Shown here piece after piece: positions 1 through 64,000 of a DNA stretch of 64,000 nt (the stretch's first letter is position 1; the number at the start of each line of letters is the position of its first letter). Origin of the DNA: a virus (lineage: Duplodnaviria; Caudoviricetes); IMG/VR virus record IMGVR_UViG_3300044614_002073, positions 1 through 64,000 of that record, one strand, 5' to 3'. Position numbers and translations under genes: made by a program. The notes beneath the pieces were generated by a model. The model made no database searches and was not told the origin of the DNA. It saw only the letters and a program-made list of their open reading frames with translations.

Positions 1-651
1 ATAGGAAATCCAACATTTGATGATCTTCCACCAGAACACTTAGAGGAATACTTGCTAAAATTTAAATCTAAAAGCCTAACTATCAATAAGCACTATATTA
101 CAAAAAGTAATACTTTATGGAACCAATATTGGTGTTTAGAAGGAAAAGATGCAAATAATAATTATAAAGGAGTATTCTCTCAACATTACAATCTATTGGT
201 AGACAAAAATGTATTAGTAATTAGTCCATTCTCTGAACTTGTAGAATATCAACATAAAAATAATGTAAATAAACTATTTCATGGTTTTCCTAAGTTTAAT
301 CTGATTACATTCACAACTCCTTATACTTTTTTGAATACTGGACCGCATAATAATTTTTTTGAAACTCTAAATTTTATTTATGATCAAATATCTTTGTTAA
401 ATTTTGATATAGTATTGTTGTCTTGCGGAACATATGCTGCTTTGCTGATTGAAAAAATTAATACTCTTTTAAATAAAGACGCTATCTATATGGGCAGGGG
501 ATGTAATTATATGTTTGGAATAGATCCTCAAAGAGACATAACGCAATTCCCAGATTGGATTATAAATATACCAGATCGCATGATTCCATATGACTTCAAT
601 AAAATAGAGGATGGTATTTATTGGAAAAAACAGACACAAAAAGAAACATAA
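1..651 (+). CDS. Glycan-related protein, GT-D-fold/DUF1792-like (5'-partial)
   Basis: Frame is open from base 1 (IGNPTFDDLPPEHLEEYLL...). Motifs VLVISPF and FDIVLLSCGTYA...AIYMG resemble the DFDIALIGCGAY...AIHLGG family found near glycosyltransferases. Confidence 0.45.
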   Translation: MGNPTFDDLPPEHLEEYLLKFKSKSLTINKHYITKSNTLWNQYWCLEGKDANNNYKGVFSQHYNLLVDKNVLVISPFSELVEYQHKNNVNKLFHGFPKFNLITFTTPYTFLNTGPHNNFFETLNFIYDQISLLNFDIVLLSCGTYAALLIEKINTLLNKDAIYMGRGCNYMFGIDPQRDITQFPDWIINIPDRMIPYDFNKIEDGIYWKKQTQKET

Positions 652-659
652 AGCATTGG

Positions 660-687
660 TTGACACAGCCCCTACCTTTGCTATAAT
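660..687 (+). promoter_or_regulatory. Sigma70-type promoter with extended -10
   Basis: TTGACA (660-665), 16 nt spacer, TG-n-TATAAT (679-687), 6 nt before the ATG at 694. Confidence 0.85.
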
Positions 688-693
688 GATGGT

Positions 694-1161
694 ATGAATC
701 GACCTGAATGGATTGACTATTTTCTAGGATTGGCTAAAGTTGTTTCTCAACGTAGCCACGACATACACACTCAGCACGGATGTGTAATTACTGATAGATA
801 TAACAGAATTTTGAGTGTTGGATATAATGGTTTTCCTAGAAATCTAGATGATACTTTATTGCCTGTTACTAGACCCGATAAGTATCCGTGGATGATTCAT
901 GCCGAAAGAAATGCTTTAAGCAATTGTGTGGTACGTCCGGATAATGGAATAGCTTATGTAACCGGACAAAGTTGCAATGATTGTATTATGGCTTTATGGC
1001 AAGAAGGTGTGACAAAAGTTGTTATGGCAAATAATCACGGAACCCATCTTTTTGACGAAGACGCTCAAAAAAGATTTGATTTGTTTGTCAAACTTAGCGG
1101 TATAGAAATTGTAAAAATTGATCCAGACTTATCTTGGCTCACCAAAGTATCTGGTGTATGA
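694..1161 (+). CDS. dCMP deaminase (ComEB-like)
   Basis: W..YF..LA..V..RS, GYNG, HAERNA and CxxC (SCNDC) zinc-deaminase motifs. Confidence 0.93.
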   Translation: MNRPEWIDYFLGLAKVVSQRSHDIHTQHGCVITDRYNRILSVGYNGFPRNLDDTLLPVTRPDKYPWMIHAERNALSNCVVRPDNGIAYVTGQSCNDCIMALWQEGVTKVVMANNHGTHLFDEDAQKRFDLFVKLSGIEIVKIDPDLSWLTKVSGV

Positions 1162-1275
1162 TATAACATAAACTATTAATTAAAAAGTATGTATCAAAAT
1201 ATTTCTATTATGCTGATGTCACCACTAATCTTTACACAGCAATTCCCAATTTTTATCTGAATCCAAGGAGATATT

Positions 1276-3468
1276 ATGTCAGCTCTGCAAGAATTACAAA
1301 ATTATACTTTTGTTAGTAAATATGCCCGTTGGATAGAAGACAAAAATCGCAGAGAAACATGGAAAGAAGCGGTAGACCGTGTACGCAATATGATGCACAC
1401 CAAATACGCAAATTTTGGAATTGCAGAAGATATTGATTGGGCTTATGATATAATGTATAAAAAGAAAGTATTAGGAAGTCAACGAGCCCTACAATTCGGT
1501 GGTGAACCAATTCTAAAAAGACACGCAAAGATATACAACTGCACAAGTTCGTATTGCGATAGATTACGATTCTTTCAAGAATGTTTTTGGCTACTTCTTT
1601 GTGGAAGTGGTACTGGATTCAGTGTTCAAAAGCATCACGTTGCCAAATTACCAACACTAGAGCATAATCCTCCAGCAGAAGAAGGTATAAAATATACCAT
1701 TGAGGATAGTATCGAGGGTTGGGCGGATGCGCTAGGAGTTTTACTAAGTAGCTATTTTAGTAAGCCTATTGATGAATTCAAGATGTATAAGAATTCTTAT
1801 GTGGTATTTGACTATTCTAATATACGAGCCAAAGGGTCGTCTTTAAGCTCGGGTGTAGGAAAAGCTCCAGGGTTTGAGCCATTAGCTAACGGTCTTGAGA
1901 AGATCAGAGCATTGCTAAATCGTTGCATTGCTAATGGTCAAAAGAAACTTCGTCCTATTGATGCTTATGATATTATCATGCATAGTAGCGACGCTGTGTT
2001 AAGTGGTGGAGTTCGTCGTTCTGCAAGTTTAGCATTGTTCAGTGCTGATGATGAGGAAATGGCAAAGGCCAAAACAGGTAACTGGTTTATTGAAAATCCT
2101 CAAAGAGCACGAAGCAACAACTCTGCATTGTTGTTAAAAGACGAAACAACTTTTGAAGAATTCGAAAAATTGATGGCTAGTGTAAAAGAATTTGGAGAAC
2201 CAGGATTTATCTGGAGTGATTCTACAGAAATGACATTTAATCCATGCGTAGAAGTAGGCATGTGGCCTGTAGACGAAGAAAGTGGTAAAAGTGGATGGCA
2301 AGGTTGTAATCTATCAACTATCAATTGTTCTAGTGTAGTAGATGAGAATGATTTCTTTGAAAGATGCAGAGCCGCTGCTATTATCGGCACTCTACAAGCA
2401 GGATTTACTGAATTAGATTATCTTGGAGATATTAGTAAAAAAATCTTTGAAAGAGAAGCTCTTTTGGGAGTATCTCTCACAGGTATCATGGAAAAGCATG
2501 ATCTTGTATTAACTGAGCAAGTTCTTAAAGAAGGAGCAAAAATTGCTGTAGAAACCAATAAGATTTTTGCTAAGAAGATTAAGATCAATCAAGCGGCCAG
2601 GGTAACGTGCCTTAAGCCAGAAGGTACTAGTTCTAGTATGTTGGGAACAAGCTCTGGCATCCATCCACATCACGCCAAACGCTATATCCGTCACGTACAG
2701 GCCAATGTTTTAGAAGCACCATACCAACACTTTAAGAAGGTAAACCCGCAAGCCTGTCAGAAATCTGCTTGGTCGGCTAATAATACTGATGAAGTGATCA
2801 AATTCCCGATAGAAGTTCCAGATGGAGCAAAGCTTAAGAATCAATTACCAGCAGTAGAAATGTTAGCAATCGTAAAAGATACTCAAAAAAACTGGGTATA
2901 TTCTGGTAAAAATAGATCATTATGTACCCAAGAATACTTGAGTCATAATGTTAGCAATACGGTAACGGTTAAGCCTGACGAATGGGATGATGTAACATCA
3001 TATATTTATCAAAACCGTAAATATTTTGCTGGTATTAGCTTAATTCCACAAAGCGGAGATAAAGACTATCCACAAGCTCCGTTTACTACTGTTTATACAA
3101 GTAGAGAAATTGTTAAAGAGTACGGTGACGCGGCATTATGGTGTTCTGGTTTAATAGAACTAGCACTTAACGCTTTTGATAATAATTTGTGGGCAGCTTG
3201 TGATTACGTTGCTATGAACCAAGCAAAAGAAGAAGATACTACAGAGAAATTAGTATTTATAACCAAAATGAAAAATTTTGCTGGTAAATATTTTGATAGC
3301 GATATCAAGAGACTGACATACTGCATGAAGGATGTATATAACTGGAAAATTTATTGTGATTTGTTCAATAGCTTTAATAAGGTCGATTATACACAACTAT
3401 TGGAAACAGAGGACAATACGCTAGGAATAGAGGAAATTAGTTGTGCTGGCGGCGCATGTCTAATTTAA
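1276..3468 (+). CDS. nrdJ: Class II adenosylcobalamin-dependent ribonucleotide reductase (monomeric RTPR-like)
   Basis: RETW.E.V.R, YNC, GGVRRSA, finger-loop NPCVE, CNL, KPEGT and C-terminal CAGGAC redox pair. RBS AAGGAG; no adjacent NrdB. Confidence 0.92.
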   Translation: MSALQELQNYTFVSKYARWIEDKNRRETWKEAVDRVRNMMHTKYANFGIAEDIDWAYDIMYKKKVLGSQRALQFGGEPILKRHAKIYNCTSSYCDRLRFFQECFWLLLCGSGTGFSVQKHHVAKLPTLEHNPPAEEGIKYTIEDSIEGWADALGVLLSSYFSKPIDEFKMYKNSYVVFDYSNIRAKGSSLSSGVGKAPGFEPLANGLEKIRALLNRCIANGQKKLRPIDAYDIIMHSSDAVLSGGVRRSASLALFSADDEEMAKAKTGNWFIENPQRARSNNSALLLKDETTFEEFEKLMASVKEFGEPGFIWSDSTEMTFNPCVEVGMWPVDEESGKSGWQGCNLSTINCSSVVDENDFFERCRAAAIIGTLQAGFTELDYLGDISKKIFEREALLGVSLTGIMEKHDLVLTEQVLKEGAKIAVETNKIFAKKIKINQAARVTCLKPEGTSSSMLGTSSGIHPHHAKRYIRHVQANVLEAPYQHFKKVNPQACQKSAWSANNTDEVIKFPIEVPDGAKLKNQLPAVEMLAIVKDTQKNWVYSGKNRSLCTQEYLSHNVSNTVTVKPDEWDDVTSYIYQNRKYFAGISLIPQSGDKDYPQAPFTTVYTSREIVKEYGDAALWCSGLIELALNAFDNNLWAACDYVAMNQAKEEDTTEKLVFITKMKNFAGKYFDSDIKRLTYCMKDVYNWKIYCDLFNSFNKVDYTQLLETEDNTLGIEEISCAGGACLI

Positions 3469-3492
3469 TCCTTTTTCCCTAGGGGTAATACA

Positions 3493-4239
3493 TTGAGAAA
3501 AAATAATAAAAATGCCAAAAAACGCAAGAATGCTATAGACTTAACTGATTCTCTTTTGGAACCACAAAATCAACCAACTTATGGTTTCAAAAATAGACTT
3601 AAGCCCCGTAGTAAAAATCAACAAGAATACATAAGAACAGCAGCGGAGAACAACATCACTTTATGTCATGGTGTAGCGGGTAGTGGTAAAACACACATCG
3701 CTATAGGTATGGCAATCGAATACTTATTGGACAAGAAAGTACAAAAAATAGTCATCACCAGACCAGTAGTAGAATCCGGAGAAAAAATCGGATATTTACC
3801 TGGAACTGCTGAGGAAAAATTGCATCCTTATTTGTTACCAATATTAGATGAAATTAACTATTTTATATCGTCAGGAGAATATAATTCACACAAAACTAAT
3901 AATCGTATAGAAGTAGTGCCTCTTGGTCTAATGAGAGGTAGAAATTTCCATAATACTTTTATTGTTGCCGATGAATGTCAAAATGCATCTTATGATCAAC
4001 TTAAGATGTTATTAACAAGAATTGGTATGAATAGCAAAATGATCTTGACTGGAGATACATCTCAATCAGATTTAATGAAGAATGCTCGTGGAGGATTTGA
4101 AACTATTACTGATGCTTTAACAGAGTTAGAGGGTGTAGGCATTGCCAAACTTGATTATGGCGATATTGTCAGACATCCGATCATAGAGAAAATTTTAGTG
4201 AGACTAGATAGTTTAGAAAACTATGGAAAGAAAACATAA
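3493..4239 (+). CDS. phoH: PhoH-like ATPase
   Basis: GVAGSGKT, TRPVVE.GEKIGYLPG, MRGRNF, DECQN, LTRIG, GD..QSDL, DIVRHP. TTG start. Confidence 0.95.
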   Translation: MRKNNKNAKKRKNAIDLTDSLLEPQNQPTYGFKNRLKPRSKNQQEYIRTAAENNITLCHGVAGSGKTHIAIGMAIEYLLDKKVQKIVITRPVVESGEKIGYLPGTAEEKLHPYLLPILDEINYFISSGEYNSHKTNNRIEVVPLGLMRGRNFHNTFIVADECQNASYDQLKMLLTRIGMNSKMILTGDTSQSDLMKNARGGFETITDALTELEGVGIAKLDYGDIVRHPIIEKILVRLDSLENYGKKT

Positions 4240-4804
4240 ACGATGCCTAATACTAAATGCTGATTACTCATTATTGACTATTATAGATTGGCAAAAGGCC
4301 ATTATATTATCCATGCGTAATCAGGAGAATAGTAAGAAAGGTATAGAAATACTAGATTTTTACAAAGATGATTATATAGCTGGTATCAACAATAAAAAAT
4401 ACCCTATACCAGCAGTAGCTAAAACTGTTAGGTACTTAAAAGTATTTAATCATCAGGTAAAATTTTCTAGGAAAAATCTATTCATTAGAGATGGATTCAC
4501 TTGCCAATATTGTGGTTGTCGTAAAGACATGGCCGAACTAACATACGACCATGTAATACCTAAATCTTCTTGGTCGAATGACAGAGGATCACCAACTTCT
4601 TGGACTAATATTGTAACAGCATGTATCCCTTGTAATAGAAAAAAAGGAAATAAAACGCCAGCACAAGCTAATATGCCAATAAAGAATTTGCCAATTATTC
4701 CAAAAAGAAATGAAAAATACTTGCCTGTAGCCGCCTACCTTTCTAACATAAAGCACAGTATTCCAGAAGAGTGGATTTACTATATTCCCGGATCATATCA
4801 ATAA
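4223..4804 (+). CDS. HNH endonuclease (McrA-like)
   Basis: LILNADY, RD.FTCQYCG, TYDHVIP, W.NIVTAC..CN..KGNKTP. Confidence 0.92.
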   Translation: MERKHKRCLILNADYSLLTIIDWQKAIILSMRNQENSKKGIEILDFYKDDYIAGINNKKYPIPAVAKTVRYLKVFNHQVKFSRKNLFIRDGFTCQYCGCRKDMAELTYDHVIPKSSWSNDRGSPTSWTNIVTACIPCNRKKGNKTPAQANMPIKNLPIIPKRNEKYLPVAAYLSNIKHSIPEEWIYYIPGSYQ

Positions 4805-5205
4805 TGCCAATATATTCTTACGCTTGCAATAAATGCAATGATAAATTTGAGTTGTTTTTCTCTTATGCTAAATACGATAGTCAGCCTCAATGTCCAAAAT
4901 GTATGTCTAGTATCCATACTTCCAGACTATATGTAGAGGATGCTTTGACTATTAGTGCCAGCGTTAAAAAGGCTGACTCAGAATTGAAAACCATAGGAGA
5001 CTTAGCCAATAGGAATAGAGATAGACTTTCCGACGACGAAAAAGTAGCTCTACACAACAAGCACAATTCATATAAAGAACAAGAACAACAAAAAGAATTA
5101 CCTAAAGGAATGTCAAGAATACCTAAAAGCAAAAAAACACAATGGACAGATGCACCTCGTACTAAGGTTAAAAGAAAAGTTAATGAGAAAAAACGTAATT
5201 CATAA
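4804..5205 (+). CDS. FmdB-family zinc-ribbon protein
   Basis: MPIYSYACNKC...FE...CPKC. Start placed at ATG 4804, overlapping the upstream stop (TAATG). Confidence 0.8.
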   Translation: MPIYSYACNKCNDKFELFFSYAKYDSQPQCPKCMSSIHTSRLYVEDALTISASVKKADSELKTIGDLANRNRDRLSDDEKVALHNKHNSYKEQEQQKELPKGMSRIPKSKKTQWTDAPRTKVKRKVNEKKRNS

Positions 5206-5581
5206 TATATCAAATATTGATGGTATAACAGAGTATTACACTCTTAAGGGTCAGGAAGATTTTTTGGACGAGGATGGGTTTCCTAGAATAAATAATCCAA
5301 ACTCTTCAAAAGTCTATGCTAAATGTATAAGAAATAAATTAAGCAAAAACTTTAATGGGAACAACCGCTTTAGATTTTATATTACATCAAAAGCAAATAA
5401 TAAGCCATACAATCCTATACAAAATAAAGCCATACCAGAGGCTTACGAATTTGTAAATTCTGTTTGCAAAGGCGGAATAGTTTTTGTAGAAGTAAATCAA
5501 ACCACTTTTCAGAAATATATCGAATTTTTAAAATCTAAAAACACCAGATGGCTTCTAGACATAGAAAGAGAGGGCTTATGA
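5183..5581 (+). CDS. Hypothetical phage protein (tandem paralog 1)
   Basis: ORF in operon; shares DF.D.D..PR, KPYNP and VNQ..F..Y..FL..KN..WL...ERE with the next gene. Confidence 0.7.
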   Translation: MRKNVIHNISNIDGITEYYTLKGQEDFLDEDGFPRINNPNSSKVYAKCIRNKLSKNFNGNNRFRFYITSKANNKPYNPIQNKAIPEAYEFVNSVCKGGIVFVEVNQTTFQKYIEFLKSKNTRWLLDIEREGL

Positions 5582-5970
5582 GAATGCCTGATACAGATAC
5601 GCACATTTTCCAGATGAGCAGAGATAAAGGCGGTGATGATAGTACATTTTATGCTTTTATCGATGATTGCGATTTTATGGATAAGGACAATAATCCTAGA
5701 TCTAATACAGAAGAGAGTCCAAAAACTCTTGCTAAATCAGTATCCAGAGATGATAACAGTACCAAATTCATGATTAAGGTAGATTATCAATATAAACCAT
5801 ATAATCCATTATCTATTTATGGGAACAAGGCTTCCTATAGGGGTATGGATCAGACTAGACCAGCGTCAAAATTTATCGGAGTTAATCAAAGAGCATTTAG
5901 TGCCTATTTAAACTTTTTACGTACAAAAAATACTTCATGGCTTCATAATACAGAAAGAGAGATGCAGTAA
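5578..5970 (+). CDS. Hypothetical phage protein (tandem paralog 2)
   Basis: ATGA overlap with the upstream stop; same motif set as 5183..5581. Confidence 0.7.
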   Translation: MRMPDTDTHIFQMSRDKGGDDSTFYAFIDDCDFMDKDNNPRSNTEESPKTLAKSVSRDDNSTKFMIKVDYQYKPYNPLSIYGNKASYRGMDQTRPASKFIGVNQRAFSAYLNFLRTKNTSWLHNTEREMQ

Positions 5971-6305
5971 TGGCTAAACTTAGTAAGTTACATATCTATT
6001 CTATACAATGGCTGAATAGTCAGGGACATTCCATAGACCAAATTTCTGACGAGCTAGATATCTCATCAAAACAAGTGTCATCTGCTCTAGAAAAGGTAGC
6101 CAGTGTGGGAGACAAGGCGAGTATTCCTGTTACTACTTCCAAGGTGGGAAACTATCCCAATTTGATGATCAATCAGACCTCTGCTAAAAAGAGTAAGTCC
6201 GTAGCGATTATGACAAAGGAAGCGTCAGAACAACACGATGCTGCCAGATCAAAATTGGTATCTAACTCTAACAAAACAAAAGGTATTTTTCGTCCCAGAC
6301 CTTAA
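5970..6305 (+). CDS. Putative helix-turn-helix DNA-binding protein
   Basis: N-terminal QGHSIDQISDELDISSKQVSSAL fits an HTH pattern. Confidence 0.55.
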   Translation: MAKLSKLHIYSIQWLNSQGHSIDQISDELDISSKQVSSALEKVASVGDKASIPVTTSKVGNYPNLMINQTSAKKSKSVAIMTKEASEQHDAARSKLVSNSNKTKGIFRPRP

Positions 6306-6314
6306 TAATAATCA

Positions 6315-6740
6315 ATGAGCAATAAATATCCATCTAAGTATTCAAATGACAAACTAGTTTCGGCAGCACAGTATATTACAGAGCTTATATGTGAGAAAAA
6401 GGCCTTATTGCAAAAAGAAGATCTACATACCAAATTTTGGTTAACAAAAAAATGGGCTGCTTACTATCGTAATCAAATAGCTACAGCTAATAAACTTACA
6501 AAAAAATATAATGCTAAAGCTATAATAAGAGCGTTGAATAGTCAGCAAGCACAAAAAATATACTCCCTGCGAGCACCTCATCTTCTTGCTATTATAGAGC
6601 GTGAAGAAGCTAAATTGCAAACAGAAAACAATGAAATTTCCAAACCTCTGGATAGATCAGAAAAAACATCTTTTAGACAAACACATAAGAATTCAAAATC
6701 CATCTTTTCTAAACTACAGGATATAGACAATGGCTCTTAA
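6315..6740 (+). CDS. Hypothetical basic protein
   Basis: 141 aa ORF coupled to recA; no recognised motif. Confidence 0.6.
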   Translation: MSNKYPSKYSNDKLVSAAQYITELICEKKALLQKEDLHTKFWLTKKWAAYYRNQIATANKLTKKYNAKAIIRALNSQQAQKIYSLRAPHLLAIIEREEAKLQTENNEISKPLDRSEKTSFRQTHKNSKSIFSKLQDIDNGS

Positions 6741-7746
6741 AGAAGATATTACAAAAACATTCGGATCCAATATTATTTTATCTGGCAATGCTATAGTAGA
6801 CAAAAAGTCTATTGTCATGTCTGTTAGTCCAGCTTTGGATATGATATTAAATGGAGGTATACCAGAAGGAAGTTTTGTTGTATTTACAGGGCAGCCAAAA
6901 TGCGGCAAAACAACATCGGCATTAACATTTGCTGCGGCAGCACAAAGCGAAATATACCAGGGAGATCTCAAGAAGCCAAGAAATGTCTATTATCTCAATA
7001 TCGAGGGGCGACTAAAGAAAAGAGATTTAGAGGGTATTCCCAATATAGATCTAGCTAGATTTAATGTTATAGGTTCTCAAGAAGGCAAAATTTTACACGC
7101 AGAAGAATATTTACAAATTGCTGAAAGAATTATTAATGAAGAGCCAGGAAGTATCCTTATCATAGACTCATACTCAGCCCTGTGTACAGAAGCCGAAATC
7201 ACAAGCGATATGGATAAAATGCAAAGAGCAGACGGAGCTAAACTATTAGCAAAGTTTTGTCGCAAAGTAGCTAATGTTATTCCCGTTAATAGAAATGTGG
7301 TAATAGGTATTACTCACTTAATGGGTAATCCTACAGGATACGGTGCTGAGTTCAAGGAAAAGAGCGGTCAAGCCATAGCATATCAAACAGACATCAAACT
7401 AAGAGCCAAGTCTTTTAAGCCCTGGACAGTTGGTACTGAGGCAACTCAAATAGGACAAGAAGTTGAGTGGCAAGTCTTGTGTTCAGCACTTGGGCCACCG
7501 GGTGGTAATATTACTAGTTATATTCGTTATGGTCATGGTATAGATAAGCATATGGAGTTAGTCACCTTAGCATCTGATATGGGTCTAATTAATAAGGGTG
7601 GAGCATGGTACACATTGGACTTCATGAAGGGAGAAAAACCAAAACTGCAAGGAGCAGAAAAGGTTAGGCAATATCTAATAGACAATCCAAAGATATACGA
7701 CGAACTTTATCAAGAAGTCAAAAATACTATCGGAATAAAATGCTAA
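6730..7746 (+). CDS. recA: RecA/UvsX-like recombinase
   Basis: LD.IL.GGIP.G, Walker A GQPKCGKT, Walker B ILIIDS, C-terminal GID...EL...G.I.K.GAWY...QG.EK. Confidence 0.9.
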   Translation: MALKEDITKTFGSNIILSGNAIVDKKSIVMSVSPALDMILNGGIPEGSFVVFTGQPKCGKTTSALTFAAAAQSEIYQGDLKKPRNVYYLNIEGRLKKRDLEGIPNIDLARFNVIGSQEGKILHAEEYLQIAERIINEEPGSILIIDSYSALCTEAEITSDMDKMQRADGAKLLAKFCRKVANVIPVNRNVVIGITHLMGNPTGYGAEFKEKSGQAIAYQTDIKLRAKSFKPWTVGTEATQIGQEVEWQVLCSALGPPGGNITSYIRYGHGIDKHMELVTLASDMGLINKGGAWYTLDFMKGEKPKLQGAEKVRQYLIDNPKIYDELYQEVKNTIGIKC

Positions 7747-8147
7747 TTGTAGATTTGGACAATAATGAACACACTTGGTCATTAGTTGGAAACTATGTTC
7801 ATGCTAAACAGCAAAATAAATCTTCTTTGCATTTAAGAGCAAGGGCATTGTTGTCGAGTTTATATCCTACATTACAGGTTCTAGAGGAAGTACCAATTCC
7901 TTTGCGTAAATCCGAAACTTTATATCTTGATTTTTATTTACCACTTAGTAAAACATGCATAGAGACTCATGGAGAGCAGCACTATAAATTTATAGGACAT
8001 TATCACCATACTAAACTGAATTTTCTAAAGCATCAAAAGAGAGATAGAGAAAAAGCTGAGTGGTGTAGAATAAATAATATTCAATATATAGAATTACCAT
8101 ATGATGAAACTGATGAACAGTGGACTAATAGGATAAAAGGATCATGA
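7740..8147 (+). CDS. DUF559/Vsr-like PD-(D/E)XK endonuclease
   Basis: E...LYLDFYLP...IETHGEQH...RD..K..WC..NNI..IELPY. Confidence 0.7.
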   Translation: MLIVDLDNNEHTWSLVGNYVHAKQQNKSSLHLRARALLSSLYPTLQVLEEVPIPLRKSETLYLDFYLPLSKTCIETHGEQHYKFIGHYHHTKLNFLKHQKRDREKAEWCRINNIQYIELPYDETDEQWTNRIKGS

Positions 8148-8629
8148 ATACAAAAGAGCAAGTTGAAGAATGGGATCGAGTTTTAGACGAATACGAAAAG
8201 TCTATTGGTATAGGGAAATATACGGATGTTCATGGATTTACAAATGAAGAAATCAATGGATATTTTACAATGTCTAGGGACACTATAGAAAAACTTATGC
8301 CAGAAGATTGTGCCCAAATTGCTCTTAGACTATCCCAATATGCTCTTTTCTTACAAAGAACTCTTAATAGAGAAATAGCTAGATACAATTGGGCTGAGGA
8401 ATCTATTAAAGAAACCATAGCTGACGAAATTAATAATTACAAAGGATATGGTTTTATAGAAAAATCACTCCAAGCTATCAAGCACAATGATAAAGCCAGC
8501 GGATTAAATAAGATCAAAAAATATGCCAAACAAAGAATGGATAGATTGTCTTATATAGCCAATAATATCAAAAATTTATCTGATATACTTTTAGCTGTAC
8601 AAAAAACAAAGGTGAAACATGGATCTTAA
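8144..8629 (+). CDS. Hypothetical helical protein (possibly a UvsY-like recombination mediator)
   Basis: Coiled-coil-like 161 aa ORF two genes after recA; function inferred from context only. Confidence 0.45.
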   Translation: MNTKEQVEEWDRVLDEYEKSIGIGKYTDVHGFTNEEINGYFTMSRDTIEKLMPEDCAQIALRLSQYALFLQRTLNREIARYNWAEESIKETIADEINNYKGYGFIEKSLQAIKHNDKASGLNKIKKYAKQRMDRLSYIANNIKNLSDILLAVQKTKVKHGS

Positions 8630-8999
8630 TGATTTAGCAAAAAACCCAGAACAAGTTCAAGCACTGATTACTCTACTCTCTTCTTTACTACCACAAAATG
8701 ACAAAGTAGAGACTGATGAGGAAGCTCCAACAAACAACATTAGAACTAAAAAGGTTAAAAGAGACAAGAAGAAAAACAACAACAAGTTCTTGTCTATGCC
8801 AGAATTTAAAATGCACAAAGAAGATGTTGAAATTGACAAACTTCTTCAGGTGCATCCTCCCACAGCAAGACAGCGAGACACTCCTTTAGTAGATGTTGTA
8901 TGTCGCGTCTGCGGAAAAAAAGAGACAGTATCAACCACACTTGCCTCGGAAAACCGAGGACGCTATAAGTGTAATACATGCTCAACGAACGCGGGGTAA
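8619..8999 (+). CDS. Hypothetical protein with C-terminal zinc ribbon
   Basis: CRVC...CNTC. Confidence 0.6.
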   Translation: MDLNDLAKNPEQVQALITLLSSLLPQNDKVETDEEAPTNNIRTKKVKRDKKKNNNKFLSMPEFKMHKEDVEIDKLLQVHPPTARQRDTPLVDVVCRVCGKKETVSTTLASENRGRYKCNTCSTNAG

Positions 9000-9002
9000 T
9001 CC

Positions 9003-9434
9003 ATGATAACAGACAATATTATAGCATCCTTATCTGATGAAGAAAGAGAATTGCTACTAAAACTATATACTAAGATAGCGGAAAATGAACATAAGCGTCA
9101 CAACAGTGACGATGATATATATTTTGAACCAACAGAGAAAACACCATCTCAAGAGGAAATACTCCAACAAATAGAACATGATTCTATTCATCAATATGAT
9201 GAGATTAAAAATGGTGAAGCGATAATGGACACGCCTGTAGAATTGATCTTTAATGTAAATGGTGTTGTATTTGAAAAAAATACTTTAGGTGAGATTATCA
9301 GACAAAGCGATCTTTTCGTCAAGAGTTATCATGTTCCACTTGTAAACCACAATCAGATTAAAGAATATATAGAAAAGTTTTTCCAAAAATTTGCATCAAC
9401 GCTAGAAGCCACAGCAAAGGAAGTAATTGAGTGA
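9003..9434 (+). CDS. Hypothetical acidic protein
   Basis: 143 aa ORF coupled to dnaB (GTGA overlap). Confidence 0.55.
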   Translation: MITDNIIASLSDEERELLLKLYTKIAENEHKRHNSDDDIYFEPTEKTPSQEEILQQIEHDSIHQYDEIKNGEAIMDTPVELIFNVNGVVFEKNTLGEIIRQSDLFVKSYHVPLVNHNQIKEYIEKFFQKFASTLEATAKEVIE

Positions 9435-10897
9435 CAATGATTTTATCGGATCCAGCAGCGGAAAGAGCCGTCTTGGCTGGTGTTTGTGCCTATTCTGATA
9501 AGGCATATTACGAAGTCTCGGATATTTTATCTGAGACTTGTTTCACAATTGATAGCAATGTTATCATCTATAAGTGCTTAAAGCATTTATTTGACAAAGG
9601 ACACTCTACAAATATAGACATAGCATGTATAATGTCCGCTGCTCAAGAATTGGATTTGTCTCATATTCTTTCCAAAAAGGAAGAAGCGCAGCATTTAAAA
9701 GCTATTATTGACTTCCCAGTAAGTCTGGATAACATTAGAAAGTTTGCTGCTAAAGTTAAAAAGCTAGATGTAGCCAGACTATTGCATAAGCAGCTTAAGC
9801 TGGCTCAAGAGAGAATATTAGATATAAATGGATCAGAAAGTATAACGGCAATTTTGGGTATTGCCGAAGATACTGTCTTTGATTTTACCAATAAATTAAA
9901 CGATAGTGAAAGTGGTCCAGAAGCTATCGGTAATAATCTAGAAGAGTACATTCAATATCTAGAAGAACATAAAGTAGACCAAGTTGGCATATCTACAGGA
10001 TTTAACGTTTATGATCAGGCCATCGGTGGAGGATTAAGAAAAAGCACAGTTAATGTGATTGCCGCAAGACCAAAAGTAGGTAAAACTCTTTTATCAGACA
10101 ACATGGGATTTCATATTGCGAGCAAGGGTATACCAGTATTGAACATGGACACCGAAATGACAAAAGAAGATCATTTGCACAGAGTTTTGGCAATGATGAC
10201 CGAATTAGAAATTAATTCTATTGAAACTGGTGCGTTTAGTCAAAATACCGATAAAAAAGCAAAGATTACAGATGCAGTAGAACAACTTAAGAAAACTAAA
10301 TTGTACTACAAATCTATTGCCGGCAAGTCTTTTGAAGAACAATTAGCAATAATGCGTAGATGGGTTATTAGAGAAGTTGGGCTAAACCCAGATGGGTCGG
10401 CCAAAGATTGTGTCATATTTTATGATTATCTTAAACTCATGGATTCAGCAGGCATATCTCAGGACATGAAAGAATATCAAGTCTTAGGCTTCATGATGAC
10501 TTCTCTGCATAATTTTGCAACGAAATACAAGGTACCAATTGTTGCATTCGTTCAGTTAAATAGGGATGGAATTACCAAGGAAAGCACGGACACCGCATCT
10601 GGATCAGATAGAATTATTTGGCTATGCAGCAACTTTACAATCTTTAAGAGGAAAAGCGATGAGGAAATAGCTGAAGATGGTCCGAGCAATGGTAATCGTA
10701 AACTAGTTCCTCTTATTAGCCGACACGGCGGAGGATTAGACGATAATGACTATATCAATTGTCATATGAAAGGTTGGTGTGCCAAGATAACAGAAGGCAA
10801 AACAAGACTAGAACTAATTAATAAAATTGAGAAGAAATCTACAAACGGATTTATTATAGATGAAAACAATGACAATCAAGAAATCAGCTTCGTATAA
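9431..10897 (+). CDS. dnaB: DnaB-like replicative helicase
   Basis: AERAVL N-terminus, ISTGF...D...GG, AARPKVGKT, EM, DYL.LM, QLNR. Confidence 0.93.
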   Translation: MTMILSDPAAERAVLAGVCAYSDKAYYEVSDILSETCFTIDSNVIIYKCLKHLFDKGHSTNIDIACIMSAAQELDLSHILSKKEEAQHLKAIIDFPVSLDNIRKFAAKVKKLDVARLLHKQLKLAQERILDINGSESITAILGIAEDTVFDFTNKLNDSESGPEAIGNNLEEYIQYLEEHKVDQVGISTGFNVYDQAIGGGLRKSTVNVIAARPKVGKTLLSDNMGFHIASKGIPVLNMDTEMTKEDHLHRVLAMMTELEINSIETGAFSQNTDKKAKITDAVEQLKKTKLYYKSIAGKSFEEQLAIMRRWVIREVGLNPDGSAKDCVIFYDYLKLMDSAGISQDMKEYQVLGFMMTSLHNFATKYKVPIVAFVQLNRDGITKESTDTASGSDRIIWLCSNFTIFKRKSDEEIAEDGPSNGNRKLVPLISRHGGGLDDNDYINCHMKGWCAKITEGKTRLELINKIEKKSTNGFIIDENNDNQEISFV

Positions 10898-12017
10898 TCA
10901 AAACGAGCTAAAAGCTATTTGTGACCAACTGTGCGACAATATTGAGGTTTTACTTGACTCTTTGGGTGTTGAGTACAAACAAAATCACAAGATGATATCA
11001 ATGTCATGCCCTATCCATGGCGGGGATAATATTTCTGCTTTAAATCTATACCCTGACGGAGACAGATACAGGGGAAATTGGAAATGTCGAACTCATGGAT
11101 GTGAGAATACTTTTAAATCATCTGTTATAGGATTTATTAGAGGGGTATTGTCACACAATGAATTTGGATGGATGAAAGAAGGAGACTCTACCGTATCCTT
11201 CAATGATGCGCTGATCTTTGCTAGAAAAATTCTAAAAGATAACTTTAAAGATATAAAGATATCAAAAACAGCCATAGAAAAAAATAACTTTACGGCATTC
11301 GTATCTAATATATCTCCTAATAGTCAGGACGACATCCCAAAGATATCTCGTCAAAGCATTAGAAAAAGCCTAACGATTCCCGCTCAATATTTTATTGATA
11401 GAGGGTTTCATACCGATATCTTGAATAAATATGATGTTGGTCTATGTGATAAATCAGGAAAAGAAATGTTTGGAAGAGCCGTTGCTCCTATCTACGATAT
11501 AGATCATCAATATATGGTAGGTTGCACAGGACGTAGTATATTCAATAAGTGTGATAAATGTAGTAGTTATCATAATGACACAGAAGCGTGTCCGTCTGAA
11601 GAAAATAGATGGAAATACTCTAAGTGGAAGCATAATTTTGGCTTTAAAACACAAAACCATTTGTATAATCTATGGTATGCTAAAGACTATATTAAAGATA
11701 CCAAAACTATTATTGTTGTAGAGAGTCCTGGCAATGTTTGGAAACTGGAAGAATGTGGGTTCAGAAACAGCGTAGCCATCTTCGGATCTTCTATGTCTGA
11801 TACTCAAAAAATGCTTATTGATTCTAGTGGTGCCATGCAAATGATTCTTTTATTAGATAACGATGAGGCTGGACAAAAGGCCACATCCATTATATCCAAA
11901 AAATGCTCTAGAACATATAATATATATACTCCTGCATTTGTTACCACAGATATTGCTGATATGTCAACAGAGACTATCATAACAGAATTAACCAAATTAA
12001 CTGAAAGATTTATATGA
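10860..12017 (+). CDS. dnaG: DNA primase (CHC2 zinc finger plus Toprim)
   Basis: CPIH...WKCRTHGC, YF..RG, P.YD....VG..GR, Toprim VVES and DND. Confidence 0.85.
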   Translation: MKTMTIKKSASYNQNELKAICDQLCDNIEVLLDSLGVEYKQNHKMISMSCPIHGGDNISALNLYPDGDRYRGNWKCRTHGCENTFKSSVIGFIRGVLSHNEFGWMKEGDSTVSFNDALIFARKILKDNFKDIKISKTAIEKNNFTAFVSNISPNSQDDIPKISRQSIRKSLTIPAQYFIDRGFHTDILNKYDVGLCDKSGKEMFGRAVAPIYDIDHQYMVGCTGRSIFNKCDKCSSYHNDTEACPSEENRWKYSKWKHNFGFKTQNHLYNLWYAKDYIKDTKTIIVVESPGNVWKLEECGFRNSVAIFGSSMSDTQKMLIDSSGAMQMILLLDNDEAGQKATSIISKKCSRTYNIYTPAFVTTDIADMSTETIITELTKLTERFI

Positions 12018-12751
12018 CCAAGATTATAGGATTTTCTGGCAAAAAACAATCTGGAAAGAATACTTGTGCCAATTTTATTTATAGTTTATATTTGGTTAAT
12101 CAAAATCTATGTAAAAAGGCAAAAATTAATAATGTTGGTAGTATAGATATACTAAAACATAATGATGCAAATATCACAGTAGATATCAACGAATACCATG
12201 TCAAGCCCAACACGTCTGTTTTGGATCAAGAGGTTCTTGGTATGGTTGAACAGCTTAATAGCTATGTCAAATTATATAGCTTTGCAGACATCTTAAAGCA
12301 AGATATATGCATGAAATTGTTAGGATTAACCTATCAGCAGTGTTATGGATCGGATATTGAAAAAAATGAAATTACAAATGTGCATTGGGAGAATAAATTC
12401 TTAACCGCTAGAGAAGTCATGCAAGTGGTTGGTACTGATATTTTTAGATCAATGAGATCAAATATTTGGCCCGATACAACTATAGAAAAGATTCTTAATG
12501 ACAATACAGAATTAGCCATTATCACAGATTGTAGATTCCCTAATGAGGTTGATGCTATCAAACAGGCCGGTGGCTTGGTAATTAGGTTAACCAGAGATAA
12601 GCTTAATTCTTCTGATCATTTGAGCGAGATTGCATTGGATAAAAATAGATATGATTGGAGTAATTTTGACCACGTTGTAGATAATGACAATATGACAATC
12701 TATGATCAGTCTATGACGATACTAAATCTATTCCAACAAATTTTCGCATGA
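12014..12751 (+). CDS. Deoxynucleoside monophosphate kinase
   Basis: IIGFSGKKQSGKNT, SFAD.LK, RE.MQ..GT, ITDCRFPNE, H.SE. Confidence 0.88.
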   Translation: MTKIIGFSGKKQSGKNTCANFIYSLYLVNQNLCKKAKINNVGSIDILKHNDANITVDINEYHVKPNTSVLDQEVLGMVEQLNSYVKLYSFADILKQDICMKLLGLTYQQCYGSDIEKNEITNVHWENKFLTAREVMQVVGTDIFRSMRSNIWPDTTIEKILNDNTELAIITDCRFPNEVDAIKQAGGLVIRLTRDKLNSSDHLSEIALDKNRYDWSNFDHVVDNDNMTIYDQSMTILNLFQQIFA

Positions 12752-12759
12752 GGTGACAT

Positions 12760-13803
12760 ATTATCATTACTTATTTTCGTAGTTCGTCTTATAATGCGCA
12801 CTCTATGTGCGAACAGCAATACTTTTTAGAATATGTATTGGGGTGGAGAGGTCCGTCTGGACAAAAGGCAGATAAGGGGACTATAGTACATAAAGTGCTA
12901 GAGATATTAGCAGTTATTAAACAAGCACAACAGAATAAAAACGATACCATAACAGACGATCTACTTGGTAATATATCTACTAAAAAATATGATTTGGAAG
13001 AAATTATCAGACAAGTATACGATTATTACATTAATAAATGTCAACACCATAAGTGGTCAACTAAAGATTTTGACGACTGTAGAAAATGGGTATACAAGGC
13101 TATAGAATATAATAACGGAATGTTTGATCCTAGAAATAGGACTATACTCTGTCCAGAGCAGCATTTTGATATCGCTATTAATAAAAAGTGGGCTAAGTAC
13201 AATTACTTGATAGACGGTAAAAATATTGAAGGAACGCTGGGCCTCAAGGGCACTATTGATCTGATAACAAAAGTAGATGATAAAACACTAGAAATAGTAG
13301 ACTGGAAAACAGGACGCAGGCTAGATTGGGCTACTGGTCAAGAAAAGACTCAAGAAAAACTTGAAAATGATCCCCAGCTAAGAATATATCATTATGCTGC
13401 ACAACAATTATATCCTGAATATGATCATATCATTGTTACTATTTTCTTTATAAATGATGGTGGACCATTCAGTATTCTATTTGATAAATCAGATTTGGCA
13501 CAAACAGAAACAATGTTAAAAAATAAGTTTGAAACAATAAAAAATACTCGTAAGCCACTCTTGAAAAAAAGCTGGATGTGTAGTAAACTGTGTCACTTCG
13601 GCAAAACTACTTTTGAAAATACTCATATTCATCCGCTAGAAGAATATAGAGACAATCAAACATGCTCTAAAAATACAGTCATGACTAAATGCGAACAAGT
13701 AAAACACGACATAGAGCTTAAGGGCATGGACATAGTAGTGGAAGAATATTCAGCACCAGGACATTCTATAGGTCATTATAAAGCCCCAGGAAGTACAGAA
13801 TAA
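12760..13803 (+). CDS. PD-(D/E)XK exonuclease (RecB/AddB/Cas4-like)
   Basis: RSSSYN..SMC..QY, GT.VH..LE, E..F, G.IDL, IVDWKTG, QL..Y and C-terminal Cys cluster. Start placed at ATT 12760; first ATG is 12805. Confidence 0.85.
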   Translation: MIITYFRSSSYNAHSMCEQQYFLEYVLGWRGPSGQKADKGTIVHKVLEILAVIKQAQQNKNDTITDDLLGNISTKKYDLEEIIRQVYDYYINKCQHHKWSTKDFDDCRKWVYKAIEYNNGMFDPRNRTILCPEQHFDIAINKKWAKYNYLIDGKNIEGTLGLKGTIDLITKVDDKTLEIVDWKTGRRLDWATGQEKTQEKLENDPQLRIYHYAAQQLYPEYDHIIVTIFFINDGGPFSILFDKSDLAQTETMLKNKFETIKNTRKPLLKKSWMCSKLCHFGKTTFENTHIHPLEEYRDNQTCSKNTVMTKCEQVKHDIELKGMDIVVEEYSAPGHSIGHYKAPGSTE

Positions 13804-13804
13804 T

Positions 13805-15679
13805 ATGAAGAGTTATGTTCCCTTACACGTTCACAGTCACTATAGTCTGTTAGACGGTCTGTCTAAACCAGATCAAATAGCTCAAAGATGTTTGAACATA
13901 GGAGCAACATCATGTGCTCTTACTGATCATGGATCTATATCTGGTGCTGTTGCTTTTTATCAGTCAATGAAAAAGAGCAATATTAAGCCAATTTTAGGAT
14001 GCGAATTGTATATTTGTCAAGACTTATCAACGAATCAAAGCAAAGAAAATGGCTCTTTATCGCATATGCTGGTTTTGGCCAAAAACCAGACAGGATGGAA
14101 AAACCTCATCAGTTTAGTTTCTGCATCCAACGACCCCAGCCGCTTTTATCGCAAGCCCAGGACCAGCATTAATGAGCTTGAGGAGATGGATACGTCGGGC
14201 TTGATCTGTATTACTGGACACTTAGGATCAAACTTGGCCAATACGATTGATAATGGCTCAGATTTGAGTACAGCCTCAAACCTAATTGAACAGTTAAAGT
14301 CTATTTTTGGTAATCAAAATGTATTCCTAGAAGCCCAATTAATGGACAAAAACCACATACCATTTCAGATTACCTTAACAGATATTGTGCGTAATTTGGC
14401 TAAAAAACATAATCTAAAAGTTATAGCAACTCCTGATGCTCACTATGCTAATAAAGAGGATGCTATAGATCAAAGAGTCCTGTTATGCAACACACTAAAG
14501 ACTACATTTCCAGACATCAATAAGAAGCTACTCAATAATGAAGATGTAGCACTTGGCTGTTTTTTCAAGTCTGATAATTTTTATATCTTATCAGATGAAG
14601 AAATGAGACACCTACATACTGAAGAAGAATTATATAATACAAGACTAGTATCAGATATGTGCGAAGACTATAACATTCTTAATAGGCCACAACTGCCTCG
14701 CTTTATAGACAATGAAGACGAGTATCTGAGACAATTATGTAGAGAGGGCTGGAGAAAGAGAGGTTTTACAAAGATACCAGAATCCGAGCAACAAATTTAT
14801 ATAGATCGCATTAAACAAGAGCTTTCTGTATTACAGGGTGCTGGATTATCTGGATATTTTTTGATTGTACAAGACATCGTGAATTATATTAGAACAAATA
14901 ATTGGCTACCTGGTCCTGGACGTGGATCTGCTGCTGGGTGTTTGGTTTCTTATTTATTGGAAATCACTAATATTGATCCAATCAAATATGATTTACTATT
15001 TGAAAGATTCTACAATGCTGGTCGTAACAGCGCAGATAGAATTTCTATGCCAGATATTGATATTGATGTACCAATGACAGCTAGAGATAATGTAATCGGA
15101 TATATCAAAAATAAGTATGGCGCAAACAAGGTTTCTCAAATGATTACCTTTAATACGATGAAAGGTAGAGGAGCTTTAAAAGAAGTTCTAAGAGTTTATG
15201 GCGGTTTGACATACGAGGAAATGAATCAGATTACCAAGCATATACCTGATGAAGCTAAAATTGCAGATGATCTTCAAGAAATGAAAGACGATAGAGGAGA
15301 ATCATCCATTATACAATGGTCATTGGAAAATATGCCAGAGAAATTTAAAGAATGGTGCAAGATAGAGGAAGACGGATCAATAACAGGACTATTTGCAAAA
15401 AGATTTGAGCAGGCTATCCGTTTAGAGGGTACAAAATCAAACCAATCTAAACACGCGGCAGGCATCGCTATTTCGGCCCATAATTTGGACGGTATGTGTC
15501 CTATGGTGTATGATTCTAAGACAGGTAATAGCATTGCTGGTATGGAAATGCAAGATTTAGAATCTCTTGGAATTGTTAAATTTGATATATTAGGTATTGG
15601 TATGTTAGACAAAATTATGTGTATTCAATCTCTTTTAAAGGGTAAAAATTATGCCGGAATATCAAACAACATTTGCTAA
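13805..15679 (+). CDS. dnaE: DNA polymerase III alpha subunit, N-terminal part (PHP, palm, thumb)
   Basis: LHVHSHYSLLDG, TDHG, GRGSAAG, LLFERF, PDIDID, HAAG, KFDILG. Stops ~28 aa after the third catalytic Asp. Confidence 0.93.
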   Translation: MKSYVPLHVHSHYSLLDGLSKPDQIAQRCLNIGATSCALTDHGSISGAVAFYQSMKKSNIKPILGCELYICQDLSTNQSKENGSLSHMLVLAKNQTGWKNLISLVSASNDPSRFYRKPRTSINELEEMDTSGLICITGHLGSNLANTIDNGSDLSTASNLIEQLKSIFGNQNVFLEAQLMDKNHIPFQITLTDIVRNLAKKHNLKVIATPDAHYANKEDAIDQRVLLCNTLKTTFPDINKKLLNNEDVALGCFFKSDNFYILSDEEMRHLHTEEELYNTRLVSDMCEDYNILNRPQLPRFIDNEDEYLRQLCREGWRKRGFTKIPESEQQIYIDRIKQELSVLQGAGLSGYFLIVQDIVNYIRTNNWLPGPGRGSAAGCLVSYLLEITNIDPIKYDLLFERFYNAGRNSADRISMPDIDIDVPMTARDNVIGYIKNKYGANKVSQMITFNTMKGRGALKEVLRVYGGLTYEEMNQITKHIPDEAKIADDLQEMKDDRGESSIIQWSLENMPEKFKEWCKIEEDGSITGLFAKRFEQAIRLEGTKSNQSKHAAGIAISAHNLDGMCPMVYDSKTGNSIAGMEMQDLESLGIVKFDILGIGMLDKIMCIQSLLKGKNYAGISNNIC

Positions 15680-15833
15680 TATTGCAACGGACACCGTATT
15701 TGTTTATAATAATGTAGAGTATAGGAAGATGCCTGAGGTTAGGGTATCTTGCTGTCGTAAACTTAATGCTGTCGTAGTAAGTACTGGCGAACAAACCTTC
15801 ATCCAAGATAATGCTACTATTACAGTAAAATAA
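15651..15833 (+). CDS. Small hypothetical protein (60 aa, CC motif)
   Basis: ATG after AAGGG; resembles an internal segment of the next ORF. Confidence 0.65.
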   Translation: MPEYQTTFANIATDTVFVYNNVEYRKMPEVRVSCCRKLNAVVVSTGEQTFIQDNATITVK

Positions 15834-15859
15834 TTGCCTAATAGACATAGCAGGACATA

Positions 15860-18322
15860 ATGGGACATATACTAGAATTAGATAGTGGAAATCTATACTC
15901 AACCGGAGACAACCAATACGGACAGTTGGGCATAGGCAATACTGACGATACTCCACTAAGATTTAAAGTATTAACCGGTATAGAACAGTATGATAATATC
16001 CCATGGATAGATGCTAAGGTAGGCCAAAACCATTCTATAGCCATCAAACAGGATAAGAGCATATGGATGTGGGGCTCTAATATTGAAGGTCAAATGGGAC
16101 TACCTCAAGATATCAAATACTTGACCAGTCCAACCAAAAAAGATTTTCCTATTAATCCAGACAAAGATATAGATATTAATATAGGATTATATTTTACTAT
16201 TATATCCCAAACCAATGAAAAATCTTATGCTGTAGGAACATTTCAAAATTTAGGTTCGCAATTTGTATCTATTAATAGGGAAATAGTACCCCTATACTTG
16301 AGAGATCCACAAGGAGAATCTTTTATAAGTGTTGATGCTGGACCAAAAACTATTATCGCTAGAATTGGTAGCGGTAGTCAGGTTTTTTCCGATTGGTCGG
16401 GGGACTTAATAGAAAGAGATTTTATAACATTTGACCAACTATATGTTGGAGACTATTTTACTCTTTATGAACCATTTAATCGCGAGAGATTAATTTACAA
16501 AAAAGTTGATAAATATCAACAAGAAGCAGGATGCTGTACTTTTAATGCTATCTGTATGCATAGAAAATACAGAGAGCTTATTAGTCAAGTGGAAGCGGTT
16601 TATCCGGAAACCAAAGTTTTTGTTCTTAGTGATCTGTTATCAGAGGAAAACAGACCCAAAATAGTTTCAGCACAAGATCAATATAATGTAGATTTTGTTT
16701 TCTATTCAGCTTTAGCTGGTATAGACTATATGTCTGGTGCATATCCAAATAAGATTGATCCGTTCACTTTAAAAGGATTGTTTTTAGCTACTGGCACTAA
16801 AAACTTATTGGACGTCATATTGTTTGGAGGATTGCATTTTACAGATAATCCACAAGATCAGTACAATACCAAAACTATTGTTGAAAAAATTAACGCTAAA
16901 GAAGTTTTCCAAAAAGGTAGTTTTCCAGAATACTTCGAAGAAGTAGGTGGATATAAGATATTACCTGGAGATAGTTACACTTTACATCCAGAATTTGTTA
17001 ACGATTATTATCGAGCCCAGCCACTATATTATTTCAAAATTAATGGAAATAAAGAACCAAGAAAATATATTACTGCTAATAGATACAATTTACCATATAC
17101 TGGATTGTCTAAATCTTATTATGAATTAGAATCTGAGGATAATCTATTTGATTTATTTTTTAATCGCAGTAACGGTTTCTTTTATAATAAGGTTAATCCC
17201 CAAGATCCAACAGATCCAATTATAACGAGAGAAGCAGTTGATCTGCCAGCAGATGAAAACAATAGAGTAACCGTTGAGGATTTATTTTATACTCCTCCAT
17301 ACTTGTTAAAGTATGAATTATCACAAGGTAAAAGTAGTTTTTCTCAAAATTTTGTCGATCCATATGTAAGAGTCCAAGCTCAACAGCCAGAAGACCCCGT
17401 ATTGGATTGTGGAGCTTATACGGCTGGAGCACAAGCTATTCCTGGTGAGCAAACAGATTGGCTATATGCTTGCTATGCTAGGGCAGACAATAATACTGCT
17501 GCTGGAAGAAGATATATCACATACAATATCGGACCTTATGCCGATACGCTTATAAAATACTTTTTAGATCCAAAAACTGATCCAGAGTTAACAAAACAAT
17601 TATTTGGTTTTACAAAAATAGAATTAGAAGAACTGTATGATGCCATTAGAAATGGTAAGCCAGACACTAGCAATAACCCAGCAGATGCTCAAAAATATGA
17701 AAAAGTTACTGGTGATTCTTTTAGAATGCTAAGGGATGTATTCAATACACAATTTCAAGGGAAAATATACATCGATGCTAAAACTAATAAGCCAATTATT
17801 AGGACATCGGCAAATACTCTCTCTACTATGCCATATAGTGAAATGATTAACGGTCTCATTACATATACATCTAGAGGGCCAGTTTATTATCATCACTACA
17901 TTAAGATACCAAATAGAATTATTTGTTATACGTATTTTACTAAAACTTTAACCACGGACGGCGATAGGTCAGTCTATAGATATGAGTCTGACAGACAAAC
18001 ATTAATAGTGCCTATAGATGTAACAGGGAAAATTGTTCCCGGCACAACCACTATACGTTATTGGGTCAGAAATCCGACATCAACAGATACTGAAGATAAA
18101 CTGTCTCAGCAAGCTCTTTCTATTCGCATAGTATCTGTAACCTACGACAAAGAGCTGAATATAACAAAACTAAGGCTAGACAAACCCATGACAGCCCCTT
18201 ACCTTATAGGATGTACCAGAGTTCCTGATCCTAGATATGGTGTGGTTTGCGGACCAAGATTGTATATAGACATTGATTACAACGGTTATTCTTTTGACAT
18301 GATTGAAGCATTACAAAGCTAA
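15860..18322 (+). CDS. Large mosaic protein with N-terminal RCC1-like repeats
   Basis: LYSTGDNQYGQLGIG, GQNHSIAIKQDKSIWMWGSNIEGQMG. RBS AGGA. Confidence 0.7.
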   Translation: MGHILELDSGNLYSTGDNQYGQLGIGNTDDTPLRFKVLTGIEQYDNIPWIDAKVGQNHSIAIKQDKSIWMWGSNIEGQMGLPQDIKYLTSPTKKDFPINPDKDIDINIGLYFTIISQTNEKSYAVGTFQNLGSQFVSINREIVPLYLRDPQGESFISVDAGPKTIIARIGSGSQVFSDWSGDLIERDFITFDQLYVGDYFTLYEPFNRERLIYKKVDKYQQEAGCCTFNAICMHRKYRELISQVEAVYPETKVFVLSDLLSEENRPKIVSAQDQYNVDFVFYSALAGIDYMSGAYPNKIDPFTLKGLFLATGTKNLLDVILFGGLHFTDNPQDQYNTKTIVEKINAKEVFQKGSFPEYFEEVGGYKILPGDSYTLHPEFVNDYYRAQPLYYFKINGNKEPRKYITANRYNLPYTGLSKSYYELESEDNLFDLFFNRSNGFFYNKVNPQDPTDPIITREAVDLPADENNRVTVEDLFYTPPYLLKYELSQGKSSFSQNFVDPYVRVQAQQPEDPVLDCGAYTAGAQAIPGEQTDWLYACYARADNNTAAGRRYITYNIGPYADTLIKYFLDPKTDPELTKQLFGFTKIELEELYDAIRNGKPDTSNNPADAQKYEKVTGDSFRMLRDVFNTQFQGKIYIDAKTNKPIIRTSANTLSTMPYSEMINGLITYTSRGPVYYHHYIKIPNRIICYTYFTKTLTTDGDRSVYRYESDRQTLIVPIDVTGKIVPGTTTIRYWVRNPTSTDTEDKLSQQALSIRIVSVTYDKELNITKLRLDKPMTAPYLIGCTRVPDPRYGVVCGPRLYIDIDYNGYSFDMIEALQS

Positions 18323-18330
18323 GGATAAAA

Positions 18331-19017
18331 ATGAAAAATAAAATTTGTGTTTTTGATTTTGAGACTGATGGTATCGATACCGGCACCTGTAGTCCAGTAC
18401 AAATAGCAGCAGTAATAGTTGACCCATATAATTTATCCATTATGAAAGATTCAGAGTTTAATATTACAGTTAGGCCGGAAAAACTAGAAATAGATAAGGA
18501 CTACAAATATGATGACTCAGACATATTGGATTTTCATGCAAAAGTAAGGGGTTGTTCCAAAGAAGATATACTAAAATCTTGGCAGGAAGCAATGTCTCAA
18601 CAACAGGCATGGTCTATGTTTTCTCAATACTTGGAAATTTACCATCTAAACAGAAGCAAAAAAAGTATGTTTTCGGCTCCTGTAGCCGCTGGGTATAATA
18701 TACTCAGGTTTGATATGAAAATTGTAGAAAGATTTAGTCGTAAACTTGGATATGTTAATAATGAAAATACATCAAGTTTATTTTTCCCAAGAGATACTTT
18801 AGATATAATGAATTTATTATTCTACTGGTTTGAAAGTAATGACGATGTAAAAAATCTAACATTAGACAATATAAGAGACTATATGGGTATAGACAAGACC
18901 AACGCTCACGATGCTCTGAAAGATGTTAGAGATTGTGCAGAATTACTTATTCGATTTTTAAGACTGCATAGGAATTTATCCAAAAAAATTAAATTTAGGG
19001 ACTCATTTGTTTCATGA
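18331..19017 (+). CDS. DEDDh 3'-5' exonuclease (DnaQ/epsilon-like)
   Basis: VFDFETDG, QIAA, GYN...FD, AHDAL.DV. Confidence 0.9.
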   Translation: MKNKICVFDFETDGIDTGTCSPVQIAAVIVDPYNLSIMKDSEFNITVRPEKLEIDKDYKYDDSDILDFHAKVRGCSKEDILKSWQEAMSQQQAWSMFSQYLEIYHLNRSKKSMFSAPVAAGYNILRFDMKIVERFSRKLGYVNNENTSSLFFPRDTLDIMNLLFYWFESNDDVKNLTLDNIRDYMGIDKTNAHDALKDVRDCAELLIRFLRLHRNLSKKIKFRDSFVS

Positions 19018-20636
19018 CTAGATATTATCAATTTGATTGCGGTTGTAAGTTTCCAGTATTAGAATCAGACGAGCAACTTGACTTTGACATCAATAATATT
19101 CCTTTGGATTGTGATAAAACATGGAATTTAATCTCTGATGGCAATACCAAGGGATGTTTCCAGTTAGAGTCTAGATTGGGCCAATCAATGGCTAAAAAAC
19201 TTAAACCAGAGAATATAGAGCAGCTAGCAGGTCTTATCAGCATTATGCGACCCGGTTGCTTAGAAGCCATTAGAGAGGGTAAAAGTGTTAGTAACCATTT
19301 TATAGATAGAAAAAATGGTAAAGAAAGTATAGACTATTATAATCCAAATCTCAAAAGCATATTAGAGACAACATATGGAGAAATGGTTTATCAAGAACAG
19401 TCTATGCAAATAGCACAAGAGTTAGCCGGATTTGATTTGCAAGAAGCCGATATGTTACGCAAGGCCATCGGTAAAAAGAAGCCAGAAGAAATGGCAAAGT
19501 TGAGAACGGTGTTCATCAATGGCTGTAAAAACAAAAACATAGTCAATGAAGATGAAGCAGAAGAGATCTTCGGTTGGATCGAAAAAAGTCAAAGATATTC
19601 ATTCAACAAAAGCCATGCCGTTAGTTATGCAATTAATGGCTATTTGTCTGCATATGCAAAAGCCCATTTCCCACAGATATTTTTTGTATCATATTTGCGT
19701 TTTGCAAAAGACAAGATAGATCCTCATCAAGAAATCAAAGAATTAATACATAATGCTAATTCTATGAATATTGATGTACTGTTGCCTAGATTTAAATTTA
19801 TGAATAAAGAATTTGAGATTATTAATGATCAAATATATTTTGGAATAACTAATATTAAGGGTGTTGGGGAATCGGTATATGAATCTATTAATAAACTTAG
19901 ACTAGATTTAGCGAATAAAAATATTACCGGAATCATTCCCATTTTTTGCAGAGTTTTGGCTAATGTTAACAGTGCAGCGGCTAAGGCTATCATATCTGTT
20001 GGAGCATTTGATGAATATTCTATTCCTAGAACAGAATTATTATTTTATTTGGACATGCTGAATAAATTAACTAAAAAAGAACTAGAACAAATATCCTTAC
20101 TTAATATTGATATTGCAAGTATAAAATTTAGAGACGTTTTTATTAGCTTATTAAGCAAAGGCAAGGTTACAAAAAAACGCCAAATAGTCATTCAAGAATT
20201 TATTAACAGTATTGATAGGCCTCCCTATTCCTTAAAGGACAATATGCATTGGATAGCAGAAACCGAAGCGGCTTTGCTCGGCATACCACTAACTTGCACC
20301 AAAACAGACTCTTATATGCAAAATTATGAGTCTAACTTAATAACATGTAAAGAGTTTCAAAATGTTGATAGTGGTAAAAAAATTGCTATCATGGGAGAAA
20401 TTAGTAGACTTAGCACCATTAAAACAAAACAGGGTAAAAACAAAGGTGCTAACATGTCTTTCTTAGAGATATTCGATAGTTCTGGTATCTTGGATTCGGT
20501 GGTCGTATTTCCAGAACAATATATGCAATTTAAGGATATCCTGAAAGAAAACGAAGTTCTGGTGTTTATTGGAACCAAATCAAAAAAATCCGGCAGTGGC
20601 CTGATCGTAGAAAAATGTTTTGTTCCAGAGTCTTGA
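19014..20636 (+). CDS. dnaE: DNA polymerase III alpha subunit, C-terminal part (fingers, HhH, OB)
   Basis: IPLD..KTW.LI..G.T.GCFQLES, RPG, TYG..VYQEQ, ADMLRKAIGKK, YSFNKSHA, FG...IKGVG and C-terminal OB fold. ATGA-coupled to the exonuclease gene. Confidence 0.93.
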   Translation: MTRYYQFDCGCKFPVLESDEQLDFDINNIPLDCDKTWNLISDGNTKGCFQLESRLGQSMAKKLKPENIEQLAGLISIMRPGCLEAIREGKSVSNHFIDRKNGKESIDYYNPNLKSILETTYGEMVYQEQSMQIAQELAGFDLQEADMLRKAIGKKKPEEMAKLRTVFINGCKNKNIVNEDEAEEIFGWIEKSQRYSFNKSHAVSYAINGYLSAYAKAHFPQIFFVSYLRFAKDKIDPHQEIKELIHNANSMNIDVLLPRFKFMNKEFEIINDQIYFGITNIKGVGESVYESINKLRLDLANKNITGIIPIFCRVLANVNSAAAKAIISVGAFDEYSIPRTELLFYLDMLNKLTKKELEQISLLNIDIASIKFRDVFISLLSKGKVTKKRQIVIQEFINSIDRPPYSLKDNMHWIAETEAALLGIPLTCTKTDSYMQNYESNLITCKEFQNVDSGKKIAIMGEISRLSTIKTKQGKNKGANMSFLEIFDSSGILDSVVVFPEQYMQFKDILKENEVLVFIGTKSKKSGSGLIVEKCFVPES

Positions 20637-20663
20637 CACCCACCGCGTTCTTTTTATTATAAC
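20633..20663 (+). promoter_or_regulatory. Sigma70-type promoter upstream of ssb
   Basis: TTGACA (20633-20638, overlapping the dnaE-C stop), 16 nt spacer, TATTAT (20655-20660). RBS GAGGAG before the ATG at 20711. Confidence 0.65.
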
Positions 20664-20710
20664 CCAGTGGTCGGTTTTGAATTTAGTAACTTTATTTTGA
20701 GGAGATTCGT

Positions 20711-21094
20711 ATGAATATTGTAATCTTGCGTGGAAATTTAACAAGAGACCCTGAGTTAAGGCACATCACAGCCTCTGATAAAAAGACAGCAGTTGTTAAC
20801 TTTACTGTTGCTGTATCTAGAGAATTTAACAGGGCAAATGGAAGCAAGGACAAGGTAACATCTTTCATCTCTTGTGAAGCATGGGACAGTGGTGCAGAAA
20901 CTATTGCAGCTTCCTTCCAGAAGGGAGATCTTGTACTAGTTGAAGGTACTCTTAGGAATGATTCTTGGGAGAAGGACGGCGTTAAGCACAGTACTCTAAA
21001 GGTTAGAGTAAATAACTTTTCCAAGATTACAAAGATTTCTAAAAAGGCAGCAGCAGGAGTTTCATCGGAGGAAGAGGAAACGGTTGCCTTCTGA
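20711..21094 (+). CDS. ssb: Single-stranded DNA-binding protein
   Basis: N.VIL.GNLTRDPELR, F.VAV.R, KG..VLVEG.L...SWE, acidic tail EEEETVAF. Confidence 0.95.
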   Translation: MNIVILRGNLTRDPELRHITASDKKTAVVNFTVAVSREFNRANGSKDKVTSFISCEAWDSGAETIAASFQKGDLVLVEGTLRNDSWEKDGVKHSTLKVRVNNFSKITKISKKAAAGVSSEEEETVAF

Positions 21095-21115
21095 TTTAAC
21101 AAGAAGTTGATTTTG

Positions 21116-21150
21116 GTAGAGTTGGGGGTTAACAGCCCCCAATTCTACTT
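21116..21150 (+). terminator. Strong stem-loop after ssb (terminator or mRNA-stabilising hairpin)
   Basis: GTAGAGTTGGGGGT-taaca-GCCCCCAATTCTAC, a 14 bp stem with two G-U pairs. Only TT follows. Confidence 0.6.
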
Positions 21151-21165
21151 AACCCCGGAAGTATT

Positions 21166-22833
21166 ATGTCTAAACCAAAAATTCTAATGTGTTCAGAGGC
21201 TAGTTTTTTGCACTCTGGATATAGTACGTATGCCAAAGAACTATTAAATAGGCTCTATAAATCTGGCAAATATGAAATAGCTGAATTTGCCTCATATGGG
21301 ATATTAGGAGATCCAAGAGACCGAGATATACCTTGGACATATTACCCAAATGCGGTAAAAGAAAACGATCCAAGATTTGGTGAATACAATAATTCTGGAG
21401 AAAACGCTTTCGGTAAATGGCGATTCGAAAGAGTTGTTTTAGATTTCATGCCAGATATAGTATTCGATATTAGAGATTTTTGGATGAACTCTTATCAAAA
21501 ATTCTCTGTTCTTAGACAGTTTTATAATTGGGTTGTGATGCCCACAGTAGATTCCAGACCTCAGCAAGAAGAATGGCTAGATGTTTATATGGACGCCGAT
21601 GCTGTTCTATCATATTCTGATTGGGGCGGTCAGGTTTTACAAGATCAAACAAACAACAAAATAAAATATGCAGGATCGGCCTCTCCTGCTGTAGATTTAG
21701 ATGTTTTCAAGCCTATGGACATGAAAGAAGCCAGATCTCAATTGCGTATTCCAGAATCAATGAAAATTATTGGTTCAGTAATGCGAAACCAAAAAAGAAA
21801 ATTGATTCCAGAATTAATGCAGTCTGTTAGGGGTCTGCTGGACCAATTCGAATTGCAAAACAAAGAGTTGGGACAGGATGTTTATCTATATTTGCACACT
21901 AGTTATCCAGATGCTGGGTGGAACCTACCAAATCTACTCAAAGAACATAGCATGGGTAAAAGAGTTTTGTTTACATATGTATGCAAAAATTGTGGTAAAA
22001 TACATGCACATACTTTTAATCATTCCATTAAAAACTGTCCTCATTGTGGTCAAAAAACTGCTGTGTTTCCGTCAGTATCCGAGGGTGTTTCTACACAGCA
22101 GCTAAGTTCGATATACAATTCTTTTGATATTTATGTTCAATATGCTATATGCGAAGGCTTTGGAATGCCACAAGTCGAGGCTGGCGCCTGTGGGGTTCCT
22201 ATAGTCTCCATAGATTACAGTGCCATGTCGGATATCGTTAGACTATTAGATGGATATATCGTACAGCCTCAAACTTTTTTTAAAGAATTAGAAACAGAAG
22301 CATATAGAGTTTATCCAAATAACGATCAACTAATATACCATCTATGGACCTTCTTCAATCTGTCGAAAGAAGAACAATTGCAAAAAAGAGAAAAGGTTAG
22401 AGAGCTAACAGAAACTCATTTCAATTGGGATGCAACTGCCAATAAGTGGATGAAAGTTTTTGATGAAATTTTAGCCAATCCTCATAGAAAACACTGGTCA
22501 AATATACCTCCAAATTATTTAGCAAAATTAGATATAAATGAATTCAGAAATTTCAATAAATCTTATGAAGCATTCCAATATATTTGTTGTGACAGAATGG
22601 GCTCACCACAGCTACTAAATAATATGATGGGTCTTAATCTACTAAAATACAGTGATTATGGCTATATATCTAATGGTATGAACATTAAGAAATTTAATTT
22701 TCAAAATCTTGTTGAGGTTTATAACAAGTATATGGAAAATCAAAATCTAGTTAAGTACGCCATTGCCAATTCTCATGTTCTTAATGGCGAAGATTATATT
22801 AGGTATGCACACGAGAGACAGGCGAATAAATGA
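21166..22833 (+). CDS. Glycosyltransferase family 4 (GT-B) with zinc-ribbon insertion
   Basis: SGY..Y..EL, RNQ.RK.IP.L, YLYLHT, EGFGMPQVEAGACGVP; internal CKNC...CPHC. Confidence 0.88.
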   Translation: MSKPKILMCSEASFLHSGYSTYAKELLNRLYKSGKYEIAEFASYGILGDPRDRDIPWTYYPNAVKENDPRFGEYNNSGENAFGKWRFERVVLDFMPDIVFDIRDFWMNSYQKFSVLRQFYNWVVMPTVDSRPQQEEWLDVYMDADAVLSYSDWGGQVLQDQTNNKIKYAGSASPAVDLDVFKPMDMKEARSQLRIPESMKIIGSVMRNQKRKLIPELMQSVRGLLDQFELQNKELGQDVYLYLHTSYPDAGWNLPNLLKEHSMGKRVLFTYVCKNCGKIHAHTFNHSIKNCPHCGQKTAVFPSVSEGVSTQQLSSIYNSFDIYVQYAICEGFGMPQVEAGACGVPIVSIDYSAMSDIVRLLDGYIVQPQTFFKELETEAYRVYPNNDQLIYHLWTFFNLSKEEQLQKREKVRELTETHFNWDATANKWMKVFDEILANPHRKHWSNIPPNYLAKLDINEFRNFNKSYEAFQYICCDRMGSPQLLNNMMGLNLLKYSDYGYISNGMNIKKFNFQNLVEVYNKYMENQNLVKYAIANSHVLNGEDYIRYAHERQANK

Positions 22834-23993
22834 AAAATATCCTATATGTTGCCCCTTATAAACAAAACGATGGATGGGGAGAAGCATCAAAACAATATCT
22901 AAAGTCTATAGCTTATTGCTGTGAAAAATTAGGATATGACTTACAAGCAAAACCTATTTTTCTTTCTCATAATGTAGATTTTACTCCTGATCCAATCATT
23001 AGTCAATACGAAAACAATCATCTATCACATATTGATGTTGTTATACAAAAAGCATTGCCTCAAGCTATAGCTCCAATTTATCCATACAAAAATATAGCAA
23101 TGTCCGTATTTGAGCAAACAAATCTGGACCATGTTTCTATTATAAGACAAGTTTTTAATCGAATGGATGCCGTGCTGGTCCCTTCTGCATTAGAACAACA
23201 AACCATAGCCGGTATGATTAATAAACCAGTATATGGCATATCTCAACCAATTGATATCCAAGAAATCAGAAGTATAGAAACTGAAATTGAAAATAATCAA
23301 ATGGATATATTGTCTTTACATTCAAGATATAAAGACTTTGTTAAGTTTTATTTTGTAGGATCTTTCGTTCCTAGAAAAAATATTGTTAATCTAATTTTAG
23401 CTTTTAATTATGAGTTTGCACAAAACGAAAAGGCTTTGCTTGTTATCAAAACAGATAAGTTAGACAACAACAGCAGAGAACTAATGATTAAAGGAATTAG
23501 AGAAACGATAGAAAGAAATAAATATCTTAATAAGCTTACCAAAAACTTAATTTTAATTACTGATCATTTGGATAGGCAAAATCTGTTAAGATTGCATAAT
23601 GCTTGTGATATATTTGTTTGTCCATCAAAGGGAGAAGCATTTTGTAGACCATTAGCGGAATCTATTTGCATGGGTAGTACTCCTATTGCTGTTGAGCATA
23701 CTGGTGCCGCAGAGTTAATTGATTCCAAGATTGGAGGTTTGATTATTCCTTCAAGATTAGAAATGGCAGAATCGAATCCCAGCAATAAATTTTTGGAACA
23801 CGAATCAGAGATAGAATACTCTAGCGAGCCAACCCTGTTAGATATAAGAAAAACTCTTAGAAAAGCATATGATAATCACATAGATATGAATGACACAAAG
23901 AAGAAAGACTTACGACAGAGATTAAAACTTTATAGCGATAGATTTTCTGTACAGTCTATAGGAGAAAAAATATGTTCTTTGGATATAATGTAG
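22830..23993 (+). CDS. Glycosyltransferase family 4 (GT-B)
   Basis: GWGEA, FYFVG...RKN...LI.AF, CDIFVCPSKGEAF..PLAE. Confidence 0.85.
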   Translation: MKNILYVAPYKQNDGWGEASKQYLKSIAYCCEKLGYDLQAKPIFLSHNVDFTPDPIISQYENNHLSHIDVVIQKALPQAIAPIYPYKNIAMSVFEQTNLDHVSIIRQVFNRMDAVLVPSALEQQTIAGMINKPVYGISQPIDIQEIRSIETEIENNQMDILSLHSRYKDFVKFYFVGSFVPRKNIVNLILAFNYEFAQNEKALLVIKTDKLDNNSRELMIKGIRETIERNKYLNKLTKNLILITDHLDRQNLLRLHNACDIFVCPSKGEAFCRPLAESICMGSTPIAVEHTGAAELIDSKIGGLIIPSRLEMAESNPSNKFLEHESEIEYSSEPTLLDIRKTLRKAYDNHIDMNDTKKKDLRQRLKLYSDRFSVQSIGEKICSLDIM

Positions 23994-24895
23994 GATCAAC
24001 AATACACAGAGCTGTAGAAGATCAAATAAATATTATATATGAGCCTATAAATCCTATTGTGGATAATTTTATTGCAAATTTATGGGGCGGCTGTGAAAAT
24101 GTTAATATTGTGACTGGCCCATCGGAGACTGCTGTCAGGCCAGATAACATGATGGTAGTAAAGCAGGTCGATGCTCCTCCTATATATTATGATTGTTGGC
24201 TAAAATCTCCAGACAATCAATACGAACAAATAAACTTTATGCATCTCCCAGAAATAATGCATATTGTTAATCCATTGTCAATGGACCGTAATGCCTATCA
24301 CAAACATAGACACATGACATTTGTCTGTTATGAAGAAAACACTTATAGGTATTTGGTCCAAGAGCTTGGGATACAGAGATGCGCAATGATAAATCCTGTC
24401 ATTAATCCTAGTTTTTTGATGAACAATACATCTGAAAAGCTTAAATCAGTAGACCTCACAATTCTGCAAAACAATTATGATCTTGACAGAATACAGCAAA
24501 TTGTTAATACAATACAGACATCAATACCTTCATTAAAAATTCAAATAGCTTCATCTAATGCTACTAATGATTATATCATTAAGATTTTGACAGAGAGTAA
24601 GATGGTTTTTTCTATAGATGCAATATCTATTATAGAAAGTAAATACGCTATTAGTTTTCAAACTCTGTTATTGGGTGGAGACAGTAGAAACATTAGTTAC
24701 CCTGGTTTAGTTTATCAAACCCCTACCATTGAAGACATGGTTAAAACTATAGAGTCTATAATGTCTGACTACAGTGGTCAATTTAATAAGCTAACATTGG
24801 AAAAAAACAAATTGTTATTAGATTCAGATATTAAGAAAACACAAGAATCAATACAAGATATATTAAATACAATTTTACAGAAGGTTTCAGCATGA
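23972..24895 (+). CDS. Hypothetical protein, possibly a divergent GT-B-like protein
   Basis: 307 aa ORF in the GT cluster; only weak resemblance in the C-terminal half. Confidence 0.4.
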   Translation: MFFGYNVGSTIHRAVEDQINIIYEPINPIVDNFIANLWGGCENVNIVTGPSETAVRPDNMMVVKQVDAPPIYYDCWLKSPDNQYEQINFMHLPEIMHIVNPLSMDRNAYHKHRHMTFVCYEENTYRYLVQELGIQRCAMINPVINPSFLMNNTSEKLKSVDLTILQNNYDLDRIQQIVNTIQTSIPSLKIQIASSNATNDYIIKILTESKMVFSIDAISIIESKYAISFQTLLLGGDSRNISYPGLVYQTPTIEDMVKTIESIMSDYSGQFNKLTLEKNKLLLDSDIKKTQESIQDILNTILQKVSA

Positions 24896-25308
24896 ATAAA
24901 AAATATGTGCATTGTTATATCAACGAAAAAGCAAAGATATCCGGGGCTAACAATATACAAATAGATCAAATGAATCATGTACCGAATGGTTCGTGTGATA
25001 TCCTTTCATTCAATGAGGCAAATAGTATACATAAAACACAGCTAGCACCAGTACTTAGCGGCTTAAGTCGTAAAATTAAAATTGGAGTTGGATTGATGTG
25101 TTTAGAGTACATTAACTTCGATAAAGTATGTAATGATATACGTTACAATAAAATATCTATTGAGCAAATCAATGACATACTCTCGGATAAATTAGGGTTT
25201 TTTCTAGAAAAAGATATAGAAGAGATATTACAACAATTCCAATTAACTACCAAACAGGTCATGTATGACGGATACAGAACTAAGCTCACAATACAAAGAG
25301 TACAATAA
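24892..25308 (+). CDS. Divergent SAM-methyltransferase-like protein
   Basis: VPNGSCDIL...L..L.RKIKIGVGLM resembles methyltransferase post-motif II/III; no clear GxG motif I. Confidence 0.35.
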   Translation: MNKKYVHCYINEKAKISGANNIQIDQMNHVPNGSCDILSFNEANSIHKTQLAPVLSGLSRKIKIGVGLMCLEYINFDKVCNDIRYNKISIEQINDILSDKLGFFLEKDIEEILQQFQLTTKQVMYDGYRTKLTIQRVQ

Positions 25309-25798
25309 TAGTTACTATTATATTGTTTTTGTCAATATTTTTGATAAAGACAAAATACTAGAAATTCTTAATTATGAACAACCTATCAATTATTGTTCAT
25401 TAATTTATAAACCAGAATACAATTATAAGTTTTCAGATTTATTAGACTATGTTAAAACCATAGATAAAAAATATGATTGGAAATTACACGAAATCACATT
25501 AGAAAATTATACTCTGATAGATAGCATAGATGTCGTATTAGACACCAATATTAGAAAAAATAAAACTACACATTACATTGTCTATGATAATATCATGGAT
25601 TGCAAACCAAATTATTTTGATCAGTTATCGTTAATATTTAAAAATTCTGATAAACATATAGACGCCATAATAAATAAAGACAACCCATATAGCGGTTTAG
25701 TAGTTCCATTTTCTACACATATGATATTGAATAAGAATAATTATGAACCATTGATTAAAAAAATGATTGATAATGAAAAAAACATCATCTATATCTAG
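25265..25798 (+). CDS. Hypothetical protein
   Basis: 177 aa AT-rich ORF overlapping both neighbours. Confidence 0.5.
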   Translation: MTDTELSSQYKEYNNSYYYIVFVNIFDKDKILEILNYEQPINYCSLIYKPEYNYKFSDLLDYVKTIDKKYDWKLHEITLENYTLIDSIDVVLDTNIRKNKTTHYIVYDNIMDCKPNYFDQLSLIFKNSDKHIDAIINKDNPYSGLVVPFSTHMILNKNNYEPLIKKMIDNEKNIIYI

Positions 25799-26450
25799 TC
25801 AATATAATGTTATTCTATTAGCATATGAAATAACAAAAGGAATGAAGTCTATAGGATCTAAAAGCTTGATGCCTGTTAAGATAGATAATCAGACAGACAC
25901 TTTGATCAGACATCAACTACAAAGCATCAAAAAACATATAAAAAACATTTCATCAATTAATATTGTGCTAGGCTTTGATAAAGAGAAACTGAAGAAAAAA
26001 ATATCATGCGATAAAGATGTTAACATTATTGAAAATAACGAATACGACAAACTAGGTCAAGCCCATGCGATATCTTTGGCACTTAAAAAAATTGACAATA
26101 ATTATCCAACTATTATTATTAGTAATTATATTGTATTAAGAAAAAACATTTTTCAAGACTGTAAAGATAATTCAAATCACGTTTTTTGCATTAAAAATTG
26201 TAATAACAAATTTTTTAAAATAGGATGTACACATGATAACGGAAACGTAGAATATCTGTGTTACGAATTAACACCTAAATGGACAGAAATTTTTTTATTG
26301 CAACCAACTTGTAAAGACATATTACAAAGAGTACTAGACAGCAATCACAATATGTTATTATTTGAGGCTATTAATAACACTTTGTCGTCTTACCCTACCA
26401 CAAATACCTACGTATACAATAATTCATTAATCACCATTAATCATAAATAA
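25773..26450 (+). CDS. Divergent sugar/choline-phosphate nucleotidyltransferase-like protein (LicC/NTP_transf fold)
   Basis: VILLA....GMKS.G.KSL, LI..Q, IVLGF, IIEN.EY. The canonical GxGxR loop is altered. Confidence 0.55.
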   Translation: MKKTSSISSQYNVILLAYEITKGMKSIGSKSLMPVKIDNQTDTLIRHQLQSIKKHIKNISSINIVLGFDKEKLKKKISCDKDVNIIENNEYDKLGQAHAISLALKKIDNNYPTIIISNYIVLRKNIFQDCKDNSNHVFCIKNCNNKFFKIGCTHDNGNVEYLCYELTPKWTEIFLLQPTCKDILQRVLDSNHNMLLFEAINNTLSSYPTTNTYVYNNSLITINHK

Positions 26451-26451
26451 C

Positions 26452-27243
26452 ATGAAATTTACTTTAGAATTTGTTTTATCCAATAAGTTTACTCAACACA
26501 TCGCGTATGATCTTGTCGCATACGGGGCAGTAGATAATTATATTCCTGGAGAATTATTTGATAAATTTTATTCTGATGAAGAAAACGAGAACCACAAGTA
26601 TATTTTTTGTGCTTCGACAATTAATTCAGAAACAATTGGCTTTATCAGAGAAACGCCTTATCCAAATAATGTTTTTTTATATTTTGATAAACTTAATAAG
26701 TCTCTATACAAGGACGCATCAGATAGGGGAGTTAAGTGTTTAGTTGGGGCAAAAGATTTTGCAACAATAAAGAATCCAAAATCATGCATCAAATTAGACC
26801 ACTATTATAGTGAGTATCTATTAAATATTCTTGATAGAAAAAAGACCATACCCAATATAGACATCATAACAAGTTTATATAGTTTGAATAAAATTCCAGA
26901 AGAGATAGAGTCTATTATATATCCCAATTCTAATCTTAATATCAAAATGTTTGATGGATATGAAATCAACCACCCTCAAAATTTGGGATTTCTTGATGAT
27001 TTGTCTTTCATAGAGCTTATTAATAATTGTCAATTGTTGATAGCCATTAACAATATTTATTTGCCATATGCTCTATTATTACAAAAACAAGCCATTGCTA
27101 TGGAATCTAATAATTGGATCAAAAAAACAGCTCTCACTAAGGAGATTCTGGAAGATAGAAGTAAGATTCCAGAACCATCTCTATCTATACAAGACATTCG
27201 TAATAATTCATATAAAAATTTCATTGAAAAGTATATACTATGA
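26452..27243 (+). CDS. Hypothetical protein (possible GT-B C-terminal-like domain)
   Basis: 263 aa ORF in the GT cluster; HPQNLG.L......LIN.C. Confidence 0.4.
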   Translation: MKFTLEFVLSNKFTQHIAYDLVAYGAVDNYIPGELFDKFYSDEENENHKYIFCASTINSETIGFIRETPYPNNVFLYFDKLNKSLYKDASDRGVKCLVGAKDFATIKNPKSCIKLDHYYSEYLLNILDRKKTIPNIDIITSLYSLNKIPEEIESIIYPNSNLNIKMFDGYEINHPQNLGFLDDLSFIELINNCQLLIAINNIYLPYALLLQKQAIAMESNNWIKKTALTKEILEDRSKIPEPSLSIQDIRNNSYKNFIEKYIL

Positions 27244-27731
27244 ACAAAACATTAGGCTTCTTAGCCCTCAGCATCGAAAACACAGAACAATCCAAATTTG
27301 TTTTGGAAACCATTGATCGTTTGAGTAAGGCCGCCCCATTTATGGATCATATTTTGTTTAATACATATTATTTTACTCATATGTCTCCATTTAATAATTT
27401 TGCTACTTTGCATATTAATGAAGCAAAATACTTTAAAGGACCGATTGTATGCTTCACTCTAAAAGACATGGTATTTTTAACTGAGTGCATCTCTAAACAA
27501 AAGATCTTTCTAACGAATACTGACGAATGGTCTACTGCAATACAAGCCCCAAGGAACAATTATCAAAACGATAGATTGTCACAATATAAAGAGCTATACA
27601 ATCTTTATGTTGAGAGCAACGACCTATTATGTACAACATGCTCAGAACTACATCCTCTGTTAGATATTTGTTGGAAAAAATCATTATTACTATCAAACGT
27701 AGAGTCTATATATGAATACATCAAACTATAA
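27240..27731 (+). CDS. Hypothetical protein
   Basis: 163 aa ORF, ATGA-coupled. Confidence 0.5.
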   Translation: MNKTLGFLALSIENTEQSKFVLETIDRLSKAAPFMDHILFNTYYFTHMSPFNNFATLHINEAKYFKGPIVCFTLKDMVFLTECISKQKIFLTNTDEWSTAIQAPRNNYQNDRLSQYKELYNLYVESNDLLCTTCSELHPLLDICWKKSLLLSNVESIYEYIKL

Positions 27732-28506
27732 ATTATTATCGGATAAACAAAAACAACAAGTTATAAAAGATTTATATATTAAACAAAAATTAAGTTTGGG
27801 TGATATTGCTGAGCAACTAAATACATATCCTAATAAAATTCGTAGAGATGCAAAAAGATTTAATATTACTCTGAGAGATAAGAGTGATGCTCAAAAGAAT
27901 GCTTTGAAAACTGGAAAACATAAACATCCAACAAAAGGAACCCAAAGAGACGAAGAGACTATTCAAAAGATAGGTTTGGGTGTTATGCAAAATTGGGAAA
28001 GTATGTCAAAATCAGAAAAACAGAGAAGAGTAGAGCAGGCTAAAGAACAATGGGAAAATCTATCTGAAGACCAAAAAGAATTGATGCAAAAGAAGGCAAT
28101 AGATGCCGTAAGGAAATCTAGCAAGGAAGGGTCCAAGCTAGAAAAGTTTATACTAAAAGCCTTATTATCAAATGGATACAAGGTTGATTTTCACAAAGAG
28201 CAGATGTTATCAAATACAAAATTGCAAATCGACATTTTTCTTCCCGCTCATAACATAGCTATAGAAGTTGATGGGCCGTCTCATTTTGAACCAGTGTGGG
28301 GCGATGATGCTCTTAAGAGAAATCAAAAATATGATTCGAAAAAAACCGGATTATTGGTTGGTAAAGGAATTAAATTAATTAGAGTCACACAAAAGCACGA
28401 CTTTTCTAAAGCAAGGGCTTCTGTTTTGGTTGGGGCTATTATCAACACAATTAACGAAATCATTAGTCAAAAACAATCAGTTAATACTATAGAAATAGGA
28501 GATTGA
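27712..28506 (+). CDS. HTH plus DUF559/Vsr-like endonuclease (homing-endonuclease-like architecture)
   Basis: N-terminal LY....LSL.DIA..LNT HTH, basic helical linker, S.LE, IDIF.P...IAIEVDG..H, YD..K. Confidence 0.7.
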   Translation: MNTSNYKLLSDKQKQQVIKDLYIKQKLSLGDIAEQLNTYPNKIRRDAKRFNITLRDKSDAQKNALKTGKHKHPTKGTQRDEETIQKIGLGVMQNWESMSKSEKQRRVEQAKEQWENLSEDQKELMQKKAIDAVRKSSKEGSKLEKFILKALLSNGYKVDFHKEQMLSNTKLQIDIFLPAHNIAIEVDGPSHFEPVWGDDALKRNQKYDSKKTGLLVGKGIKLIRVTQKHDFSKARASVLVGAIINTINEIISQKQSVNTIEIGD

Positions 28507-28511
28507 ATTTT

Positions 28512-29240
28512 ATGGCAAAAGCCAAGATGAATGCAGAACAGGTTGCGGAAAATGTTCAGGTTAATATTCCCAAGCCAAATGATTTGGAATGGACGGATTA
28601 TGTTTTGACCTTATTATCCGATGATGAAAAAATTGCTGGCAACCCCACTACTGACGGATTAAGGCGTATTTTTGAAATTGCTCTTAATTGCCATTTAATA
28701 TCATCAACTTCTACTGTTGTTCAGTCTCCTAGTCCAGATAACGAAAAAAGAGCCACTGTGGTTCATTCGCTGTCCTATCGTTTAAATACAGGCAAGACAG
28801 ACCAGGATAGTTTTAATATTCAGTCTGTAGATGGCGCTGCGGACGTTTATTGGGGAAATTGTGACAAGGTATATCGTAATCATCCGGTTGCGGTGGCGGA
28901 AACCAGAGCCGAAGGACGAGCCTTGCGTAGAGCATTAAAATTACGCAAAGTTGTTGCTGCTGAAGAAATATCATCATCTATTGAGGACGATCCAAATGGA
29001 GATACAGTTTCTAAGATTACTCCTAATCAGATCAATTTTATTGATGTTATTGCTAAACGTATTGATATTAATCCATTGAAAGTGTTAGCTAGTTTAGGGA
29101 TAGAAGAGAAGAATATTAAGAACATTGACTATCCTCATGGGATCTCTATTATTAGAGAGTTATCAAAATTGCAACAAAATCTTGATAGCGTCCCGTCAGA
29201 ACTAAAAGGCTACTCCGATACATGGAAAGGTGAATCATGA
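28512..29240 (+). CDS. Putative ssDNA-annealing protein (Rad52/Sak-like)
   Basis: G.AD...N...AVAETRAEGRALRRAL helix and a C-terminal IT..QINFI module. RBS AGGAGA. Confidence 0.45.
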   Translation: MAKAKMNAEQVAENVQVNIPKPNDLEWTDYVLTLLSDDEKIAGNPTTDGLRRIFEIALNCHLISSTSTVVQSPSPDNEKRATVVHSLSYRLNTGKTDQDSFNIQSVDGAADVYWGNCDKVYRNHPVAVAETRAEGRALRRALKLRKVVAAEEISSSIEDDPNGDTVSKITPNQINFIDVIAKRIDINPLKVLASLGIEEKNIKNIDYPHGISIIRELSKLQQNLDSVPSELKGYSDTWKGES

Positions 29241-29584
29241 AATTAAGATATAAAGTTGGCGATAAATTAGAGTTTGAAGTTGAAGGAGCTGGACAAAAAG
29301 AGGTTTTTAAAGAATTAGCCTCTATTCAGGAAATTTTCGGTGAAGAAAAATGCGGACTGTGTAGTAGTACTAATTTAAGATTCATAGTACGAAATGTGGA
29401 AGGAAATGATTATTTCGAACTTAGGTGTGCTGATTGTGGCGCTGTATTAGCATTTGGTCAACACAAAAAAGGAGGAACTCTATTTCCCAAACGCAAGGAT
29501 GACGATGGCAACTATCTACCTAATAAGGGATGGCATAAGTGGTCTAAGGATGATAAGCCAGAGAAGGATTCTAAAAAGAAGTGA
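29237..29584 (+). CDS. Zinc-ribbon phage protein
   Basis: CGLC...CADC, FGQHK.GG.LFPK. Confidence 0.6.
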   Translation: MKLRYKVGDKLEFEVEGAGQKEVFKELASIQEIFGEEKCGLCSSTNLRFIVRNVEGNDYFELRCADCGAVLAFGQHKKGGTLFPKRKDDDGNYLPNKGWHKWSKDDKPEKDSKKK

Positions 29585-30273
29585 AACTAGATCAGCTATG
29601 CATTATTTCCGATAATAAATCGGTTAGATATGCCGAACTGCAAGGCGAGTTAGAAATTCTGACTCGCTTTGTTTTTTTCAATAACATTAATTACATATAT
29701 AAATACGATTATAAAACCTTAACAGATTATGATCGTTCTATGTTTAGTACTAATGCTATAGATAGGATCATAAGACTGAATTATAGTGAAGGACAAATAA
29801 CTGATCGGTCCTTAGCGGTCTGTCTGAATCATCTAGAAGCGTTAACGAAAATAGGTTTTGACTCTGATCCTAATTTATGGTCCATTATATGTGAAGATGA
29901 TATTTATATAGCAAATAAATCATCTTTTGAAAATGAACTTTGTGACCTAACTGCTTTGCCAAATGATGCCGGTATAGTTTGGATATCTTCTGGGAAAAAA
30001 CCATTGGACTCGACTTTTAGAGATGTTACAGGGTTCGACTATGTTGATTGTCCAAAGCCTGTGGGCAGATATGTGAACATTCAGCGATCCAGATACGCTG
30101 ATTGCATCTTAATAAAGAACGAAACTGCCAAATTTATAGCTAACAAATTTATAGAGCATAAGTTTGCTACGCCTATCGATTGGGAATATAATTATCTTTT
30201 TTCTTTATATCCTCAAATTATCTCTTATTGGATGATGCCAGCATTGATACAGCAGAATCCTAAGTTCTTTTAA
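29581..30273 (+). CDS. Glycosyltransferase family 25-like (GT-A)
   Basis: A..LNH..AL, IICEDD, PIDW, P.LIQQ. Confidence 0.7.
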   Translation: MKLDQLCIISDNKSVRYAELQGELEILTRFVFFNNINYIYKYDYKTLTDYDRSMFSTNAIDRIIRLNYSEGQITDRSLAVCLNHLEALTKIGFDSDPNLWSIICEDDIYIANKSSFENELCDLTALPNDAGIVWISSGKKPLDSTFRDVTGFDYVDCPKPVGRYVNIQRSRYADCILIKNETAKFIANKFIEHKFATPIDWEYNYLFSLYPQIISYWMMPALIQQNPKFF

Positions 30274-30683
30274 ATTAATCTTTTCCATTTTCCTATCGGG
30301 CATTCTTGGTCCTTCCACGCTAGTTTATTCATGTAAATTTGATCTCTTACAGTATGACATCCACACTTTTCACAAGTGCTTTCTTTATAAAACTCGCAAC
30401 CTGAACATATACTAAATCTTTCCTCTATCTGTTCTGTGGAGCATTTTTTAATCTCGTCTATCGCTTGATCCGTTTTTATTTGGTTGGATGGGTCCATTTG
30501 AGGATCTATGGGTTTAAATATTATTCCATGCTGTTCTGGTGGATACATTTTAATTTTTGTGGCACATATTATAGATGGGTATTCTAATGGATCAAAACTC
30601 ATCGCAACTGTTCCGCATAGTCTACACTTATATCTAAAATTTTCTGTTTTAATGAATTCACACATTAAATCATAAACATTCAT
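30270..30683 (-). CDS. Cys-rich small phage protein (DUF6171-like)
   Basis: ER..IC..C.F....C..CGC.....K.....CP.GKW. Confidence 0.65.
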   Translation of the reverse strand: MNVYDLMCEFIKTENFRYKCRLCGTVAMSFDPLEYPSIICATKIKMYPPEQHGIIFKPIDPQMDPSNQIKTDQAIDEIKKCSTEQIEERFSICSGCEFYKESTCEKCGCHTVRDQIYMNKLAWKDQECPIGKWKRLI

Positions 30684-30686
30684 ATA

Positions 30687-33600
30687 TTATAGATTCCTTT
30701 CATTACTAAATCTATCGGTGTCATCATAATCGTATGGTACCCATTTGTAATGATTTTGCGTTATGTATAATTTCTCGTCATAAGTGTCTTCTAATGCTAT
30801 TTTTTGTCTTTCCCCAAACCATGCTCTAAATATCATTTCATTTAATATTTGATAAAATGGAGGAGTATTTGTTACAGTGCTGGTATTGTATACATTATAT
30901 GGATTAGTTTTGTGACACTCCCATAAATAAAGTTGACTTTGATTAACTATATTATTTCCTAATGTAACTTTAAAGTCTGTTGGAATCTTGCGTGGCAAAT
31001 ATTTAAATCTTACAGTAATCTCATTAGAAGCCATCAGCTCAGAAACTGGTACGTAAGTATTGGATTGCTCCGGAACCTCGTAAATCTGTATAACATCCAT
31101 TCTCACTAATGAATCATTTCTTATTTCACCGCAACCAACATAATATGTTTGAGACGTTTGTCTTTCTTCATACACAACACCATCTGCTCTTGCAGCATTT
31201 TCACTAGGCAATCTATATATACTTTCAGTAGATGAACCACTGGTATTATCCATGTTTGGCCATACAGGACCGCGACCTTCAGTATTGCACATATTAGCAC
31301 AGTAAGAGAATGTTCCTTTTGAGTGATAGCATCTTTGTATCACTGCAACAGGAATCTTTGATGATCCGCTAATAACTCCGCTAGCATTCATAGGAACACT
31401 AATCCAATAATAATTATTATCATATATAATTTTATTGTTATTAGTAAAAATATTCTCTAGTTGTATAACGCCGCTTGCCGACGATAAGCTGCCAGGAGTA
31501 ATAGGAGTACTGCTTGTTAGCTCCTCGTCTAATATTGTATTATCTAAAGTTAGATCATAAAATGGTAGATAATAATCAAGGATTTCTGGATTATATCTAT
31601 ATTTTTTATGCATTTCTTTACTATCCATATTTAATATACTGGCGTTTTGCTCAGATATACTCAATACATTATGAGCATAAATTCTATTAGGAATAATATC
31701 TAATGGTCTTGGATAACCAGTAAAAGAGATAAACTCGTTTTCTTTACTATAAGAATATGGATGCTTAGGCATATCTTTATATGTTAAACGAGGATTAAAC
31801 TTAACATAACCTATATGTGTATCTTCTTCGTCGTAGGATTTAGTAAATTTAATATTACCACAATAATTAGTTTTAGTAATGTGGTAATCTAGATCTAACA
31901 GTGTTAAATATTTTTCTTTATTTCCAATAACCGGAATAGACTCTGGTTTAATTAAATTTGTGCCCCAGCCAAGACCGCCCTCTGCATATAATTGATCAAA
32001 AGGATAAGATGAAGTAAAAGCTCCTAAATTGCGATCCCTAACGTTGGACCATTTACCAAAATTTAATACATCAAATGTATTAGAAATACTGGATAATACA
32101 GGATACATTTTTGGAGTCGCAGTATCGTCTGCGCCTCTTTTATAGTTAACATTACCAGTTGGAGATATCTTTCCCCCAGTTATTATAGGATCAAACAATA
32201 AGAATGAGGAGCAGGACGATCCTTCTCCCTTATAGATAACACCCTCAACAAATTTCTCATTCGAAGCGAATTCTATTGACGAATCTAATTCTATCACTAC
32301 TTTTGCAGATCTAATTCTATCTGGATTGGGATTTTCATCCAGTTGGTCATCCGGATACAAACTATCCGGTGGTCCTAGATTCGCTTCTATCGACGAAGGA
32401 TCTTGTATCATTAATTCCGTTTTAATGTAGAATGGATTTGACTCATCTTCTATGTATATATTATTTATTTTTTTGGTTATTTTGCGTGAGTATATAGTGT
32501 ACGAATCATAACACTGAACACATGGCCCTGTTCCATCGTCTTGTCGTATTGTAGTATCAATAACTTTATAGTTTAATTCTATTGGCTCATTCTTCATAAA
32601 AGAATAGTACGCCCTAACTCCATCTATAACCAAAGTTCTATTGTCTCTTAATGAGTCAATATGAAAATCGAAAGCAGGATAGTTGAGCGGTTTTGTATAT
32701 TTGGTATCTAGAGGAACACCAGACTCGTGGAACTTGGTATATTTTAGATAATTAAATTTGGTATTCTCTAATACTGGGGAAGAATATGATGAGTACTTAA
32801 ATATATCTGCTTCTACATTATACCATAATCCATTAGGGTGTTTAACCTCTAATTGAATTTTATCTGCTTGTCCAAAAGGAGAATCGTCATATAAACCTAT
32901 ATTTTTGACCTGGAAACCAGTTAATTGTTTGGCTGCTTCTGTAGAGCCTTCTATTTGAAGATATCCTTTGTTTTCCATGTATCTATTTAGTTTTTCTCTG
33001 CGAGTAGCTCCAAAATAGAATGGACTAGGGAAAAATACTCCAGTAAGGAAACCCAAATCCCACCCATAGCCAGCAGCCTGCAAAGTTTCTGCTGCTGCCA
33101 TATAAGTCAATAATCCAACTATAGAAGGATGAAAAGGTGGTAAAAATACAGGTTCTGGTTTGAGTTCTTCCACGGGCATTTCTCGTGGCCTAGGAGGATC
33201 GGGTTGAGCAATACATCCTAACTGTACAGGATAATTCACTCCTACATCCTGTTTTGGATATTCAGGATTAATAGTCGAATAAGGAGCATCTAGATTAACT
33301 GGAGGCAATAAGTGTTGTTTATTTCTAAAATTAGCAATAAAATTATATCCAGAAGGATATGCAATATCGAACGTATCATTATTATACAAAAATCTGTTAT
33401 AAATGTAAGATTGAGTATATCCGGGGACCGGACAGCCTGTGCATACCTGTAAATCAAAACATGCTCCTCCTTCATCTTCGGCACCCATATCAGAGATTTG
33501 TATGCCCCATTTATATGCTAATTCATTAGATGGATCCCCGATAAATGGCTCTTGTTGTGTAGGAAGAGATTCTGGGTCAGAAGAACTGTTAGATGTAGGA

Positions 33601-36600
33601 ATTGGACCATCATAATCCCAAAATCCCCCATAAACACCACTAGTCCCTATGTAGTAATCTAACGATTGAGACGGTAGTATAAAATCATTACTAAATGCAT
33701 AATTAGATACTCTTCTAGAAGCATTCGTAAATATTCCATTAAAATTACTGCCATAATTTAAAAAACTAGAATGAAACATAACGTGTCTTGGATTACTTCG
33801 TTGCTGATTACTCCAAGGTCCAAGCCAAGCGTTTCTTTCTTGAGCTATTTGTTTTTGAATTTTTTTAACATAATTTTCATCCTCTCCTTTATATGTCGCA
33901 GCCATCCTATCTAAAGTTGCTTTGACGCAGTTGAATCCGATCCATCTATACTCCAGAGAATCAAAGAGAGCCACCTTTAATTCTTTAGGTGCTGGATGGG
34001 TTAGATTTTTAAGAGTAACAGCCATATGAGTTATAAAATCGGTTTTAGGATCTATATCAACAGTTAATATATTTGGAAAGGCGAGAAAACCTCTTTCTCC
34101 ATCCATATAAATTTCCATAGGATCTCTAATAATAATACTATAATCTTTTCCTGTTTTTATCGGAGAACTAGCTTTTAATTGATCATCTGCTTTAGTTATT
34201 TCTACTTCTCTAAATAAAGCCCCTGTTCCAATATATTGGCGACATGGCGAATCTAAGATGCTTTTAACTGCTGTTTTTTGCTGTAGTTCTGATGGCAGTA
34301 AGGTATAATCTATCCATCCTTTATTGGGGTGGAAAAATCCTTTTCTGAATGTAACTTCATTAGCAAAGTCTGTGGGTGTTAGAAAACATTTGACTAATGA
34401 CTTGTCCCTACGAGTACCTAATCCTAATTGAGAAGCCTCTCTATCTAATTCTGATTGATTACGGTTATAGTAAAAAGAACTCTTTGCTGCTTGTGGTAAA
34501 ATATTTCCTGATGCAACAGTGTATTGTCCATTCTCCCCAGAAGCAATTGGGGAGGGATGATCAAGAATTTTTAAACCTAACGCAGAGATATCGTCTGCTC
34601 TGTGTCCACCATAAGCTAATATGGGTGGTGCAAATTGGGTGCTTAGTATATGAGAACTCTCATTAAAGTCGTATCCTACGACCGCACTGTAAACACTAAC
34701 TTCATCTCCATCTACCGGAATCTTATTAGGAAAAGGTCGGCAATTAGCATTTTCTAATGTATCGTCTCTAAGTTTGGTAATATTAATACCATATAGTTCT
34801 ACTGTTGTTGAACTACCACAATCAAATTCTATTGTAACATTGCGCCTATTTTCTGGCCTAATAGCCATATCATTACGTATTCCAGTATCAAGAAAATACT
34901 GTTGCTTAGACATATTTACCGGTGCTGTACGGGCTCTAAAAAATTTGTTACGACCAACTGTAAGAAAAGAAGATGTTGGTAAATAAAAACCGCCTATACG
35001 ATGTAAGTACAATTCTTTAATATTGGGAAAGATTCCTTGCTGAGAACTTATTCTATCGCTAAATCTTTGTTCCACTAACCTCATTGTTTTATCGAATTTA
35101 TCATTAGTAGAAGCATATTCGTCTATAGAAGATTTAAAAAATCTTACAGAATTATCAAAGGTTTGATTTTCTTGGTATGTTGTGTTTTTATAAACTTTTA
35201 GATTGTCTCCTCTGTTATTGGTTAACAAGACATCATAATATTGTCCATTATTATCTCCAGCTAAAATATTATTTTCTAAATTATACTTTTGTTGAAATAA
35301 TTTAGCAATGCCGAATTTTTCATAAACGCTATTAATTACTTGATTATAATAATCGTTGGAAGAATCCACAAAGTCTTGAGACATAGCTATATTAATTTCT
35401 GTCTTGCCTTTATCTTGTCCTTGAGAATCTATATATTTTAGTACTAGGGCCTCTCTTTCGTTAGGCTGTAAGACACTAGCATCAGGAAACTTAAGTCGAG
35501 TAAAAAGATCTAAGCCGGCCGCATTGATTCTTTGTTTATACCACAAGCCACGCATGTCAGAGCTATTACTTCCTAAGGCTTTCATGTCTTGAAAATCTAA
35601 TAATATTCTCATATGTGGTTCTTTGACCGCAAATTTTGATACTAATTTAGTTTTCATTCCTTTTGGAAATTCTATATACCTATTTTGCTTATTAGTTTTA
35701 AATAAAGCCATCAGCAAATCTTTTTTAGTATTGACTAAATTATTAGTAAAAGAATGTGTTAAGGCATTTTGAGCTTTAATATTTGCTGTATAGGTTTGTG
35801 TCATAATGCTGGGAGTATTAGATGCTGCTGGAAGTAAAGGAATGTCTCCCTTGGCTTGCGTGATAGCATCTACTTGATTATATCCAAAAATATTTTCCAA
35901 ATCTGTTCTTAGGCTATATATACTGTTAAAGTTCTTTAGATTTAAGTTGTCCAACGTAATGTCTGTAGCCCTAATATGTTCTGTAGCGGCTACCGGCGCT
36001 GTAGTTAAAAAACGAGCCAGGTTTTTTATTGCTAAATAGTCCAATTGTAACTGAGAGTCTGTATAAATACCGGCCTCAAAAGATGCAGAATCATCTCCAG
36101 AGTTTGACGATCCTCCTGTGCTATCTCCAGAGGAGCCAGACTGATTGAATAAATTTTGTAATCCAATATTATTTTCAAAGTTTAATAATTTATTCAAAAT
36201 ATTGGAATATCTATCCATATCTTTAGTAACTAAAGATGTCTTTGGATACGTAAATACATCAACCTCTTCTGGTTTTTGTCCTTTCTGATTCCAGTCTTCT
36301 CTGTCATATGAGGAACCAAAGAAAACACTAAATTGATCCTCAGGGATATACATATCTATCCCCGGCATAAATCTTTTTTTGCCTAAATTAATCCAATAGT
36401 TGTCGGTTACTTCATAAATATACTCATCTTGATTACTTTCTTTGATAATAACTTTATCCCCTGCATTTAAACCAGAATGCAAACCATATCTTTCTATATT
36501 ATTTGATGAAGATGTTGTTGTGTATTGGTGATATTCATGCTGACCAGCATAATTGACATTATTCAATGTAGCTGGCGATATAGCGGTATTCTGTACAGTC

Positions 36601-37313
36601 TCGGAGTATTCTGTAATCTCAAATGTAGCCTTGATATTGTTTTCTCTACCCATATCGTAATATCTATACCAAAATAATAACCCTAAAACTGAGTTAGTTA
36701 AAAAATTCTCTTTGGGTATTCTCCAATTGACTCTAAATTGAGAACCCCCACTCAATGTCCAGTTTTTCAATGTTGGATTAGTGATAGTTATAAAATTTTC
36801 CCATACCAAACCAGCCTCGTAAGGATTTTCTTGTGCAGATGCTGATCTTGTTAACCTGGTATTTTTTACGCTAGAATTTTGCGAATCAATATACAAGAAG
36901 AAGGGCCTCCAAATACCGCTAATGTTTGCATTGAATGGAGTTAGTCCCCATCTAGGGTCAGGATCTAAAACAATTTGACTATCTTGTATACTGTTTATGT
37001 CTAGGTCATATTCTAAATCTGTAGCAAAAATATCGCAATTGTTATTGCTAAAAGATAAAAAATCTCCTTCTATTTGATTCTCAACATTAGCAACATAGGT
37101 ATTTATGCTCTGACTTGAGGATATTGGCTGCGGTATAGGTCTAGGAACAAATGGTGGAGGTGGAGGAATACTGGTTTGTTGAATATAAGTATTATATATA
37201 TCTAAATTATATGGGGGATATGTATTGTATATATTTTGAGCCGCAATGTCTAATAACTCTTGCGCTGTTGCTACAAAAGCCTGAGCTTCAAAAATAACTG
37301 GAGATGTAGGCAT
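30687..37313 (-). CDS. Very large putative virion protein with a proprotein-convertase P-domain-like segment
   Basis: 2208 aa; ITHMAVTLKNLTHPAPKELKVAL...WGIQISDMGAEDEG. Lies in a structural-type operon. Confidence 0.55.
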   Translation of the reverse strand: MPTSPVIFEAQAFVATAQELLDIAAQNIYNTYPPYNLDIYNTYIQQTSIPPPPPFVPRPIPQPISSSQSINTYVANVENQIEGDFLSFSNNNCDIFATDLEYDLDINSIQDSQIVLDPDPRWGLTPFNANISGIWRPFFLYIDSQNSSVKNTRLTRSASAQENPYEAGLVWENFITITNPTLKNWTLSGGSQFRVNWRIPKENFLTNSVLGLLFWYRYYDMGRENNIKATFEITEYSETVQNTAISPATLNNVNYAGQHEYHQYTTTSSSNNIERYGLHSGLNAGDKVIIKESNQDEYIYEVTDNYWINLGKKRFMPGIDMYIPEDQFSVFFGSSYDREDWNQKGQKPEEVDVFTYPKTSLVTKDMDRYSNILNKLLNFENNIGLQNLFNQSGSSGDSTGGSSNSGDDSASFEAGIYTDSQLQLDYLAIKNLARFLTTAPVAATEHIRATDITLDNLNLKNFNSIYSLRTDLENIFGYNQVDAITQAKGDIPLLPAASNTPSIMTQTYTANIKAQNALTHSFTNNLVNTKKDLLMALFKTNKQNRYIEFPKGMKTKLVSKFAVKEPHMRILLDFQDMKALGSNSSDMRGLWYKQRINAAGLDLFTRLKFPDASVLQPNEREALVLKYIDSQGQDKGKTEINIAMSQDFVDSSNDYYNQVINSVYEKFGIAKLFQQKYNLENNILAGDNNGQYYDVLLTNNRGDNLKVYKNTTYQENQTFDNSVRFFKSSIDEYASTNDKFDKTMRLVEQRFSDRISSQQGIFPNIKELYLHRIGGFYLPTSSFLTVGRNKFFRARTAPVNMSKQQYFLDTGIRNDMAIRPENRRNVTIEFDCGSSTTVELYGINITKLRDDTLENANCRPFPNKIPVDGDEVSVYSAVVGYDFNESSHILSTQFAPPILAYGGHRADDISALGLKILDHPSPIASGENGQYTVASGNILPQAAKSSFYYNRNQSELDREASQLGLGTRRDKSLVKCFLTPTDFANEVTFRKGFFHPNKGWIDYTLLPSELQQKTAVKSILDSPCRQYIGTGALFREVEITKADDQLKASSPIKTGKDYSIIIRDPMEIYMDGERGFLAFPNILTVDIDPKTDFITHMAVTLKNLTHPAPKELKVALFDSLEYRWIGFNCVKATLDRMAATYKGEDENYVKKIQKQIAQERNAWLGPWSNQQRSNPRHVMFHSSFLNYGSNFNGIFTNASRRVSNYAFSNDFILPSQSLDYYIGTSGVYGGFWDYDGPIPTSNSSSDPESLPTQQEPFIGDPSNELAYKWGIQISDMGAEDEGGACFDLQVCTGCPVPGYTQSYIYNRFLYNNDTFDIAYPSGYNFIANFRNKQHLLPPVNLDAPYSTINPEYPKQDVGVNYPVQLGCIAQPDPPRPREMPVEELKPEPVFLPPFHPSIVGLLTYMAAAETLQAAGYGWDLGFLTGVFFPSPFYFGATRREKLNRYMENKGYLQIEGSTEAAKQLTGFQVKNIGLYDDSPFGQADKIQLEVKHPNGLWYNVEADIFKYSSYSSPVLENTKFNYLKYTKFHESGVPLDTKYTKPLNYPAFDFHIDSLRDNRTLVIDGVRAYYSFMKNEPIELNYKVIDTTIRQDDGTGPCVQCYDSYTIYSRKITKKINNIYIEDESNPFYIKTELMIQDPSSIEANLGPPDSLYPDDQLDENPNPDRIRSAKVVIELDSSIEFASNEKFVEGVIYKGEGSSCSSFLLFDPIITGGKISPTGNVNYKRGADDTATPKMYPVLSSISNTFDVLNFGKWSNVRDRNLGAFTSSYPFDQLYAEGGLGWGTNLIKPESIPVIGNKEKYLTLLDLDYHITKTNYCGNIKFTKSYDEEDTHIGYVKFNPRLTYKDMPKHPYSYSKENEFISFTGYPRPLDIIPNRIYAHNVLSISEQNASILNMDSKEMHKKYRYNPEILDYYLPFYDLTLDNTILDEELTSSTPITPGSLSSASGVIQLENIFTNNNKIIYDNNYYWISVPMNASGVISGSSKIPVAVIQRCYHSKGTFSYCANMCNTEGRGPVWPNMDNTSGSSTESIYRLPSENAARADGVVYEERQTSQTYYVGCGEIRNDSLVRMDVIQIYEVPEQSNTYVPVSELMASNEITVRFKYLPRKIPTDFKVTLGNNIVNQSQLYLWECHKTNPYNVYNTSTVTNTPPFYQILNEMIFRAWFGERQKIALEDTYDEKLYITQNHYKWVPYDYDDTDRFSNERNL

Positions 37314-37696
37314 TATTCTAAGGTACTTATTTTATTGAGTAAAATATTTAATACTTGATATAATTCATTAGTAATCTTTTCATTTATATTAGTATACCAT
37401 TGCATAGCAGTAGCCAGATTGGTCTTATTAGTAATGTCTGATAGGTGAGATAAAACGGCCACACCATGCTTAAGGTCTGCGCGAAATTTTTCTATTAGTG
37501 ATTCTAACTCATCAATCACTAAATCTCTGAATTCTAATTTTTGAGTTTTGTTGGTTTGAATGGCTATAGCAGTAATAACTTTAGATTTAATATTGTCAAG
37601 ATCTCTATCAATCCTAATATGGGCTTGTCTAATAAAATCTTGATCATTTAAAAGTTCTATATTTTCATAACTAATAGAATCAATATTCTCTATCAT
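37313..37696 (-). CDS. Hypothetical helical protein
   Basis: Start placed at ATG 37696 (ATGA overlap with the upstream stop). Confidence 0.55.
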   Translation of the reverse strand: MIENIDSISYENIELLNDQDFIRQAHIRIDRDLDNIKSKVITAIAIQTNKTQKLEFRDLVIDELESLIEKFRADLKHGVAVLSHLSDITNKTNLATAMQWYTNINEKITNELYQVLNILLNKISTLE

Positions 37697-40600
37697 GGTT
37701 TGCCTACAGCCATTAACGTCCAAGCGCCATCCATATAAATGAATAATGCTCTATGATTAGGTTTAGCTTCTAAATTTAGATTGTTAACGAATTGAACATT
37801 AATTTTAGTTACATCTTGCGTTCTAGTATTATTTGGGACAGCGTATGTTGAGAAAATAGTAGCACTAAATCCTTGCTGAATGACCCCAGAAGTAATAATC
37901 TGTTGTTTTGCAACAGGCTCATAAAACCCGGTATCTCCATTGTATTTGCAATATAGTTTAGCTCCACGCGGTGCTGTATAACCACCGTAATCTTTAACGA
38001 ACACTACTCTCCTTAGTCCTGTTGGTAATGGATCTTTAGAGAATTGTAAATCATCTAAAAAGCCCCTTGCTGGATATGTTGATCTAGAATTACGCTCCAA
38101 CACTAAGTCTTCTTCAAGAACTACATAGACATTCTTGGGGGCTTGAGGAGCAACCCATACCCTACGACTATCATCCCAACGAAGATCGACTGGGCCAACA
38201 GGCCACTTTTCTGGTGCCTGACCCCATTTTTCTGCAAATGCTGCTTCTTTATATGGTTTAGACCATTCTGATTTTTCTTCATCCCATACCTGATTTCGCC
38301 CAATAATAATATCTCCAGAATCAGCACTGTTAGGATCGAATGATCCATATGTTTTTAAATCTTTTGTTCTATGAGGACGCCCAAAACTATCGACCATTTT
38401 AGGCTCACCAGAAGCATTTGGCACAGGATACCCCTCTGTGTCATATCCCCAACCGTGCATAACCATAGGGCCTCTGAAACCCATAAATCTTTGATTCATC
38501 AGTGTAATTTGTGGCTCTTGATCGTCCTGAACTTGACTAACCTGTTTGATAGTTCTGCGGAATTCATAGTCTATATCTAAGTAATCTTTAGGTAGCATTA
38601 TACCGCTAAATGCAGCCGAATCTGCAACGAATTTACCTTGAGTGTCATTCCATTTATATAGTACGTTATTATTTGTTCCATTAACTACCACCTCTCCCGC
38701 AACTATATTGTCTACAACATCTAAAGCATTTTTAGGAGCTATCATACCTCTAGCTACAACTTCGATACCATGTCCGCTCATATCATTATCTAATGCATTG
38801 ATATTGCGGAATTCTCCAGAAGCTACTATAATAGGATTAAGATTAAAAAGATTTATACTTCTACGACCAAAAACCTCTAAATACTTTTTAGGATTACTAA
38901 TTAAATTTTTATCACTTACATATTCATATATAATACTTTGTGTATTGGTAGAATTACCGGTCGGTTCTCTTACTGCCAATCTCAAGCCAGAAGCTAAAAT
39001 ATAAGGAGGTGAACTTTCCGTAACGGTAAAGTTTTTCATATCAGGTATTTTACTTTTATCCTCACAGTATTCACATCTTACCTGAATCTTCTGTTCTGGA
39101 TAACCCATAGTTGGACTAATTTCTTTTTCGTATACTCCAGCACCTTTACAAATAGGACAAAATTTTCTGTCATATTTTACATAACTAACAGTAGATTGAT
39201 GAGGAGTTGGATAAAATGATATTGGAGAGAAAAAACCATCAAGACTCATCATAGATTTAGAAGAATACGCAGTATTTAACTCACGAGAAACTTCTTTAGA
39301 GTCAAAAATACCAACCTGTCCTCTATGTGCTTCAATAGTCCTATCTTTTAATGATATCCCCGATAGTGCAGGATTCTTACTTACGTCTATTTCTTTACTG
39401 AATGCATTAAATGACCCAACCATAATCTCTACTGGACTATTACCGCCAGTTAATGTGTCATATAGATAATCTCTGAATGAAGTTTTAAATGTTTGCTCCT
39501 GCTTTTTCTTCATTCTATCATAAAGAGCTATGCTCAACTGGTGTTGCTCTCTTTGTCTTTTCCTTGATTCTCCAACTAATTTCTTTAGTCTATCCGAATT
39601 CTCTTTGTTGAATAGAGATAGTTTAGATTGATATGTTCTAAATGTATAGGTTGTCTCTGTTTGTTGTCCAACAGTAACTTGAATGTTAGAAATATTACTT
39701 GCAGATGGAGATCTAAAATCAGGATTACGATTAATTGTAATACTATTAACACCGCCTAGTGAATTTTGTATTGGTTGATATTTGAAAATACTAGATGTGC
39801 TTTCTGTTAAAACGTCTCCTAAGGCAAATGCGGGATATCCTGGAACACTTAGTTGTCCTGTTTCTAGGAATTGTTGATATGTTGCTTTTTCTTGTATTTT
39901 AAGCTCGACAGCAAGATCTAATGCGTACATACCTCCATAATTCCAAGGAGCTAAATCGTTATCCACCTCAAGATGAACAGAGCCTATCATGTTTTCTATA
40001 GCTACTTTACGATTAGTATCATTTAATAAAAACGGAAAAATAGTTTGCATTTGTTTATCTGGATAGTTAATCCACGGACCATAAACATGCTGATTAGAAA
40101 CTAACGGAACAGCAGCAAACCCAGGCAACGCGGCCTTTGGAGATAAAGCCAAATTCTTAGAAGTGTGGAAACTTTTTGTAATCTGTTCTGCTAAGGATTT
40201 TGGAGGACCAGAAGGAGTAATTCTTCCTCCATCATCAAAAATATTTGCTGTTGCACCTAAACTTGCGGTACCATTGCTATTGTTCTGCATATACTGTTTG
40301 CCCACTTGCAAGAATGATTCTTGTATAGGGGACATTAATTTCATCAGTATGTCTAGTAATCCAGATGCTTTTCCTGTATTGGTACCAAAATCTCCTAGTC
40401 TCGTAAATAATGCAAATTCTTCGGCAGCGGCGACAGGAACCATTTTTGATGACGGACTTGTATTGGAGTCTCCACCAAGAGCGGCAGAATCATTAAGAGC
40501 AACCATACTATTAATACTTAAAATTGCTCTAGCATCTCCTAAATTAGCAGGATCCAAAAAAATCATTTCTTCTTCGACTTCAGCAGCAACAAATAATTTT

Positions 40601-40947
40601 CTACGCCTGTTAATTTTTTGACCAGATGTACCATTATATTCTGTTCCTACGTTTATTTCAAAAGCATCTAAATGCCCTGCGTTTTGTACAGGAGATTCTA
40701 TTAATATAGATTCGGTTGGACCAAATTGATATTTTAATGCAGGATACCAAAACTCTTGATGGTTGCAGGTTACCCTTGTTATTTTTCTGTCTGCTGGTGG
40801 CGGAGTATTCGCAGCGGTTGAGTTGTCGCTCACTGGTGTTGACGATGCGCCGCTATCTTCAGCTACTGGAGTATTAGAGCTAGGAGTAGGGGCCGGCGGT
40901 GTAGCCGGTTGCGGTCCTCTATTATCTGGTAAAACCGGAGCTGTCAT
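37693..40947 (-). CDS. Large putative tail/baseplate protein
   Basis: 1084 aa, perfect SD TAAGGAGGT, Pro/Ser/Thr-rich N-terminus, CPICKGAG...CEYC. Confidence 0.55.
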   Translation of the reverse strand: MTAPVLPDNRGPQPATPPAPTPSSNTPVAEDSGASSTPVSDNSTAANTPPPADRKITRVTCNHQEFWYPALKYQFGPTESILIESPVQNAGHLDAFEINVGTEYNGTSGQKINRRRKLFVAAEVEEEMIFLDPANLGDARAILSINSMVALNDSAALGGDSNTSPSSKMVPVAAAEEFALFTRLGDFGTNTGKASGLLDILMKLMSPIQESFLQVGKQYMQNNSNGTASLGATANIFDDGGRITPSGPPKSLAEQITKSFHTSKNLALSPKAALPGFAAVPLVSNQHVYGPWINYPDKQMQTIFPFLLNDTNRKVAIENMIGSVHLEVDNDLAPWNYGGMYALDLAVELKIQEKATYQQFLETGQLSVPGYPAFALGDVLTESTSSIFKYQPIQNSLGGVNSITINRNPDFRSPSASNISNIQVTVGQQTETTYTFRTYQSKLSLFNKENSDRLKKLVGESRKRQREQHQLSIALYDRMKKKQEQTFKTSFRDYLYDTLTGGNSPVEIMVGSFNAFSKEIDVSKNPALSGISLKDRTIEAHRGQVGIFDSKEVSRELNTAYSSKSMMSLDGFFSPISFYPTPHQSTVSYVKYDRKFCPICKGAGVYEKEISPTMGYPEQKIQVRCEYCEDKSKIPDMKNFTVTESSPPYILASGLRLAVREPTGNSTNTQSIIYEYVSDKNLISNPKKYLEVFGRRSINLFNLNPIIVASGEFRNINALDNDMSGHGIEVVARGMIAPKNALDVVDNIVAGEVVVNGTNNNVLYKWNDTQGKFVADSAAFSGIMLPKDYLDIDYEFRRTIKQVSQVQDDQEPQITLMNQRFMGFRGPMVMHGWGYDTEGYPVPNASGEPKMVDSFGRPHRTKDLKTYGSFDPNSADSGDIIIGRNQVWDEEKSEWSKPYKEAAFAEKWGQAPEKWPVGPVDLRWDDSRRVWVAPQAPKNVYVVLEEDLVLERNSRSTYPARGFLDDLQFSKDPLPTGLRRVVFVKDYGGYTAPRGAKLYCKYNGDTGFYEPVAKQQIITSGVIQQGFSATIFSTYAVPNNTRTQDVTKINVQFVNNLNLEAKPNHRALFIYMDGAWTLMAVGKP

Positions 40948-40962
40948 TTCAGTACCTCCTTA

Positions 40963-43900
40963 TTAGCTGCATGGGGCACCGCCATTTCGTGTACCACCTG
41001 TAAACGCAGTATATCTATTAGCATTAGATAATGCATTAGATCTTTTAAGAATATCATAATAGTAAAATACATTTGGTCCAGTAACCAGCTTACAAACATT
41101 ATCTCGTACCCATTCACAGCAAAAATACGCCTCGTGATCAAATTTGTCATCTGCTGGATATCCTAATATTGGTTTAATTTTTCCGCTGTCATCCGTAAAA
41201 GGAGACGCAGTATATGCTCCAACCATAATACAATCATCAATACTATTACCATATTCTTCCCAAGCTCCTTCTGGGCTAATACTATAATTAGAATATATTT
41301 TCCCAGTCCCCTCTGTTAAATATCTAGGATTGTCCGATGTGCCTATATTAATATAAGTAAATCCTGCTGTGGGAATAGTACCAGCATTAGGATTAGATGT
41401 TCCTCCAGTTGTACTACTATTGGAAGATCCTTGAGATGGGTTACTGGATGAAGGAGCAGTAGTAGATCCTATATTAGCTGAATTAGGCGCTGGAGTAGGT
41501 GTTGGTCTAGGATCCAAATTTATCATAGCATCTCTATCTTTATATGATAAAATCATTGGCAATCTCACCATAAATTTTTTACCATAATATTCATCAGCAA
41601 TTTTTCTGAAAAAGGCATGTAGCGTTTTGAGATCGTCTTGTAAAGCGCTTTGCAAACCAGCATTACGATTTTTAGGAGTAGATGCGCCAGCGTTAGCACT
41701 TTTAGTTTTCTGATTTAGTCCTGTCTCAATCTTAAATAAAGCGCAGAATATAGCGCAAGCATCCCAATCATTATCCGATGTTACTTGCCAATCAGATTTT
41801 GTGTCTTTTTGTTGTGGTTTATTATCTCCTTGTCCCGGATTCATATTAGCAACAGCGCCAACATCGGCAGAATTAGGAGCTGTAGGTCCTGCTCTCCTAG
41901 ATGCCTGCGGAGTAGGTTGAGGAGATGGTGTTATAACGCGATTTCCACAAACAGCATTTTTAACCATTTGTTTAATATGAGGATCATGTATTCTTGTACT
42001 AAGATACCCCATCCACGAGTCATATCCTACCAATGCTGCTCTTAGCTCTGTTTCGTGAACAATAAAAGTACCTCCATTAAAAATTCCTTCTAATTCTAAT
42101 CTAGTAATTGGTAGTTCTTTAACATTAAATTCTATAGCTAAACCATTAAGCCAAGTATCAAACCATACTGGTCTGGGTTTTTTGGTTTTGTCTACTGTAG
42201 CATATTGAGTTTTTGTTTTGTCTATAAAGTCCACCGTACCAAAAAATGGACATACACTATGATAAAAAATAGGAATAAATCTCTTGGCTCCGTCATCTCT
42301 TGTCCAACCAAACTGAGCCAAATCATTGAATGTATACTTTAACCTATTCTTAAAATAATGAGTATTAGGATTATACTTAAATACATTATACCCTATATCA
42401 GCTATAGCATCTGCAAAATTACTCAGTACTGTTGATTCTGTAGGAGCTGATCCTGGACTTCCTGTCCCTCCCCTAACGCTAACGCTTCCGACTCCACTAC
42501 TCCATCCACCACCACCGCTGCCTACACTACTACTTCCGCTACCGCTTCCACTCCCACTACTGCCGCTGCTTCCACTGCTGCTTGTACTATTGCTACTACT
42601 TCCGCTACTACTTCCGCTACTACTTCCGCTACTACTTCCGCTACTACTTCCGCTACTACTTCCGCTATCATTACTAGCCGGGCTACTAATCCACCAGTTT
42701 TGTTGTTTATGCAAATCCCTATTTAGACTTTGATTAGCATTGGTTGATGACTTATCTAAAAACTTTGTATATGCCCAGTCAAATAAAACCTTCCCAATGT
42801 CTCTAATAAAAGTATCAGAATTTTTGATGCTAGGAGTACTTGACCCTTTAACCAAGGGACTATCTCCTCCAGTAGTTATTGTGGTTGTCGATGATACAGA
42901 TTTAAGATAATTACCCTTAGCAGGAAAAGCATTATTACTGTGTTTGTTCCAAGATGTATCTATGTCATAAAAATCAGCTTTTTTAATTTCATTTGGTGAT
43001 GTAACGGATGTTTGTCTTTCTATAGCCAATAAGTCTCTTATAGACCCAGGATCTGGAATTCTATATGCATTATATGTTAAATCATTAAAAGTATCATAGT
43101 GGATAAACTTTTTTCTGGTAGTATGATAAATATAATTACTAGCTTTATATGCTAACGTATAATTTTTGGCTTGAAATAATCTTTGTTGTTTTGCCCCTAT
43201 TAACATTGTGCGAGGCTTGGCCGCAGAGTTAAACTCTTTTCCTAAACTTACCGAACTCAACATTACTCCCTGCTCTCTCAATGTAGCAATATAATCTGAT
43301 ATCTTACGATCAGACGGTTGTACTTTTCTAGACACTGTTCTGAGTTTAATAATCTTTATCGATGGCATATTAGTATATACTTTTAGATATAACATTTCCC
43401 AAAAGAAATCTACGCCGGATTTATCGCAAACTTCTGTTATAAAAGAATTAAAATCCATTACAATTTGAGAACAGTCTGTTCTTAACTGCATTGGTACAAC
43501 AGGAAGCTCTCCTAAGTCTATATAGTATAGCTGTTTGTATTGTTGGTTAGCAACCACCGTGTTTGTTCCAACACCGCCGCTTATGGTCTGACTAGCATCA
43601 TCCGGAGGAATTAATCCAAAATCAAAAATACTATATTGTTGTCCACTATCTGCGGTAGGTAAACTATTACGGTGTACACTGCCATCGTCTCCTAATTCTA
43701 AAAATGTACCAACAGTACCGGTGGTGGGTTTTCCTGTTGCAGATGACTGCTGAAGTCTACTATTCGGAAAAGATAGGGCTGCTCCTGTACCACCATATGT
43801 TACGCTATCCTGTTTATTAAATGCTTTGGGTACATTACTACTGGTGGCATGGTAAATTTCCATGTTGGTATTTGTGGGGGCTGCGGATTCTGCGGTTGGT

Positions 43901-45240
43901 GACTTGGGTGTTCCTGTCATTGGAGATCTTCCAACCAAAGCTCCAAAAGTACTAAAAATATTACGTGTTGTCTGTCCGGGTTTGCTTGTATTGTTTACGG
44001 GTAGTCCTAATAAATAATTTAAAGCATAAATAATACTATTAGTACGAATACCACTATCGTTAATATTTGCTCCTCCAAACCCCCCTGGAGCCATGGCTTC
44101 TAAAAATCCATATACATTAATGATATTAGGAATATTTCCATTTAAAATATTCCCCTTAAATGCATTAGTTAAATTGATTTTCTCAGACCAAACATCATTA
44201 GATGGTCCAGATATCTCACTATTATCACTCTTAGAAAAAACACTACCGGCATAGGTACTTAAAATTAATTGTGCTTGATTAATAATTTCGTTTGGTCCTT
44301 CAATATCAACTTGATACGTTCGTCCTCCTGTACCAGAATTTACAGATTTCCATGATTTGAGTATTCCACAAAAAGTAAAATCATCAAACTGGAAAAATAC
44401 GGGACAACCTATAATATCTACTGGTGTGCCTAGTTCTATATTTTGTTTACCAGTGATAGGATCGGTGCCGACATTAGTACGACCACTAGATTTAAAACTA
44501 TTTTTTGCTCCTATAAAGCCAGGATCAGGTCCAAGCCAATATTTTTGTTGTATAGTACCAGTAGTTACATTATAGTAATAAAATAATTTACCAGGAACAA
44601 TAACGTTTCCATTAGAATCTAAAAATTGTTGTATTCTAGTCTTATATGCCTTAGCATCTTCATTAACATTACCTTGAGTATCTTTGTATGGCTTTAAAAC
44701 GTTATAGTAATGATCAGAAGAGCTTTGAAGCCCCATTGCTGCGCTTTTATAGATTCCTCCATCATGGCTCATAACATAATGAGGAGTAGTATCCTCCACC
44801 AAGGTTACGGACAGTTGAGAAGGCTGATTACCCCATCCTAAACTAACATTAAAATTAGCAACACTACATCCTAAAAATAGTGTTTGAGGAAATGGGCCGA
44901 ATACATTAGTTGGCAAAGCCTTTCCGGTATCAATATCTCCACGAGCTAATATAGAATTAGGGGCGGTCGCAGGATTGATACCCATTGCGGCCGTAGCTGT
45001 TTGAGTAGCTGTTGGAGTAACATTGGGCACAGGAGGATTGCGCTTATATGTTGTTGCTAACTGAGGAATATTGGGAGTAGGAGTAGGTCCAGGCAGAGCT
45101 GGAGTCCTAGTTGGACTAACAACAAGAGCATTCTCAGCAGCTGAAAAATTAGTTACTGTACGAAAATTACTAGTAGCGTCTCTTTTTTCCCCTAAAGGAA
45201 TAGGGCTACACGCTGGATCTTCTGGGGGAATATATGGCAT
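40963..45240 (-). CDS. Large putative tail/baseplate protein
   Basis: 1425 aa; QTLFLGCSV..F....GW..Q.SQL.V.LVED, Ser/Gly and Pro/Thr linkers. Confidence 0.55.
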   Translation of the reverse strand: MPYIPPEDPACSPIPLGEKRDATSNFRTVTNFSAAENALVVSPTRTPALPGPTPTPNIPQLATTYKRNPPVPNVTPTATQTATAAMGINPATAPNSILARGDIDTGKALPTNVFGPFPQTLFLGCSVANFNVSLGWGNQPSQLSVTLVEDTTPHYVMSHDGGIYKSAAMGLQSSSDHYYNVLKPYKDTQGNVNEDAKAYKTRIQQFLDSNGNVIVPGKLFYYYNVTTGTIQQKYWLGPDPGFIGAKNSFKSSGRTNVGTDPITGKQNIELGTPVDIIGCPVFFQFDDFTFCGILKSWKSVNSGTGGRTYQVDIEGPNEIINQAQLILSTYAGSVFSKSDNSEISGPSNDVWSEKINLTNAFKGNILNGNIPNIINVYGFLEAMAPGGFGGANINDSGIRTNSIIYALNYLLGLPVNNTSKPGQTTRNIFSTFGALVGRSPMTGTPKSPTAESAAPTNTNMEIYHATSSNVPKAFNKQDSVTYGGTGAALSFPNSRLQQSSATGKPTTGTVGTFLELGDDGSVHRNSLPTADSGQQYSIFDFGLIPPDDASQTISGGVGTNTVVANQQYKQLYYIDLGELPVVPMQLRTDCSQIVMDFNSFITEVCDKSGVDFFWEMLYLKVYTNMPSIKIIKLRTVSRKVQPSDRKISDYIATLREQGVMLSSVSLGKEFNSAAKPRTMLIGAKQQRLFQAKNYTLAYKASNYIYHTTRKKFIHYDTFNDLTYNAYRIPDPGSIRDLLAIERQTSVTSPNEIKKADFYDIDTSWNKHSNNAFPAKGNYLKSVSSTTTITTGGDSPLVKGSSTPSIKNSDTFIRDIGKVLFDWAYTKFLDKSSTNANQSLNRDLHKQQNWWISSPASNDSGSSSGSSSGSSSGSSSGSSSGSSSNSTSSSGSSGSSGSGSGSGSSSVGSGGGGWSSGVGSVSVRGGTGSPGSAPTESTVLSNFADAIADIGYNVFKYNPNTHYFKNRLKYTFNDLAQFGWTRDDGAKRFIPIFYHSVCPFFGTVDFIDKTKTQYATVDKTKKPRPVWFDTWLNGLAIEFNVKELPITRLELEGIFNGGTFIVHETELRAALVGYDSWMGYLSTRIHDPHIKQMVKNAVCGNRVITPSPQPTPQASRRAGPTAPNSADVGAVANMNPGQGDNKPQQKDTKSDWQVTSDNDWDACAIFCALFKIETGLNQKTKSANAGASTPKNRNAGLQSALQDDLKTLHAFFRKIADEYYGKKFMVRLPMILSYKDRDAMINLDPRPTPTPAPNSANIGSTTAPSSSNPSQGSSNSSTTGGTSNPNAGTIPTAGFTYINIGTSDNPRYLTEGTGKIYSNYSISPEGAWEEYGNSIDDCIMVGAYTASPFTDDSGKIKPILGYPADDKFDHEAYFCCEWVRDNVCKLVTGPNVFYYYDILKRSNALSNANRYTAFTGGTRNGGAPCS
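42592..42667. repeat. Perfect 12-bp tandem repeat (GCTACTACTTCC x6 plus 4 nt) encoding (GSSS)6 on the minus strand
   Basis: Read directly from the sequence. Confidence 0.95.
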
Positions 45241-45254
45241 GTCTTGTCCTTGAA

Positions 45255-47303
45255 TTAAGCGTCATAAACCCACGTTATAGTCTTAGAAAAACGTCCTTCT
45301 ATGGGATTCCAGGTTTCATCATCTGATTTAATATACACCTGACCAGCATATGAACCATTAATTAGAGTTATGCTTGGATCTTTTGATCTTAGATCAGCAA
45401 GTTTGGTGGGAATCCAAGTGTCTGGCAATACTGGTCTAAGCATATCTATTATATTTAATAAGTCTTTATAAACTATACCTCCTGTCCACATAGGACAAGC
45501 ATTGTATCTTGTATCAAATTCTCCCATATTACGAGGTATGGTGGTTTGTATTTCTATGCTGACCTGACGTGTTTTAGCCGTTTTGCTACCAGTATCTTGT
45601 AAAATTGGTCCACGTTTTCTTCCCATAACAAACATTTCAGCAATAACATCGGCCGGTTTAGAGTCTTGTACGTTTAATGATAAAATGGTTGCTCCTTTTA
45701 TCTGGTTAGCTCCTCTGCGATTATTAAATTCACAACTATATGTTATAGTCCCACGCGTTGGATCGCTACCTATAGTTTTATTAACAAATCGCGTATCTAA
45801 AATAATGTTTTCTCTTTTATCTAAATAATCACAAGTACCAAAATTAGTTTGAGGATACCTTATCTGAAAATTTCCACCATCACTTACTTGCGGTATGACT
45901 CCTCCCCAAACTGATCTATTTAATTCTCCATTTGTATTATCTAAAGTATTATTAGTAGCATTTATTTTAGTTGTCTGACCCTGCACCATATACATAGCTA
46001 AACTATTACTTCTGGCATATAATAATGGTTCAACAAAATTTCTCCAAGCCTCTAAGGCATTATTATATTTAGCACTATAAATAGCTCCTTCATTAATATT
46101 TTGTAAATCTAATTTACCTCTATCCAATCCCACTCCAGCTGGCGGTAAAGAATTATAGGCATTATGTGTAGTGGTCTGCTTTAATGCTGATCCTTCGGTA
46201 TATCCAGCTTTTTTGATTTCTAGTCCTTGTACAGTACCATTAATCCTTACGGTAACATTAAAGTTATTGTCTTGAGTAACCTCTACGCTGTAATCTTCTA
46301 AGTAATGAGTAGGCTTGCTAAGAGCTAACCATGTATCCGTAATATCGAAAGTACCATTAGACTCACTAACATTAGTGGCTCTTACATGATTATACAAATA
46401 AATTTCTTCGTTTTGAGTTTTACTACCAGTAGCATTATTTTCATTAACATAGCTATGTTGGCCAAATCCATTATTATTATATGCTAAAAATACATGATTA
46501 ATATTATTGTGTGGCATCTTAATGTGTTCTTCAACAAATCGTTTAGCATTATACCATGCAGAATCATTAAAGTTACGGGAAAGACCAGCAGCTTCTCCAG
46601 CATTGTATTGTCCTGTTGGTGCAGATAGTCCTTGTGCTCCTACTCTGTGAGTGATTCTGAATTGTATTAAATTATCTAACTTATTTAGTCCGGCTGGCCA
46701 GTCTTGGACTGTTGCGTTAGGATTATTATTCAATACATTTAAATGATAATATGCCGCATCTTCTACTGGCTCTATAGTCCACTCATCTGTGTAGCTACTA
46801 ATGGTATAAGAATGAGCATGTGGTAAGGTAGCATTCTTTGAATGATTGCATTGTAGTTCCACAGTATAGTCTATTGTTTGAACCCAATTGTCTTCTGTTT
46901 TAGATATGTTATAACTCATCACCTTGCACATAAAACCTTTACCTAACCCATTTGGTGTCTGAATAGTATCATCCCACCAGAATCCAAACTTGCCATTCGA
47001 AACACCATTGGCTAGAGCTTGGCTATTATTAGCAGAACATGTGACGGTTAGTAGGCCATCTCTACTAAAAAGATGTCGTAATTGTTTTTCATCTTCTAAA
47101 AGACGATCTAATCCGGGTTTATGAGCTTGTTCACTTACTCCTTTTTTATATGCTGTGATTTTTCCTTCTAGTGTAATATTAATAGTTTCAGATAAGATAT
47201 GTACATTAGCACTATCTCTATTGGTAGTTTTACTCAGATTAATGAATGGGGTTGGACCAAATTTATTTAGGTCTATCCCATCATACCATATCTTTGCTCC
47301 CAT
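45255..47303 (-). CDS. Putative tail/virion structural protein
   Basis: 682 aa beta-rich protein (GPTPFINL, ITLEG, YTVEL, G.ITYS.EF, D.ETWNP.EGRFS). RBS AAGGA. Confidence 0.5.
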   Translation of the reverse strand: MGAKIWYDGIDLNKFGPTPFINLSKTTNRDSANVHILSETINITLEGKITAYKKGVSEQAHKPGLDRLLEDEKQLRHLFSRDGLLTVTCSANNSQALANGVSNGKFGFWWDDTIQTPNGLGKGFMCKVMSYNISKTEDNWVQTIDYTVELQCNHSKNATLPHAHSYTISSYTDEWTIEPVEDAAYYHLNVLNNNPNATVQDWPAGLNKLDNLIQFRITHRVGAQGLSAPTGQYNAGEAAGLSRNFNDSAWYNAKRFVEEHIKMPHNNINHVFLAYNNNGFGQHSYVNENNATGSKTQNEEIYLYNHVRATNVSESNGTFDITDTWLALSKPTHYLEDYSVEVTQDNNFNVTVRINGTVQGLEIKKAGYTEGSALKQTTTHNAYNSLPPAGVGLDRGKLDLQNINEGAIYSAKYNNALEAWRNFVEPLLYARSNSLAMYMVQGQTTKINATNNTLDNTNGELNRSVWGGVIPQVSDGGNFQIRYPQTNFGTCDYLDKRENIILDTRFVNKTIGSDPTRGTITYSCEFNNRRGANQIKGATILSLNVQDSKPADVIAEMFVMGRKRGPILQDTGSKTAKTRQVSIEIQTTIPRNMGEFDTRYNACPMWTGGIVYKDLLNIIDMLRPVLPDTWIPTKLADLRSKDPSITLINGSYAGQVYIKSDDETWNPIEGRFSKTITWVYDA

Positions 47304-47330
47304 AAATTAAATCCTTAGCGAAAAATCACA

Positions 47331-50300
47331 TTATGTGAATATTCTGTTTGGTACAATTAGTATATGATTAGCCAGATGTCCTATTCCTATATTATCTATT
47401 ACACTAATATCATTACTTATATTGATAGATCCCCATGGTCCATTTGCACTAATTGGCATTTCAAAAGGAACAATGGGTAGATTAATAACAGATGGTATAT
47501 TACGAATAGAACTAGATAAAGCATCTCTATTGGTAATATTGCCAGTTTGACCAAGATTACTTTCACCCCAAGAATACATTTTATTATCTGTTGACTTTAT
47601 GGCAAATGATGTTATTCTGCCAGCATAAACTCGTTTCCAGTAATTACGACTATTATCATTATTGACGAAACCAAAGTCTACTTCATTAATGTCTATTTCG
47701 TTAGGATCGGCATCAACGGTTTTTGGAGAAGTATTAACTCTAGCCAATTGTCCGAAACTATTATCTCCCCAGGCCCATAGAGAGCCATAAGTTTCTATAC
47801 TACTAAATTCTTTCTTGATGGCTAAATTATGATATGCCCCAGCTGCTATATCTAACCAAACGTCTGTTTCTACAGATCTGTTCTGTATATCAGAATAGTT
47901 ATCTTGTAATACATACATTTTTAATGGTAGTGGAGCATATGGAATAATAACGCTCGACCTATTAGGAAGATCTTTTTCTGCAATGCTTCCTACAGACGGA
48001 TAGCTTTCTTGTACAACAACTGCTTTGTACAATAGGGTCGAACTTTCTCCTAATCCAAGTTGTTTAAAGTCATTATCTCCCCAAACCCACATTTGACCCA
48101 TCTCGTCTAAACCAAGAGTATGGAATCTGCCCAATGAAATTTTCTTCCATGCGAAACCTCTATTATAGCAATACCCGCGACCAGGAGGAGGATTAACTAA
48201 TCTCATTTTGGTAGTCAGACCAATTAAAACTGTTGGCTTATTATTAACTATCACAGGCTCTTTATTATTATTAACCTTTTGAATGATACCTAATCCTAAT
48301 TGTCCGTACTTGTTACTTCCGCATACAAAAAGTCTGCCATTAGTATCTAGAGCCATTGAATGAGATTCACCACCATATACCCTACTAAACTGCTCATATT
48401 CATAATTATTATCATTAGTAGACCATTCTGTATCTAAGAATCTAATAATAGATACATATTTGATGCTATTTATATCAATAGAATTAATATTTTCATGATC
48501 TATACGCAACTTAGTAACGCCATTGCTTGGTATCCATTCAACATTTAATACCTTAACTTTGTGTAATAATGCTGGACTAGAATTTTCAGTATATGCATCA
48601 AGCATTACTTGATTTTTATTAGTATTAGTCAAAATAGAACTAATATCTCCATAGATTGTAATTACAGAAAATGCTGCTTTAGTTGGAGTTACAGTAGGAG
48701 TAGCGGTGCCGGTATTGGTCTGTGTTGGAGTAACAGAACGAGTAGGAGTAACGCTAACTGTAGTCGAAGGAGTAGGACTATTCGTAGGAGTTTGTGTACG
48801 AGTAGCCGTTACAGTTACGGTCGATGTTGGAGTAGCCGTTAATGTACGCGTTGGAGTAGGTGTAGCAGTTGGTGTTGGGGTTTGATTTGGAGAAGCTGAT
48901 GGTGAAGCAGTTATACTCACTGTCGGTGTTGATGTGAGTGTTGTAGTTGATGTTTGTGTGGCCGTTAATGTTGTAGTTGTAGTCGGAGTCGCTGTTTGAG
49001 TAGTTGTTAAGGTTGTAGTTGTACTAGGAGTAAAACTAATAGTGGGGGTCGGAGTTGGAGTTGCTAAGAATACATCATTATTGTCTACACAATATCTATA
49101 TTCCTTATATGCCTTGATCTTTTTAGGAGTTGGATTAGCTAATAAACCAGGGTCTGTGTCAATTTTGGTCTTTGAAACTACAGTAGCAACAACATCAAAA
49201 TCAATTGGCTCATAATCTTCCCATTGTATTCTGATGGTAGTAGAATTAAAAGCAGTTAAAGAGGGAGCATTGATCCATACTTTCGCAACACTTCTCTTAT
49301 GAATATTTCCATCATAATAATCAATAAAAATTTCATCATTAACGGAGAATTCACTTCTAACGTCACCAGGAACAATGATATCATATAGGTCCAAATCACT
49401 AGAAAAAGTACCAATGCTATAGATAGGACGCTCTAAGTAATGATTACCTAATTGTCCATCAGAGTTTCTACCCCATGTCCAAATGTCTCCGTTAGAATCA
49501 AGAGCTATACCGTGCATGGCTCCTAGACTAACCTGTTCGAATGTTACTCCGGCCACTCCGGAGACTCTAGTGAACATAGACTTACTTTCAAAATTACCAA
49601 TACCCAATTGTCCCCAGGCATTAACGCCTATGGCATGTAATGATCCGCTAGTATCAATAGCAACTGTAAAATTAGAACCAGCAGCTACGCTATCAAATTC
49701 AACAGTGTTATTGGTATTGTGATCTCTATAGTAAAGAATATTTTGATAATTGACTAATTTTTCATTAGTTTGTGCTGCAAGACGCGGTGGATCTAAAAAT
49801 CTTTCATTCAATAAATGACTCATACCCAATTGACCATAAGAATTATCACCCCACACTAATGTATTAGATACTAATGCTGTAGGAGTTGGGGTTACTGTAG
49901 GTGTTCTTGTTTGGGTTGGAGTAAGTGTAGCAGTTATGCTTGGTGTGGGCGTTACTGTTGAAGTTAGGCTCGGAGTTAATGTAACTGTAGATGTTGGGGT
50001 GGGAGTGCTAGTTTTGGTTGGAGTAACAGTAATAGTTGAAGTTTGTGTTGGAGTAGGAGTTTGCGTATTTGTAGCGGTTAATGTCAATGTACTAGTTGGG
50101 GTCCTAGTATTTGTTGGGGTTTGTGTTTGTGTGCTAGTTGGTGTTCTTGTAGGAGTACTAGAGTATGTTGGCGTAGTAGTAGGAGTGCGTGTAGGATTAG
50201 GTGTTCTAGTAGGAGTTTGTGTTGGAGTAGCACTTAATGTTTGCGTTGTAGTCTGAGTTAATGTTGGAGTCTGTGTCGGTGTTTGTGTGGCCGTTGGTGT

Positions 50301-50786
50301 TGGGGTTATCAAAACAGACTGGCTAATATATGAATATGGTTGTATATTATTAAAAGGATTAGTGTTATTGGTTTGTCCCATAACCCAATAAGAACTAGGA
50401 GCATAGTTGCTATCTAATTGAGGGAGATAACCAAAAGTAATAGTGGCTCTATAGCCCAAGCCGGTAATATTGGGATTATTTGTGCCATTATTATTTGTAG
50501 TTAAATAAGCTACAACTCTATTATTGGCATCCAGCATGACTAGTTCTAATTCAGCATAAATAAGTTGACTATTAGCTGGAGTAGTATTAATAGCTAGTGA
50601 AATAATATTTTCATATGAATAAGTATAATTGTCATGAGTATCTGTAACGGTACCAACTAATGCGGTGCCCAATGACTGAGAAGCAGTTGTTCCAGTATCT
50701 GGATTCCTAAGAGTAAATTTTCCACTTACTCTGTAAATCTGTAATGGATATTGAATTAATTCATTGTAATTTGTTGCTATTCTCAT
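47331..50786 (-). CDS. RCC1-repeat protein with two long Thr/Pro-rich linkers (putative fibre/adhesin)
   Basis: Repeated WG.N..GQLG and AG..H..A motifs interrupted by TPT tracts. Confidence 0.8.
48680..49064 (-). repeat. Thr/Pro-rich low-complexity coding tract
   Basis: About 128 codons of degenerate TPTxT repeats. Confidence 0.9.
49876..50308 (-). repeat. Thr/Pro-rich low-complexity coding tract
   Basis: About 144 codons of degenerate TPTxT repeats. Confidence 0.9.
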
Positions 50787-53700
50787 TATTCATCCTTTAA
50801 AACTATAAAATACCCAGCTGTTATATCTGGTACAACAGCTTTGAAACGCGACCTTACGGCACTGTTAGGAGTGGTTCCTGTTCCCCAACCTGTACTGGTG
50901 CTAGTATACAATGCTGCTATTGTCGATCCATATTCATAATACGAGATATTTGTTGAATTTAATGTTGTTGCTATAGCAACATTAGTCGGCACACTGCTTG
51001 GGACAGTACCTATTATAACGGGGCCATTTCCAGCATTGCCTGATCCTCCAGTACCTAATAGTATGTCCTCTACGCCAGTCCAATTGGTTGGTAGATTTTG
51101 AGCTGTGTCTATAAAAGGATTCATGTGTAATTTATTATTAACATCATAAGCTATAAGCACACTACTACTTGCTGATAGCTTAGAATATGCCGTACTATTA
51201 TCAATTAGTACAGGAGCAACAGATGATCCGCTTAGAGTCAATGTGCCCGTATTTACTTTGATGGTACCTCCAACCCAAACATTGCCTCCTCCCCAATAGC
51301 CAGATAAACGATATAATCCTCCGTCGCTCTTTATTCCATAGAAACCTCCAGCATTACCGGCAACTGATTGCCAAGAGTCGGTACTAACTCTAACAGGAGC
51401 AGTAGAGAAAGTAAAAGTACCGGCCGATCCAGCACCGGTTACTAATCTATTGTCTCCCCAAGCCCATAACGTATTATCTGATGCTGAAATCATATACAGA
51501 GTAGAAGTATATAATGTATTAGAATCGTATCCCCATCCTGCTACTGATGTAGCCTGAAGATTAACAGACGTGCCTATTCTGTTCCATGTCGTAGTTGATC
51601 CCAAAATAGAACTAGATGATATACCATATATTTTACCAGATTGAGATATGGCAAATAAATATCTTATTGCACCGGCAGATGTTTGTGGCGATCCAGGATT
51701 ACCTATTAATTTTACAATGGTTTCACCAGCAGGATTGTTAATTATAGACGATCCTCCAAAAGTATTTGCTGATGAACATACTACTACGCCATTGGATAAT
51801 AAAAATGCAGTATAGAAACGATCAACATAGACAGCCTGAGTAACTTTTGTATTTTGATTACCCGATCCTGTTTTAAGTGTCCCGACTGAGCCATAATTAA
51901 ACTCATTCCATTGAGTCCAAATAGCTCCTGGCGTGGTTGGTATAGTTGATGAAACACTACTACGAGTACCTCTATAAAAGACTGCTGCTGATTTATCTAT
52001 TAATGTAGCAGCTGCGGTGACTATGGGGTAGGCGTTATACGATCCAGAGACTATGCAACGATATCTATAACTATCAAAAGTAGTATTTAAGTTTGATAAA
52101 TATAAAATATTATTTGTAGATCCATTGATATTGGACCAATTTATGCCACTGTCGGTTGAGACTTGCCATTGATAAGTTATTTGAGCATAGTTCGTGGCAG
52201 AAGCCGAAACGCTGAACGAAGCTGCTCCGGCTAAAGATTCAACGCTTTGGGGATTTGCAGAAATTGTTAGAATAGCACCACTCCTAATTGCAGCAGAACT
52301 ATTGCCTCCAGCATATACAGACTCCCAATACGTGTCTCCATTTGCACTAATTTGAACAGGACTTGAGCTGTTAATATTTGTTCCATTTCCTAGCTGTCCT
52401 TGTAAGTTATTCCCCCATGCCCATAATGAACCATCAATTTTAATGCCTATTACGTGCGTGTTACCAGCACTAATGTCTAACCATGTTCCTGATAGTTGAT
52501 ATGGACTATTACGAGAAGTTGTTGTAGAATCTCCTAATTGACCAACGGCATTATTTCCCCAAACCCATAGTGATCCATTGGTTTTTAAAGCGGCAGTAAA
52601 ACCTGCTCCGCAGACAACTTTTGACCAATCGCTACCAGCTACAGCAGTTGGAGCCGATGTATTTGTGTTGTTTCCTAAGCCCAGTTGCCCATCAGTATTT
52701 TGTCCCCATGTATATAATGTTCCACTATTATCAATGGCGGCCGAATGATTCTGCCCACATGCTACACTAACAATGTTTGTGGTTATCGTAACAAAAGTAT
52801 TTTGAGAAGTATTATTGCCTGTACCTAATTGACCATTAGAGTTTAATCCGCAAGCAACCAAGGTTCCATCTGTTCTAACTGCTAAACTGTGATTTTCTCC
52901 AACAGCTATATCTTTGTAATCATTAGTATCCGATATTGCAGTCAATGAGGAAATGACTGTTGACGATGTTCCGAGTCCACACTGTCCATTAGTATTGTTA
53001 CCACACGCATATAAGCTATTGCCATTACTATCAGATATAATAAACAAATTATGATTATATTTAGTTACTGCTTTTACTGCATTTAAAATATTGTTAGCAG
53101 AAGCTTGACCCTGGGTATTAATGCCAAAAGAATTAAGTATGCCACTAGCATTAATTAATATCGTATGGTTTTGTCCTAATGAAGCACTTCTGTAAATATT
53201 TGATGGATTGTTTCCGAATCTAGGAAGATTTGAAGAGCCAGTATAGCTTAATTGATCGTTATTATTAGAACCCCATAACAATAAACCACCAAAAGTATCG
53301 GCCACATTTAGTGTGGCGGCGTTACTCGTTACAGGATTTGCTGCTGTATTGGACGAAACAACTACTCTATATTGATCATTATCAGATGATCTGGTCAAAT
53401 TAGTAATAGTTAATGTGGTAGAGCTACCAACTCCGGGAATATTAGTGAAAGTAGCTCCGCCATCAGAACTTCTTTGCCATGTATATGTTAAATTATATAG
53501 AGTGGAACCAAGAGAAGGTATGGATGCTAATGTATAAAAAGTTGCACTAGCATTGAATGATGTGACGTTCTGTGGTTGCAAGGAAATAACAATTTGTGGA
53601 GCCGTGACAATGAGTGTTCCAGCGGTAGTGGTTTGGCTAGTAGCTCCGCCATTTCCAGAGACTATTACACGATACATACTACCACTATCTGCTACTGTTA

Positions 53701-55120
53701 AATTACTCAAGTTTAGCGTACTACTATTAGCTCCGGATATATTGCTATAAGTTGTTCCGCTATTAGTACTTTTCTGCCATTGATAAGATAACGTGCAATA
53801 ATCTGGAGATACATTTGCTTCTACACTAAATGCTCCTGATGTTCCTGATGTAGTCAAATTTTCCGGATCGCTAGTGATTGTTATCTGGGCTGTTGTAACA
53901 GACAATACAGAATTACTACTGTTAACCGGGGTCGGAGTTGATCCTCCACCAGAGGCTACTCCACTAATACGAACTCTATAAAAAGCTCCGTTATCAGATA
54001 GCTGGGGGTTTGTAATGGTATAAGATGAGGTTACAGCACCAGAGATATCGTTCCAATTACTACCACTATCGGTGCTTTTTTGCCATTGATACAATAAAGT
54101 TATAGATGATGGTACTGCTACGGCGGTAACACTGATTGTTCGATTAATACCTATAGCAGTGAAGATGTCTGATACTGGTTGACTTGTAATATTAATACCA
54201 GCTGGTAGCGGAGGTCCGCTGTTTGATGGAGTCTGAGTGTTGGTGGGCGTTACGGTCGGAGTGGCGGGAATACCGGCATCGAACCAGAAGCGAGCATTAG
54301 GATAATGATCTATACCGGGAGCCGGATAATTGTTACCAAATAATGGATATGAACCATCTTCTGTTGTGGATGGCCCTTGACGTCCTTTTGGCTTTCCATT
54401 GGCAATCCAATTTACATAGCGAGCTATATCACTCCAGCTTACATAGCTGATGGTTCTACTAAGATGTTCTGGTTGATTAGGAAAACAAGAAGTAGCACCA
54501 ACAACACATCCATCTACGCTATATACATAAAAGAAACCGTCGTAATCTTTATTAATTCCACAAGCTTTATCTTTTTCCATTTGTGGTTTCCACAACATAT
54601 GTGGATCATCGTATTGTGCTACGCTATTTAAAAATTCTACCCAGTCAGCAACAGTAATAGTTGTCCTATATGTACCGAATGTTTCTTCGTCCCTAGAAAC
54701 TATAGTATAGTTGACTATATTACGATGTCTATCAATATTACGAGGAGTAGGAGTAACTGTTGGAGTTGGAGTAGCAGTACACTGTAAACTAGAACATGAT
54801 GTATTTTTAACGCAAATAATTTGTCTTCTTAACTTAGTAGTTGTCAATTCGCTATATGGACCGTCAGAAGATATTCCATAAAATTCTAAGTTAATAAGAT
54901 AATGGTTATTTGGATTGTCCCTTAAATGTACAATTATATTGAGCGTTTCAGAAGTGCCGTCGGCTTTAAATTCTCCTTGAGATGGATGGAATATGGCCTT
55001 CCCAGCATTCATTAGGCTGAGTTTATATTTGTAGGTTGTGCCAGGAACAAGATCAACCAAATCTATTATGGCTGAAACTTCAAATGGACACTCGCATTTG
55101 TTTACAGTAATTTCTTGCAT
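50786..55120 (-). CDS. Mosaic virion surface protein: FGE-sulfatase-like fragment, four Ig-like domains and RCC1 propeller(s)
   Basis: EFLN.VA...YVSW.D.ARY.NW..NG.P.G.Q...TTEDG.Y; four Y.WQ.ST/SD.G...I.G...Y.YR Ig-like units; multiple G.N..GQLG repeats. Confidence 0.8.
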
Positions 55121-55158
55121 TTTTTAGAATCCTATGCTGTTATCTAATAATACCCCAA

Positions 55159-57861
55159 TCAGGGTGTTGGATTTTGACCACAATCCGGAATATAAACACA
55201 CTCATATATCCACTGCCAACATTCCTGTCCTGGTCCAATGCTGACTATTTTTTTGCCAGCCAATAACGGAGTCATACAGTCAGGGCATGTGGGAATAACT
55301 TCTGGCTGCCAGCAGTCTATAATTGGCTTCGTTGGACTAGGAGTGGGTGTTGGTGTTGGACTACTCCTAGGGGTATCTGTGGGCCTATTGGTTGGAGTAG
55401 GAGTCATCTGAGCCGTGGTGGTACTAGTTGGGGTTTGTGTTGGAGTAGCTGTACGAGTAGTTGTAGTTGTTGGGGTAGTGGTTATTGTACTAGTTGGAGT
55501 TCTAGTTGGTGTGCCAGTAGGAGTTCTTGTGATTAAGTCCTTAAAGCCTACCTCAAAACATCTGTCTAATCCAACAGGAGGAGAACTAGGGGTTGGTGTT
55601 GGTAGTGGTTGAGATCCTGTGCTTGTATCTTTGATTGTGAAAATTTCTGATCTTGATATTAGACTTTGATATGCTGAATCAGAGAAAAATTCTATTTGCA
55701 ATAATTCGCTACCTTCTGTTATCTGATCAGAAGATATCTTTAATTCTAAAGAACCAGTAGAAGACGTTAAATTAATCTTTCCTCCAATTATTTTTAAATC
55801 AGTATCCTGAGCCGTAGCAATAGATCCAGTAGCATTGGTTCCGTCATTAAGTCTAGGATTAGTAGCAATTTTCCAATATATTGCTGAGCTAGTAAAATTA
55901 CGAGCTGTAAGATTTAGCGTTAAAGTTTGACCTTCGTTAATTTCATTCGATAATAAAACAGATGGAGTACCATCAACAAATGATTCTACTTCTATGAAAG
56001 GTTGGGGCGCAGCAACCGTTAATGAGTACTCACGAAAAATACTAGTAGCATTAGCACTAGATATTATAACTTTGTACATGTTTCCATTGTTTTCCAATGT
56101 CAATCCGGTCAATGACAAAGAGCTAGATGATGAGCTTGGTATATCAACATATGTTCCTGAAGATGGAGTTTTAATTTGCCATTGATAATTTAATGCTTGA
56201 GAAGGAGTTACATTAGCAGTAACAAACAAAGTGGGAGCGCTATTTCCTGTTTGATATACAATATCATTTGCAGAACCTCCTGTTATTGTAATAACTGGAG
56301 CGCCTATAGATAGCGTTATTTCTCTACTGCTAGATGTTACGGCTCCTGTTGAATCAGTTATCACAGCCCTATATTTATCGCCATTATCTGCAAAGGTTAT
56401 ATTAGTAAGATTCAATGAAGCGGGACTGCTTGTTCCTGTAGCTCCATTAATGTCTGTCCATATAGAAGAACCGGCTTCTTGTTTTTGCCATTTATAAGAT
56501 CCTGTACCATTAGTAATTGTCCAGGGCTCGTTGATAGAGACTGTTGTGCCAGACACTGGCAGAGAAATATCTACCGTACCATTGGTCCAGTTGACCGCTG
56601 TTGGAGCTAAACCATCATCAGCATAAAATTCAGAAAGAGACATTGTAGAATTTAGAATATTATTACCAGTACTAGTAATGTTTCCCTCTAAGAATAATGA
56701 TAAGCAGCCCTTAACTCCTCCCCATAGACTGTAATAGTATCCATAGTATCCTCCTCCAGCAGATGCTCCGCTATAAACTCCTAATCTTATCTGTCCGGCA
56801 GTTACTGGCGTAGATAGTTGGTATATTCTAGTACCATCAATACTATCGCTGCCAGTGTTTGCAAGAGTATCAATCAGAGTTAATGTTGGAAGAGTTATCC
56901 AGTTTTGGGCGGTTGGATCAACAGTATATTGTGCATAAGAGCTTGTTAGAATAGAGGTGTTGTTTCCTGGCTTTACTCCTATATAACTAATGAGTCGTGA
57001 ATTTCCAAATGAAGTCTTTACATATGGTGGGTAGGTGGTCGTCGCGACCGCTGTTTTTAGGGCTGTGGAGCCAAAATTATTAGTAGCTGGATCTCCATAC
57101 AAAATGTACATAGCTCTATTTCTTGGAGATGTTGCTTTGTAAGCTATATCATGTTGTCTTTGTGGTTGCGAAGTTGTTCCAATTAAGCTTAATTTAATGT
57201 AACGTATTTGTCCTATACTAGAAGGCATTGTAATGCTTAGGTCAAGATTTTTAGATAGTGGAGTATCTATAATATTGTCTTGAAAATCTAGAAAACCACC
57301 ACCGGTTATACTATACTGTATTTTGTATCTTGCAGTAGGAGAGTAACCTAAAAATTTAGGATTATCTGACGGAATCAATGATGGAAAACTATCCCCGCAA
57401 TTATTATTTGGTTTTGAAATCAAATATTCTAGCTCTCCAGATGAGCTATAAAATCCACTATCTCCTGCAATCAATTTGGTTGGTAGTGTTCCATTAACAG
57501 CTAAATAAGTAGGATCTGGAGATTCTGATGTTGAGAAATTATATATTCTAACAGAAGCAAATATGGAGTTGGTTCCAGCTAGAGAAATTATACCACCAGG
57601 ATATTCTAATGCTGTTTGGCCTTTAATTCTTAAAGTTTGAACAGTTTTAAGTGATCCTAAGTCCATAATTATGCCGGTGTCTGCTGTTGCTGTATATGTT
57701 CTTGAAGATCCATTAAAAACAGCATTGGTTGTTCCGCTAAAAATCTTAGTTGTACTAGTTAACACACTAGAATTATCAGACAATAACTCAAAAGATGGAG
57801 CAAGATATGCTGGGTCTACGCTTGTTCCCTGAGATAATGTATAAGTAGCATTAATTTTCAT
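55159..57861 (-). CDS. Virion surface protein with Ig-like and Calx-beta-like domains and a Thr/Pro tail
   Basis: YKWQ..E.G...W.DI.GA, YQWQ...Y.DI, INEG......L...D..TEG.E......I.DTS, TPT tract, Cys-rich C-terminus. Confidence 0.7.
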   Translation of the reverse strand: MKINATYTLSQGTSVDPAYLAPSFELLSDNSSVLTSTTKIFSGTTNAVFNGSSRTYTATADTGIIMDLGSLKTVQTLRIKGQTALEYPGGIISLAGTNSIFASVRIYNFSTSESPDPTYLAVNGTLPTKLIAGDSGFYSSSGELEYLISKPNNNCGDSFPSLIPSDNPKFLGYSPTARYKIQYSITGGGFLDFQDNIIDTPLSKNLDLSITMPSSIGQIRYIKLSLIGTTSQPQRQHDIAYKATSPRNRAMYILYGDPATNNFGSTALKTAVATTTYPPYVKTSFGNSRLISYIGVKPGNNTSILTSSYAQYTVDPTAQNWITLPTLTLIDTLANTGSDSIDGTRIYQLSTPVTAGQIRLGVYSGASAGGGYYGYYYSLWGGVKGCLSLFLEGNITSTGNNILNSTMSLSEFYADDGLAPTAVNWTNGTVDISLPVSGTTVSINEPWTITNGTGSYKWQKQEAGSSIWTDINGATGTSSPASLNLTNITFADNGDKYRAVITDSTGAVTSSSREITLSIGAPVITITGGSANDIVYQTGNSAPTLFVTANVTPSQALNYQWQIKTPSSGTYVDIPSSSSSSLSLTGLTLENNGNMYKVIISSANATSIFREYSLTVAAPQPFIEVESFVDGTPSVLLSNEINEGQTLTLNLTARNFTSSAIYWKIATNPRLNDGTNATGSIATAQDTDLKIIGGKINLTSSTGSLELKISSDQITEGSELLQIEFFSDSAYQSLISRSEIFTIKDTSTGSQPLPTPTPSSPPVGLDRCFEVGFKDLITRTPTGTPTRTPTSTITTTPTTTTTRTATPTQTPTSTTTAQMTPTPTNRPTDTPRSSPTPTPTPSPTKPIIDCWQPEVIPTCPDCMTPLLAGKKIVSIGPGQECWQWIYECVYIPDCGQNPTP
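55328..55610 (-). repeat. Thr/Pro-rich low-complexity coding tract
   Basis: [19 protein letters not shown]...; degenerate at the DNA level. Confidence 0.85.
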
Positions 57862-57866
57862 TATAT

Positions 57867-59036
57867 TTACTCCACCGATCTAACTATAGGTTGTGATAGC
57901 CTAAATGTAGGGGACTGAGGAGGCGAGTCACAATCAACATATATGCTTAAAATATCTTTATCAATATTTGTAGCACCAATATTTAATGAAGATACTATTG
58001 TAAAAATATTATTATTTGTATTATTAACAAATTTTACCTTAGCATAAATTGAACGATTAGGCAGTTGATTTTTATTTAAATAGAAGTCTTGATTTACAAA
58101 TATAACATTTGTATCTTCAGAATCTAAATGAACGTGGTAGTCTGTATTTTTTTTAAGATTTGTGAGGTTTATAACCACGGAAACTATAGCTGTATAGTCT
58201 TCTTTGCATGTGCCGGGTTTTTGATCTAGTCTTATGGCCTTAACATTATTGTCTATAAAATTTACTTCCTGCTTGTTGATATTAAAACATTGTTCAATAT
58301 CAAATGCTATTCTTTCGAATTTAGTTGATGTAGGAGTGCTTCCTGTAGAATACCATACAAAAGGAAGGGTTTGGTCTTGTCTGGGAATAACAATATATCC
58401 CTCTTCTCTTTTCAAATAAGAAATTTGATTCAGAACATCGTTTATGCGAACGTGTCTATTAGAGATGTATGCGCCATTACTAGTTGTTGTATAAATTTTA
58501 TCTATTTTAGTAAATAGGTTGGTTAGGTCTTCTAAAAATATCCATTCATCATTTTGAGTAATATAGGCTCCTTTACCATCAATCCATACATAGACATTAT
58601 TAGGCAATACCGATATAGGCTCAACAAATATATTTGGTTTAGGAAATACTACTTCTATTTTAGTTTCTGTACCTTCTTTGGAAACTTTACCTCCGGATAA
58701 AGTTATTACTGGTGCCGAAGTATATCCAGCGCCCTCGTTGGTTATTTTAATAGATTGAATAGTTTTAGGATCGCTATTTAAAGTTACAGTTGCTGTGGCT
58801 CCTTTGCCGCCCCCTCCAGTTATAGTTACTGAAGGGGCTTCGCTATACTCTACTGTTCCTAATGTAATTTTTAGATTATTATCAGATAAAGGAACTCCAA
58901 CATCTTTTATGACAAAATCAGTTAGGCCACGAGGAGTAGACGAAGCATCAAGAATATAGGAAAATTTTAATGGCCTATCTTCACCAGTATATTCAACAAT
59001 TTGTATGCTTTTTGATATGATTTCTTCGGTTAGCAT
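57867..59036 (-). CDS. Putative virion protein with T4-like G.GYTSAP.V...GG repeat
   Basis: YSEAPSVTITGGGGKGATA...ITNEGAGYTSAPVITLSGG. Start placed at ATG 59036. Confidence 0.6.
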   Translation of the reverse strand: MLTEEIISKSIQIVEYTGEDRPLKFSYILDASSTPRGLTDFVIKDVGVPLSDNNLKITLGTVEYSEAPSVTITGGGGKGATATVTLNSDPKTIQSIKITNEGAGYTSAPVITLSGGKVSKEGTETKIEVVFPKPNIFVEPISVLPNNVYVWIDGKGAYITQNDEWIFLEDLTNLFTKIDKIYTTTSNGAYISNRHVRINDVLNQISYLKREEGYIVIPRQDQTLPFVWYSTGSTPTSTKFERIAFDIEQCFNINKQEVNFIDNNVKAIRLDQKPGTCKEDYTAIVSVVINLTNLKKNTDYHVHLDSEDTNVIFVNQDFYLNKNQLPNRSIYAKVKFVNNTNNNIFTIVSSLNIGATNIDKDILSIYVDCDSPPQSPTFRLSQPIVRSVE

Positions 59037-59088
59037 TATAATATGGCCTATATTAAAAAATTTGTGCAACTACAATTAGTATACCCCA

Positions 59089-60645
59089 TTAGATGGGAGA
59101 AGCTGTTGGAGTAGGTGTTCGTTTAGGATACGTAATTCTTGCGTTTGTTGGTGTTGGTGTTGGCGTGGGATCGGGTTCACAGTAATTTTCATCACAAATA
59201 CTTAATGTAATATAAGCTATAGATGAAATATTAGTATTCAAATTTGTTAGTTTAACATACACAGTAGAGCGTACTTTGTGCTCTGTGGAAAAATATGTTC
59301 CAAATTTTTGTGTAAATTTACCAGTTGACAAGTATCCAACTTGTGGTTCAAAAAATTGATCATTTTGACCATCTGTATCTCTAGGAGATAGTTCTCCTTT
59401 ATCAAATAATCCAAATTCATAATAATAGTCACCATCCAGCAATAATGATGATGCTGTGACCGATAGATATCTCTTAACACATCCTTCACATTCGTCTACT
59501 TTGAGATAATTACCATCATCAAATGCAACGCTATGAATTGCGGGAGTCGGAGTGACAGTGGGGGTTGGTTGAGGCATATTAATAACTTTAGTGAGATTGA
59601 AACAATAATTATCTTCAGAAACTACTACTCCTGTAGTAGCATCTGTTAGTTTAAAGAATATATCATAATGTCCATTATAAGTAATGTTAATAATATGATT
59701 AATATATGATGAATCTGGCAAGCTGGCGACAGTTTGTTTTTTGGTTTCAATAACATACTTTTTATTTTTGATTGAATATTCTGATTTGTGTAATTTATCC
59801 AAACCAAGATATCCATTGTATACATATAGATCATCAATTGTATATTCAGAATTGACAATCCAAACTATAGAGCCCTCGCGCAATCCTCCAAACTTATTAG
59901 AAGCTACTGTTGATGATGATAATTGAAACTGAGATGGCCCACCAATAGTTTTTGGAGGAGAAGCAAAGTCAGACTTAATAAGATTGATTTTTGCAGCAAC
60001 ATCTACGTATTCTGGATCTGGGCAGCCTATTATATCAAGCTCCAAGATATAATCTTTAGGGTCTGACGATGCTCCAAGTCTTGAAGTCAAGACCACAGGT
60101 TGATATGTTTTAGAATTTAGATTTAAAGAATATGCTGGTTCATTATGATCCGCATCTTCTACTGTCAATCCAAGATTAATAAAATTATGTTTAGTAATAT
60201 TGCGGTCTACAACAATAGACGGTAACACATCATCATTGTATGTATACCAGACTAATGGTAATTGTGCTTGTGTTTTACAAACAATTATAACTCCTTGTCC
60301 CGGCATGATGCTATGTAGTTGATTTAATGAATTACCTGGCCCAAAAAAGCCTCGATATGATACTTCTCCATCTTTATCATCTATGGCATAAATCTTATCT
60401 ACTGCATTTAAAAAGGCTGATTGATATCTAACTAAATTAGTTCCATTAAATAAATATAAGCCGTTTTCTTTCACATCGGTTTGATTGTTTAAAAGAACCA
60501 AATCATTCGTTACAAAAGTAGCAAAATTACCAGCTACTAAATCAATATTTTTATCATATGTATAATCCGCAGATAGTCTAAATGGCTCTGAACCTTTATA
60601 TTTTGTAATTAATCTTGGTTTACTAATATAGTGTGTTTGTAACAT
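59089..60645 (-). CDS. Putative virion/tail-fibre-associated protein
   Basis: VLL.NQT...ENG.Y motif typical of phage fibre proteins; TP tracts; shares modules with the 57867 gene. Confidence 0.6.
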   Translation of the reverse strand: MLQTHYISKPRLITKYKGSEPFRLSADYTYDKNIDLVAGNFATFVTNDLVLLNNQTDVKENGLYLFNGTNLVRYQSAFLNAVDKIYAIDDKDGEVSYRGFFGPGNSLNQLHSIMPGQGVIIVCKTQAQLPLVWYTYNDDVLPSIVVDRNITKHNFINLGLTVEDADHNEPAYSLNLNSKTYQPVVLTSRLGASSDPKDYILELDIIGCPDPEYVDVAAKINLIKSDFASPPKTIGGPSQFQLSSSTVASNKFGGLREGSIVWIVNSEYTIDDLYVYNGYLGLDKLHKSEYSIKNKKYVIETKKQTVASLPDSSYINHIINITYNGHYDIFFKLTDATTGVVVSEDNYCFNLTKVINMPQPTPTVTPTPAIHSVAFDDGNYLKVDECEGCVKRYLSVTASSLLLDGDYYYEFGLFDKGELSPRDTDGQNDQFFEPQVGYLSTGKFTQKFGTYFSTEHKVRSTVYVKLTNLNTNISSIAYITLSICDENYCEPDPTPTPTPTNARITYPKRTPTPTASPI

Positions 60646-60646
60646 A

Positions 60647-61297
60647 TTATGCAGCTTCTATTTTAAGGAGACCTAATGATTGATTATTGTATAATCCAGC
60701 CTTGAAGTTTCCAACTAGCGCTTTGAAGCCCGTAGAGTCTTTGAGAATAAATTCGAAATTACTGTCCATATAATCTCCTACGATAGTAACTCTTGCTATT
60801 TCTGTAAACGTTGTGTTTGGCGATGGCGCATAAGAGAATGAGAAAGAGATAGGAAATCCTTGATTTATAGTTGTCAAAGGATTAAATCTTAATTCGTTTT
60901 CTTTATTAGTTGACAAAGTAATGCCAAATAACGACGAGGAGAATATCTTGTCTGGATATGTTTCTGGTACAGAAATAACTGCCGCAAATGTAGATGGTGC
61001 TGGCTTGCCTACGCAGACCATAGTCCCAGGATAATATACAACTTGACCAGAAACTAACTTGGTATATAAATTGCCGGTCATAGCATTAAGAACCAATTCT
61101 CCAACGGCAAGATCATCTGGACATGGATGATTGAGGGTGGTTTCGTCTCTCTTTAAGATAATTCTATTGGCAAATGGGACAAATCCTTGTGCTACAGGAA
61201 CATAGTCCGGTAGCGGTGGTGCAGTAGGTGGCTGTGGTTGAGTAGGGTTGCTGTTGTCGAACTTGGGAACTATATTTGTATATTTTGTAAATGGCAT
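60647..61297 (-). CDS. Putative tail-fibre attachment-module protein
   Basis: RIILKR......P...L..GEL.LN...G.LY.K resembles a common fibre N-terminal motif. Confidence 0.6.
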   Translation of the reverse strand: MPFTKYTNIVPKFDNSNPTQPQPPTAPPLPDYVPVAQGFVPFANRIILKRDETTLNHPCPDDLAVGELVLNAMTGNLYTKLVSGQVVYYPGTMVCVGKPAPSTFAAVISVPETYPDKIFSSSLFGITLSTNKENELRFNPLTTINQGFPISFSFSYAPSPNTTFTEIARVTIVGDYMDSNFEFILKDSTGFKALVGNFKAGLYNNQSLGLLKIEAA

Positions 61298-61309
61298 AAT
61301 ATCACCTAA

Positions 61310-64000
61310 TTATTGTCCAGGGGTGGGTTGTGGTTCAACACATACGTTAGTGTTACTATTGCACGAGCCCCTAAACTGAACTACTCCTCCATCAATACTA
61401 TTAAATCTATTCAATGTGTCAACATGCATTTGTTGAGCATAAACAGTTCCATACATACTAAAGTTTGCAAAGATTGGCTGCAATTTTTCTGGATTAGAGG
61501 CGCTAATCGGTAGCTCTGGCTTATCTCTGTATTTAACCAGAGATAACGGACGAGGCATATCATTATTAAAGACTAAATGTTTAGTAACGCTATTATTATT
61601 ATTTAATGCTACTACGTCTACATAGCCAAGATTACTGCCAGAGACCAGTCCATTATCGCTGTATAACAATGATTGATTTTTAATGATAACATTATTATTT
61701 TGGTCTTTTTCTCCCAACATTAAGCCATCAGTATATGTCAAACCTCTAATCGAAAAATCTGCATAAAGCGGCACTTTATCCTCTGCCGTGACTACAACAC
61801 CGCCTCCAACAACATCAACTTTCTTAGCTAGCTGTCTCTTAATAACTCTAAACTTGAAGTTACCATTACTGATTACTCCTCCTGTGCTTCTTATTATGTT
61901 CCCAATTTTATCTTCAATCATACCAAGGTTAATAGCTTTGAAAGAAATTGTGATTACTTTATCGTCTATAGTCTGCACACTAGCTTTGATATCCTGATTA
62001 TTATCATAAATAATCTCTATCACATCGCCAGTAACTACGTCTATATTGTCTTCGGCAACAGTTAATGTGTTGTCTTCTTCATCATATGAACCGTCTAGAT
62101 ATTGCCCATTAACATTATAGTTATAGTATAAAGAACTATTAATATTTTTTTCTAAAGACGGGCCTATATTATTAATACTTCTGGTTTCATATCCATATAT
62201 GAAAGGCTTGTTGCTGTTAATCTGTATACTATTAGTTGTTGTATCTGCGTATAATAAAGTTGGCACCGCAGTACCTGACTTGGCTCCGTTAATAGCAAAA
62301 TTAGTAAATTTACCATTTGCATTAAATGTTGTATCAATAAATTCTCTATTGCTAATAACAATATCAGGATTTGTACCGGGGAAGTTAAATGTCAAATATC
62401 CACCGATACTCTGAGAAATTATGGCAACATTACGTAATTCATTGCTAGAGTCTAATAGATATGATGCTTCAGAGACATTCGTTAATAGTTTATCTAAAAC
62501 GACACTAGTTCTCGAATATCTACCATTGATTGGTTCAGTCAATGCAACAGTATAAAGCCCTATGACTCTTGCTCTTTCTATGGTAGACGTGCGGACAATT
62601 TGATTCTGAACTGTTGTATCATACTTATAGTAAATACGAACTATATCATTGATATTGAATCTGCGAGTAGCGTCACCATCAATGACTACTTCTGTCGTTC
62701 CAGACTCTGGATTAACATCTACAATTCCCGCAAGGGCATTAGTATATCCATAATAGAATAGGTTCTCTGTACCATCAATATTCATTTCGTTAGGATTGGT
62801 TGGCAGAGATGACTCATTGAAATCATTACTGAAATTGTCTGTTCTATTAGGCAAAGGATTCTTTGCGAATAATAAGCTATTACGAGTTACTCCACGTAAT
62901 CTTAGTACCGGATTGGCTATGGTAGTTTCATTAGAAACATTAACCGTGTCTCTGTATAGTCTAGCGCTATCTGACTCTAGTCCTTCTAGTCCTAGATTCC
63001 CAACAGAACTAATTGGGTCGAGCACCCCCTCCGTTAGAACAACAGTAGAATCAGATGTTGACTGGGATGATAATGTATCATTTGTTGTTACTGTACCACC
63101 TAATGGTGTCCATGTGGCAAAACCGTATGCATCGGACATCAATACCATGCCTGATGTAGTTTCATATATTGGTTTGCCTTGACTATCTACAGCTTCTACT
63201 AATTTCCCTTCATTGTTGGTAGTGTAAGCTCTGCGGAAACCTTGACCTATTCTAATACCGCTGGCTCCTATCCATCCTCTTACGGTCAAATCAGCAAAAT
63301 TTATACCGCTTTGTATTGGATCGCAAGGTTCACAATCAGCAGCTATTTTTGTTGGAATCCAAGCCGGTCTATCTGTATGAATCATAAACGATCCATTAGA
63401 TGCATTAAAATAGAATGCTGGAACAGTTGTTAAGAACGGGAAGTTGGAGTCTTCTCTACCTAGTCCTGTTTTCTTCCACGAAACATACTGAGAAACATCG
63501 CCAAACAAGAACTTAGAAACTTTATCTTGTGGATACTTGGATCCTGTACCATAAATAACAAAATCTACTTCTTCTCTGTTCAAATTAAAGGCTGTCGGAA
63601 CAGTTCTTTGAATAGTAGAATATCTGAAATCAATTGGCTTGGAACCTTGTCCTCCTGTAGTATCAGAAGGATCATAATACCACCAGCTTTGATATGTCCT
63701 ACTGATACTGACTCCGGGAACAGGAGCTGCCGTACCTCCTGACATCGGCCTTATGACATCATATTGAGCACCAACTAATTCTTCGTCATATGGAGCCATA
63801 TATGGAGAAACTAGCTCATCATAATTATACTTATACTTTGGTCTCAAATAACTATTTTGACCAGCAAGATCCTTTTTAGGAATTGTAGATAATACGATTT
63901 GAGGGGCAGATACTCCACCAGGAAATAGTTTATTATCGACATCAACATCCTCGCCCCTATCTAGTTGTACGGGTTGTGATAGTTCTGCTTTTCTTCTGCC
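61310..64000 (-). CDS. Large putative tail-fibre protein (5'-partial)
   Basis: Frame stays open to base 64000 (GRRKAELSQPVQ...). Repeats T.FN......F.I.G and A.(F/L)...G; G.VL.SDA.G.ATW fibre motif. Confidence 0.6.
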   Translation of the reverse strand, partial: GRRKAELSQPVQLDRGEDVDVDNKLFPGGVSAPQIVLSTIPKKDLAGQNSYLRPKYKYNYDELVSPYMAPYDEELVGAQYDVIRPMSGGTAAPVPGVSISRTYQSWWYYDPSDTTGGQGSKPIDFRYSTIQRTVPTAFNLNREEVDFVIYGTGSKYPQDKVSKFLFGDVSQYVSWKKTGLGREDSNFPFLTTVPAFYFNASNGSFMIHTDRPAWIPTKIAADCEPCDPIQSGINFADLTVRGWIGASGIRIGQGFRRAYTTNNEGKLVEAVDSQGKPIYETTSGMVLMSDAYGFATWTPLGGTVTTNDTLSSQSTSDSTVVLTEGVLDPISSVGNLGLEGLESDSARLYRDTVNVSNETTIANPVLRLRGVTRNSLLFAKNPLPNRTDNFSNDFNESSLPTNPNEMNIDGTENLFYYGYTNALAGIVDVNPESGTTEVVIDGDATRRFNINDIVRIYYKYDTTVQNQIVRTSTIERARVIGLYTVALTEPINGRYSRTSVVLDKLLTNVSEASYLLDSSNELRNVAIISQSIGGYLTFNFPGTNPDIVISNREFIDTTFNANGKFTNFAINGAKSGTAVPTLLYADTTTNSIQINSNKPFIYGYETRSINNIGPSLEKNINSSLYYNYNVNGQYLDGSYDEEDNTLTVAEDNIDVVTGDVIEIIYDNNQDIKASVQTIDDKVITISFKAINLGMIEDKIGNIIRSTGGVISNGNFKFRVIKRQLAKKVDVVGGGVVVTAEDKVPLYADFSIRGLTYTDGLMLGEKDQNNNVIIKNQSLLYSDNGLVSGSNLGYVDVVALNNNNSVTKHLVFNNDMPRPLSLVKYRDKPELPISASNPEKLQPIFANFSMYGTVYAQQMHVDTLNRFNSIDGGVVQFRGSCNSNTNVCVEPQPTPGQ

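Follow-up and report, generated by a model that had tools for sequence, protein, structure and literature searches.

The window, the 64,000-nucleotide stretch of viral DNA analyzed here, carries a dnaE gene in two ORFs (N-half and C-half) that enclose three other genes (Table 1). The coordinates and lengths of all five ORFs are exactly those given in an earlier sequence-only reading of this DNA. DnaE is not encoded as one continuous polypeptide, since the N-half ends with a TAA stop codon at positions 15677–15679 and the C-half begins at 19014. The spacings along the five genes (13805–20636) are −29, 26, 8, and −4 nt. The last one is an ATGA overlap of the exonuclease stop and the C-half start, which is present in the sequence as described earlier and would couple the translation of the two genes.

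Table 1. Features of the split dnaE locus and its surroundings in the window
Feature	Position	Strand	Assignment
DnaB-like helicase	9431-10897	+	upstream replication module
Toprim primase	10860-12017	+	upstream replication module
dNMP kinase	12014-12751	+	upstream replication module; syntenic in related loci
PD-(D/E)XK nuclease	12805-13803	+	upstream replication module; syntenic in related loci
DnaE N-half, 624 aa	13805..15679	+	PHP, palm, thumb; Pfam, PHROG, structure alignments
s60, 60-aa conserved small protein	15651..15833	+	alignment, HMM, AF2
820-aa RCC1-repeat protein	15860..18322	+	Pfam RCC1
DnaQ-like DEDDh 3'-5' exonuclease, 228 aa	18331..19017	+	Pfam, phrog_192
DnaE C-half, 540 aa	19014..20636	+	fingers, HhH, OB; Pfam, PHROG, AF2
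SSB gene	20711..21094	+	directly 3' of C-half; synteny in related loci
Conserved glycosyltransferase gene	21166-22833		after SSB; synteny in related loci

Together, the two halves contain the elements of a DnaE-type enzyme: the PHP domain, a Pol β-like palm with three Asp residues, fingers, the HhH (β-binding) region, and OB. The N-half matched PHP (PF02811, 1.2e-37, residues 7–178) and DNA_pol3_alpha (PF07733, 8.8e-73). The catalytic residues Asp417, Asp419, and Asp594 (PDIDID and KFD motifs) align with the palm of Taq and Escherichia coli α and are invariant in 56/56 aligned N-halves, and the PHP domain and all three catalytic Asp residues are thus located in the N-half, as had been stated before. 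Of the 56 N-halves, 44–46 retain the PHP metal-ligand positions, that of the window among them (36/56 for His8 and His10). In some relatives, the PHP motif contains a short stop-containing insert, which may be bypassed. The N-half of most relatives ends ~8 residues past the last palm helix, and that of the window has a 12-aa tail overlapping s60.

The C-half matched DNA_pol3_finger (PF17657, 1.7e-49) and HHH_6 (PF14579, 2e-8); the OB match was weak (PF01336, 1.1e-4, under its cut-off). Its AF2 model (pLDDT 84.8) matched Pol III α in Foldseek (1e-23), with ~527 columns against full-length α. The fingers, HhH, and OB are preceded by a 22–25-aa N-terminal β-hairpin (strands 3–6 and 12–16) carrying C9-G-C11, and C9, C11, C33, and C48 were found together in 42/56 C-halves. 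The tau-binding C-terminal domain is absent. The fingers motifs, FNKSH, and further polymerase motifs do not vary among the 56 C-halves. The YSFNKSH sequence lies intact inside the C-half, in agreement with the sequence-only reading, and Arg194, Tyr195, Phe197, Asn198, Ser200, and His201 are invariant in 56 sequences. The split DnaE of cyanobacteria is broken at FNKSH, and that of the window elsewhere.

The position of the break was determined by alignment with full-length proteins. In the phage DnaE profile phrog_405 (1190 positions), the N-half covers 41–615 and the C-half covers 622–1075. Residues 4–604 of the N-half and 23–346 of the C-half correspond to residues 6–565 and 583–902 of E. 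coli α, respectively, and in the Taq alignment the N-half reaches 626 and the C-half starts from 637. These alignments bear out the earlier description of the halves as complementary and non-overlapping and place the break, as proposed, at the palm/fingers junction, at residues 566–582 of E. coli α.

To judge the breakpoint in relatives, 181 loci were examined, five of which came from contigs fetched twice, leaving 176 distinct related viral contigs. The same N-half stop is present in 173 of them: in 165 it is followed by the exonuclease gene and the C-half, and in eight the locus ends short of the C-half. The remaining three are contiguous at the junction. Wherever both halves occur in the related loci, they are adjacent and co-oriented. 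Apparent long N-half ORFs in L009, L051, and L076 were rejected as tblastn read-through of the stop. In a protein-cluster survey limited to the best 150 cluster representatives (50% identity) of 28,190 matches, 142 were N-half-only and six were contiguous; one of the others aligned only to residue 594, and the other was a fusion of the N-half with a SLOG domain. The assembly was checked at the junctions. A 20-kb Logan contig (X1), possibly from the source sample, matches the split locus throughout without a single difference. Two junctions are bridged by contigs of other lake samples: that of the N-half stop and the 60-aa gene (X3, 14669–16239; X5, 15168–15848) and that of the RCC1 stop and the exonuclease start (X3, 18173–18597; X4, 17776–18346). 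For the exonuclease/C-half overlap at 19014, no independent bridging piece was among the matches listed. The dN/dS values were 0.03–0.13 wherever dS was computable (against L007, L002, and L003), with dS saturated or not computable in seven of 12 comparisons. The split polymerase genes are under purifying selection, and the description of the halves as free of decay holds to this extent. The virus is uncultured and the window was assembled from a metagenome, so one may suspect a defective, non-functional polymerase gene or a split created by the assembly. This reading is effectively refuted by the conservation of the break, and the two bridged junctions, the dN/dS well below 1, and the lack of frameshifts and internal stops in the polymerase ORFs of the window also speak against it; we give it virtually no credence.

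In relatives, this same gene often carries inteins or split inteins, and we therefore considered whether a cryptic or atypical split intein joins the halves after translation, possibly with the 60-aa protein as the third piece. The N-half of the window ends in Cys, and the 60-aa protein is all-β, as such a device would have it. In the Pfam search, no intein families were found in the N-half or C-half at E ≤ 0.01, and no Hint/intein family was found in the 60-aa protein. The unaligned termini are short (N, ~8–20 aa; C, ~22 aa). Alignments of the N-tails and C-heads showed no conserved Cys/Ser at intein position 1 and no conserved HN or +1 Cys/Ser/Thr. Most relatives have an N-tail of only ~8 aa, and they do not share the Cys that ends the N-half of the window. 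The fold matches of the 60-aa protein are SH3/Tudor-like, with no Hint-domain structure among the matches listed. Moreover, the same split is found in an older subclade (L085–L104) that lacks both the 60-aa gene and the hairpin head. Inteins were recognizable in relatives of this phage, as the positive control: true split-intein sites lie in their dnaE at GRG/SAAG (L022, L023, and L030) and FNK/C (P0007 and P0028), and the fractured site of L022 displays the junction residues (GRG/C...HN/SAAGC). Joining by an intein is thus very unlikely.

Removal of the gap at the RNA level, whether by a group I/II intron or some other means of splicing or bypass, has precedents in the group I introns that interrupt other phage dnaE genes and, possibly, in the PHP-motif insert mentioned above. 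The Rfam scan gave 0 matches at E ≤ 1 in positions 13000–21500 of the window and 0 at E ≤ 0.1 in the related loci L004, L008, and L022. The same scan detected group I introns in the dnaE gaps of Bacillus phage WH1 (E = 1.5e-5 and 1.8e-4, both under the gathering score). The gap is filled with conserved genes under selection, leaving almost no non-coding RNA. Among the loci it varies from 683 to 6823 nt (0.7 to 6.8 kb) with unrelated cargo genes, and the reading frames of the exonuclease and C-half vary from locus to locus; this variability does not fit a splicing or frameshift device. RNA-level removal is extremely unlikely. The claim that the locus lacks intein signatures was upheld, and both scans proposed for checking it, those for intein profiles and for Rfam ribozymes, were null for the split locus and positive in the controls.

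The three genes in the gap are present as described earlier. They do not form one unit: the exonuclease gene is old, s60 is conserved in the subclade, and the RCC1 gene occurs in five of the 176 contigs only (L002, L003, L005, L006, and L007). The exonuclease matched the RNase_T/DnaQ-like family (PF00929, 7.1e-10), and its DEDDh residues (Asp9, Glu11, Asp128, His193, and Asp198), covering Exo I, II, and III, are invariant in 59/59 sequences. Judging from its distribution, the exonuclease gene is an old, near-universal occupant of the gap. Its designation as the probable proofreader is plausible in view of the invariant DEDDh residues, but the PHP ligands are also mostly kept, so that the PHP domain could proofread too, or instead of the exonuclease. 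The 820-aa protein has two RCC1 repeats (residues 8–134), and the remainder belongs to no known family; only the RCC1 repeats are common to it and the large minus-strand proteins of the window. It is 58–60% identical to its counterparts in L002/L007, versus 84–87% for the flanking polymerase genes. We regard this gene, from its distribution and divergence, as a recent cargo insertion outside the polymerase.

The 60-aa protein, s60, was not singled out before; within this subclade, it is conserved as a fourth component. Its gene was detected by HMM in 149/176 contigs, always directly after the N-half. Phe17, Cys34, and Cys35 are invariant in the alignment, and dN/dS is 0.03–0.07. No Pfam or PDB sequence matches were found. 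The AF2 model (pLDDT 89.5) has five strands, and its fold matches are weak: the best one is a ribosomal L2 domain (Z = 5.7), the others include FeoA, eIF5A domain I, and Tudor/KOW (Foldseek E ≥ 5e-3), and all of them are in a range typical of common arrangements. s60 is predicted to be an SH3-like β-barrel of no known family and could be an accessory subunit or one that acts in assembly. No fusion of the exonuclease with the polymerase or of the N-half with s60 ("Rosetta stone") was found in the relatives.

The record of the window is only ~51% complete, and the replication gene content was therefore assessed in four relatives rated 100% complete (150–238 kb). In each of them, the palm, the fingers, and the DnaQ-like family were matched exactly once, the N- and C-halves occur strictly 1:1, and the exonuclease is present in one copy; none of the four has a PolA or PolB match. 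On the basis of these relatives, the split DnaE is probably the only recognizable DNA polymerase of the phage. An alternative is that the halves have diverged and no longer form a joint polymerase. In that case, for example, the N-half would be a nuclease or pyrophosphatase of the PHP type, the C-half would bind DNA or a clamp, and the host Pol III would replicate the phage DNA. The retained PHP metal-ligand positions in this subclade and the missing phage clamp (PF00712 matched 0/5 records) are compatible with it. It is at odds with the invariant Asp triad of the N-halves, the invariant fingers and FNKSH motifs of the C-halves, and the strict 1:1 occurrence of the adjacent, co-oriented halves. 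In a distant subclade, moreover, the PHP ligands are degenerate, whereas the palm residues are still invariant. We consider such divergence unlikely.

The contiguous forms are nested within the split forms in the tree (AU, p = 0.007). Such nesting points to a single ancient fission and two subsequent re-fusions; in at least two lineages, the halves apparently became joined again, and the exonuclease gene now lies at another position. The split would then be old: the exonuclease gene would have come into the gap early and the 60-aa gene at a later stage, and the RCC1 gene would be a very recent arrival.

Here, we propose a two-chain polymerase. The split free of inteins and introns, the purifying selection, and the conservation far beyond this phage make a non-covalent multi-subunit replicase the best explanation, to which we assign a probability of roughly 0.8; its physical assembly is a prediction. 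The DnaE-type Pol III α would consist of one polypeptide with PHP, palm, and thumb and another with fingers, HhH, and OB. The halves would associate after translation with no covalent joining, and the active site would be rebuilt across the palm/fingers interface. The genes form one tightly packed block and are probably co-transcribed. The gap-encoded DEDDh exonuclease most probably enters the complex in the role of an ε-like subunit. In this subclade, the SH3-like s60 and the Cys-rich hairpin of the C-half would probably serve as accessory or assembly elements, roles suggested by their co-occurrence, which is essentially the shared history of one clade.

Compared with the single-chain DnaE of E. 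coli (2HNH/5FKU), Thermus aquaticus (2HPI/3E0D/4IQJ), Mycobacterium tuberculosis (5LEW/7PU7), and Chryseobacterium phage MA9V-3, the order of PHP, palm, thumb, fingers, HhH, and OB, the Asp triad, and the fingers motifs are the same. The differences are the cut into two polypeptides in the loop equivalent to residues 566–582 of E. coli α, the extra Cys-bearing β-hairpin on the C-half, and the missing tau-binding domain. The MA9V-3 dnaE aligns across the junction, with eight codons separating the N and C matches. The cyanobacterial split-intein DnaE is also in two pieces, but the locus described here has no intein fragments at its palm/fingers break and retains an uninterrupted FNKSH site. The dnaE of Bacillus jumbo phage vB_BceM_WH1 is likewise annotated as several CDS (gp235/236/237); unlike the window, its two gaps give group I intron matches, at other positions. 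"Fractured genes" are described as a split intein combined with a free-standing endonuclease (Dassa et al. 2009, PMC2677866). Among the T4-like "genes in pieces" reported in PMC2988022 (gp43 of Aeromonas phages 25 and 44RR, NrdA of Aeh1, and T4 topoisomerase gp39/gp60), the intein-less split gp43 of phage 25 (43A/43B) co-purifies and is active, and the split NrdA of Aeh1 is functional. As in gp43, adjacent co-oriented cistrons here make up one polymerase with no splicing element, and in both systems the products of an essential replication enzyme must reassemble. The cases treated in that article concern a family B polymerase in few phages, with a homing endonuclease or an untranslated spacer, whereas here a family C polymerase is split ancestrally in a very large assemblage and its own exonuclease gene lies in the gap. 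In group 2.2 jumbo phages, a Pol III α-type catalytic module is also split into two stand-alone proteins with predicted reconstitution (Iyer et al. 2021, PMC7824862). As outlined in that account, it is a minimal nucleotidyltransferase and template-binding core with no other Pol III domains, encoded by distant genes alongside PolB, in contrast to the full-length DnaE in neighboring halves with no PolA or PolB found here. Intein-less split phage polymerases are thus already known, and a description of the present DnaE architecture was not found in the literature searched. In an uncultured lake phage and a very large family of its relatives, a bacterial-type polymerase is encoded as two separate proteins.

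The site of the break in the window's dnaE was placed by comparison with single-chain polymerases. On phrog_405, a profile of full-length phage DnaE with 1190 positions, the N-half (the PHP, palm, and thumb protein) matches positions 41–615 and the C-half (the fingers, HhH, and OB protein) matches 622–1075. In the E. coli α structure, residues 4–604 of the N-half correspond to 6–565 and residues 23–346 of the C-half to 583–902; in the Taq structure, the N-half match ends at 626 and the C-half match begins at 637. The matches never overlap, and the clean cut between complementary halves proposed from the sequence alone is borne out. The break is assigned to the palm/fingers boundary, as in the sequence-only reading, because it lies in the loop that follows the final palm helix and because the palm of E. 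coli α extends, in the published domain limits, to ~560 and the fingers start from ~561. The catalytic aspartates of PDIDID and KFD all reside in the N-half, as had been claimed, and are invariant in 56/56 aligned N-halves. The YSFNKSH motif, the site of the cyanobacterial type of split, is unbroken and invariant in the C-half.

The source, an IMG/VR virus record, is 74.5 kb long and rated ~51% complete, and the window is its first 64 kb. The gaps between the five ORFs of the split dnaE block (Table) are −29, 26, 8, and −4 nt, a spacing that leaves no room for a ribozyme. The last of these is an ATGA overlap of the exonuclease stop and the C-half start, as described earlier. Between 12500 and 21500, promoter-like sites (44 versus 41.5 in shuffled sequences) and terminator-like sites (4 versus 4.3) showed no excess; these counts are uninformative on operon structure. 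At 4223–4804, a free-standing HNH endonuclease gene adjoins a PhoH-like gene within the nucleotide-metabolism block (dCMP deaminase and ribonucleotide reductase).

Table. Genes in and around the split dnaE block of the window, and the cassette found in the gap of the related locus L004
Feature	Locus	Position	Strand	Basis
DnaB-like helicase, Toprim primase, dNMP kinase, PD-(D/E)XK nuclease	window	5′ of N-half, in that order	+	
N-half, PHP + Pol III α palm/thumb, 624 aa	window	13805–15679	+	Pfam
60-aa ORF	window	15651–15833	+	
RCC1 ORF, 820 aa	window	15860–18322	+	
Exonuclease, DnaQ/RNase T-type, 228 aa	window	18331–19017	+	Pfam
C-half, fingers + HhH + weak OB match, 540 aa	window	19014–20636	+	Pfam
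SSB, then two glycosyltransferases	window	3′ of C-half	+	
Glyoxalase-like, aldehyde dehydrogenase, DDAH-like, class III aminotransferase, UDP-glucose dehydrogenase-like, saccharopine dehydrogenase-like	L004	10917–17063		

The split is not a product of misassembly or decay. A Logan contig of 20 kb that may come from the source sample matched the whole stretch with 0 differences, contigs from other lake samples span the N-half stop/60-aa gene and RCC1 stop/exonuclease start junctions, and lake-water metagenome runs contain DNA nearly identical to the window. The joints seen among reads had sides of ≤38 nt at 90% likeness and probably belong to other organisms. Against the related loci L007, L002, and L003, dN was 0.09–0.57 with saturated dS, and dN/dS was 0.03–0.13 wherever computable, which agrees with the description of both halves as free of decay. 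These results confirm that the split DnaE is real.

No splicing element was detected. The N-half, C-half, and 60-aa protein gave no Pfam match to an intein family. The residues that do not align with single-chain DnaE, ~8–20 at the N-half end and ~22 at the C-half start, contain no conserved intein junction residues in the alignment. Rfam scans gave 0 matches at E ≤ 1 in 13000–21500 and 0 matches at E ≤ 0.1 in three related loci. Identical tools do detect such elements in related genes, which lends weight to these negatives, and the absence of intein signatures noted in the sequence-only reading is upheld. Hint/intein domains were found in several relatives, in the N-half or the fingers. In three related loci (L022 at 9950–11170, L023, and L030), the N-half contains a textbook split-intein “fractured gene,” where a break after GRG is followed by a Cys-initiated ~95-aa fragment and a free-standing 269-aa ORF with a weak Phage_endo_I match, and the final fragment ends in HN, followed by SAAGC. 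The cluster representatives P0007 and P0028 stop inside an intein fragment immediately past FNK/FNA. Bacillus phage vB_BceM_WH1 has a dnaE annotated in three pieces, both gaps of which gave group I intron matches, at E = 1.5e-5 and 1.8e-4, under the gathering score of Rfam. Other interruptions were seen in relatives. In L016, a complete 152-kb relative, an 8-nt insert at ~9008–9015, absent from the window, carries a stop, shifts the frame, and interrupts the PHP motif (PLHVHS / HYSLLDG). The PD-(D/E)XK nuclease gene 5′ of dnaE gave two matching pieces ~0.9 kb apart in L108 (4977–7001) and L079 (7061–8998); both pieces of L108 lie inside one 674-aa ORF, which suggests that this gene also carries an intein or another in-frame insert.

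The palm/fingers split is very widespread among related phages. Three IMG/VR searches returned 320, 23, and 203 relatives, ≤80 of each were examined, and the resulting 181 loci represent 176 distinct contigs. The order N-half stop, exonuclease, C-half was found in 165 of the 176, another 8 have the same N-half stop and end before the C-half, and 3 (L083, L084, and L108) are contiguous at the junction. The gap between the halves is 683–6823 nt in the related contigs (median 892 nt). With the N-half as query, HMMER was run exhaustively against 1.84 billion cluster representatives and gave 28,190 matches at E ≤ 1e-3. Among the best 150 of these (39–65% identity), 142 are N-half-only proteins ending at the junction, one further representative aligned only to residue 594, and six continue into the fingers. 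The breakpoint is conserved in contigs and clusters alike. One representative, P0136 (762 aa), is an N-half that ends at the usual junction and is fused to a circularly permuted YpsA (cpYpsA) SLOG domain (PF12694, 1.6e-35). In each of four relatives rated 100% complete (150–238 kb), palm, fingers, and DnaQ-like matches occur exactly once, and neither PolA nor PolB has a match; the PF00712 clamp gave no match in these four and in the window's own record (5/5).

The history of the split was examined in trees of the N-half region (156-row FastTree and 47-row IQ-TREE), with the contiguous dnaE of Chryseobacterium phage MA9V-3 as the root of each. Contiguous forms fall into two well-supported clades, one with P0028, P0008, and P0009 and the other with P0030, P0088, P0007, and L083, and both clades are nested among split forms in both trees. 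The minimum number of changes between split and contiguous states is 3, and the starred branches force 3. The AU test rejects the best tree uniting all contiguous rows (ΔlnL 108.8, p = 0.0067), although the group was named after the tree was seen, a “quick” search under LG+G4 was used, and the outgroup is a single long branch. One old fission followed by two re-fusions would be the economical reading of these sequences; it is favored because far more events would be needed for repeated fission at the same loop with the same exonuclease gene. The contiguous lineages have their exonuclease gene elsewhere, immediately upstream of dnaE in L083 and downstream of a glycosyltransferase in L108, whose dnaE is cut near residue 415 around a LAGLIDADG-type ORF. 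No viral contigs related to P0008 and P0028 were found, so that the context of one contiguous clade is known from L108 alone.

The exonuclease is an old tenant of the gap. It lies between the halves in all 165 split contigs reaching the C-half, and in the distant subclade L088–L104 (N-half identity ~40–43%) it mostly abuts the N-half stop with nothing between. Its DEDDh residues (D9, E11, D128, H193, and D198) are invariant in 59/59 sequences, in keeping with its earlier designation as the probable proofreader. The PHP domain of the window's subclade, however, retains its metal ligands and could serve as well or instead, so that either nuclease could proofread here. The PHP ligands are degenerate in the distant subclade; in the 12 distant N-halves (L085–L103) in the alignment, other residues (among them Y, K, S, and G) stand at the ligand positions and the palm aspartates are invariant. 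From these residue patterns, PHP is probably inactive in L085–L103 and possibly active in the window's subclade. In E. coli, ε binds the PHP domain. An exonuclease fused to a longer protein was not found at E ≤ 1e-10, which is weak evidence.

The 60-aa gene came to the gap later but is well fixed there. An HMM built from 45 sequences and run on the plus strand of each locus found it in 149 of the 176 contigs, every time directly after the N-half; it lies between the N-half and the exonuclease in 147, and the other 2 contigs end before the exonuclease. The same search did not find it in the 26 contigs with N-half identity <55% or in L108, the sole close relative with a contiguous junction. In L051, L009, and L076, what looked like N-half/60-aa fusions or long N ORFs proved to be stop codons read through by tblastn. 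A 227-aa ORF with no Pfam match lies between the N-half stop and the 60-aa gene of L022 and L023. F17, C34, and C35 of the protein are invariant; it has no sequence match in Pfam or PDB, and its Atlas matches are unnamed viral clusters only. Its predicted model (five strands, pLDDT 89.5) weakly superposes on SH3-like, Tudor, or KOW-type barrels, with a best Z score of 5.7 and Foldseek E ≥ 5e-3, values that common arrangements also reach.

In the window's subclade, the C-half opens with ~22 extra residues that are absent from the contiguous relatives. The AF2 model of this head is a β-hairpin (strands 3–6 and 12–16, pLDDT ~75) with C9-G-C11 in the turn. C9, C11, C33, and C48 co-occur in 42/56 aligned C-halves, a pattern that is largely the shared history of one clade, and in headless C-halves the four are mostly replaced jointly (gap, gap, D/N, and V/L/I). 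The four cysteines may form a possible staple for the new N terminus, perhaps binding zinc. A single metal site shared by C-G-C and the Cys-Cys of the 60-aa protein was also considered; this idea is weakened by L005/L006 and L081, which keep the 60-aa gene without the C-G-C head.

The 820-aa RCC1 gene is recent cargo. Of the 176 contigs, only L002, L003, L005, L006, and L007 have it, and its identity to the closest copies is 58–60%, versus 84–87% for the polymerase genes. Residues 135–820 gave a best Atlas score of 0.82, which is a lead only, and structural TM ≤ 0.31. The protein has RCC1 repeats alone in common with the large proteins encoded on the window's minus strand. These are consecutive very large ORFs at 30687–63847 (2208, 1084, 1425, 682, 1151, 1444, and 900 aa), of which several carry RCC1 repeats plus PHROG matches of head or tail-like type and several are matchless; they are probably virion or fiber proteins of an uncharacterized large phage. 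Cargo in other gaps is varied: a six-gene metabolic cassette 5′ of the exonuclease in L004 (Table), a NaeI-like nuclease gene in L099, and, between the exonuclease and the C-half of L159 (8793–11254) and L160 (7777–11266), ThyX, an FkbM-type methyltransferase, and DUF1559 proteins bearing a pilin-like motif for N-terminal methylation. The last may hint at the host, DUF1559 being typical of Planctomycetota-like bacteria. Given this variety, the gap behaves like ordinary intergenic space between independent genes. Of the three intervening genes, the exonuclease is old, the 60-aa gene later, and the RCC1 gene recent, and their roles need separating.

Here, we propose how the two chains may work together. 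Both are probably translated from one transcript, with the exonuclease and the C-half translationally coupled. The chains would associate via the large palm/fingers (and PHP/fingers) interface that already exists in single-chain α, and the exonuclease is probably bound as an ε-like subunit. The 60-aa barrel and the Cys-hairpin are candidate elements for stabilizing or guiding assembly. Judged from comparative sequence data, the sequence-only reading, a two-subunit replicase assembled noncovalently, appears largely right.

Pol III α is the textbook single-chain bacterial replicase, Methanothermobacter has a split archaeal PolB, and the sole natural split of the C family known to us is rejoined by an intein. 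The nearest functional analogues come from T4-like phages, whose intein-less split enzymes include gp43 of Aeromonas phage 25 (43A/43B), which copurifies and is active, the functional split NrdA of Aeh1, and T4 topoisomerase, another split phage enzyme (PMC2988022). Some jumbo phages have a “minimal” Pol III α split into two distant genes (PMC7824862); unlike the present case, it lacks the other DnaE domains and accompanies PolB. Surveys of C-family polymerases in bacteria name the cyanobacterial intein split and frameshift fragments and no others (PMC3919608, PMC12926913). Full-text searches of the main text of open-access papers found no account of DnaE split between palm and fingers around an exonuclease gene. 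The window's enzyme belongs with the intein-less split phage polymerases, in a polymerase family where such a split was previously undescribed.

In thousands of environmental phage sequences, the palm, which holds the catalytic metals, and the fingers, which contact the incoming nucleotide and template, are on separate chains with no rejoining element. A broader, tentative reading, to which we give a probability of roughly three in ten, would be that a huge aquatic phage assemblage has kept a stable multichain C-family catalytic core since one ancient fission of the palm/fingers loop. The window's subclade would have added its own assembly parts (the SH3-like 60-aa protein with its invariant Cys-Cys and the four-Cys, possibly zinc-stapled, β-hairpin at the new N terminus of the fingers chain), re-fusion would have reversed the split at least twice with the exonuclease gene expelled elsewhere, and the gap would serve as a landing site for cargo. 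If true, the system could serve as a natural model for how the active site of a polymerase undergoes fission and is fused again, and self-assembling parts for split polymerases could be drawn from it. For annotation, DnaE halves are easily mislabeled as truncated or pseudogenized dnaE. If confirmed at the bench, the split would mean that an active site of the C family can form across a noncovalent interface, would make the nested contiguous forms a rare test of the reversibility of gene fission, would offer a natural split point for engineering two-part polymerases, and would be a case where assembly may be guided by small accessory proteins and by a gene order that places the exonuclease inside the polymerase gene.
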